A DNA stretch of 32,000 bases from Candidatus Borrarchaeum yapensis (lineage in GTDB: Archaea; Asgardarchaeota; Sifarchaeia; Borrarchaeales; Borrarchaeaceae): contig JAEOSF010000001.1 of assembly GCA_016840515.1 (NCBI GenBank), positions 50,447-82,446 on the forward strand, written 5' to 3'. Of the stretch, positions 1 to 32,000 are shown piece after piece. The notes beneath the pieces were generated by a model. The model ran no database searches, had not been told where the DNA came from, and saw only the letters and a list, made by a program, of their open reading frames with translations. Numbering within the stretch: position 1 is the first letter of the stretch; each line of letters opens with the position of its first letter. The translations under genes and the position numbers were made by a program.

Positions 1-96
1 CTTGATAACCTTAAGGCTGGTCTTTCCGCCAACGAAAAGATTGATGATTATCAAAAACGTGGAATTTTATCAATCATTCCGCAGTTTCATAAATAA
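1..96 (+). CDS. 3' end of a truncated upstream CDS (…LDNLKAGLSANEKIDDYQKRGILSIIPQFHK*), family not assigned
   Basis: Open frame 1 from the window edge to TAA at 94-96. Too short to assign. Confidence 0.6.
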   Translation, partial: LDNLKAGLSANEKIDDYQKRGILSIIPQFHK

Positions 97-149
97 TTGT
101 AAGGTTAAGAGATTTTATTTAGACCTATCTAAATAACCTAAAAATAATA

Positions 150-596
150 TTGGCGATGTTCTTGCCCCTATTCGAAGAGGTCGTATTAACGAAGAATTTG
201 CACAGGAAAATGCTAGAAGTAGCAAGAAAAAGTTATCCGCTGGAAGGATGCGGAGTTCTATTTGGACATATCGATAATAACAAAGCGATAATTCGGGACG
301 TTATTGAAACCGAAAATAGTGCTGAAAATCCTACTGTGAGATTTTACATCGATCCTGAGTTGTTTTATACCATTCTTATATCTGCCGAAGAGTCAGGACT
401 TGAATTCTTAGGAATCTTTCATTCACATCCAGCACAGCCGAATCCATCACCATGGGATCTTGAATACATGCAGTTACATCAAAATGTGTGGATAATAATT
501 CAATCTCTCAACCGAGAAGAGAAGAAAATGAAAATGAAGGTTTTTCAATGGTATGACGAACAACTTTTTGATGTCAAATTGAAAATAACCTGCTAA
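150..596 (+). CDS. JAB/MPN (Mov34, JAMM) metalloprotease-like protein
   Basis: YPLEGCGVLFG followed by FHSHPAQPNPSPWD, a JAMM-like HxH...S..D motif; 148 aa. Confidence 0.85.
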   Translation: MAMFLPLFEEVVLTKNLHRKMLEVARKSYPLEGCGVLFGHIDNNKAIIRDVIETENSAENPTVRFYIDPELFYTILISAEESGLEFLGIFHSHPAQPNPSPWDLEYMQLHQNVWIIIQSLNREEKKMKMKVFQWYDEQLFDVKLKITC

Positions 597-642
597 GTTT
601 CGATAACGAAAAATGTCGTTATACTCATTTTAATAATTATAA

Positions 643-723
643 ATGAGTTCAGGCTTCAGCACTTACAATTTATATAGAACGTGTGACACATGTGGATGGG
701 CTAAAAATTGGAAGGACAGATGA
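643..723 (+). CDS. Possible 26-aa micro-protein with a CxxC motif (MSSGFSTYNLYRTCDTCGWAKNWKDR)
   Basis: ATG at 643 and TGA at 721-723, 3 nt before the ATG of the next Zn-ribbon gene; contains CDTC. Below the ORF track threshold. Confidence 0.35.
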   Translation: MSSGFSTYNLYRTCDTCGWAKNWKDR

Positions 724-726
724 ACG

Positions 727-936
727 ATGAGTACAAAACGCATTAAAAAACCAGAAGGGCTCTTAAAACATACACATTGTAAAAACTGTGGTGTTTCTGT
801 CCCGTTTGGGCGAGAATATTGCTCACCAGAGTGTGAAATAGACTATAACAAGTTTAAAAGGCGTCAGCAGTATCAACTGATCGCAATTATTGGTGCATTA
901 GTAGTCGTAGTTGTGTTTGTGTTTCTCATGCGGTAA
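727..936 (+). CDS. Small Zn-ribbon plus one transmembrane helix protein (DUF2116-like)
   Basis: HCKNCG...GREYCSPEC zinc ribbon followed by a hydrophobic C-terminal helix IIGALVVVVVFVFLM. Confidence 0.75.
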   Translation: MSTKRIKKPEGLLKHTHCKNCGVSVPFGREYCSPECEIDYNKFKRRQQYQLIAIIGALVVVVVFVFLMR

Positions 937-1122
937 AGCTGTTGATATTCCGTGAGGTTCTAGTAAACACGTTATTACTGTAAGCACACTTTAATATCTG
1001 AAAATTTAATAATAAACGGGTTCCTACTTAATGGTTTATAATATATTAGGAACGCTTACATTCTCATCTTCAATACACCAATATCAAATTTCATTAAAGA
1101 GATTGCTATAAGGTGGATAGAA

Positions 1123-2226
1123 ATGCCTACTAATGAAAAAATCGTACTCTATGAGGAACCAGGTGGTATTTATCGAGTAGAAGTTAAGTTACCTTTGACT
1201 TCAAAGGTGAAACCGGAAGAATTTCCTATTCTAAGAGATGAATTAGGTATACCTTCCTATGTAGATTTAGATTATTTACCAATAAAAGCCTCATTAGTTA
1301 TGCTAAAAGCGGCAAGAAATGCCCATCAACTTCATAAAGAGTTTCCTGACATAATAGAAAAAAGAATATCAAAAACACCCCTGAATATCCTTATTTTTGG
1401 CGGAGGCGCATTTAAACTCCATTGCCCAAGTTGTAATGCTGGCGGGGTGTTTGAAAGAGTTCTGCACGACATCGATATTGTTGTACCCAGAAAACAGGGA
1501 GGCGCGATAAGAAAACTCCTTCTTGTGCTCGGCGATCTTTATGGGACGATGTTTCTGCACTTTATAAGTACGAGTGATAAAATCTTTACCATGCAGAGGC
1601 GAGGAAAACGTCATCGTGTACGTTCGATCAAAACAATAAGTAATGACAATGGCCGTCCGACAGTGGAAGTTATGGATATCCTAACTAATGAAATTGATAT
1701 GAGACACACGATTAATGTCGAGGATGAATTCAAACAAGATCCGAAAGAACTACTATATACTATTGGTCTAGAAAAAATGATCGCAACGAAATGCCAATTT
1801 ATCATGGACATGGACAAGGACGTCATCCCGCAATTAGAAGAAGCAGGAGTGTTATATAGACAACTTCACTACGATTATTATAATAAAGATAAAATCATAA
1901 TTGGAATGGAAAAGAAAGATATAAAAGATGTTAGTGCAGCCTTCCTTGATCATCCTCTTGGTGAAGGGAAAAACGCAATTGATGTAGAAAAGTTGAAAAA
2001 TATCCTCTCAGATAAAAAAATCCTTAAAACTGTTCGCTTAAACCTTGCGAATATCTTACATAACAAAGATTTTATTGAATCTACCGGAGCATCATCCAGT
2101 CAAATATCCGATATTACGACCAAAATTGAAGACTTATTAGAACAGTTGCCTACGTCTGACAAGAAATGGAGTAAACCCTGGTGGAATCTTGACGTGGAAA
2201 CACCAGAAATTTTTGAAGGCAACTAA
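1123..2226 (+). CDS. Hypothetical protein, possible nucleotidyltransferase-like domain
   Basis: 367-aa ORF; GGGAFKLHCPSCNAGG... HDIDIVVPRKQGG resembles an acidic hDiDlvv motif. Family not certain. Confidence 0.6.
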   Translation: MPTNEKIVLYEEPGGIYRVEVKLPLTSKVKPEEFPILRDELGIPSYVDLDYLPIKASLVMLKAARNAHQLHKEFPDIIEKRISKTPLNILIFGGGAFKLHCPSCNAGGVFERVLHDIDIVVPRKQGGAIRKLLLVLGDLYGTMFLHFISTSDKIFTMQRRGKRHRVRSIKTISNDNGRPTVEVMDILTNEIDMRHTINVEDEFKQDPKELLYTIGLEKMIATKCQFIMDMDKDVIPQLEEAGVLYRQLHYDYYNKDKIIIGMEKKDIKDVSAAFLDHPLGEGKNAIDVEKLKNILSDKKILKTVRLNLANILHNKDFIESTGASSSQISDITTKIEDLLEQLPTSDKKWSKPWWNLDVETPEIFEGN

Positions 2227-2264
2227 AAAATCATTCCGGCTTATTTAATGAGGCAATCAATCTG

Positions 2265-2966
2265 TTAATCAAACTCAAAGTCTCTTTTCGTTGTCAGCGT
2301 CTTGAAATCCTTGAGTTTTATCATTTTGAGGATTTGTTTGCTTAACCATGTATCTGCCCGCACTACGATTTTGCGCTTTGGGTCGGTAAGTACCAACCCG
2401 ATTTCCCGTGTTTTAAGGTCCAAAGTAACGTCTTTTGCCGGACGCTCAAATCCGCGTCCATTTACAATAACGAACGCAAATTTCAACTTTTTCTCCAGCA
2501 TATATCTTTCTGCAGATTTGACAACATCGACTATATTTGACTTTGTCACCCAGTCTTCAAAATCGAAAATCATGGTAACTACGTCCCACTGTGGTGTCAT
2601 TACAGCCGCTATGCGCGCGAGGAATACACCATCAGCCTTCCCAGTATTACCTGTAAGAATATACCTAGCCTTAGCTTTATATAGAGACACGTCTTCCTCT
2701 ATATCATACCAGATTGCGATGCCTTTATTTTTCTTAACTCTTGTTCTCAAATAATCAACGAAATCCTCTTCGGCGAGCGTTTCAATTGTGCCTCTTTGAG
2801 TCTTCATTGTATAGATAAGCGATCCAATACCTATAAAAATCATAGAAATCCCGATAAAGGGATAAGCAAGAACTATAAACACGCCTATTACAAGTAAAAC
2901 AGCAGCTACCCCTCCTAAACTTCTGGCGGAAATTATTTTATCTTTTTCATATGGCTTTTTACTCAA
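2265..2966 (-). CDS. Membrane-anchored hypothetical protein with possible restriction-endonuclease-like (Mrr/NERD-type) soluble domain
   Basis: Two N-terminal hydrophobic helices, then an alpha/beta domain (KADGVFLARIAAVMTPQWDVVTMIFDFEDW). Confidence 0.5.
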   Translation of the reverse strand: MSKKPYEKDKIISARSLGGVAAVLLVIGVFIVLAYPFIGISMIFIGIGSLIYTMKTQRGTIETLAEEDFVDYLRTRVKKNKGIAIWYDIEEDVSLYKAKARYILTGNTGKADGVFLARIAAVMTPQWDVVTMIFDFEDWVTKSNIVDVVKSAERYMLEKKLKFAFVIVNGRGFERPAKDVTLDLKTREIGLVLTDPKRKIVVRADTWLSKQILKMIKLKDFKTLTTKRDFEFD

Positions 2967-3285
2967 ATTAAATCCTCACAAGCTGCCTTTGGTACCAATG
3001 TTTTTCAATAACCATCCTTGTTGAACAACTAACCTTACAATCAGTTATCAAGATGTGAAATAATGTATATAGTCCAACACTTTATAATAATTATTAATTC
3101 CTGTTATTAGAAAGACCTGCTCTAAGGTTTGTGTAATTAGAAAGAGGGAATATTTCAGTTTTTCGAAAATAGTTGCATCCGCATTTAGATCTTGCAGGCA
3201 TTGACAATCAATCGCATTTCAAGTTTTCAGATTGATAGAATTTATAACTAATTTAGCAAGAGGCATCTCTACACTTTAAAGTAGT

Positions 3286-4248
3286 TTAGCCTCTTGTACC
3301 CCAAAACTTTTCAATGCCATCTTCTGTTAAATCGATGATGTATCCCCTTAAGATACCTTCACCATATTCAGAACCTGGATTTACAAGTTGCGTTTTGCCA
3401 AGCTTTACAGCTCCTGCAGATTCGTGGATATGGCCATGAATGCCAAGTAAAGGTTCATTTTCAAGAATTGCTTCGCGTACGGCTTTACTACCTACTGGTT
3501 GTGTAAGTTGGTGACCAGCAACTTGAATTGTCTTTAGATCTTTGGTCAGTTTTGGGGCTTCATCAAGCCGGGTACCATATGGTGGTGAGTGAAAATTACA
3601 AATTAATTTTCTATAATCGCCTGGTTCGACCATGTCGAATAATTTATCGATTTTTTTTCGTAATTCTTTTTCGGAACATTCTCTAGGAGAGTTCCAAGGT
3701 GTTGGATTCACCCACTCTAAACTTATCATTGGATGATTGTCAGTATCATCGAGATAAACCACCTCTTCTAAAGGATAAATGACCCGTTCAGCCTTTCGGA
3801 TGACATCATCTATTAAAAGACTATCATCGTTACCTGGGTTCACAATAACTTTTACATGTTCTGGAACCTTTTCTTCGATCAGATCCATCCAACGTTCAAG
3901 TTCTGATACGATTACCTCATCAAATAACTTATCTAATGCTTTTTTATCATTTTCAAGCTCTTCCACACCAGCTGGTGTAGTTCGAAAGGGATATGAGCCA
4001 CAATAGCGGATGATTCTCTCTACTTCTTTAATTTCCTCTTCGGTTTTCATGTGATAATCCTTATTAAACGATGCCTTCCATGATCCATCGTTTTGTTCAA
4101 CAATTGGGACGATTACCTTACCCGTAGTATCCCCACCAAGTAGAGCTACGTCAATCTCTTTATAGAATGTTGTAACATTGAGAAATTTGCGCCAACATTG
4201 TTCTGATCCGTGTACATCCGTAGTAAAGAAAACTCTGGTTCTTTTCAT
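3286..4248 (-). CDS. Calcineurin-like metallophosphoesterase
   Basis: FFTTDVHGSEQ, LLGGDTTG, NPGNDDS, HGHIHES motifs. The preferred start is the internal ATG at 4248 (MKRTRVFFTTDVHG) preceded by GGAGGTAGTAAC, not 4314. Confidence 0.85.
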   Translation of the reverse strand: MKRTRVFFTTDVHGSEQCWRKFLNVTTFYKEIDVALLGGDTTGKVIVPIVEQNDGSWKASFNKDYHMKTEEEIKEVERIIRYCGSYPFRTTPAGVEELENDKKALDKLFDEVIVSELERWMDLIEEKVPEHVKVIVNPGNDDSLLIDDVIRKAERVIYPLEEVVYLDDTDNHPMISLEWVNPTPWNSPRECSEKELRKKIDKLFDMVEPGDYRKLICNFHSPPYGTRLDEAPKLTKDLKTIQVAGHQLTQPVGSKAVREAILENEPLLGIHGHIHESAGAVKLGKTQLVNPGSEYGEGILRGYIIDLTEDGIEKFWGTRG

Positions 4249-4459
4249 GTTACTACCTCCATATAGGTCTATTCTTATGTTCACTGTGTCAGTTTTCTTG
4301 AGTACTTGCTGCACTTTTTAGAATTCATCCTCTAATAATCTTGTTTTTTTAAAATGTTTTTCGATGAGTTCAATGAGTAAAAAATAGAGTATTTATTGAT
4401 TTATTTTAGTAATATTAGAATAAAAAAAAAGAAGAAAGAAAGATTTAGTTGGGCTATCG

Positions 4460-6100
4460 CTATTCGGGCGGAATCTCCGCGTATATCGTATCGACATCTA
4501 TACCCAGTTCTCTGTTTTTGGTTTGCATCCAGAGCCATACTATGACCGAGAGCGTGAACCACACCATTATAACAGGTACACCACCAGGTACGGTTGCCGC
4601 GCCGCTTACTACGAGGACATAGGTATTAGATATAAATCCGATGAACCCTAAGGCCGCTAACAGCGGTAATGGTCCTATTTTGAACGCTGCACCCTTCTCG
4701 AATAGGTCTTTTCGCAGGAACGGTAACATCATGGCTGTTAGACATCCTGTCCACATCATGACGACGTCCATGAACGTCTGCGTTGCGACCACTGCGAACC
4801 ACGTACCGAGAATAGGTGTAACACCCATGTCTTCACCCGTAGTTTGGAAGACTCCTAGTATACCTAAGAAGGCCGTTAAATTGATTGCCCATACAGGTGA
4901 GTGCCAACGATCGCTTACCTCCGCAAATCTTAGCGGAAATGCTCTGTCAAACGCCCAAGCAAACAGTGTTCTGCTGCTTGTGATCAGAAATGGCGGAATA
5001 TCGTTGGCCAGCCAAATAGCGCCTGTAATTGCTATGTACACAGCTAGAGCAGGATTTCCATGCACTAAAATCGCCGCAAATGTTGGTAATACTGCAACTA
5101 CACTAGGAGAATTCCCGTTTATTATGATGCCATTGGCATCACAGTACGCATAGGCTTTCACGAAGTTTCCGACTGATCCGTACATTAGTTGTGAAATCGT
5201 GACATAATATACTGCGATCAGGATTGTACCTAAGCCTAGGCCAATGAGCATGTTCCTCTTTGGTGTCTTTACTTCACCACCAATGAAGGCGGTAGCAGTA
5301 TAACCGATGTAAGCCCATATTGCACCAACCGCCATGAATGTAAGCGTAGCTCCCCATGAGAACGGAGCGGTCCATCCTGGTGCTCCGGCGGCCATTACCT
5401 GGTCATAGCTAGCATAGTAGAACTGAGTGGCGGGATTTCCAAACGGGCTGGAGTTCCAAGCCGCTGCCATTGCGGCCTCTCCGCCTCCGGCTGCTGCAGC
5501 TGCATATACACCCATCGTGATGAAGCTTCCAATGACAGCAATGATGAACATGGCATTGAGCACTTTGCCGTAAATGTCAACACCTAATATCGCCAGAGCC
5601 CAGAATATGACTAATATAACAAGACCGACAACGATCCATGCGACAGGATTATTAGCCAAAACGGATCCTGCGTTATAGGTACCAACATTGTTTGTGGATG
5701 CGCCCGCTAACTGTAGACATAATCCCCAGAACCAGACGTCCCAAACCGCTAATGAGCCGTAAGCTGTAGCTGTACCAAACCACCAAGCCCATGAGGCGAC
5801 AAAGCCTGCGTATGGACCCAGAACTCTGGATACCCATACGTAAGGACCACCAGAACGTGGCATAGAAGTCGCCATAAGTGCAAATGCCCATGCAGTACAA
5901 ATCGCTGGAATAGCTCCGATCGCAAAGCCTAGTGGAATATTAGCCCCCCATCCAGCTCCTGGGAAGTCTCTAACTGAGTGCAAATTGATACCACCACCGA
6001 TAACGTAGCACATAACAGTTGTCATAGCTGTAAACCAACCAATCTCTCGTACAAGACCTGTTGCATCACGCGCGAATGTTTTTGACATCGTTTTCCCCAA
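4460..6100 (-). CDS. APC-superfamily amino acid permease
   Basis: 546 aa, about 12-14 hydrophobic segments; N-terminal VMCYVIGGGINLHSVRDFPGAGWGANIPLGF and PRSGGPYVWVSRVLGPYAGFVASW typical of APC transporters. Confidence 0.85.
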   Translation of the reverse strand: MGKTMSKTFARDATGLVREIGWFTAMTTVMCYVIGGGINLHSVRDFPGAGWGANIPLGFAIGAIPAICTAWAFALMATSMPRSGGPYVWVSRVLGPYAGFVASWAWWFGTATAYGSLAVWDVWFWGLCLQLAGASTNNVGTYNAGSVLANNPVAWIVVGLVILVIFWALAILGVDIYGKVLNAMFIIAVIGSFITMGVYAAAAAGGGEAAMAAAWNSSPFGNPATQFYYASYDQVMAAGAPGWTAPFSWGATLTFMAVGAIWAYIGYTATAFIGGEVKTPKRNMLIGLGLGTILIAVYYVTISQLMYGSVGNFVKAYAYCDANGIIINGNSPSVVAVLPTFAAILVHGNPALAVYIAITGAIWLANDIPPFLITSSRTLFAWAFDRAFPLRFAEVSDRWHSPVWAINLTAFLGILGVFQTTGEDMGVTPILGTWFAVVATQTFMDVVMMWTGCLTAMMLPFLRKDLFEKGAAFKIGPLPLLAALGFIGFISNTYVLVVSGAATVPGGVPVIMVWFTLSVIVWLWMQTKNRELGIDVDTIYAEIPPE

Positions 6101-6606
6101 ATTTTAAATTTTTTATTTTTATTTTAAATTTGTAAAACAATGTGTATATTTTAGGAAATTGGCAAATATCTGATCGTTTCTTATATAAATAGTTAATGGC
6201 AAGCGAGTTTACATAACAAACAAAATGTATAGAATAAACAACCCCTGAGAAGACATATGTCCACTACAGAATGATAAAGAACTTTCATAAATGACAATAA
6301 ATGACAAAAACAAATAACGTCGGTTACACTGTTAAACATAATAAAGTAGAAGAAAATAACCAACAATGTAAATCGTCAAATTCCTAATTAGAATCAAGCA
6401 ATAATGGGGGACTTGAGTTACAAAAAACTCAGGAAGAATGGGAATTCATTAATTTTTGCAGTTTAGCTTGATGTAATAAAGACAAATATCCTCTAAAAAA
6501 GAAATAAGCAAAAGAGTCTGCTTTAACATATTGGTGATATGGTTTTCCACAATAGATAAAAAGAGGCATCACGGTAGATAACACAACTAGCTGAAGGGAT
6601 ATTACT

Positions 6607-7329
6607 ATGAAGATAATAATAACGGGTGCGTTTAGTTCAGGTAAATCGACCCTTGTACAATCACTTGGCAAAGAATCAGCTATTTCGCTAGATAAGTCAG
6701 GAACCACAGTTGCTCTTGACCATGGGACAGTAGACGTTTTAGGCATTCCAGCGTTTCTTTTTGGAACTCCCGGACTCGTCAGGTTCTCAATTCTGCGCCA
6801 AATCTTATCTGAGGGAGCTGACGGCATGATTTTCATGGTAGATTCTGCAAATCCTAATATCGAAAATTTCAATGAGATATGGCAAGAGATGCAAGAGATA
6901 CAGATCGTTGCATCAGTTCCCTGCGTGATAGCAGCTAACAAACAAGATTTACCTGATGCAAAGAGCGTAGAAGAAATAAGAGAGCTTCTAGGACTTAGTG
7001 GATATCCAATCATACCTATTTCAGCTAAGACAGGCAATGGCATGATGAGACCGCTTCTCATACTTTTATTAATTAACATTCTACGTGCAAGTTCGTTACT
7101 GCGTATAATCGATCGTATTGGTAACGAAAACAATGCTTTAGAGCAAATTGCAGACATGATCGAGTTAGGTAGATATAAAACAAAACTTAGATTATACTGG
7201 CTTGAATGGCGCGGCTTAATTGAAGCTGATTGGAATTCCCAGCGATTTAAGGTTGTTCCAGCAGTTAAAAAAGTTTTTGAAATACTTCCTAGACTGATCC
7301 GCTCATATGAAGAGATTATATTAATGTGA
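6607..7329 (+). CDS. Small GTP-binding protein (Arf/SRPRB/MglA-like, COG2229-type) with C-terminal extension
   Basis: G1 GAFSSGKST, G3-like GTPGLVRF, G4 NKQD, G5 SAK, then about 80 aa of helix-rich C-terminus. Confidence 0.85.
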   Translation: MKIIITGAFSSGKSTLVQSLGKESAISLDKSGTTVALDHGTVDVLGIPAFLFGTPGLVRFSILRQILSEGADGMIFMVDSANPNIENFNEIWQEMQEIQIVASVPCVIAANKQDLPDAKSVEEIRELLGLSGYPIIPISAKTGNGMMRPLLILLLINILRASSLLRIIDRIGNENNALEQIADMIELGRYKTKLRLYWLEWRGLIEADWNSQRFKVVPAVKKVFEILPRLIRSYEEIILM

Positions 7330-7495
7330 TACCATTTTCCTTTCCTCCTTCTTTACTGAACAGACTTCTTTTTTGAAAAGAACTCGCACCGATTAAGTTA
7401 AAAGAGACGATATTATCTAATTGATCTTAATCAATAGGACGACATTAGAGTAGTAAAAGAGAATTTACGCTTGATTTCTTCCGGAGAAGACATTA

Positions 7496-8197
7496 ATGAA
7501 GGTAGCAGTTGTAGTTCCTGCGCATAACGAAGAAGAAAACATAGAAAAACTTGTAAACGATATAGATAATGTATTGCGTCAATTAAAGATTCAAAATCAA
7601 ATAGTAATCGTTGATGATAATAGTAACGATAATACGGCTACTATTCTTAAAGAATTATCAAAAAAGATGACAAATCTAACACCTGTTTATCGTTATGACG
7701 GAGTTTGTGGCGTAGGTTTAACATTGCGAGAGGGAATCAAGGCTGCGAAAAACAACGATGTTATTGTTACGATGGATGGGGACTTCTCGCACGATCCTAA
7801 AGAAATCCCTAAGCTCATTCAAGGCATTAAGAACGGAGCAGACTTGGTTATCGGATCTCGTTATATGAAGGGAGGGAGGGCAGACATGCCTCGATCCCGG
7901 ATTATCATAAGTGGCTTATATAATGTATTAAGCAAGCTCTTCTTGAGGACTTTTGTAAATGATTTAACGACGGGATTTCGGGCTATGAAACAGAAGGCAA
8001 TAGAAAAAGTAGAACTTAAATCTGAAGGATTTGAAATACATCCAGAAATTCATTTAAAAATTTACAAAGAGGGTTTTAAGGTTATAGAAGTTCCAATTCA
8101 TTATCATAGAAGAGGAGGAGGTACTTCTAAGTTACGATACTTTAAAGTTGGCCCAGGCTATCTTCGAGTAGTATTTAGGCAATTATTAGGCAAATAA
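7496..8197 (+). CDS. Glycosyltransferase family 2, dolichyl-phosphate mannose synthase (DPM1)-like
   Basis: VVVPAHNEEENIEKLV, IVDDNSNDNT, TMDGDFSHDP, GSRYMKGG motifs. Confidence 0.88.
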   Translation: MKVAVVVPAHNEEENIEKLVNDIDNVLRQLKIQNQIVIVDDNSNDNTATILKELSKKMTNLTPVYRYDGVCGVGLTLREGIKAAKNNDVIVTMDGDFSHDPKEIPKLIQGIKNGADLVIGSRYMKGGRADMPRSRIIISGLYNVLSKLFLRTFVNDLTTGFRAMKQKAIEKVELKSEGFEIHPEIHLKIYKEGFKVIEVPIHYHRRGGGTSKLRYFKVGPGYLRVVFRQLLGK

Positions 8198-8227
8198 TTT
8201 CTGAGGATTTCTAATGATTGACGTCCT

Positions 8228-8247
8228 CTCTGCCCTGAAGGGCGGAG
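8228..8247 (-). repeat. Right-end hairpin of the IS605 element, probable 3' part of an omegaRNA
   Basis: CTCTGCCC-TGAA-GGGCGGAG inverted repeat 18 nt beyond the tnpB stop region. Confidence 0.7.
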
Positions 8248-8264
8248 ATTCCTATGAGGTTATT

Positions 8265-9458
8265 TTATCCGCGGATGCGAACCACCTCAGGGTGCGCCAT
8301 CACCCAGTTATCCCTCTCCACCATGCGTGGACCTGGGAATATCGGATTTGAAAGATTAGCCACTCCATTGACATCAGCATTGAGAACTTTATTAGCTGTT
8401 TTGCATACATATAAACCACGGTGTTTTCGACCATTTCTATGTCTTTTACCGCAAAGACTACAGGTTTGAGAGGTCCAACTTTCGTCTATCGTTTTGACAA
8501 TCATCCCAAAATTCTCGGCTGTTATGTTTAACCGATCGACAATATAGCGAAAACTCCAGAAGTTATGGATCATTGCGTTGGTTTTTTTCCCCTTATCATT
8601 ATCCACTCGGATATGGGTTAAATCACCTACCGATATTTCAGAAACACCCTTCTCATAACAGTCCTTGACGAATCGATAGATCATAGTGTTGATGCCCTGT
8701 CGAAATCTCCGTTTCCTTGTCCGATATAACTTGTTTAGTTTTTTTGTGGGCCTAGGTTTCCCTCCTAATTTCCTTTGATAGTTAGCTATTTGTTTGTTCC
8801 AATACCACCAGTCACTCAACAACGACTTCCCAGAATAGAGTTTCGCACGAGTATCACCTTCAGTATAAGTGGTGAGGACATTGATCACTCCCAGATCGAT
8901 GTACGCCTTCTTGTTTCCTAATGGTTGATGTAGAGGTGTGCACTCTACTGGTTGATAGGCATACCATCCTTTCGAGAGCATATCAAAGTGAATTTCAAGA
9001 CGTCCTTGTTTTCCATGCCAGTTTAAGTTTCCATGGTAGGTAATCGCTAATTTATTGGGCAACAAAAGCCGTCTGGCTTCAAATTTATAACAATCTGTAC
9101 GTATGAGTGACCTTAAAATTCGCTTGCCTGTTTTTCGATCTTTCCAGTAGCCAGGAGGTCTAATGACCTTGATATGAGGAGACAACTTCCCCTGCTTCTT
9201 TTTTCTTAAAAGTGCAAAAAAGGATTTCCAAGCCTCATTATTCTTGCGGATGATCTGTTGCGTTGTTGCAGAACCGATCTGAGGTGAAAAGTCCTGATAT
9301 TCTTCAGTGGTATCCCAGTCTAGAGTTCCATCGAAGAAGGATTGTCGCCGCTTAAAGGTTATTTTATTCCATAAGACAGAAGATAACGTGCATAAGGCAA
9401 ATAGTTTTGCCTCTTGATCCTCATCAGGAACTAATTTAAGGATATTAGTTCTTCTCAA
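8265..9458 (-). CDS. tnpB: TnpB (OrfB) RNA-guided nuclease-like protein
   Basis: IDLGVINVL (D188), TSQTCSLCG zinc finger, NADVNGVANL (D362). Start codon is TTG. Confidence 0.88.
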   Translation of the reverse strand: MRRTNILKLVPDEDQEAKLFALCTLSSVLWNKITFKRRQSFFDGTLDWDTTEEYQDFSPQIGSATTQQIIRKNNEAWKSFFALLRKKKQGKLSPHIKVIRPPGYWKDRKTGKRILRSLIRTDCYKFEARRLLLPNKLAITYHGNLNWHGKQGRLEIHFDMLSKGWYAYQPVECTPLHQPLGNKKAYIDLGVINVLTTYTEGDTRAKLYSGKSLLSDWWYWNKQIANYQRKLGGKPRPTKKLNKLYRTRKRRFRQGINTMIYRFVKDCYEKGVSEISVGDLTHIRVDNDKGKKTNAMIHNFWSFRYIVDRLNITAENFGMIVKTIDESWTSQTCSLCGKRHRNGRKHRGLYVCKTANKVLNADVNGVANLSNPIFPGPRMVERDNWVMAHPEVVRIRG

Positions 9459-9463
9459 GCCGT

Positions 9464-9600
9464 TTACTTCCGTTTTCGTGATTGTTCCTCAATATATTTT
9501 TTAATGGTATCGGATGTGACTGTTCCAGCAGTCCTCACATAATACGAACGTGTATAAGCCCAATACAGCACCCTCATCGGTACGATGCCTTGTGTGTGCC
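9464..9600 (-). pseudogene. C-terminal remnant of TnpA Y1 (HUH) transposase
   Basis: Minus-strand translation HTQGIVPMRVLYWAYTRSYYVRTAGTVTSDTIKKYIEEQSRKRK* matches the conserved TnpA tail (…TRSYYV.T.G.VS.ETIKKYIEEQ). The rest of tnpA is missing. Confidence 0.7.
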
Positions 9601-9664
9601 CTTAACACCAAGCCAAATACCTTAAATACTGCACGAGTATAAATATCGTTAATTTATTTTAAGC

Positions 9665-10378
9665 GTGAGGGAGACCGTTGTGAAAGTGAAAAACAAGATA
9701 ACGCGATTCAACTCCCCCGTAAACAGGGGAGTATTCTCGCTTAGTTTCTGTAAGGATACATGGGACTCAGTCTGGGAAAAACAACGTGTTCGCAAGTCTA
9801 CTCTTCATTCGCTTATCTACTTTTTAAGGGAGCATTATTTCTCAGCTACATTTGCACGTTTTGCCAGAAAGCGAATCAAAGGCTTAATTTTAGAAGTAGG
9901 ATGCGGCACTGCGCAATGCTCGCTGAAAATACGTGTAAAAGGCATAGATATAATTGGTGCTGATTTCTCAGCCTCTGCCTTGCAATTAGCCAAGAAATAT
10001 TCTACTCAAAATCAACTTATCAAATTCGTTGTAACAGATGCATTCAATTTACCGTTTGCCGAGAACACTTTTGATGCGGTATGGAGCGTTGGTTTGCTTG
10101 AACATTTTGATAAACCAAGTTTAGCATTAGTAGAGATGAGACGAGTTGTTAAGACGAAAGGTAAGGTAATTGCCATAGTGCCCTATCGCGCTGGATTGCT
10201 GGGGATTCTTAATTACGGATACAAGAAATTAGGGAAAGAGTGGATCTGGGAAGATGAAAACCCAATGGGCGTAGATGATTTGTATCGATTCTTTGAACAG
10301 GCACATCTAAGGAATATACGCATTAAAAGGATGTATGACACATTCCTAATGTTCTTGGGGGCGACAGGGGAAAAATAG
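9665..10378 (+). CDS. SAM-dependent class I methyltransferase
   Basis: LILEVGCGTAQCSL, DAFNLPFAENTFDAVWSVGLLEH; GTG start. Confidence 0.85.
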   Translation: MRETVVKVKNKITRFNSPVNRGVFSLSFCKDTWDSVWEKQRVRKSTLHSLIYFLREHYFSATFARFARKRIKGLILEVGCGTAQCSLKIRVKGIDIIGADFSASALQLAKKYSTQNQLIKFVVTDAFNLPFAENTFDAVWSVGLLEHFDKPSLALVEMRRVVKTKGKVIAIVPYRAGLLGILNYGYKKLGKEWIWEDENPMGVDDLYRFFEQAHLRNIRIKRMYDTFLMFLGATGEK

Positions 10379-10523
10379 TTGCCCAAAGGTTTTTTAGTAT
10401 TAATAAAGTGTTAGATTTAGGGATTACAGAATAAGTTTTGTCGAAAAAGTGTTTATTTGGAAACGTATTTAAAACACGATTATATTCTTTGTTTCGTTTG
10501 AGAAAGCACGGAGTGGAAATTTG

Positions 10524-11060
10524 ATGGAAGATGAATATGAAGATCCTCTGCCCTGTAATCAAGATCCTTTTATTAGTTTAGAACCATACACAGTTATTTC
10601 TGAATTGATTTCGCAGGCATTAAGGGATGGGGTCAAGTTGCGATGTATTCTGTGCGGTGAAAAAGTTTCTATTAGCAACGTTATTGTAGTACAGGGTCAT
10701 CATGTGATTCATGAAGACTGCTTTGTTAATACTATGTGCGATAATGAAAGGGTTATACAAGAATCTATCAAATTGGGAATCATGGGACGCGAAGAAATTA
10801 GTAAACGCTTGAAGAAGTTCCCCATTCGCTATGTACTTTCTAAATTACGCTGGGAGGTCAAAAAAAGGACGGGCGTAAGATTGCCGATCCCAATAAGAGA
10901 GAGAACCTTCAAGGAACTGCTGAAAAAGAACAAAGCGATAACAGAAACGAATGAACAACAATTAATCAACTGGTTTAAAACTGCAAGCTACCCGTCTAGT
11001 CTCAGTGATGACTATTCAAGCGTTGATGAGATGGACTCCTCATTTTCGTATTTCTCATAA
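10524..11060 (+). CDS. Hypothetical protein with LIM/treble-clef-like zinc motif
   Basis: C-x2-C-x18-H-x2-C (CILCGEK...HHVIHEDCF). ATG at 10524 with a GGAGTG ribosome-binding site fits better than TTG at 10521. Confidence 0.65.
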   Translation: MEDEYEDPLPCNQDPFISLEPYTVISELISQALRDGVKLRCILCGEKVSISNVIVVQGHHVIHEDCFVNTMCDNERVIQESIKLGIMGREEISKRLKKFPIRYVLSKLRWEVKKRTGVRLPIPIRERTFKELLKKNKAITETNEQQLINWFKTASYPSSLSDDYSSVDEMDSSFSYFS

Positions 11061-11196
11061 AACCTCTTTATCTTACTTGTTTTTTAAAGAAGATATAAGC
11101 CTTTTTTTAGTTTTTTTGTTATAACAAACTTTCCACTTTAAAGATATTAACGATTGAGAAATTAAATACATTTTTAAGCCTACTCGTCAATAATTA

Positions 11197-11280
11197 TTAG
11201 GTGATGATGCAACGCCGTCCCAGGCGGAGTCATTGATGCTGACTATGAAGAACTCGCGACGAAGCAGAGCCCACTATTTT
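11197..11280. other. Structured intergenic element, possible small RNA or dispersed repeat
   Basis: Two stacked inverted repeats (CGCC-GTCCCA-GGCG and GTCA-TTGATGC-TGAC), a GTGATGA box-C-like start, a T-run at the end, and a TTTTTAAG TATA-like box about 27 nt upstream. Confidence 0.3.
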
Positions 11281-11300
11281 TAACAGGTGTTCAGTAGAAA

Positions 11301-12545
11301 TTATTGTACCGCTTCTGCAAGAATTTCTGCAAACTTATAGACTTCTTCAAAAGTATTATATAGGGGATATGGCGCAACACGGATTATATCAGGCTCCCTC
11401 CAATCAACGGTTACCCCCCGATCTATCAACGTATCAAATAATTTCTTACCGTTTTTGAGAGTTCGAATTGAGAGTTGGCATCCTCGCTCATTAGCTTTTG
11501 AAGAGGTAATTATCTCGTAATTTTCAGGGCCTAATTCTTTTATCAAATACTCTAAATAGCCAGTCAATAACTCCCTTTTCTGATGAAAAAGAGATAGATC
11601 AAGCTCATCCCAAATGTTTAAAGCAGCTTTCAGACTTGCTAATAAAAGCACAGGATGTGTACTTATTTGCCAACCCGAAGCCCCAAGCGCTGGGTTAATG
11701 TCTGGCTCCATTAGGAACATCGTTTCACGTTTACCACCCCACCAGCCATCAAATCGAGGGAGATCTTTTTCAAAGTGGCGTTCATGTACGAAACATGCAC
11801 TTATTCCGCCAGGACCTGCATTGATGTACTTATAATTGCACCAAACGGCAAAATCTACATTCCAATCATGTAATTCAAGAGGGATATTTCCTACTGCATG
11901 TGCCAGATCGAAACCAACAACTGCCCCTTTTGCATGGGCTGCTTTAGTGATGGCTTCCATATCAAACGCTTGACCTGTAAGATAGTTAACTCCAGAAAAA
12001 AGGACTAAGGCGATAGATTCATTTATTGCATCAATAATGTCTTCTGTCCTGAGAATTGCTTCTCCGGGCCTAGCCTTAACTTCTATCAAAGAATCATTAA
12101 TTTCATGACCATGAAAACGGATTTGGGATTTAAGAGCATATTCATCACTAGGAAAAGTATGTTCTTCAATCAATATTCGATGTCTGTTTGTTGTTGTAGG
12201 ACAGAAAAAACTCACTAGAAGAAGATGAAGATTGACAGTCAAACTGTTCATGATTGAAACTTCTTCAGGCTGGGCACCTATAATACGTGCCATACTTTTA
12301 ACTAAATCATCTGAGTAAGAAAACCAGTTTTTAGACCCATGAAACCATCCTTCAACGCCTATCTCCTCCCATGTCTTAAGGATTTTGTCTATTTCAGTTC
12401 TTGCTGTTTTTGGTTGAAGACCTAATGAGTTGCCACAAAAATAGATTATGGAGTTGGGATAGTGGAACATTGTTCGAAATTTAGCTAATGGATCCGCCAA
12501 GTCCAGTTCTTTTGCAAACTCTAAACTTCGCTCAAATTCGATCAT
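11301..12545 (-). CDS. kynU: Kynureninase
   Basis: YFCGNSLGLQPK, NSLTVNLHLL, FDLAHAVGNIPLELHDWNVDFAVWCNYKYINAGPGG, GWWGG are characteristic of KynU. Confidence 0.9.
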   Translation of the reverse strand: MIEFERSLEFAKELDLADPLAKFRTMFHYPNSIIYFCGNSLGLQPKTARTEIDKILKTWEEIGVEGWFHGSKNWFSYSDDLVKSMARIIGAQPEEVSIMNSLTVNLHLLLVSFFCPTTTNRHRILIEEHTFPSDEYALKSQIRFHGHEINDSLIEVKARPGEAILRTEDIIDAINESIALVLFSGVNYLTGQAFDMEAITKAAHAKGAVVGFDLAHAVGNIPLELHDWNVDFAVWCNYKYINAGPGGISACFVHERHFEKDLPRFDGWWGGKRETMFLMEPDINPALGASGWQISTHPVLLLASLKAALNIWDELDLSLFHQKRELLTGYLEYLIKELGPENYEIITSSKANERGCQLSIRTLKNGKKLFDTLIDRGVTVDWREPDIIRVAPYPLYNTFEEVYKFAEILAEAVQ

Positions 12546-12589
12546 GAGTTAATCACATATTTTGAGTATTTGATTAGGCTGTACTTCTA

Positions 12590-13477
12590 TTATTCATTTT
12601 TTAAAAGAAATCGAGGGAATTTCATCGCACTCTTAACTCTGTTTTCAAATATGCCAAGTTCTCTGACTCCAAAGCCCATTGAAAGCCCCAAAAGTTGCGG
12701 TAGATGAAGAACGGGGATGTCATAGTCGAGTTCCCAGAGTTCTTTAACCTTGATCTGATTTAAATCGAGGCTAAGAGAGCAGAACGGGCAGATAGTTATG
12801 AGCGCCTTAAGGGCTGCATCATGCGCAGTAGATATTATACGATGTGTCAGACGCCAAGCGACATCTGGGGCATTACTTAAGACGGGGGCTCCACAGCAGG
12901 ATATTTTTCCTTCATAATCTGATGCAATTGCTCCAGTAAGATTAATGATTTCATCCATATGCAGTGGTCGTTCAGGGTCTCCGTGATGTGTAATTTCAGA
13001 GGGGCGAAGCATGTGACAACCATAGTATGCTCCAACCTTAAGTCCGTCTTTAAATGGTATTTTAAGATGTTCCTTTATTCGTGGCAGTCCAACATCCTCA
13101 TAAAGAATTTTGAGAAAATGTTTAACTTCAAGTGTGCCATTATATTCTAGGTCAAAGTCTGATAGAATATTGTTAATATCTTCCCTTGCAGCATTATCTT
13201 TCTTTAAGTATTCATTTGCATGCATGATCGAACCTACGCAGCCGTTACATAAACAGCAAATATCTAAGTCCATTTTTTCAGCTGTAGCTAAAATTCTTGC
13301 CGACAACAATGTCCAATATTGTTCGTCCATTGAACGAACAATGGGTGAACCACAACATCCCGAATTAGGGAGATCAATCAGTTCTACACCTAGTTCCTTT
13401 GCAACTACACGGGAAGAGGCTTCATACCCGTTCATTTTTTCGGGAATAGTACAGCCTAGAAAAAGCGCATACTTCAC
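12590..13477 (-). CDS. hdrB: Heterodisulfide reductase subunit B (HdrB)
   Basis: Two cysteine-rich CCG-type domains (LPNSGCCGSP, CCLCNGCVGS, YYGCHMLRP, KISCCGAP, ICPFCSLSLD); start overlaps hdrC stop. Confidence 0.9.
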   Translation of the reverse strand: MKYALFLGCTIPEKMNGYEASSRVVAKELGVELIDLPNSGCCGSPIVRSMDEQYWTLLSARILATAEKMDLDICCLCNGCVGSIMHANEYLKKDNAAREDINNILSDFDLEYNGTLEVKHFLKILYEDVGLPRIKEHLKIPFKDGLKVGAYYGCHMLRPSEITHHGDPERPLHMDEIINLTGAIASDYEGKISCCGAPVLSNAPDVAWRLTHRIISTAHDAALKALITICPFCSLSLDLNQIKVKELWELDYDIPVLHLPQLLGLSMGFGVRELGIFENRVKSAMKFPRFLLKNE

Positions 13478-14019
13478 TATTTTTCACCAGTTTCTTCTTC
13501 AGGGGGTTTATAATGGACTAATTTGGTGAATTTAATCTTTTCTGCTAGTTTTCGCATTATATCTGCGTCAGGAGTAGGCAATTCAGGGAGTTTGAAGCGA
13601 GTTTGACGTATTTTATTTTCATATTCACCCACTTCATTCATTAAGCCAAAAGTTAAGATGTTAGCCGCGATATCTGACCATACGCTAGGTATAATGTTTT
13701 CTTTCGCTGCCATGTTTCTAAGGTGAACGAAAATTTCTGGAGGTTTTACATCTTGAGGACAACGCTCCTCACATACATAACAGCCTGTACATAACCAAAT
13801 GAGCGGGTTGTGCAGTACTGCTTCTCTATCACCTAACATGATAAGCCGAATGATATTTCTCGGACTGAATTCTTCGCCACCGAACCGTGCTACAGGACAG
13901 CTACCCGTGCATGTCCCGCACTGGTAACAGGCAAAAAGGTCAAATGAAAGGTCCTCGATAAATTCCTCTGCGAGGCTCAAGTCTAGATCTGAAAGCTTCA
14001 CTACTTTTTCAGTTTCCAA
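13477..14019 (-). CDS. hdrC: Heterodisulfide reductase subunit C (HdrC)
   Basis: CYQCGTCTGSCPVARF and CTGCYVCEERCPQDVKP 4Fe-4S motifs next to HdrB. Confidence 0.9.
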   Translation of the reverse strand: METEKVVKLSDLDLSLAEEFIEDLSFDLFACYQCGTCTGSCPVARFGGEEFSPRNIIRLIMLGDREAVLHNPLIWLCTGCYVCEERCPQDVKPPEIFVHLRNMAAKENIIPSVWSDIAANILTFGLMNEVGEYENKIRQTRFKLPELPTPDADIMRKLAEKIKFTKLVHYKPPEEETGEK

Positions 14020-14022
14020 GTT

Positions 14023-14472
14023 CTATTCCTTCTTCGCTTCCTCTACTTCTTTCTTTACACGCTCAATTTCGGCCAGTTGCCATTGGACAAATTCGTTGGT
14101 GTCACCTTTCATAAGTTTTGAAAGGTCTGCCTCCAAATTAGATGGGCTAATCTTGACCATCCAACCTTCGCCGTATGGATCAGTATTGACAAGTGAGGCA
14201 TTATCCCACAACCCTTCATTGAATGCAGTAACTTCACCTGCGACTGGGGCATAAATTTTGCCTGTCCACTTGCCGCTTTCTAGTGTTCCAAAAGGTTTCA
14301 TAAACTCTACCGTCTCACCTTCAAAAGGCAATTGCACAGCCTGAATTTTTTCAGCCATGGTTTGCGCAAAATCGGTCACGCCAACCACAACAATATCTCC
14401 TTCTACTCTTGCCCAAGAATGTTCAGTTGTATAATATAATTCATCTGGGAGATCATAATCTTCAATTTTCAT
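14023..14472 (-). CDS. gcvH: GcvH-like lipoyl-carrier protein
   Basis: YTTEHSWARVEGDIVVVGVTDFAQ ... TLESGKWTGKIYAPVAGEVTAFNE matches the GcvH fold; candidate lipoyl-Lys retained in ESGK. Confidence 0.85.
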   Translation of the reverse strand: MKIEDYDLPDELYYTTEHSWARVEGDIVVVGVTDFAQTMAEKIQAVQLPFEGETVEFMKPFGTLESGKWTGKIYAPVAGEVTAFNEGLWDNASLVNTDPYGEGWMVKISPSNLEADLSKLMKGDTNEFVQWQLAEIERVKKEVEEAKKE

Positions 14473-14557
14473 TTTTACATTCTCCTTTTCAATTTATGAA
14501 ATTGTTTTTTTTCAAAGGTTATATATAAGAAGCATCCCTGCGTAGGGAGCCAGTCCT

Positions 14558-14588
14558 TCTCTCAGTCCCTAAAGGGTTTCCCGAGAGA
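14558..14588 (-). promoter_or_regulatory. Archaeal-type SECIS element
   Basis: Minus strand UCUCUCGG-GAAA-CCC-UUUA-GGG-A-CUGAGAGA. Eight-pair lower stem, GAA(A)/A asymmetric internal loop, GC-only upper stem, in the 3' UTR directly after the hdrA-vhuD stop. Confidence 0.85.
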
Positions 14589-14590
14589 GA

Positions 14591-17500
14591 TCATTCCATT
14601 TCAGTTCGAGATATACGCGACGGATTGGGTCCAAGTTTCGAAATACTTTCGCCAAAGGTTTGCATTGCTTCTCTAAATTTTTCTGCTTCCGCGGATGAAA
14701 GGAAGTACATTACAGTTCTGCCTTCACCAAAACCCATAGTTTCAAGAAGTTTTTCAGCCAACTCAACAGACTTTTCTGCTTGTAAGTTTCCATCAATATA
14801 TGCACAGTCGCCTTTGTGTCATCCGACTACGGCGACACCGTCTGCGCCGAGTGAAAACGCATTAAGCAACCATGGAGTATCAATACGACCTGTACACGGC
14901 ACCCGTATAATTCGAGTTCGATAGTCATATTGAAGTTTTGAAAGCCCAGCTAAGTCTGCAGCACCATACCCACATTTTTCACAAGCAAAAACAAGAAGTA
15001 ATGATTTTTGCTTGCTTTCAGCTAAAAGTGATTCAATTTGTGGATAGAATTGCTCATCTCGCCAGTATCGAAGTTCTCTAGCTCCAGAGGGACATGCTGC
15101 AACGCATGTGCCGCAGCCCTTGCATTCAATTTCATCAGTAACCGAAACAAGTCCTCCTGCTTCAGTTTCTTTCGTAGTTATAGCATCGTATGGACAGGCG
15201 ATTACGCACACCTTACATCCGCTACAAAGATTCTCGTCACATACAGCCTTGATTAGTTCAAGTTGAATCTCTTTTTGTTGTAACAGTACGCCTGCTGCTG
15301 ATGCCGCTGCTTTACCTAGTACTATTGAGTCGCTTATGCTTCGTGGAGAAAGAACAGACCCTGCTACGTAAACGCCATCTTTTCGTGTTTCGACAGGTTT
15401 GAATTTTATGTGGATAGGCTCAAGAAAACCATCAGAAGAGCGAGTAACTCCTGTTATCTTACACAGTTCATCAAAGCCTTCAGGAGGTTCTTGCCCTACC
15501 GCTAGGACTACATAATCTGTGTCTATCTCGAATGTAGTTCGTGAAAGGGTATCGTATACTTGCACCATAGCATTTTCATTGTAGATTGCCGTAACCATCG
15601 GGGGTCTTTCTTCTGTCCATCGCATAAAATTGGAGCGATATTGTTTTCTTGTAGTTAGATAGAACTCTTCCATATACCTTCCGACAGGTCGCAAATCCTC
15701 CTTAAAGAGGACAAAGGTTTGACAGTTCGGAAAGAGTTCTTTCACGGTCTGCGCATTTTTCAGTGAGGCACCGCAACAAACACGAGAGCAGTATTTGTTT
15801 CCATCTTCTTCTCGTGAGCCAACGCACTGAATGAAGACAACACGTTTTGGTTCTTGATCAAAACTGCGCGTTTTAAGCAATTCCTCGAATTCAAGAGAAG
15901 TTACCACTCGTGGAACAGTATTGTAACCGTATTCGCCGTCCTTGGGAGAATATGTATTTGTTCCGACAGCTATAATTATAGCGCCAACGTTAATATCAGT
16001 GTTTTCTCCATTAATTCTCCTAATTTGTGTTGTAAAATCACCGATGTGACCATCAAGGGATTCCAATGAAGACTCAAGGTAAACCGAGATATTGGGAGCA
16101 TTAGATATCTGCGCTGTTAATTCATCCAAAATTTGGCTGGCTTCAGTTTTTTCTGGAAACACTTTGTAGAGAGAATTGAGACGACCACCAAGTTGAGAAT
16201 CTTTTTCCACGAGGTGAACATTGAATCCTTGATTAGATAAATCAAGGGCAGCCGACATTCCAGCAATTCCACCACCAATAATAAGAGCTTCATTGACAAC
16301 TGAAACCGTCCGATATGGCACAATCTCAAGATGTAATGCTCGTGCAATGCCAGCCCTGATCAAGTCCTTTACTTTTTCTGTGGCTTCTTTTTTTGTCTGC
16401 ATATGAACTTGCGCTGCCTGATCTCTTATGTTCACGTATTCAAGATAATACTTACTTACTCCAGCAGACTCTAAAAGAGTCCTAAATGTTTCTTCGTGAA
16501 GTAAAGGTGAACATGCTGCTACTAAAACCCGATTAATATTGAGTTCCTTTATCATCTCGCTGATTTGCTGTTGTCCTGGCTCACTACAGAAGAACTCATT
16601 GTTATCTACATAGATCACGCCAGGTAATGTCTTTGTATATTCCATGACTTCTGGTACGTCAATGTAATTTGCGATATTGCCACCGCAGTGGCATACAAAC
16701 ACGCCAAGTCGAGACTCATCGGTAACTTCTTCCTTTGTTTGAGGCGCATATGATGTTATGTGTGGTGGAGAACCAGATAAAAGGTTCACTGCAGACGATG
16801 CAGCAGCTCTTGCTTGAGTAACCGTATCCACAGCATCTTTTGAGCCTGTTGCCACTCCCGCGATAAAGATTCCATGTCGATTTGTTTCGATTGGATGATA
16901 ACTGTTGGTTTCAAGAGGAAATCCATCACCGCTAATTTTAATGCTTAATTTTTGGCATAGTTCATGTGTCCCTTCAGATGGAACAAATGAACTAGATAAG
17001 ACAACAAGGTCGATATTTTTGACCTGAGAAACTTCTCCAGTATTAGTATCTTCAACCCAGACAATCAAGTCTTTTGTTTCTTCGTTTTCTTGAATTTCCG
17101 CCACTTTACCGCGAATTAAATTAGGATTATAGCTATTCTGTGTGTCCCTGTAGTATTCTTCGTAAAGTTTTCCTGAGGATCTTATATCTATATAGCAAAT
17201 GTCTGCCTGTCCTTTTCCTTTTGATTGCAGTTTATAGGCTCTAGCTTGTTTTAATGCGAACATACAGCAGACTCGGTTACAGAATTTGTTGCCGACTTCC
17301 TTTTCACTTCTAGAGCCCACACATTGGACCCATAATACCCTGCTTGGTTCTTTCCCATCAGAAGGTCTCACTATCTTGCCATTAGTAGGACCTGTGGGAT
17401 GCATCATTCGTTCAAACTGAAGTGATGTAACAACGTTTTCGTAGTATCCATAGCCAAATTGTTTCAATGGTGTTGGGTCGAATTCATCAAAACCCGTGGC

Positions 17501-18076
17501 TACAATTATCGAGCCAACATTGATTTCGATGATCTCTTCGGCATCAACAAAGTTTATTGCTTCCGCAGGACACTCCATCTCACACATTCCACAATCTATG
17601 CACTGCTCCTTATCTAATCTAGGGATCTGGGGGACTGCCTGAGGAAAAGGAAGATAAATTGCTTTTCGTACACCTATACCCATATCGTATTCTGAAGTCA
17701 CTTCAACTGGACATACTTCAAGGCATTTTTGACATCCTGTACATTTGTCTGAATCGACATATCTAGGGCTTTGCTTGAGTTTTACCGTAAAGCTTCCTGA
17801 TTCACCATTTACCTCTAAAACTTCGGTTAGAGTAAACAAGCGAACATTGTCGTTTCTGGCAACGCTTGACATAAGTGGTGTAAGTGGTCAAGCCGAGCAC
17901 TCATCGGTCGGAAAGATTTTGTAAACCTGTGAAAATCGTCCTCCAATTGTTTCTCGTTTCTCTACTAGAAACGCCGTATAGCCTTGATTTGCAATATCTA
18001 GCGAAGCATACATGCCAGCCATTCCGCCGCCAATCACCAAGACACTTTCTGCCGCTTTACTTTCCAATGCATTCAT
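14591..18076 (-). CDS. hdrA: Selenoprotein: duplicated HdrA module fused to a ferredoxin domain and MvhD/VhuD domain, two Sec (UGA) codons
   Basis: Continuous minus-strand frame of 1161 codons if UGA at 17888-17890 and 14819-14821 are read as Sec. Joins ORFs 17888..18076 and 14819..17872 with the untracked tail UHKGDCAYIDGNLQAEKSVELAEKLLETMGFGEGRTVMYFLSSAEAEKFREAMQTFGESISKLGPNPSRISRTEME*. SECIS present in 3' UTR; RBS AGGAGG before ATG 18076. Confidence 0.93.
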
Positions 18077-18260
18077 TTAACGAACCTCCTACTTAGTGAA
18101 CACCTCCAAACTACCATAACTTAATGTTCGGTTGCTTTTATTCAATTCTTCTTTGATAATGTCAGCGTAATGCACTTCAAAATTATAAAAAAAGGTGGGG
18201 GCAACTGATGAGCACATATATCCCTATACACTTGTAATACTTGGTTAGATATTTGTCACA

Positions 18261-19448
18261 TTAGCGATAACTGTCAACTACACCTGCTGAATAGGCAACA
18301 AGTCTTGGCAATTCTAAAACGCGAATGCGTTCTCTGTAAGCCCTCATTCCAATTGAATGATGACACGTAGGGCAAGTCGTGAGAATATATTGTACACCTA
18401 ACTTAGCTGCGTCTTTGACAATTTCATCACTTAGATCGTTTCTTAGTTCAGTGTATGGTACACGGATCGGTCCACCGCAACATCTCGCGTCTCCTTTTGT
18501 TTCTGGTAACTCAACGAACTCAATACCTGGAATACTTTCTATGATCTTCCGAGGAGGGTCGTATTTAAGTGCGTATCTCCCGAGATGGCATGGATCCTTG
18601 AAGGTAACCTTTCCCTCAAGGGGTTTCGTCATTTTTATTTTACCATCATCGATTAAACGTTCAAGCACTTCCGAAATATGATATGCTTTTGGAGTATCCG
18701 GAGAGATTGCTTTATACTCCTCATTGAAGACTGAAGCGCACATCGGACATGCTGTGATTATAGTCTCAATCCCTCGCGATTTAAAGAGTTCGATGTTTTT
18801 CTTAGCAGCTTTCTCAAAATATGGTTTGAATCCTAACCAACTAAGAAATCCTCCGCAACAACTCTCTGAATCGAACATCGTAAACTCTTCTCCAGCGGCT
18901 TTCAAGAGTTTAACTCCCGCACGTGAATTATCGGGATAATCAATAGTCCCTACACAACCAGCGTAATAGAGCGTTGAAGATTCCTTTGGTAAGGTTGCTT
19001 TTATTTCGCCAAAAACCTCGTTGAACACGACAGGATAATCCATTCCATGGGTATTTCCTTTCTCAAGAATGCTGTCAGCAATACCCCTATGCTCTGAAAG
19101 CGTATAATTGTTGTCGGCTAGATATTCACGCACGCGATCCATAACGTCTACCACTTTTATTTTTGCTGGACAGTGTTCCTCACACTTTTTGCACAATGTG
19201 CATGTGTAAAGAATTTCCATTGCATAATCATCAACGGGAAATCCTCCTTCAATGAGAGCTCGCTCTAGCATGATCCTTCCTCGACAGTTGTAACTTTCCA
19301 TCTGTGTAGCATCAAAAATCGGACATGCAAACCTACAAAATCCGCATCGTACGCATCTGTATGTTTCTGTTTCAGCATCAGCGTCAATCCTCATTTTCTT
19401 ATGTTTTGGTTTAAGCATTGTACCCGAAACTACATCTTCTTGTGTCAT
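18261..19448 (-). CDS. Fe-S oxidoreductase, GlcF/HdrD-like (2x 4Fe-4S plus 2 CCG domains)
   Basis: CVRCGFCRFACP, CTLCKKCEEHCP, YYAGCVGTIDYPDN, SESCCGGFL, FKDPCHLGRYAL, RCCGGP. Confidence 0.88.
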   Translation of the reverse strand: MTQEDVVSGTMLKPKHKKMRIDADAETETYRCVRCGFCRFACPIFDATQMESYNCRGRIMLERALIEGGFPVDDYAMEILYTCTLCKKCEEHCPAKIKVVDVMDRVREYLADNNYTLSEHRGIADSILEKGNTHGMDYPVVFNEVFGEIKATLPKESSTLYYAGCVGTIDYPDNSRAGVKLLKAAGEEFTMFDSESCCGGFLSWLGFKPYFEKAAKKNIELFKSRGIETIITACPMCASVFNEEYKAISPDTPKAYHISEVLERLIDDGKIKMTKPLEGKVTFKDPCHLGRYALKYDPPRKIIESIPGIEFVELPETKGDARCCGGPIRVPYTELRNDLSDEIVKDAAKLGVQYILTTCPTCHHSIGMRAYRERIRVLELPRLVAYSAGVVDSYR

Positions 19449-19450
19449 CT

Positions 19451-20869
19451 CTAGTCATCCTCCAAGATGTTAATTCTTTGGCCTGGAATTGGTAATACGT
19501 GACCAGGGCAGAAAATATTTTTAGGATCAAATGCATTCTTGATCTTTTTCTTTAATTCTAACACTTTAGGTTGGTGTTCAACGGGCATCATCATAAGTTT
19601 GGAAACACCAATTCCATGTTCCCCAGTGACCGTCCCTTCTAATTCAACTGCTGCATGCCACAAGTCAACTAATGTTTGTAGGGCGCGCCTATGTTCATCA
19701 GGATCTCGTTCATCCCACAAAAGTATAGGATGAAGATTTCCATCTCCTGCGTGACCGAATGTGGCAATTTCGATCCCATTCTTTTCGCTTACTCTATCAA
19801 TCTCTTGGAACATCGTCGGTAGGTTTTTTAGAGGTACTGATACGTCTTCCATTCGTGCAGTTGGCCGTCGAAGTGTTAGTGCTGGAAATGCAGCCTTTCT
19901 AGCTGCCCAGACTTGTGTACATGTTTCCAGATCTCGTGCTGTTTCGGATTTGATTGCTCCCATCTCTTTGAACAAATCTTCCAGTTTATCTAGCCGCATC
20001 TCAACGTCATCTCTATTCCCATCTAATTCCACAAGGACAACAGCTCCGCATTCGGGGAATTTTAAGGTTCCTGAATATTCTTCTACTGCCTTAAGTGTCT
20101 TGTAATCAAGAATTTCTGTTCCTGAGGGGTCAAATCCTCTTTTAATGATTTCTCTGACGCACTTTCCTGCTTCAAAAGCGGAATTGAAATAGCCACTAGC
20201 CACGAGACGGACTGCTGGCAAAGGTTGAATTTTGAGCATTGCCTTGGTAATAATACCCAGAGTCCCTTCTGATCCTACAAAAAGTGAAACAAGATCGTAG
20301 CCACAAACAAATTTAATTGCTTTATTGCCGATATTAACGACACTCCCATCTGATAGGACGATTTCCAAGCCCATAACCCACTCTTCGGTGACTCCATATT
20401 TAAGTGCACGAATTCCGCCGCTATTATTATTTACCATACCGCCAATTGTAGCTGTTTTGTCCGATGCTGGATCCGGCGGAAAGTAAAATCCATAGGGCTC
20501 TAAGTAGGTATTGAGGTCTAGACACACCATACCAGGCTCAACGGTTATTAGAAAGTTCTCAACATCGAGATCTACAACCTTGTTCATCCTTGCGACCACC
20601 AAAATCAAACAATCAGGCTTTGCAGGGATGACACCCCCGCTAACGTTGCTTCCAGCCCCTCTTGGAATAATTGAGAATCCTTCTTCATTAGCTAGCTTCA
20701 CGATATCTGCGACCTCTTCTGTGGTATTAGCAAAGGCCACGGCTGCTGGCATACCTGTATCAATGCTAGCATCGCGTGAGTAAATATACAGATCGATTGC
20801 ATGATTTAAAACATTGTTTTCTCCAACTATTTTTTTCAGGGCGGGAATGATTGTGCCCTGCCAATCCAA
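19451..20869 (-). CDS. glcD: FAD-linked oxidase, glycolate/D-lactate dehydrogenase GlcD-like
   Basis: FSIIPRGAGSNVSGG, FPPDPAS..ATIGGMVNNNSGG, GSEGTLGIITKA, EHGIGVSK. Confidence 0.9.
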   Translation of the reverse strand: MDWQGTIIPALKKIVGENNVLNHAIDLYIYSRDASIDTGMPAAVAFANTTEEVADIVKLANEEGFSIIPRGAGSNVSGGVIPAKPDCLILVVARMNKVVDLDVENFLITVEPGMVCLDLNTYLEPYGFYFPPDPASDKTATIGGMVNNNSGGIRALKYGVTEEWVMGLEIVLSDGSVVNIGNKAIKFVCGYDLVSLFVGSEGTLGIITKAMLKIQPLPAVRLVASGYFNSAFEAGKCVREIIKRGFDPSGTEILDYKTLKAVEEYSGTLKFPECGAVVLVELDGNRDDVEMRLDKLEDLFKEMGAIKSETARDLETCTQVWAARKAAFPALTLRRPTARMEDVSVPLKNLPTMFQEIDRVSEKNGIEIATFGHAGDGNLHPILLWDERDPDEHRRALQTLVDLWHAAVELEGTVTGEHGIGVSKLMMMPVEHQPKVLELKKKIKNAFDPKNIFCPGHVLPIPGQRINILEDD

Positions 20870-21061
20870 CGTATGTTTTTCTAAATCCGAAAGAGAAATT
20901 TTAAAGCCTCCTTTTCTTAATGATCCCTCTATCTAATTTGGTGTTAACTTTCTGTTTTTATTCTCTTCAAATTAATACAGAGTATTAATCACTGAAAGTT
21001 ATAAATGTTCAATATAACAAAATCTGACTATTTATTGTAGTACGCGCGCAAAAGAGTATAA

Positions 21062-21077
21062 ACAATTTATAAATTGT
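21062..21077. promoter_or_regulatory. Perfect 16-nt palindrome, possible operator in a divergent promoter region
   Basis: ACAATTTATAAATTGT in the intergenic region between divergently transcribed glcD-like and hydroxyacid dehydrogenase genes. Confidence 0.35.
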
Positions 21078-21118
21078 AAGTGATATAAAACTCCTTTACA
21101 AACTTGTGAGGGTTAGTT

Positions 21119-22108
21119 TTGAGTGGAAAACCTAAAGTTTTTGTTTCTCGTATAATCCCAAAGCCAGCTTTAGATATGATCAATGTGGAGTGTAAGATGG
21201 AATTTAATGAAAGTGATATCCCTCTTACACAGGCTGAGTTTATTGAAAAAATGAAAACACTTGACGGGCTTGTTTGCCTACTTACTGACGACATTAATGC
21301 CGAAATCCTAAAATCCGTTAAAGAAGCAAACCCTAATTTTAAAGTAGTCAGCAATGTAGCAGTAGGTTACAACAACATCGACTGGAAGGCAGCCACAGAA
21401 TTAGGTATCGCAGTATCCAATACCCCAGGAGTTCTAGATGACACAACTGCAGATTTTACCTGGGCACTTCTCATGGCAGTTGCTCGACGCGTTGTCGAGG
21501 CAGATAAGTATTTCCGCCAAAAAACGTGGAAAGGATGGGGTATAATGCAGTTTCTTGGTTCTGATGTCTACGGGAAAACACTGGGAGTCGTTGGACTAGG
21601 AAGAATTGGACGAGTGGTAGCTAAAAGGGCTAAGAGTTTTGACATGAAAGTTCTTTATACAGATGTTGTCCGGTTCGAGGATCTGGAAAAAGAATTAGGA
21701 CTCCAATATGTGGATAAAGAGACAATTCTTAAAGAATCAGACTATGTAACTTTGCATGTTCCCTTGATTCCAGAAACTAAACACTATATTGGTGTAAAAG
21801 AACTAGAAATGATGAAAGAAACCGCGTATTTGATTAATGCATCACGAGGTCCCGTTGTAGATGAAAAAGCGCTCGTTAAAGCATTACAGGAGAAAAAGAT
21901 TGCTGGTGCTGGTTTGGATGTCTTTGAAATGGAGCCTAAAGCTGAACCAGAACTTTATGAAATGGATAACGTTGTGTTAGCACCACATATCGCAAGTGCA
22001 TCAATAGAGACTCGTACTAAAATGGCGACCATGGCTGCTGAAAATGTCATTGCTGGCGTTAAGGGACTCAAACCACCAAATTGTGTTAATCCAGAAATTT
22101 ATGGATAA
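21119..22108 (+). CDS. D-2-hydroxyacid dehydrogenase, glyoxylate/hydroxypyruvate reductase-like
   Basis: GKTLGVVGLGRIGRVVAKRAKSFDMKVLYTD, NASRGPVVDEKALVKAL, DVFEMEP; TTG start. Confidence 0.88.
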   Translation: MSGKPKVFVSRIIPKPALDMINVECKMEFNESDIPLTQAEFIEKMKTLDGLVCLLTDDINAEILKSVKEANPNFKVVSNVAVGYNNIDWKAATELGIAVSNTPGVLDDTTADFTWALLMAVARRVVEADKYFRQKTWKGWGIMQFLGSDVYGKTLGVVGLGRIGRVVAKRAKSFDMKVLYTDVVRFEDLEKELGLQYVDKETILKESDYVTLHVPLIPETKHYIGVKELEMMKETAYLINASRGPVVDEKALVKALQEKKIAGAGLDVFEMEPKAEPELYEMDNVVLAPHIASASIETRTKMATMAAENVIAGVKGLKPPNCVNPEIYG

Positions 22109-22144
22109 CCCTCTAAAAAAATAAACAAAATAGGAGAGAAGATT

Positions 22145-23857
22145 ATGCCTAAAATGCAAGTAGCGGAAGTTATAGTAAAAATTCTTGAAGATGAAGGAGT
22201 AACAGCAATGTTTGGTATACCGGGCGCAGCAATAAATCCCGTCTACAAATACCTTGGGCAAACAACAAAAATTAAGCACTATATTGCTCGACATGAAGAA
22301 GGAGCATGCCATGCAGCTGACGGATATGCACGAGCAACTGGAAAAGTTGGCGTCTGTATCTGTACAAGCGGACCTGCAGCGACAAATTTTGTAACAGGTC
22401 TCTATACTGCTCAAGTTGACTCTATCCCAATTGTCGCAATTACTGGGACAGCAACGAGAGCAGTATTGGGTCAAGAGGCGTTTCAAGCGGTTGACATAGC
22501 AGAAATAGTTAAACCAGTGACTAAGAAAAGTTATTGTGTTAGGGAGCCTTATCGCCTCCCAGGTACTATGAGGGAAGCTTTTCGAATCGCTAGAGAAGGA
22601 AGACCCGGACCAGTGCTTATTGATCTCCCCGTTGACCTCCAGAGAACAGAAATTGAATATGATCCAGAAACAGATCGTAGTTTAGACTTTTCGACACCCA
22701 AAGCAAATGAAAAACAAATCAAGAAAGCAATTGATATGATCTTGGAAGCTAAGAATCCAATCATCTTAGCCGGAGGAGGAGTCATTATTTCGGGCGCTTC
22801 CAAAGAACTCCAAGAATTAGCAGAATATTTAAGTTTACCCATCTGTGCTAGTTACATGGGAAAGAGTGCTCTTGACACTAATCATCCATTATACGCGGGA
22901 CTAGTCGGTACCATCATGCAAACAAGACTTGGCAACAAATTATTCTTAGAGAGCGATCTTGTTCTAGCGGTTGGTGCCAGATTTGTTGACCGTCATACGG
23001 GTAAACTAGATGTTTACACGAAAGACAGAAAATTCATCCACATTGACATTGATCCTCTACAAATTGGCAAGATCGTCCCCACAGAGTTAGGAATTGTATC
23101 AGATGCCAAAGTAGCACTACAAATGATGATCGATCAAGCCAAAGCTCGAAATGCAAAAGTAATGCCAAATGAATGGGTATCGTCTATACCTGCCCGACGT
23201 AAAGAGCTTGCGAGAAGATTAGACTTTGATAATGTGCCAATCAAACCTCAAAGACTTTTCAAAGAAATAAATGAATTCTTTGATGATGACACAATTTTTG
23301 TGACGTCAGTCGGACTTAATCAGATTTGGAGCGGTCAATATCAAGAAATAAAGAAACCAGGACATTACAAGGTCTGTGGATGCGCGGGAACGTTGGGTTG
23401 GGATTTACCAGCTTCGATTGGGGCTAAAGTCGGATACGAGGAAATGGGAATGCCTGAAAAGAAGGTCGTAGGCATCACAGGAGATGGCGGATTAGGATTC
23501 ATGGTAGAAGAATTAGCGATGGCGGCCCACTATCAAACTCCAATAGTTATGCTGGTGCTTAACAATGGCTTCTTGAGCTTGATTAGACAAAACCAGAGCA
23601 TCGTTTATGACTATGAATATGCGGTAGATCTTACATACGATACAAATAAGCTTGAAAAACATGGAATAGGAATAGATTTCGTTAAGCTTGCAGAAGCTTT
23701 TGGACTATACGCTGAACGAGTCGAAAAACCTGAAGATCTAAAGGCTGCTTTCCAGAGAGGCCTAGATAACGCCCCAGCGGTATTAGATATTATATGTGAA
23801 CGTGAAACTAATTGTAGTATGGGGTTAGCTCTGGACGCTATAGCTGAAAGAGGATAA
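22145..23857 (+). CDS. gcl: Thiamine-diphosphate enzyme, glyoxylate carboligase (tartronate-semialdehyde synthase)-like
   Basis: FGIPGAAINPVYK, EAFQAVDIAEIVKPVTK, RHTGKLDVYTKDRKFIHIDIDPLQIGK, FDNVPIKPQR, NNGFLSLIRQNQ, CERETNCSMGLALD closely resemble E. coli Gcl signatures. Confidence 0.78.
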   Translation: MPKMQVAEVIVKILEDEGVTAMFGIPGAAINPVYKYLGQTTKIKHYIARHEEGACHAADGYARATGKVGVCICTSGPAATNFVTGLYTAQVDSIPIVAITGTATRAVLGQEAFQAVDIAEIVKPVTKKSYCVREPYRLPGTMREAFRIAREGRPGPVLIDLPVDLQRTEIEYDPETDRSLDFSTPKANEKQIKKAIDMILEAKNPIILAGGGVIISGASKELQELAEYLSLPICASYMGKSALDTNHPLYAGLVGTIMQTRLGNKLFLESDLVLAVGARFVDRHTGKLDVYTKDRKFIHIDIDPLQIGKIVPTELGIVSDAKVALQMMIDQAKARNAKVMPNEWVSSIPARRKELARRLDFDNVPIKPQRLFKEINEFFDDDTIFVTSVGLNQIWSGQYQEIKKPGHYKVCGCAGTLGWDLPASIGAKVGYEEMGMPEKKVVGITGDGGLGFMVEELAMAAHYQTPIVMLVLNNGFLSLIRQNQSIVYDYEYAVDLTYDTNKLEKHGIGIDFVKLAEAFGLYAERVEKPEDLKAAFQRGLDNAPAVLDIICERETNCSMGLALDAIAERG

Positions 23858-23887
23858 GTTAGAAAACCAATAAAAGGCGGTGAAAAA

Positions 23888-24802
23888 ATGAAGAAACACT
23901 GGGATCTTTATATGAAAATCGGTATAGTACATGGAATGGTGTTTCCAGAATGCCTTGCGGGAGAAGGTCCAATACTCGAAACGCTTACTAAGATAGCAGA
24001 AGATGGATTCTTCTCAGCAATTGACTATGGTGGATGCAAAGATCCAGCAATCAAAGGTGATGTAGCAGCACTCTTAAAAGCATCTCGCTTAACCGTCAAC
24101 TTCTCAGCACAACCAGCTCTATTGCTCCCGAAACTTAATTTGAACGCATTAGACGAAGAATTACGAAATCGATCTATACAGGCAATAAAATCATGTATTG
24201 ACGAAGCCTACGAAGTTGGTGCAGAATATTTAACCGTTCTAAGTGGTCCTTATCCAGGTGATGCAGATAGTGAAAAGGGAATGACATTGTTAATCGATTC
24301 CTTAAATCAACTTTGTGAATACGCGAAAAGTAAAGGAAATCTCGCATTAGCTTTAGAGGTCTTTGACCGTGAGATTGATAAAAAATCTTTGATAGGGCCA
24401 TCTGAATCAGCAGTAGAGGTTGCTAAGGCAGTACGTGAGGCAGGATATCCTACTTTTGGCTTAATGCATGATTTAAGTCATCTTCCATTGCTAAATGAAA
24501 CACCTGCCCATGCGTTGTCGACTACGAAGAAGTATTTAACACTTGTGCACTTGGGGAATTGCGTCAAAGACCCAAACAATCCTTTATATGGAGATCAACA
24601 TCCGATCTTCGGTATAGAAGGAGGAGAAAATGACGCAAAAGAGTTGGCAGAATACCTGAATGCTCTTTTTGAAATTGATTACTTAGAAAAAGGTAAACGC
24701 CCATTTGTTAGTTTCGAAGTAAAACCTCATAAAGGTATTACATCAGAGATGGCCATAGCAAATGTAAAACGTACATTAAAAGAGGCTTGGACACAAGTTT
24801 AA
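23888..24802 (+). CDS. Sugar phosphate isomerase/epimerase (TIM barrel), possible hydroxypyruvate isomerase-type enzyme
   Basis: AP-endonuclease-2-like TIM barrel signatures (EVFDREIDKKSLIG, GLMHDLSHLPLL, LVHLGNCVKDP, FVSFEVKPH). Confidence 0.7.
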   Translation: MKKHWDLYMKIGIVHGMVFPECLAGEGPILETLTKIAEDGFFSAIDYGGCKDPAIKGDVAALLKASRLTVNFSAQPALLLPKLNLNALDEELRNRSIQAIKSCIDEAYEVGAEYLTVLSGPYPGDADSEKGMTLLIDSLNQLCEYAKSKGNLALALEVFDREIDKKSLIGPSESAVEVAKAVREAGYPTFGLMHDLSHLPLLNETPAHALSTTKKYLTLVHLGNCVKDPNNPLYGDQHPIFGIEGGENDAKELAEYLNALFEIDYLEKGKRPFVSFEVKPHKGITSEMAIANVKRTLKEAWTQV

Positions 24803-25022
24803 GCCTTCTAATCTCCTTTTTATTTTTTGTCGCGAAAAAACTGTTTTTTCAAAAGATGAACGTGCGCTAAAAAAGCAAAGATATACTAAGGTATTGAAAT
24901 CTTCTTGAATTTGAAAAAACTGCGTTTGAGGGAAAATCTTTATATACAGTATAAGTATAAAGCACACAATATAAATTTCAATTGGTTTTAGGTGAGGTTG
25001 GGATGCTGTACCAAGGAGTTTA

Positions 25023-25072
25023 GGGACAAAGTTTGTCCCACGGATGTTCAGAACGGGAGAAACTTGTCCCGT
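25023..25072. repeat. Two adjacent palindromes sharing a GGGA…TCCC core
   Basis: GGGACAAAGTTTGTCCC (25023-25039) and ACGGGA-GAAACTTG-TCCCGT (25053-25072). Confidence 0.6.
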
Positions 25073-25300
25073 AGGTTTAGAGAGTTTTTTGAATACCAAA
25101 ACGATTAGCCGAGTATCGGCGAAATATGAAAACAACCTCAAGGAAATGAGTAAAGCAAGTGTACACCATAAACTTTGGAACCTTGTTTCACTACTTTTGC
25201 TAGACAACATACATGAGACCATTGTATCAGCATCAACGACAAAAGCTCAGCTTAATCTAGCTGACTTTCCCTATCAAAAGAACAATAGAGGTGAACAAAA

Positions 25301-26392
25301 TTGGCAAAACTTTTAATGATCCCTGGACCGATTAATTTTGATCCAGAAGTGATACGGGCTCTAAGTAAAGTAACTGTGAGTCACGTAGCACCAGAATTTA
25401 TCTCTATCTTTGGAGATACTCTAAGAAAACTAAGAGAGGTCTTCATTTCTGAAGGACAACCCTTTGTTATTGCGGGATCTGGGACGCTAGCTATGGAGAT
25501 GGCAGCAACCAATGTGATTCAAAGAGGAGAAAAAGCATTAGTAGTAAATAATGGGGTGTTCGGCGCGCGATACAGTGATATTTTCAAAGCACACGGAATC
25601 GCTGTTGACGAAATTCAAGTAGAATGGGGAAAGGCAGCAGATCCTACAGAGGTGCGTGAAAAACTTGAAAGTGACGACTATAAAGTCCTTACAGTGACAC
25701 ATGTTGATACATCGACTGGTATTGCGAACGACATCGAAGCCATTGGTAATGTTGTCAAAGATTTTGATACGATATTTATTGTAGACGCAGTATGTTCTCT
25801 TGCAGGACAACGATTGTATCAAGACAAACATCATGTAGATATATGCTTCACAGGTTCACAGAAGGCATTGGGCGTTCCTCCAGGGCTTGCAATACTGAAT
25901 TTCAACCAGAAGGCCTTAGACGCACACGCTAAACTTAAACATCCCGTTGAGTGTTTCTATACGTCCATTGACAACTGGTTGCCCATTATGCAAGCATATG
26001 AGCGCGGTGATCCAAGCTATTTCGGTACACCTGCAGTAAATTTAATCTATGCACTCCATGAAAGTGTAAAGCAAATAGTTAGCGAAGGAATGGAGGCACG
26101 GTTTGCGCGGCACGAAAAATTAGCAGAAATGATGCGCAAAGGTCTTACAGAGATGGACTTTAAACTCGTTCCTGAGGATGGATGGGCTGCAAATACAATG
26201 AGCGCAGTCTATCATAATGGCATTGCAGATGCGGACTTTAGAGGGCAATTATCACAAGAGGGCGTTATCGTGGCAGGCGGTTTGGGCAAACTGAAAGGTA
26301 AAATCTTTCGAATTGGCCATATGGGCTCTATTAATGCAAACGATGTCTCAGCAACACTAAACGCAATTCAACGAACTCTAAAAATGTTTTAA
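25301..26392 (+). CDS. Class V aminotransferase, alanine/serine-glyoxylate aminotransferase family
   Basis: LLMIPGPINFDPEVIRALS, VIAGSGTLAMEMAATN, VDAVCSLAG, CFTGSQKALGVPPGLA (PLP Lys). Confidence 0.87.
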   Translation: MAKLLMIPGPINFDPEVIRALSKVTVSHVAPEFISIFGDTLRKLREVFISEGQPFVIAGSGTLAMEMAATNVIQRGEKALVVNNGVFGARYSDIFKAHGIAVDEIQVEWGKAADPTEVREKLESDDYKVLTVTHVDTSTGIANDIEAIGNVVKDFDTIFIVDAVCSLAGQRLYQDKHHVDICFTGSQKALGVPPGLAILNFNQKALDAHAKLKHPVECFYTSIDNWLPIMQAYERGDPSYFGTPAVNLIYALHESVKQIVSEGMEARFARHEKLAEMMRKGLTEMDFKLVPEDGWAANTMSAVYHNGIADADFRGQLSQEGVIVAGGLGKLKGKIFRIGHMGSINANDVSATLNAIQRTLKMF

Positions 26393-26517
26393 AAAACAAT
26401 TTCTACCTTTTCAATCCTTTTTCTTTATTTTTTCGCAGTCCCTAATTTTTGAGTTAATATTATTGTGACTGACATGGATAAATCTTCGACCTTGAATCAC
26501 GATCGTGAGAACCAAAA

Positions 26518-26874
26518 TTAACTTTGCAGATCTTCACTGGTCAAAGTTGGTTGTTCGAGGGCTGATCGAAGCGATCGAATTGTTCCTGAAGTTTTAAGCA
26601 AACGTATAATGGTGGGTCTATTATCAATACTTGAAACGATTGCCATAGCGGTTTGTACCTTGTCTAAACTTTTTGAAGTGCATCTTAGAATACCATGGCA
26701 AGTCTCAGCGTCAAATTCAATGAGCCAAATACCGCTTTGGCTAGCTTCAACCTCACCGTAAAGTGACAAAATCGATCGTGAAATAGAATTAAAAACAGAA
26801 ATCACCTCTAATGGAGTTTCATCTTCGATTATTATTTCAAAGGCGATATATCTGCTTTTTTCTTCTTTAACCAT
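26518..26874 (-). CDS. rnp2: Ribonuclease P protein component 2 (Pop5/Rpp14)
   Basis: RYIAFEIIIEDET ... YGEVEASQSGIWLIEFDAETCHGILRC, adjacent to Rpp30. Confidence 0.85.
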   Translation of the reverse strand: MVKEEKSRYIAFEIIIEDETPLEVISVFNSISRSILSLYGEVEASQSGIWLIEFDAETCHGILRCTSKSLDKVQTAMAIVSSIDNRPTIIRLLKTSGTIRSLRSALEQPTLTSEDLQS

Positions 26875-26877
26875 TAC

Positions 26878-27606
26878 TTAGTCCTTCTCTTCATCGATTG
26901 TTCGAACACCCGGCATTATGATTTTCCCATTTTTCTCAAGGATGCGTCGTTCTATCAACTTGAAAGGGTTTTCTAAAAGACTTTGTTTTGCTAAGCCATG
27001 AGGCAAACCAACAAGTTTTGCTAATAGTAACATTTCTCGTGAACCTCTTAGTTCATATTTGCTAAGTGCACCAGTTCCAATTACGAACATAACATCGTTT
27101 CGAAGTGCAACAGAGAGTATTTTTCTCCAAATCCGCAAGAGTTTTGCCCTAACCTTACCATAATATCTTATAAAAGGGATCAAAGTAATTTCTAATGCGA
27201 TTTCATTTTTTGAGCAATTACGAGCAACTATTTCTGTAAACACGGGCGCCTTTACGGTGGGAGGAAGTGTTAAAATGTCTACAAATCTATTAGTCGATGC
27301 GAATCTGCATACATTTTCTGAAGAACACTCAACGGCGACCAAATCTACTTTCCTTCTAACATAATTAAGTTTGTGTGATAATTCTCGTGGGGTTTTTGGA
27401 GAAATATCTGCTCGTGCATAAACATTTGGAGTAAAATCTTTACATTCTTGGAGAAGAGTTTCAACCTGAGAAGGATCAATAGCACCGAAATCTGATATAC
27501 ATATATTTTGGTGTCCCAGACGATGCGCCATCTCAATCATTTCTGATAAAGTAGATGTACCACCAGAATGAGTTGAATGAACATGAACATCGTAACTCCC
27601 CTTCAT
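26878..27606 (-). CDS. rnp3: Ribonuclease P protein component 3 (Rpp30)
   Basis: YDVHVHSTHSGGT..., LVAVECSSENVCRFAS, VDILTLP, IEITLIPF, VIGTGALSKYELRG. Confidence 0.87.
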   Translation of the reverse strand: MKGSYDVHVHSTHSGGTSTLSEMIEMAHRLGHQNICISDFGAIDPSQVETLLQECKDFTPNVYARADISPKTPRELSHKLNYVRRKVDLVAVECSSENVCRFASTNRFVDILTLPPTVKAPVFTEIVARNCSKNEIALEITLIPFIRYYGKVRAKLLRIWRKILSVALRNDVMFVIGTGALSKYELRGSREMLLLAKLVGLPHGLAKQSLLENPFKLIERRILEKNGKIIMPGVRTIDEEKD

Positions 27607-27644
27607 CCCATCTCACCATAATAAACAGTCAATTATCACTCCTC

Positions 27645-27894
27645 CGCAAGAAGACCCCTCAACGTGTTGGGGGGATGAATTGCGTTACCTTTTTCACTTT
27701 CATGATACTCCCTAACCTTTAAGTACTGTTTCGCAGAGATCGTATGTAGAATTGAGCTGAGGTAACACTCGCCAGTTCTCACATTAACTTAATACCACGT
27801 TCAGGGCAGGAACTGCCCGTAGAGCCTGTTTGACATGTCCCGTTGGGGAATGAGTGATTCAGGAAACCATACAACTTGTTGCATGGTAGTTCAC
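27645..27894 (+). mobile_element. Short non-autonomous IS200/IS605-derived element (copy 1)
   Basis: Left hairpin unit CGCAAGAAGACCCCTCAACGTGTTGGGGGGATGAATTGCG (27645-27684). Right hairpin AGGAAACCATACAACTTGTTGCATGGTAGTTCAC ending at 27894. No transposase ORF inside. Confidence 0.65.
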
Positions 27895-28367
27895 TCCATT
27901 AACAAACTTTCGCAAATTGATTTAACTTTTTCATGTGTTGGCGAAGGATAGATAGCAAATGAAATTGTTATTCGAACTACATCATCTTCATCCCGTAATT
28001 TGAAGTGACCCTTGAAGGCAGCTTGCTTGTCAAACCGTAGGTATAACCGTGATTTGTCAATTCGTCTTTCCAGCCCTTCGCTTAACACATATTTATCTTG
28101 ATCATCTAAACCAGTTGTTATATACTTGATTATTTGCATGATATCATCGGTATCGGTAAATTTTGTCTTTAAAAGGGATATTGGGTTATTCCAATGTCCT
28201 CTAACTTTATCTACTTTCAATTTGAGTTTATCGTGAATATCCTCAGGTATTAAAAAGAGGAGTGCTTGCTTAACTTTATCTAAATCTTCTGTTGCATGAA
28301 CGTGCGTTGTAAACTCAGCAGAAGAAATCCGATAAGTAAAACTATTTTTCTTATTCATTGAAATCAC
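27891..28367 (-). CDS. COG1325 exosome-associated RNA-binding protein
   Basis: SFTYRISSAEFTTHVHATEDLDKVKQALLFLIPEDI...; syntenic with RNase P subunits and L15e. Confidence 0.8.
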   Translation of the reverse strand: MISMNKKNSFTYRISSAEFTTHVHATEDLDKVKQALLFLIPEDIHDKLKLKVDKVRGHWNNPISLLKTKFTDTDDIMQIIKYITTGLDDQDKYVLSEGLERRIDKSRLYLRFDKQAAFKGHFKLRDEDDVVRITISFAIYPSPTHEKVKSICESLLME

Positions 28368-28480
28368 AAAGATTTAGGAATCTCAAGTTTATATCGACTT
28401 GATTTGTTAAAAAAGATTAGTGGATATTAAGGAAACTAATGAAACACTAAATAGGTATAATCAGATTACATTGTGGCTAA

Positions 28481-28783
28481 GCAAGAAAGCACCACAGCTT
28501 CAGCGTGGTGATGAATGGCGGTAGTGTGTTCACTTTCATCACGTGCATCGAGGGGTCTCCCTAAAGTTATATAGGTAGTATGAGGAAGGTATTAACACCA
28601 ATCGGAGGGATAATACGCACACTTGAAGATAAGGTGCATACTCCGATTGCATCACCATCGTTAGCCTTACCTACGGGGCGTAGGGATGTTAAGCCTGTGG
28701 AGATAAGACCTCCGTAACCCGCAAGGGGATCGAGTCCATCGTAGAAGCAGGAAGCCTCGATGCTTTAGCACGAGGTAGCTCAC
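28481..28783 (+). mobile_element. Short non-autonomous IS200/IS605-derived element (copy 2)
   Basis: Left hairpin unit GCAAGAAAGCACCACAGCTTCAGCGTGGTGATGAATGGCG. Right end GAAGCAGGAAGCCTCGATGCTTTAGCACGAGGTAGCTCAC (28744-28783), typical of IS605/OrfB 3' ends and omegaRNA tails. No ORF. Confidence 0.72.
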
Positions 28784-28858
28784 ATTGCGGAGAACAGCTA
28801 TTACAGTTTTCCAAGAAAAATAGTAAGGAAAGGACTTATAGTATAGAAAGAAAAAAGA

Positions 28859-29545
28859 CTATTTTCCTCTATGTCTGTGGCTTGCCAAACTAGGACGTAT
28901 TTTCTCTGTACCTAGTCCTTTCTTACGTAGACCTCTTGACTTTTTCCCAGCACTTGTTAGTCCTCGTGCAGCTCTACCTTTATGTACTGGATCACAAATC
29001 CAATTTATTCTAGGATCAGACTGAATCACTGGATGGTTTGGATCAACGAGAATTATTTCAAACCACTTGTACATACCATCTGCTTCCACCCAATAACTAT
29101 TAAGCACACGTAAATTGGGAAATCTTCTTTCAGCGTTTTCTTCGGCCATAACCTGTCTAGACTTCCCTAGTGTAATTTTTGTAACACCCATGCGCTTTGA
29201 TCGCCTGCCACGTGTTGGGCGAGGTTTTTGTCGTGACCCACGTCGAACTCGAACTCTAGCTAAAACAAAACCTTGTTTTGCTTTATATCCTAATTTCCTC
29301 GCACGATCAATACGTGTTGGTCGGTCTATGCGAACTGTTGCGGGTTGACGCCTCCATTTTATGCGCCTTTCCCGTGAAAGTCTTTTCATAACTTTCGAGT
29401 CTTTGTCTTTCCACATTTTTTCAACATAAGAATATAAACCCATTAAATTACCTCCCAAATATTTTACGTTCAGCGTATAAAACGCTACATCCAGGGAGAG
29501 AAAACAAATAGTGGAAAAGAAGGATTGGTTTTTAACTTTTTTCAT
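28859..29545 (-). CDS. rpl15e: Ribosomal protein L15e
   Basis: MGLYSYVEKMWKDKDSKVMKRLSRERRIKWRRQPATVRIDRPTRIDRARKLGYKAKQGFVLARVRVRRG. The likely start is the internal ATG encoding MGLYSYVE (about 29443), because the first 34 aa look like untranslated extension. Confidence 0.95.
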   Translation of the reverse strand: MKKVKNQSFFSTICFLSLDVAFYTLNVKYLGGNLMGLYSYVEKMWKDKDSKVMKRLSRERRIKWRRQPATVRIDRPTRIDRARKLGYKAKQGFVLARVRVRRGSRQKPRPTRGRRSKRMGVTKITLGKSRQVMAEENAERRFPNLRVLNSYWVEADGMYKWFEIILVDPNHPVIQSDPRINWICDPVHKGRAARGLTSAGKKSRGLRKKGLGTEKIRPSLASHRHRGK

Positions 29546-29578
29546 TCTAGAAAATTTAAAGTAAATAGCTTGTCAATC

Positions 29579-30025
29579 CTAGACTTTGTAGAAAGTCCTC
29601 TTTCTGATCCTAGCGACTAGTTCACGCACCATAAGGTGGGCCATAGTACTTATTGCTGTTGATGCCTTATTCCTGTCAATGATAAGAATTGATGTGGGTA
29701 TATTACCGCACTTTTTCTTTATCTCCGTGCGATACCGCACCGCTGCTTCTTTATCTTCTTTAGACTTAGATGCAACGATCAGAACCCCTTTAGCTCCTTG
29801 ATAACTTTTTTGAACTAGTATCTGAAAGGCATTCTTGTGAGGATGCCAATAAGAGATCTTAACAGATTCAGAAGCAACACGTCCAACATGTACGCCTATT
29901 CCATCGACCATAATGTTGTCATAGGATATTAGACGCAAAATTTTGTCGTTTAGGTAATCATCGGGTCCAATAACTGCTATTTTGAAAATAAATCTATAAT
30001 CACGATGCTTTTGTTTCACACTCAA
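29579..30025 (-). CDS. Degenerate small-GTPase-like protein (P-loop lost), paralog A
   Basis: FIFKIAVIGPDDYLNDKILRL begins like a Ras-superfamily G1 strand but lacks GxxxxGK[ST]. About 45% similar by eye to the next ORF over its whole length. Confidence 0.55.
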   Translation of the reverse strand: MSVKQKHRDYRFIFKIAVIGPDDYLNDKILRLISYDNIMVDGIGVHVGRVASESVKISYWHPHKNAFQILVQKSYQGAKGVLIVASKSKEDKEAAVRYRTEIKKKCGNIPTSILIIDRNKASTAISTMAHLMVRELVARIRKRTFYKV

Positions 30026-30285
30026 GCTAGTTCGCCATTCTATATCAATAAGAATTGGTCTTACTGAAAGATGATTTGTATACCTATATATTGGTACTTG
30101 TTATTAATAAACATTGTATTAGTAAAAACATCGAGCGGATTTCGAACACATAAAATGTTATTTCTCTGTAACTGATTCAAAATAGAGAAAAGTCAGACCA
30201 TATCCGACATTGAATCAAAAGAAAACCTTACGTCAACTGAAAAACAGTTCAGTTCATTCGGTATAAATTGAAACGCGTGATAGAC

Positions 30286-30729
30286 TCAAACTTCTCTTGG
30301 GATTCTTTCTCTTATTTTAACGGCTAGTTCATTCATTTTAATATCGGCCATCTTATGTATCTCTTCGGGCTTCATACTTTTTCCAATGAGAAGATGTGTG
30401 GTGGGTATTTCACCGCATTTCTTATTCACTTCAGCGCGAAACTGCGGCAAGGTTTCAATATCGTCTTCATCTAAGACAATTAGAGCCCCATGAGCGCCCC
30501 TAAGCGCCAGAGAAACCAATACTTTGTAGGCATCTTGATGCGGCAACCAGTAACTCAGTTTAATTCGGTCTGTGTGATCAGCGTCACCTACATGTATTCG
30601 TAGACCGTCAATTCCTACGTTGCCCCCTGAGACCAAGTGCAGTACTTGATCTTTCAGAAAGTCATTAGGACCCACTACAGAAATCTTAAAAATAAAATCA
30701 TATGCACGTCGTTTACTAATATGGCTCAA
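30286..30729 (-). CDS. Degenerate small-GTPase-like protein (P-loop lost), paralog B
   Basis: DFIFKISVVGPNDFLKDQVLHLVSG...GIDGLRIHVG...IKLSYWLPHQDAYKVLVSLALRGAHGALIVLD parallels paralog A. Confidence 0.55.
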   Translation of the reverse strand: MSHISKRRAYDFIFKISVVGPNDFLKDQVLHLVSGGNVGIDGLRIHVGDADHTDRIKLSYWLPHQDAYKVLVSLALRGAHGALIVLDEDDIETLPQFRAEVNKKCGEIPTTHLLIGKSMKPEEIHKMADIKMNELAVKIRERIPREV

Positions 30730-30887
30730 AATGACTCCTCAGCGGTCTAAATCATCTTTGTCATATCGCATTAAAAGAAGTTTAAAACACACTTCTTATG
30801 ACGATCACCTTACTACGAAAAACCCGCTATCAATCTATTAAATTTTTTCTAGTGAACTCCTCCGCAGATTAAATGCGATCGCACCGA

Positions 30888-31817
30888 TTAGTGAAAAAAA
30901 TCAATAATTTTTTTTGCAAGGATAACAGATGCGTTTTTTTGTGTCTCTTTAGTAGTTGAACCGATGTGGGGCGTGGCTATTACATTTGGTTCGTTTATTA
31001 GTTCCGATTTGCCTGGAGGTTCTTTCTCAAATACATCTAAAGCAGCACCTGCAACTTTTTCTGATCTAATTGCCTTTAGGAGTGCCTTTTCATCGACAAC
31101 TCCTCCACGGGAAGCATTGATTAGATAAACGCCGTCCTTCATTCGTGAAAACTCTCTTTCACCAATCATATGATATGTGGAGGACAAGAGAGGAACATGA
31201 AGCGTTATTACATCAGCATTCCTTAATATCACCTCAAGCGCATCTTTAGAAGGACCGAAAGGTTCAACATTCATTTGTTTGGCATTTTCTAACGCACTAT
31301 CAAGAACATCATAAGCTATAACAGTCATTTCAAATGATTTCGCTCGTTTTGCAACTTCTACTCCTATATTTCCAAACCCCACAATACCAAGTGTTTTTCC
31401 TTTTAATTCTAATCCCTTCAATTCCTTCTTAAGCCATTTTCCTTCTTTTAAACCTTTATCTCCAATCGGAATATGACGAAATAGAGCTATGATTAGCCCG
31501 ATGACTAACTCTGCTACCGATACACTAGGGGCATTGGGGGTATTAAATACAGTTATATTATATTCCTTCGCGGCCTCCAAATCAACATTATCTAAACCGA
31601 CACCTGCGCGACCAATTATTGTAAGCGATGATTCTGCAAGCAGGTCACGAGTTACCTTTGTAGCACTTCTAACAATAAGTACAGCATATTCCTTTAACAA
31701 TTCCTTAAGCACAGAAGAAGTTTCTCCAAACCGTTCATCAACTACGAAGCCTGCATCCTTCAGCATTTTTATTCCATCAGCATGAACAGGATCGGTGACG
31801 AGAACTCTTACAACCAA
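30888..31817 (-). CDS. serA: D-3-phosphoglycerate dehydrogenase-like 2-hydroxyacid dehydrogenase (short form, no ACT domain)
   Basis: LTIIGRAGVGLDNVDLEAAKEYNITVFNTPNAPSVSVAE, KTLGIVGFGNIGVEVAKRAKSF, NASRGGVVDEKAL, DVFEKEPP. Confidence 0.85.
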   Translation of the reverse strand: MVVRVLVTDPVHADGIKMLKDAGFVVDERFGETSSVLKELLKEYAVLIVRSATKVTRDLLAESSLTIIGRAGVGLDNVDLEAAKEYNITVFNTPNAPSVSVAELVIGLIIALFRHIPIGDKGLKEGKWLKKELKGLELKGKTLGIVGFGNIGVEVAKRAKSFEMTVIAYDVLDSALENAKQMNVEPFGPSKDALEVILRNADVITLHVPLLSSTYHMIGEREFSRMKDGVYLINASRGGVVDEKALLKAIRSEKVAGAALDVFEKEPPGKSELINEPNVIATPHIGSTTKETQKNASVILAKKIIDFFH

Positions 31818-31877
31818 AAGATGACCTCCTATGATCTAATAAGGAATAGGTACGCACAATTTGTTTTTATAAAATTT

Positions 31878-31917
31878 CGCAAGAAAAATTCTCAACTTGT
31901 TGGGGGGAAGAATTGCG
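31878..31917 (+). repeat. Orphan copy of the IS605-type left-end hairpin unit (copy 3)
   Basis: CGCAAGAAAAATTCTCAACTTGTTGGGGGGAAGAATTGCG, same length as and 34/40 identical to 27645-27684. Confidence 0.7.
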
Positions 31918-32000
31918 TATTCTAATAACTCTTTAGCCAAACAATCTGTCCTCAATAAATTCAATAATGCGTCTAGCTCTTTTGCCCCACTCATAATATT

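Follow-up and report, generated by a model that had tools for sequence, protein, structure and literature searches.

The 32,000-nucleotide stretch of the Candidatus Borrarchaeum yapensis genome analysed here (the window) carries on its minus strand (14591..18076) a gene of 1161 codons that, judging from its translation, Pfam domains and homologues, encodes a predicted HdrA-HdrA-MvhD (FlpD) fusion selenoprotein. Its translation contains two in-frame UGA codons besides a UGA stop (14591..14593), which lies within the AUGA core of a hairpin that straddles the end of the gene (14553..14594, minus strand); a second conserved hairpin follows directly (14527..14557, minus strand), and gcvH lies beyond it. 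UGA1 (17888..17890, minus strand; residue U63) occupies the HdrA site in the motif FPTDECSA-U-PLTP, and UGA2 (14819..14821, minus strand; residue U1086) occupies the MvhD/VhuD site in the motif VVG-U-HKGDC; both are predicted Sec codons. They are 3069 nt apart and in frame, in agreement with the first-pass annotation, which had placed them more than 3 kb apart, and because hdrA and mvhD are fused into one ORF, both belong to a single cistron. The fusion protein contains FlpD (1.8e-43), two Rossmann/FAD regions and Fer4 clusters, and its closest homologues are Asgard proteins.

Both UGA codons are conserved at positions where homologues carry cysteine. UGA1 is kept as UGA in loci L001, L002, L003, L084 and L085; homologues read ...DCS(I/M/A)C... 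at this site, and the aligned position is Cys in the homologue consensus as well as in full-length Cys forms. UGA2 is kept as UGA in all 10 orthologous loci; homologues read GCHxGDC, Cys forms exist, and the site is also UGA in Helarchaeota vhuD. As a stop codon, UGA is rare but in use (3 of 27 ORFs). In public records, gene callers have cut the fusion gene into ORFs of 62, 1017 and 56-60 aa, which we regard as a mis-annotation of what is really one selenoprotein of 1161 residues; a query of 75 aa for further post-UGA2 fragments returned two close relatives only.

Anatomy, uniqueness and conservation of the stop-codon hairpin

The complete element (14553..14594, minus strand) is delimited by its sequence and fold, our own scans, orthologue conservation and an equivalent frame in other Asgard lineages. 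It begins with AUGA (14594-14591), whose UGA is the stop codon, and continues through the 5' helix strand UCUCUCUCGG (14590-14581), GAAA on the 5' side of an internal loop (14580-14577), the 5' strand of a ministem, CCC (14576-14574), a UUUA apical loop (14573-14570), the 3' ministem strand GGG (14569-14567), the lone A facing GAAA across the internal loop (14566) and the 3' helix strand CUGAGAGAAG (14565-14556), before ending in GA (14555-14554) and then C (14553). The inner portion noticed first (14558..14588), with its 8-bp stem, GAAA/A loop, 3-bp G-C ministem and UUUA loop, is present as it had been described: minus strand 14588-14558 reads UCUCUCGG GAAA CCC UUUA GGG A CUGAGAGA, and the MFE and centroid structures from ViennaRNA are both identical to the described fold. 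The 8-bp stem does begin 2 nt past the stop codon, and this placement is expected rather than odd because the stop codon itself belongs to the SECIS core. The inner stem thus stands as annotated, but two more helix positions had been missed, and these bring the helix directly against AUGA at its 5' end and GA-C at its 3' end. The helix therefore has 10 positions (8 contiguous pairs, a U.G and a C.A mismatch), with G-U and G-C as the closing pairs below the internal loop, and the apical region comprises 15 nt and ends in A. On its own, the stability of the hairpin is only moderately unusual (z = -2.0 over 81 nt, with 10 of 200 shuffles folding equally well; z = -2.8 for the 41-nt element). In its composition, the element unites the eukaryote-like AUGA...GA core of Asgard elements with the GAA_A/G-C-clamp apex of methanogens.

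The combination of basal helix, internal loop and G-C clamp is far beyond chance. A strict archaeal-SECIS descriptor (a basal helix of 7 or more contiguous pairs, GAA(A)/A, three consecutive G-C pairs and a loop of 3-8 nt) matched once on the two strands of the window, at the SECIS site only; it had 0 matches in 100 dinucleotide shuffles of the window, and in 1.07 Mb of fetched loci it found orthologous copies only, with no false match. Loose published descriptors, Huang's eaSECIS-like and type II, gave 17 matches against 23 expected and 60 against 59, respectively; such matches are as frequent in shuffled sequence, and therefore fitting these descriptors is no evidence. Covariance-model scans of the kind that the first-pass annotation had proposed, run with Rfam and two home-made models, gave no support. 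Rfam at gathering score found no SECIS family in the whole window, and at E<=10 on 14400-14700 it returned only noise (snoRNA and riboswitch fragments), the eukaryotic SECIS_1 being absent too. Two home-made models (R1 and R2), built from SECIS elements of only 2-3 other Asgard lineages, placed the element in the correct register at 6.8 bits, which is background given the 16-17 bits of the best random match in the window. The top R1/R2 match (23251-23290, plus strand) lies inside a TPP-enzyme ORF, starts with AAGA and has two mispairs, and we took it as chance.

Descriptor scans and folding of the gene, the post-UGA regions and the 5' UTR brought up no alternative SECIS. One GUGA...GA candidate (17583-17544), within the ORF 300 nt after UGA1, is not conserved in a 90%-identical orthologue and was rejected. 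Likewise, the 63 nt after each UGA contain no significant or conserved hairpin (z from -1.1 to +1.3, with structures differing between orthologues), and a bacterial-type SECIS is therefore lacking there. The earlier suggestion of a single SECIS for both UGAs was thus borne out: nothing else in the gene or close to it resembles a SECIS, and the hairpin would therefore have to serve both codons.

Distinct orthologue variants, with proteins of 69-97% identity, are nearly invariant from GGAAUGA through the second hairpin, and they diverge in the 3' end of the coding sequence, in the apical loop and in the spacer further downstream. GAAA, CCC/GGG, the 3' A and GA-C are invariant; the apical loop reads UUUA, UUUC, AAU or AUC (3 nt in two variants), and the dinucleotide following AUGA varies between UC, AU and UU. 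With UU the helix becomes a perfect 10-bp helix, the helix of L087 has 0 mismatches, and one C-G pair of the helix becomes U-G among orthologues. L003-type orthologues stop at a UAA that lies 8 nt upstream, and they still keep AUGA. Covarying pairs, the other check proposed at the outset, are missing within the orthologues, where no compensatory change occurs because the element is almost invariant. Compensatory helix changes do appear across three other Asgard hdrA/vhuD lineages, represented by a Sifarchaeia paralogue (L088/L091/L100) and the Helarchaeota loci L093 and L105. In these loci, whose genes contain UGA, the same position holds AUGA, a helix of 9-10 bp, a loop starting (R/U)UAAA... 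and GAC. These A-rich loop starts read GUAAA, AUAAA and UUAAA, with AAA 12 or 13 nt past AUGA. The helix sequences are unrelated to that of the window, with 93% of cells paired and both partners replaced in 7 of 10 pairs, a covariation that is partly circular because some of the elements were found with a scan that demands pairing. The Sifarchaeia hdrA/frhD paralogue (AUGA, 10 bp, GUAAA..., GAC) is without a GAA_A loop closed by G-C pairs, and its FrhD is ~95% identical to a GCA_019057385 protein listed by Huang et al. 2024. A search of genome contigs with an HdrA alignment gave, among the matches listed, mostly Cys-type HdrA from bacteria and other archaea; the Asgard loci among these matches were Cys-type and served as negative controls. 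In the AUGA-helix-GA scan, the Cys-type Asgard loci L004, L007, L010, L031, L039, L092 and L095 showed no such element on the gene strand.

A probable SECIS for both UGA codons and the competing explanations

Taken together, our data point to 14594-14553 (minus strand) as the SECIS of an Asgard (Sifarchaeia-like) hdrA-hdrA-mvhD selenoprotein gene, with a probability of about 0.88, and the hairpin very probably lets this Asgard archaeon read UGA1 and UGA2 as selenocysteine. Sec insertion at the two codons, the choice of the motif set read by the machinery and the discrimination of the stop codon are what we infer. The hairpin, lying on the mRNA at the stop codon and just beyond, would recruit the archaeal Sec elongation factor (SelB/EFsec) with Sec-tRNA(Sec), directly or via an adaptor, and ribosomes would insert Sec instead of terminating at UGA1, which precedes the element by 3294 nt, and at UGA2, which precedes it by 225 nt. 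At the final UGA, inside the AUGA core, the arriving ribosome would have melted the helix, and termination would take place there. In Lokiarchaeota, one SECIS downstream of vhuD serves hdrA and vhuD over ~2 kb and up to 6 UGAs (PMC4989117), and this precedent makes the service of two distant UGAs an extension and no anomaly; stop UGAs overlapping the AUGA of the SECIS are also known there (PMC4989117). In Methanococcus, a SECIS relocated directly behind the ORF works, and the distance is not strictly limited (PMC9622424). Genes for tRNASec, SelB and Sec synthesis are present in Sifarchaeia (PMC9723677); the window itself holds no Sec-machinery genes or tRNAs. If the assignment is correct, it widens the known reach of one archaeal SECIS: the two UGAs of this ORF are separated by 3.07 kb, and the more distant one is 3.3 kb from the element.

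Three other explanations of the locus were weighed against the SECIS assignment. That the UGAs are not Sec codons at all, the gene being a pseudogene, three separate ORFs or a case of other readthrough or reassignment, agrees with the division into three ORFs in all public records, but is hardly credible: UGA1 and UGA2 remain unchanged in orthologues while neighbouring codons diverge, they stand in for catalytic or cluster-proximal Cys of HdrA and MvhD (Sec is documented for HdrA and VhuD both in methanogens and in Lokiarchaeota; PMC4989117), the reading frame and domains run on through both of them, and no internal UGA was found in the other genes of the window. It is also very unlikely that the hairpin, alone or with its neighbour, merely forms the transcript 3' end, terminates transcription or stabilises the RNA between hdrA-mvhD and gcvH, with recoding directed by something else. 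The first-pass annotation had taken the hairpin for the only structural element in the 3' UTR, and this proved wrong, as folding and conservation reveal the second hairpin (core CUCCCU-ACGC-AGGGA at 14549-14535) directly downstream. This second hairpin fits a terminator-like pattern with a U-rich tail, and it is followed by a TATA-like TTATATATAA and the GGAG ribosome-binding site of gcvH, which make a transcript boundary plausible there; the modest fold z-scores of the first hairpin point the same way. A terminator, however, has no need for an invariant AUGA, GA, GAAA and G-C ministem beside a varying loop; moreover, the AUGA-helix-GA frame recurs with different helices behind Sec-containing vhuD in other lineages and is absent from the seven Cys-type Asgard loci, and neither the gene, the post-UGA regions nor the 5' UTR offers an alternative SECIS. 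The second hairpin could be either a 3'-end/terminator hairpin or an accessory module; in the latter case it could act, for example, as a substitute for helix I or as a protein-binding site. Its CCCU...GCA...AGGG motif, for which 0.03 occurrences per window are expected, is present behind the SECIS of four hdrA/vhuD lineages, and a description of such a hairpin following an archaeal SECIS was not found in the cited SECIS literature. Matches to this motif in Thermoplasmata and bacterial loci fell in GC-rich coding sequence and were discarded.

A less remote, though still improbable, alternative is a purely euryarchaeal (methanogen-type) SECIS, in which the machinery would read the GAA/A kink-turn-like loop and the G-C clamps, AUGA and GA would be incidental, and AUGA would merely contain the stop. 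The apex fits the methanogen consensus and the Methanococcus maripaludis fruA element GG-GAA-CC-UUAAU-GG-A-CC (PMC9622424, PMC11881835), and no orthologue departs from GAAA, CCC/GGG or the 3' A. In addition, a Lokiarchaeal SECIS without the GAA/A-G-C motif was inactive in the M. maripaludis bla reporter (Peiter & Rother), at 21 mU/mg against 22 mU/mg with no SECIS, and this motif can therefore be decisive in some archaea. Against this alternative, AUGA is retained where the stop is the upstream UAA, GA-C is invariant, the 5' loop side is GAAA and not GAA, and the Sifarchaeia hdrA/frhD paralogue, lacking a G-C-closed GAA_A, would need the same machinery.

Comparison with known SECIS designs

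By its architecture, the element belongs to type II of the Asgard eukaryote-like SECIS: AUGA/GA form the core, the helix counts 10 positions, and there are unpaired As and a ministem. The closest known kind is the Asgard eukaryote-like SECIS (lokiSECIS, Mariotti et al. 2016; type I/II eSECIS-like, Huang et al. 2024), especially that of hdrA/frhD in Sifarchaeia/Borrarchaeales, and the closest relative, L001, is from GCA_019057385.1, listed as Sifarchaeia (Huang et al. 2024, supplement of PMC11227280); the gene and its SECIS sequence did not appear in the searched parts of that supplement, outside its SECIS tables. Asgard elements have AUGA directly 5' and [G/A]A directly 3' of the helix, here AUGA at 14594-14591 and GA at 14555-14554; their upper helix, 7-15 bp long with no more than 2 mismatches, corresponds to the 10 positions with 1 mismatch in the window, and the unpaired As that open their apical loop or bulge correspond to GAAA. 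Read with a 9-bp helix, the loop starts GGAAA, consistent with the reported G[U/G]AAA of Sifarchaeia hdrA/frhD SECIS loops (PMC11227280). Type II prescribes 2-8 bp for the apical ministem, 4-12 nt for the bulge and 2-6 nt for the loop; the element has 3 bp, 5 nt (4+1) and 3-4 nt, although this descriptor is non-specific in the window. As in other Asgard archaea, the element sits at or across the stop codon, and a single copy behind the MvhD/VhuD coding part is shared with the hdrA UGAs. It departs from the strict Loki geometry (9-bp stem, 11-nt loop, final loop G) in its 10 helix positions and 15-nt apical region ending in A, and from the reported Loki UGA span of ~2 kb in having UGAs 3069 nt apart in one cistron.

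The likeness to the eukaryotic type II SECIS (Rfam RF00031) includes the AUGA...GA quartet, a helix of ~10 bp, unpaired bulge As below the ministem and action at a distance on several UGAs. The window element differs in having no helix I below the core and a much shorter helix II and apex, and RF00031 gave no match, either at gathering score or at E<=10 on 14400-14700; in addition, no SBP2 is known in archaea (PMC4989117, PMC11227280). The bacterial design, a stem-loop inside the ORF right after the UGA, does not apply, as the folds behind the UGAs reach only the z-scores given above.

The apex of the element is also of methanogen style, a GAA(A)/A kink-turn-like loop under three G-C pairs. 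The first-pass annotation had assigned the hairpin to the described archaeal layout, and to this extent it was right: the apex fits the methanogen layout of a ~10-bp helix, GAA/A, 2-3 G-C pairs and a 4-8 nt loop (PMC9622424, PMC4989117), while the 5' loop side is GAAA (4 nt) rather than GAA. The two functionally essential As (PMC11881835) are present. Methanogen elements lie in the untranslated region of a gene with an in-frame UGA at a Sec position, and the window element starts at the stop of a gene with two conserved UGAs; a basal helix of ~10 bp with a G/C-rich apical end, in which unpaired bases are tolerated, is matched by the 10 positions, two or three consecutive G-C pairs are matched by the invariant CCC/GGG, and the unconserved loop falls within 4-8 nt, although in two orthologue variants it has 3 nt, one below this range. 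The host is not a methanogen: methanogen SECIS come from Methanococcales or Methanopyrus, whereas the closest relatives are Asgard (L001, GCA_019057385.1), and SECIS described in Asgard archaea consist of AUGA, a helix, an A-rich loop and GA. The M. maripaludis fruA SECIS (GGUCUUGGAAAGG-GAA-CC-UUAAU-GG-A-CCUUGAAAGAC; Peiter et al. 2025, supplement) has the same order of parts, with G-rich closing pairs, an asymmetric GAA../A loop, an apical G-C clamp, a short A/U-rich unconserved loop and a 3' UTR site near the ORF; compared with it, the window element has one extra loop A, closing pairs of G-C and G-U instead of two G-C, and AUGA/GA flanks that are present and conserved.

The vhuD (frhD) and hdrA SECIS of Methanococcales and Methanopyrus come nearer. 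By the papers' descriptions, they have the same AUGA, ~10-bp helix, GAA_A, ~3 G-C pairs, variable loop and GAC, and their host gene family is that of the window element; AUGA ... GAC/AAC is documented for them (Mariotti et al. 2016, Fig. 4B; Huang et al. 2024). They differ in host and in having GAA where the Asgard element has GAAA. Furthermore, the two flanks of these methanogen elements are reported to pair into a short additional basal stem, whereas the 5' flank of the window element belongs to the coding sequence and its 3' flank leads into a separate hairpin.

The relation between the methanogen and eukaryote SECIS designs is debated (PMC4989117, PMC11227280). According to Huang et al. 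2024, the GAA_A/S-S features arose in methanogens, following horizontal transfer; a G-C ministem with a GAA(A)/A apex is rare in Asgard archaea and was never found there in combination with AUGA_GA. Against this background, it is possible, but we propose it only tentatively, that this single hairpin is an Asgard SECIS in which the full eukaryote-like core, AUGA...GA, is joined by nearly all of the methanogen core, GAA(A)/A with three consecutive G-C pairs. If the combination is real and functional, these features were either already in Asgard hdrA/vhuD SECIS, as in a donor-like intermediate, or transferred back. Archaeal SelB failed to bind its cognate SECIS (PMC11881835); an element with both motif sets is a convenient test object for sufficiency. 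The element is very probably a SECIS of an already described kind, of which this copy mixes eukaryote-like and methanogen-like designs, as has also been described for the Methanococcales vhuD SECIS elements.

Hairpin structure and host gene

The minus strand at the 3' end of the HdrA-HdrA-MvhD fusion gene reads ...GAA AUG GAA UGA UC UCUCUCGG GAAA CCC UUUA GGG A CUGAGAGA AG GAC UGG CUCCCU ACGC AGGGAUGC UUCUUAUAUAUAACC..., and the hairpin that the first-pass annotation had reported at 14588-14558 was confirmed exactly as described; both the MFE and the centroid structure of the region show it. It is only part of the element: two further positions (U.G and C.A) can be added to the 8-bp stem, which makes a helix of 10 positions that directly abuts AUGA (14594-14591) at its 5' end and GA-C (14555-14553) at its 3' end. 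The stop codon of the gene is the UGA of this AUGA, and the 5' side of the internal loop carries a fourth nucleotide (A), giving GAAA rather than the methanogen GAA.

By translation, the host ORF starts with the ATG at 18076, comprises 1161 codons and ends 2 nt before the hairpin; its product combines two FAD/Rossmann HdrA-type modules and ferredoxin clusters with a C-terminal MvhD/FlpD domain (Pfam FlpD, 1.8e-43). Two in-frame UGA codons lie 3069 nt apart on the minus strand, UGA1 at 17890-17888 (motif FPTDECSA-U-PLTP) and UGA2 at 14821-14819 (motif VVG-U-HKGDC). At these two sites homologues carry Cys (...DCS(I/M)C... and GCHxGDC), and both UGAs are kept in every orthologue where the region is present. 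In public records of three orthologous loci (L001, L003 and L096; NCBI, ENA and JGI gene calls), the gene appears as three separate ORFs of 62, 1017 and 56-60 aa, broken at the UGAs, and the 1161-residue selenoprotein is unrecognised.

The best protein matches are from Asgard archaea, the nearest being encoded on contig JAHQJS010000006.1 of GCA_019057385.1, with 90% identity and a shared gene order. Huang et al. 2024 (PMC11227280) label this genome Sifarchaeia in their supplement and credit it with several selenoproteins; Sifarchaeia are reported to encode tRNASec, SelB and Sec-synthesis enzymes, and HdrA, MvhD and Prx selenoproteins have been reported from them (PMC9723677). The window itself contains no tRNA or Sec-machinery gene, and archaeal markers (L15e, RNase P Pop5 and p30) are found elsewhere in it. 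The host gene stands in a minus-strand cluster (12590-20869), preceded by a GlcD/D-lactate-dehydrogenase-like oxidase and an HdrD-like protein and followed by GcvH-like, HdrC and HdrB proteins. The GcvH protein, of the lipoyl-carrier type and encoded within an hdr cluster, may resemble the lipoate-binding proteins found in bacterial sHdr systems. Separately, a TnpB/IS605 OrfB-type gene (8265-9458, minus strand; Pfam OrfB_IS605 and Cas12f1-like TNB domain) lies between a methyltransferase and a glycosyltransferase gene; the syntenic contig L001 has no such gene at this place, which suggests a recent insertion.

Conservation and specificity of the element

A protein-based metagenome scan and exact-protein look-ups yielded orthologous 3' ends (L001/L002, L003, L084-L087 and L096-L099) from genes whose products are 69%-97% identical. 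The RNA is nearly invariant from GGAAUGA through the end of a second hairpin, beside divergent last codons, apical loops (UUUA, UUUC, AAU, AUC) and spacers before gcvH. In L003-type orthologues the stop is a UAA 8 nt upstream and the AUGA is still present; it follows that AUGA belongs to the element itself rather than being just a stop. Variation is seen in the dinucleotide that follows AUGA (UC, AU or UU, the last giving a perfect 10-bp helix), and one helix pair changes from C-G to U-G. No pair in the orthologue clade has changed on both sides in a compensatory way, so the covariation test proposed in the first-pass annotation is uninformative here rather than negative.

Using the FrhD sequence of GCA_019057385 from the supplement of Huang et al. 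as a query, we found a paralogous Sifarchaeia hdrA/frhD locus (L088-L091 and L100-L104; L088 2884-5365), with a UGA in both hdrA (FPTDDCSI-U-ILAPK) and frhD (ACNK-U-GYP). At its frhD stop the sequence is gaAUGA CUCUUGAAAC GUAAACAUUGUG GUUUCAAGAA GAC, and two Helarchaeota loci have, after a UGA-containing vhuD, AUGA AUAUUCAGAG AUAAAGUUGAGU CUCUGAAUAU GAC (L093) and AUGA CUGUUCAGA(C) UUAAAGAGCUG (C)UCUGAAUAG GAC (L105). Common to these elements and that of the window are AUGA, 9-10 helix positions, an AAA that starts 12-13 nt after AUGA, and GAC; the helix sequences themselves are unrelated. In a constructed helix-only alignment of six distinct sequences, 93% of cells were paired against 69% in shuffles, with both-side changes in 7 of 10 pairs and only 38-56% pairing in slid registers, support that is partly circular, two of the elements having been found by a scan that required pairing. 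A scan of the gene strand for AUGA-helix-GA at Cys-type Asgard homologue loci (L004, L007, L010, L031, L039, L092 and L095) gave no such element. The Sifarchaeia paralogue lacks a GAA_A loop closed by G-C pairs; it is expected to occur in genomes of the same kind and to be read by the same machinery, which would make the shared AUGA/GA and the As the more likely determinants. The choice of Sec position in the two paralogues is opposite: L088 frhD has Cys at VVGCHKGEC and Sec at ACNK-U-GYP, and the window gene has Cys at FACEKCGY and Sec at VVG-U-HKGDC; Sec is therefore found at different MvhD cysteines in paralogues of this lineage.

Folding energy by itself is only moderately unusual (z = -2.0 against shuffles for 81 nt and -2.8 for the 41-nt element), and loose published descriptors are uninformative, with 17 matches in the window against 23 in shuffles for the eaSECIS-like pattern of Huang et al. 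and 60 against 59 for the type II pattern with AUGA. A strict methanogen-style descriptor (7 or more uninterrupted basal pairs, GAA(A)/A, three G-C pairs in a row and a 3-8 nt loop) is specific: it matched once on both strands of the window, at 14588-14558, and not at all in 100 dinucleotide shuffles, and all 11 matches in 1.07 Mb of loci from many genomes were the orthologous element. Rfam, including its eukaryotic SECIS model, gave no match to the element, and no archaeal SECIS family was among the results. Two covariance models that we built from other lineages only (R1 from four sequences and R2 from five) gave the element 6.8 bits in the correct register, against 16-17 bits for the best random window matches. 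The first-pass annotation had named a background score as evidence against a SECIS, and these scores count in that direction; we weigh them lightly because the models represent two or three lineages with mutually similar stems and a shorter apical region. Their best match (23251-23290, plus strand; 16-17 bits, E ~0.15), AAGA CUUUUCAAAG ...AAA... CUUUGAUGAU GAC, lies inside a TPP-enzyme ORF, lacks AUGA, contains two mispairs and is probably due to chance.

Alternative readings and the companion hairpin

Internal UGA codons might instead be read through a bacterial-type arrangement or by reassignment of the codon. No stable or conserved hairpin follows UGA1 or UGA2 (z -1.1 to +1.3), which argues against the bacterial type. 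UGA stops are rare but present in the window (TAA 17, TAG 7 and TGA 3 over all ORFs, the selenoprotein gene being one of the three TGA); since UGA is the stop of two other genes and no other window gene has an internal UGA, the codon is not reassigned. A pure terminator role would leave unexplained the invariant AUGA, GAAA, GA and ministem beside a freely varying loop. The reading of the element as a SECIS is well supported, with a probability of about 0.9.

The SECIS is not the only structure in the 3' UTR, as had been thought, because a second hairpin follows directly after GAC (14527-14557, core 14549-14535, minus strand; UGG CUCCCU ACGC AGGGAUGC). Hairpins with an invariant CCCU/AGGG stem and a GCA-containing loop follow the SECIS in all four lineages (besides the window, L088 5366-5392 and L091 2715-2735 for the Sifarchaeia paralogue, L093 6589-6605 and L105 ~6047-6065) despite fully diverged SECIS helices, with loops ACGC in the window clade, AAACGCAA or UAGAAUGCA in the Sifarchaeia paralogue, CGCAA in L093 and UGCAC in L105. 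The expected number of motif occurrences per window is 0.03, and other matches in the fetched loci lie in GC-rich coding sequence. We found no description of this hairpin in the cited SECIS literature; it is possibly an accessory part of the signal or a 3'-end hairpin, possibly a terminator because a terminator-like pattern and U-rich tail are matched. Right after it are TTATATATAA (14528-14519, minus strand; TTATATA(T/C)A in orthologues) and, within 14473-14528 (minus strand), AAGGAG ~8 nt before the gcvH ATG (14472). These resemble the TATA box and ribosome-binding site of an archaeal gene, and gcvH-hdrC-hdrB thus looks like a unit with its own promoter right after the selenoprotein gene.

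Proposed Sec decoding and comparison with known SECIS designs

We infer Sec insertion and its whole mechanism as follows. The hairpin would mark the mRNA for the Sec-specific elongation factor, allowing ribosomes to read UGA1 (3294 nt upstream) and UGA2 (225 nt upstream) as Sec; a ribosome at the terminal UGA inside the core must have unwound the helix, so this UGA would terminate translation, a minimal-distance argument made by Mariotti et al. (PMC4989117). The first-pass view that one SECIS would have to serve two UGAs over 3 kb apart is supported, as no other SECIS-like element occurs in the ORF or 5' UTR, and in Lokiarchaeota action over ~2 kb on up to six hdrA and vhuD UGAs has been inferred (PMC4989117). 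Methanococcus reporter assays showed no strict limit on distance, and a SECIS placed immediately behind the ORF was functional (PMC9622424).

Asgard SECIS elements, a stop within AUGA and one SECIS for distant hdrA and vhuD UGAs have already been published; of potential specialist interest are the occurrence of the composite core in an Asgard genome, the 3.07 kb between two UGAs of a single fused ORF and the conserved companion hairpin. The earlier label of a canonical archaeal SECIS holds for the methanogen layout at the apex and is only half the story. Eukaryote-like SECIS elements of Lokiarchaeota and other Asgard archaea consist of AUGA, a stem, an A-rich loop and GA, and often overlap a UGA stop (PMC4989117, PMC11227280). 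The window element has this AUGA/GA signature with the stop inside AUGA, and satisfies all numeric values of the type II model of Huang et al., with GAAA as the unpaired-adenine bulge and CCC/GGG as the ministem. The same nucleotides form the methanogen core, namely a basal helix of ~10 bp, GAA/A, 2-3 G-C pairs and a short loop without conserved sequence (PMC9622424), with the fourth 5' loop nucleotide (A) as the one deviation; the order of parts is like that of the M. maripaludis fruA SECIS, GG-GAA-CC-UUAAU-GG-A-CC (PMC9622424, PMC11881835). Both descriptions fit the one hairpin. Huang et al. did not find the AUGA_GA motif in Asgard eaSECIS-like structures, which mostly lack consecutive G-C pairs (PMC11227280), and the composite of AUGA, main stem, GAA_A, G-C pairs and GAC/AAC is known from vhuD/hdrA SECIS elements of Methanococcales and Methanopyrus (PMC4989117, PMC11227280). 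The window element belongs to the known eukaryote-like kind of Asgard SECIS, here at an hdrA/mvhD gene, and its apex has the methanogen layout as well.

Follow-up and report, generated by a model that had tools for sequence, protein, structure and literature searches.

Lokiarchaeota are known to encode selenoprotein gene pairs of HdrA and VhuD that share one lokiSECIS (Mariotti et al. 2016, PMC4989117), and the Asgard selenoproteome has been surveyed by Huang et al. 2024 (PMC11227280). Cryo-EM structures of the Methanococcus maripaludis proteins, HdrA with Sec197 and VhuD with two Sec residues, are available (9sfi/9t1s; PMC13518236). Fused HdrA dimers have been described as HdrA3/4 of ANME archaea and as the MetFV-associated HdrA of Moorella (Chadwick et al. 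2022, PMC9012536). BamE of class II benzoyl-CoA reductase is also a fused HdrA dimer, and BamF of the same enzyme is MvhD-like and contains Sec (bioRxiv 10.64898/2026.04.10.717634). Sec-containing HdrA and MvhD in Asgard archaea including the Borrarchaeal lineage, HdrA-MvhD fusions and fused HdrA dimers are all already published, and the gene reported here, which joins HdrA and VhuD in a single chain, is for the most part an expected addition to these known selenoprotein families. We consider it very probable that this gene encodes one selenoprotein of 1161 residues in which UGA63 and UGA1086 are both read as Sec via a single SECIS overlapping the stop codon, and which combines an HdrA pseudo-dimer with MvhD. 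The window analyzed here is a stretch of 32,000 nucleotides from a Borrarchaeum-like Asgard archaeon (Borrarchaeum/Sifarchaeia group), in which the gene and its two UGA codons are located as follows.

14591..18076, minus strand: coding sequence of the HdrA-HdrA-MvhD selenoprotein, 1161 codons and a TGA stop at 14591-14593
17888..17890, minus strand: UGA1, predicted Sec63, between KIFPTDECSA and PLTPLM; motif C60-S-A-U63
14819..14821, minus strand: UGA2, predicted Sec1086, between GADGVAVVG and HKGDCAYIDGN; motif VVG-U-HKGDC of the MvhD domain

Translation of the minus strand from 14591 to 18076 gave TGA at codons 63 and 1086 as the only internal stops, 3.07 kb apart within one ORF, confirming the original prediction of a single 1161-codon frame. 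The absence of TAA and TAG from 1161 codons at about 41% GC rules out a chance origin of the frame. When the whole window was scanned for TGA codons with at least 45 stop-free codons on each side, UGA1 and UGA2 were the sole matches on a coding strand, and two others were antisense to real genes. Full-length collinear orthologues were found in four related loci (L001, L002, L003 and L082). Gene callers truncate the gene because of its two internal UGA codons, as had been anticipated: the ORF list cuts the frame into 62 aa (17888-18076), 1017 aa (14819-17872) and 56 aa (14591-14761, from a TTG start), and the NCBI call for the L001 orthologue, P0001, is likewise truncated at 1017 aa. Of the 1161 residues, public gene calls keep 1017; both ends of the protein are lost, and with them the FAD-binding motif and one half of the MvhD domain.

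Codon 63 aligns exactly with the X (Sec) at residue 197 of M. maripaludis HdrA (9sfi_A) and with Cys197 of 5odc_A, in agreement with the prediction that UGA1 occupies the conserved HdrA cysteine. Its context is the FPTxDC-x-x-[U/C] motif of the thioredoxin-reductase-like domain that characterizes HdrA selenoproteins. The counterparts of codon 1086 are the second X of VhuD (9sfi_K, VFVAGXKPNEC) and, in the MvhD motif GCHxGDCH, the first Cys, where UGA2 had been placed. The first methanococcal VhuD Sec site is Cys1035 here and only the second is UGA, so that in place of the two Sec about 50 codons apart of methanococcal and Loki VhuD we find Cys1035 and Sec1086. Homologues have Cys at both Sec sites; at site 1 these include Loki and Thor proteins among others.

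Describing the protein as an HdrA-VhuD fusion proved right for its C-terminus, where Pfam PF02662 (FlpD) matches residues 1028-1149 with E = 1.8e-43 over profile positions 2-123 of 123, and where VhuD/MvhD chains of the PDB match at 1e-28 to 1e-35. The HdrA part is not one unit but two complementary modules.

16757..18049, minus strand: HdrA module 1, residues 10-440, aligning to HdrA residues 144 to ~577
17549..17764, minus strand: inserted 2x[4Fe-4S] ferredoxin domain of module 1, residues 105-176, from the HdrA alignment
16307..16699, minus strand: HdrA N-terminal-type domain of module 2, residues 460-590 (CHCGG...), aligning to HdrA 3 to ~135
15257..16294, minus strand: thioredoxin-reductase-like domain of module 2, residues 595-940, Pfam Pyr_redox_2
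15077..15244, minus strand: C-terminal 2x[4Fe-4S] ferredoxin domain, residues 945-1000, aligning to HdrA 577-653
14630..14995, minus strand: MvhD/VhuD (FlpD) domain, residues 1028-1149, with Cys1032, Cys1035, Sec1086 and Cys1091

Module 1 is a thioredoxin-reductase-like FAD domain with GGGMAG (16-21), CSAU, CNRVCC (266-271) and Lys276, and Pfam Fer4_9 matches its inserted ferredoxin domain at residues 111-174; it has neither the N-terminal domain nor the C-terminal ferredoxin domain. The thioredoxin-reductase-like domain of module 2 aligns to residues 136-234 and 316 to ~560 of 9sfi_A. This module carries GGGIAG (601-606) and CSRVCC (763-768), has EKTEASQI in place of the Cys194/Sec197 motif and has lost the inserted ferredoxin domain, while Pfam Fer4_7 marks the C-terminal ferredoxin domain at residues 951-999. 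The FAD Rossmann motif, the CxRVCC [4Fe-4S] motif and the ferredoxin domains identify the protein as a member of the HdrA family. Instead of the canonical single HdrA of four domains (about 650 aa, homodimer), however, one chain holds two partial units, the first with the Sec197 position and the inserted ferredoxin and the second with the N-terminal domain and the C-terminal ferredoxin, which is the composition of a fused heterodimeric HdrA. Judged by its sequence, the protein is MvhD joined to a fused HdrA pseudo-dimer whose two units have lost complementary domains. GGGMAG precedes UGA1 and the FlpD domain extends across UGA2, so none of the truncated ORFs would be functional. Lysine is present beside flavin N5 in both FAD modules (K276 and K773), so the Lys-versus-Gln criterion derived from BamE does not discriminate between the two flavins as the bifurcating one.

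The 3' end of the gene carries three further elements.

14554..14594, minus strand: eSECIS-like element, from folding and conservation, agreeing with the published type II model
14536..14549, minus strand: second hairpin, CUCCCU-ACGC-AGGG, directly 3' of the SECIS and invariant in four loci
14519..14528, minus strand: putative archaeal TATA box for gcvH-hdrCB, UUAUAUAUAA, invariant and ~50 nt upstream of the gcvH ATG

In the type II PatScan model for Asgard archaea, the core 5'-(AU)GA ... [G/A]A-3' flanks a 7-15 bp upper stem that tolerates up to 2 mismatches, followed by a bulge of 3-6 nt, a ministem of 2-8 bp, a loop of 2-6 nt and 1-6 nt on the 3' side, and Asgard eSECIS elements are located between ~30 nt before and 600 nt after the 3' end of their selenoprotein gene (PMC11227280). 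The candidate element agrees with this model in core, stem, bulge, ministem, loop and location, and it overlaps the stop codon. Its AUGA (14594-14591) contains the stop UGA of the coding sequence and its GA is at 14555-14554; between them are the 5' strand (14590-14581, 10 nt), the GAAA bulge and CCC/GGG ministem (14580-14566) and the 3' strand (14565-14556). The 10-bp stem has one C.A mismatch and is perfect in L003; above it come GAAA as a 4-nt bulge and a 3-bp ministem capped by a loop of 3-4 nt, with a single nucleotide, A, on the 3' side. Upstream of the element, UGA2 is ~225 nt away and UGA1 ~3.3 kb.

Across loci the SECIS is ~90% identical, as opposed to ~45% at four-fold degenerate sites. 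Its GGAAA, which supplies the unpaired adenines typical of the start of the apical loop or bulge in Asgard elements, is invariant across four loci and fits the G[U/G]AAA motif of SECIS elements of hdrA/frhD in Sifarchaeia/Borrarchaeales (PMC11227280). Substitutions among orthologues preserve or improve pairing, and in L002, whose coding sequence stops at an earlier TAA, AUGA is still present. The four Borrarchaeal orthologues hardly differ in this element, and RNAalifold and pair counting accordingly detected no compensatory double changes in the helix. Relative to the Loki-type VhuD SECIS (L123 and L129), helix positions 1, 2, 4, 7 and 8 differ on both sides and still pair when the elements are aligned by anatomy; this comparison used a scripted register of helix positions, and MAFFT gave no structural alignment. 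A CCCU...AGGG hairpin of equivalent type follows the SECIS in both of these loci. The fold of the 126-nt region was no more stable than that of shuffled sequence (z = -0.82). None of the Rfam SECIS models matched, either at the gathering threshold or with a limit of E <= 10, consistent with the reported failure of SECISearch3 on Asgard SECIS elements (PMC11227280), and a simple search downstream of the split VhuD gene in L128 gave no candidate. A metagenome scan with a pattern that fixed only the unpaired SECIS parts returned 119 stretches, 117 of them chance matches and two real copies (L010 and L082), and added no new stem diversity. The conserved UUAUAUAUAA downstream is likely an archaeal TATA box with a promoter role.

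Relatives were examined for coding conservation across the UGAs, and they keep TGA and frame with a third-position bias of substitutions. TGA is found at every readable site in five Borrarchaeota-type loci (L001, L002, L003, L082 and L010; 96-69% protein identity), L010 covering site 2 only and site 1 being readable in four, and the whole frame of ~1161-1166 codons is intact in the 4 complete loci. Identity at four-fold degenerate sites among related loci is ~0.45, nearly saturated. Substitutions at the three codon positions number 9/8/35 before UGA1 and 17/10/30 after UGA2, and the bias towards third positions extends to the segment between the two UGAs. The separate VhuD genes of L123, L128 and L129 also have TGA at the site equivalent to UGA2. 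Among Loki-type relatives, Sec-VhuD genes were seen to be uncalled or split. From these sequence comparisons it is well supported that the 1161-codon gene is real and that both internal UGAs encode selenocysteine.

Decoding may also be conditional, such that under scarce selenium UGA1 or UGA2 terminates translation or is read as Cys. The products would then be mixed, including a 1085-residue HdrA-HdrA with truncated MvhD and a full-length Cys form, with the Sec/Sec protein one of several. To our knowledge, Sec decoding and termination are in competition in every system studied, which counts in favor of this explanation, as do the 3.3 kb between UGA1 and the SECIS and the common occurrence of Cys-type paralogues and orthologues in Asgard genomes. 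However, half of the MvhD fold would be missing from a product that ends at UGA2, purifying selection acts on the codons beyond UGA2 and the sequence gives no sign of regulated termination, and we regard this explanation as improbable. We give next to no credence to a pseudogene or a sequencing or assembly artefact, with the TGAs as true stops and at most fragments made: gene callers and NCBI do annotate the 1017-aa middle piece only, but the TGAs recur in five independent assemblies wherever a site can be read, with protein divergence reaching ~30%, all three segments are under purifying selection with synonymous sites near saturation, both TGAs fall on experimentally known Sec positions, relatives show no frame decay past them, and the fragments would leave out the FAD-binding motif and cut the MvhD domain in two.

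The tRNA-Sec has been shown for lw60_2018_gm2_56, the closest genome and the source of L001, and Sec machinery has been reported for Sifarchaeia as a class (PMC9723677). Neither tRNA-Sec nor Sec machinery genes (SelB/EFSec, PSTK, SepSecS, SelD) were identified within the 32-kb window, so their presence in the genome rests on the relative and the literature. That UGA stands genome-wide for a standard amino acid such as Trp, Gly or Cys, Sec playing no part, is scarcely conceivable: TGA is a rare stop in the window, but it is an ordinary one in 3 of 23 genes, all three confident and the selenoprotein gene among them, no other window gene has an in-frame TGA, homologues have Cys and not Trp or Gly at both sites, a conserved SECIS-like element stands at the 3' end of the gene, and the published tRNA-Sec of the closest genome (PMC9723677) points the same way.

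The selenoprotein gene lies between a pair of GlcD-like and HdrD-like genes and a GcvH-HdrC-HdrB group.

19451..20869, minus strand: GlcD-like FAD-linked 2-hydroxyacid dehydrogenase, operon gene 1, Pfam FAD_binding_4 and FAD-oxidase_C
18261..19448, minus strand: HdrD-like protein, Fer4_8 and two CCG domains
14023..14472, minus strand: GcvH-type lipoyl-carrier protein, Pfam GCV_H 7.6e-37, NCBIfam GcvH subfamily above cut-off
13477-14019, minus strand: HdrC-like gene, Pfam/NCBIfam, below equivalog cut-off
12590-13477, minus strand: HdrB-like gene, Pfam/NCBIfam, below equivalog cut-off

Synteny of the GlcD-like gene extends to all related loci, and the HdrD-like, HdrC-like and HdrB-like genes are syntenic too. 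The GcvH-type protein keeps the lipoyl-lysine motif LESGKW, and the operon has no hydrogenase gene. The GlcD-like protein scores 436 bits against NCBIfam GlcD, under the 568-bit cut-off; as GlcD, HdrB, HdrC and Gcl-like matches are all below NCBIfam equivalog cut-offs, substrate assignments are soft.

In the preferred reading, that of one full-length selenoprotein, the ribosome would decode UGA63 and UGA1086 as selenocysteine, an insertion that we infer, and a single eukaryote-like SECIS would direct both recodings, the stop UGA doubling as the 'UGA' of the AUGA core. The protein would act as a self-contained asymmetric HdrA 'dimer' joined to an MvhD adaptor. Module 1 would give an FAD domain, the ferredoxin insertion and the redox-active pair C60-x-x-U63 (equivalent to HdrA Cys194/Sec197). 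Module 2 would give the N-terminal [4Fe-4S] domain, which in canonical HdrA contacts residue 197 of the partner protomer, and the MvhD domain would give the [2Fe-2S] entry point, with Sec1086 beside it. Most likely the selenoprotein forms a flavin-based electron-bifurcating or confurcating complex with the GlcD-like/HdrD-like proteins, HdrC, HdrB and GcvH. Such a complex could link oxidation of a D-2-hydroxyacid, glycolate or D-lactate being the presumed donor, to ferredoxin and to a disulfide handled by HdrB. This disulfide substrate may be the lipoyl group of GcvH instead of CoM-S-S-CoB; GcvH as a disulfide carrier was proposed earlier for Culexarchaeia. The full combination of one SECIS recoding UGAs 3.07 kb apart, the far one ~3.3 kb from the SECIS and so past the ~2 kb span known from Lokiarchaeota, the second hairpin as part of the element, and a glycolate/D-lactate-to-ferredoxin and GcvH-lipoyl Hdr complex with a Cys-Sec selenenylsulfide relay is speculative, and we think it rather unlikely to hold in every part. 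If true, it would represent an Hdr system with a protein-bound disulfide replacing CoM-S-S-CoB, in a single-chain HdrA pseudo-dimer, and the second hairpin after the SECIS would be a previously undescribed part of the element.

The gene would be a clear natural case in which one eukaryote-like SECIS of an archaeon works across more than 3 kb inside a single cistron, and such long-range action in an Asgard gene bears on its origin before eukaryotes. The Cys-Sec pair of HdrA and the Sec of MvhD, debated in cryo-EM work as thiol/selenol relays, are placed here in one obligately asymmetric chain, and a single-chain HdrA-HdrA-MvhD could be convenient for dissecting Hdr-type electron bifurcation. 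The presence of GcvH in the operon suggests, for Asgard archaea, a disulfide substrate other than CoM/CoB that could be tested. The original prediction held that both Sec sites in one polypeptide are unusual. The combination, two sites 3.07 kb apart served by one SECIS, was indeed not found described in the literature, where the supplements of Huang et al. 2024 may list the gene, whereas its components are all known.

The locus shares with the Lokiarchaeota pairs and the Asgard selenoproteome (PMC4989117, PMC11227280) the same two families, the canonical Sec position of HdrA, a single SECIS that follows the VhuD part and serves distant UGAs, and an AUGA...GA core to which the stop codon can belong. 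There, however, hdrA and vhuD are separate adjacent genes with an HdrA of ~660 aa, whereas here they form one ORF with HdrA doubled; the UGAs span 3.07 kb compared with ~2 kb reported for Lokiarchaeota, and the SECIS is type II-like, with a ministem, while the reported major form for hdrA/frhD is type I. In M. maripaludis, Sec197 in C-x-x-U and the second VhuD Sec correspond to Sec63 and Sec1086, and MvhD/VhuD is likewise the [2Fe-2S] adaptor to HdrA. Its subunits are separate and its HdrA is a symmetric homodimer, in contrast to the single chain here, where the first VhuD Sec is Cys; its partner is Vhu hydrogenase or Fdh, whereas the neighbours here are GlcD-like, HdrD-like and GcvH.

ANME HdrA3/4, Moorella HdrA and BamE similarly have two HdrA units per chain, of which one has lost Cys197 and the other the N-terminal domain, although in ANME HdrA3/4 the module order is reversed, the N-terminal unit having the N-terminal domain and lacking Cys197. 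As in BamE, the chain begins with TrxR1 and has its CxxC pair near residues 59-62, but BamE has Cys in this pair and Gln at the second FAD, where our protein has Sec and, in both modules, Lys. As in BamF, the MvhD-type adaptor carries Sec; BamF is a separate, longer subunit whose Sec19 is the first VhuD site, whereas here the second site is Sec. HdrA2 of Methanosarcina and Archaeoglobus has MvhD fused to the HdrA C-terminus as here, with a single HdrA unit. The Cys-type tandem HdrA-MvhD fusions of Asgard and other archaea are collinear with our protein, 1140-1210 aa long, and align over 97-100% of it; like HdrA2, they are 38-41% identical to it and have Cys at both sites.

Read on the minus strand, window 14591-18076 translates into 1161 codons and ends in a TGA stop; within this frame the only stops are two TGA codons:

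17888-17890 (-), UGA1, codon 63, in the context KIFPTDECSA(UGA)PLTPLM
14819-14821 (-), UGA2, codon 1086, in the context VAVVG(UGA)HKGDCAYIDGN

A scan of the whole window found no other TGA with long stop-free flanks on a coding strand. TGA serves as the normal stop in 3 of the 23 confident window genes. In the mechanical ORF list the frame appears as three separate ORFs of 62, 1017 and 56 aa. The original prediction had described this frame with its two UGAs, and every coordinate proved correct by translation, by the ORF list and by the window-wide TGA scan. Its forecast that the gene would be called in truncated form is borne out in the related locus L001, whose public NCBI product is the 1017-aa piece (P0001). 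None of the truncated ORFs could be functional, as the FAD-binding motif precedes UGA1 and UGA2 falls within the FlpD domain.

Codon 63 aligns to residue 197 of Methanococcus maripaludis HdrA (9sfi_A), deposited as X (Sec), and to Cys197 of the Cys-type HdrA chain 5odc_A. Codon 1086 aligns to the second X of M. maripaludis VhuD (9sfi_K, VFVAGXKPNEC) and to the first Cys in GCHxGDCH of MvhD chains, while the first VhuD Sec site corresponds to Cys1035 in the window protein. Both assignments agree with the original prediction, which had placed UGA1 at the conserved Cys of the HdrA motif and UGA2 at the first Cys of the MvhD GCH motif. Three full-length relatives, all of them Asgard, were retrieved by a genome search, and a metagenome scan contributed further loci:

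L001, Ca. Borrarchaeum weybense lw60_2018_gm2_56, 91% identity, genome search
L002, Borrarchaeota Yap75.bin3.45, 70% identity, genome search
L003, Promethearchaeota DZ3M.366, 69% identity, genome search
L082, 96% identity, metagenome scan
L010, partial locus covering the UGA2 site only, metagenome scan

TGA is present at each UGA site in every one of these loci that covers the site, even though the window shares only ~0.45 identity with L002 or L003 at four-fold degenerate sites. Substitutions by codon position number 9/8/35 before UGA1 and 17/10/30 after UGA2, dominated by the third position, and the same concentration holds between the two UGAs. Farther homologs carry Cys at both sites; the tandem HdrAs of Loki, Thor and Hel genomes have CSAC at the UGA1 motif, and tandem HdrA-MvhD fusions of 1140-1210 aa have CS[IM]C and GCHxGDCH. 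We read both UGAs as Sec codons on the basis of sequence comparison.

A predicted SECIS element begins at the stop codon of the gene:

14594-14591 (-), AUGA, with the stop UGA as its last three bases
directly after AUGA (-), SECIS 5' strand of 10 nt, UCUCUCUCGG
apical part (-), GAAA bulge, CCC/GGG ministem, 3-4-nt loop and one unpaired A
complementary strand (-), CUGAGAGAAG
14555-14554 (-), closing GA

This element agrees with the type II eSECIS-like model of Huang et al. 2024 (PMC11227280) in all numerical criteria, and its GGAAA fits the G[U/G]AAA variant reported there for hdrA/frhD of Sifarchaeia/Borrarchaeales. The 56-nt element is ~90% identical between loci with near-saturated synonymous sites. 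Its few changes keep pairing (C-G to U.G) or gain it (C.A to U-A), and the one remaining change falls at a weak helix position adjoining the core, a U.G wobble in the window and an unpaired A/G in L002. The CDS of L002 ends at a TAA two codons earlier and yet AUGA is retained, so that the SECIS rather than the stop accounts for its conservation. There are no compensatory double substitutions in the Borrarchaeal SECIS set, the fold was not exceptional when compared with shuffles of the 126-nt region, and an Rfam search of the element matched no model.

To gain SECIS divergence, we examined the closest non-Borrarchaeal relatives, the Loki/Hel-type loci L123 and L126-L129. Three of these encode a Cys-type tandem HdrA and, after it, VhuD as a gene of its own that has an in-frame TGA at the UGA2 site (ISVG(TGA)HPGDCEY):

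L123, 7085-7512, separate VhuD gene with TGA at 7300
L128, 5544-5969, separate VhuD gene
L129, 5618-6016, separate VhuD gene

Public annotations either omit these TGA-containing genes or break them into two small ORFs, and L126 and L127 have intact Cys versions of VhuD. The SECIS anatomy of L123 and L129 is the same as in the window, and at five helix positions in the same register both sides differ from the window while pairing is kept. Because these elements were aligned by their anatomy, such covariation is supportive of the window SECIS but not decisive. Overall, the analysis supports the original prediction's interpretation of a two-Sec HdrA-VhuD fusion.

A second small hairpin (CUCCCU-loop-AGGG; window 14536-14549, minus strand) lies directly 3' of the SECIS GA. 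The Borrarchaeal loci show no variation in it, and it is found again after the Loki-type VhuD SECIS (L123 ~7559-7575, L129 ~6050-6066); it may belong to the SECIS or signal the 3' end of the transcript. Loki and Hel genomes also possess a large conserved Hdr array (L123 543-4004; upstream genes in L126-L129), ordered as a Cys-type HdrAA-MvhD fusion (~1140-1170 aa), a tandem HdrA (~1020 aa), MvhD, 92-aa and ~440-aa proteins, and another HdrA-MvhD (~700-800 aa).

Pfam identifies two FAD/NAD(P)-binding oxidoreductase modules, two pairs of 4Fe-4S ferredoxin motifs and a C-terminal FlpD/MvhD domain (residues 1028-1149, E = 1.8e-43). Alignment to solved HdrA structures divides the rest of the chain as follows:

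residues 10-~440, HdrA 144-~577, TrxR-like domain with inserted ferredoxin domain
residues 460-691, HdrA 3-234, N-terminal cluster domain and start of the second TrxR-like domain
residues 698-1027, HdrA 316-653, remaining TrxR-like domain and C-terminal ferredoxin domain

After residue 691, the second TrxR-like domain has no inserted ferredoxin domain. [quoted passage not shown] From this alignment, the predicted protein joins two complementary HdrA units and, behind them, MvhD in one chain.

The minus-strand operon around hdrAA-mvhD is syntenic in all related loci and encodes, in order, a GlcD-like FAD dehydrogenase, an HdrD-like protein (Fer4_8 and two CCG domains), HdrA-HdrA-MvhD, GcvH, HdrC-like and HdrB-like proteins and kynureninase. 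Other features of the operon and its surroundings are:

14519-14528 (-), invariant UUAUAUAUAA, ~50 nt upstream of the gcvH start
14023-14472 (-), GcvH-type protein between hdrAA-mvhD and hdrCB, lipoyl-lysine intact
11301-12545 (-), kynureninase, last Hdr-operon gene, 441 bits against an NCBIfam equivalog cut-off of 246
10521-11060 (+), 179-aa ORF, 81-97% conserved and syntenic in L001, L002 and L010, no Pfam match
8265-9458 (-), TnpB/IS605 OrfB-type gene with OrfB_IS605 and Cas12f1-like TNB domain
21119-26392 (+), divergently transcribed cluster resembling glyoxylate metabolism

UUAUAUAUAA is likely an archaeal TATA box, which would give gcvH-hdrC-hdrB a separate promoter within the operon. 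No other glycine-cleavage genes occur in the window. Kynureninase is an unexpected partner in an Hdr cluster, syntenic in L001, L002 and L010. Conservation and synteny mark the 179-aa ORF as a real gene of unknown function, while the TnpB/IS605 gene is probably a recent insertion since it is absent at the syntenic position of L001 and L002. The divergent cluster encodes a glyoxylate reductase-like protein, a glyoxylate carboligase (Gcl)-like TPP enzyme (725 bits, below the cut-off of 791), a Hyi-like protein (xylose-isomerase-like TIM barrel) and a class V aminotransferase resembling aspartate-glyoxylate aminotransferase. The Gcl-like sequence is ~98% identical in full-length comparisons (L001, L003).

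Compared with L001, L002, L003 and L082, divergence is mosaic between window 18077-20869 and 14591-18076. Identity of the GlcD-like gene is 95% with L002 and 86% with L001, that of the HdrD-like gene 92% and 75%; HdrAA-MvhD shows the opposite pattern, with 91% for L001 and 70% for L002. The pattern points to recombination with a breakpoint between hdrD-like and hdrAA-mvhD.

By homology with HdrABC-MvhADG and BamDEF, the products could form a flavin-based bifurcating or confurcating complex, in which MvhD would deliver electrons to FAD. Following what was proposed for M. maripaludis Sec197 (PMC13518236), the Cys60-Sec63 pair may sit beside the N-terminal cluster and serve as a ligand or as a selenenylsulfide relay. 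A disulfide would be processed by HdrBC; as gcvH lies between hdrA and hdrCB, lipoyl-GcvH is a plausible candidate for it, an idea raised earlier for Culexarchaeia (PMC9723716); GcvH may be the carrier of the disulfide acted on by HdrB. For the L001 genome, Sun et al. 2021 (PMC9723677) depicted nine copies of the Dld-HdrD cluster. The divergent glyoxylate-type neighbors suggest glycolate as an alternative donor to D-lactate and hint that the GlcD-like enzyme oxidizes glycolate.

Sec-HdrA and Sec-VhuD have been published for methanococci, Deltaproteobacteria and Asgard archaea, as have a shared SECIS downstream of VhuD, with an AUGA able to double as stop codon, HdrA-MvhD fusions and fused HdrA dimers. 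HdrA and MvhD were listed among Sifarchaeia selenoproteins by Sun et al. 2021 (PMC9723677), who also showed tRNA-Sec of the L001 genome. We did not find described in the literature the combination of both Sec sites in a single polypeptide with a doubled HdrA, one ministem-type SECIS for UGAs 3.07 kb apart, and a far UGA 3.3 kb from the SECIS, where the reported span is ~2 kb. Huang et al. 2024 (PMC11227280) describe hdrA and frhD as genes that are always neighbors, separated by short intergenic regions; this suggests that each fused case may have been scored as two genes. Exactly the same complementarity of HdrA units has been described for tandem or fused HdrAs of ANME archaea and Moorella (Chadwick et al., PMC9012536), and likewise by cryo-EM for BamE of class II benzoyl-CoA reductase (bioRxiv 10.64898/2026.04.10.717634), which also starts with TrxR1 and has Cys59-Cys62 at nearly the same position as Cys60-Sec63 here.
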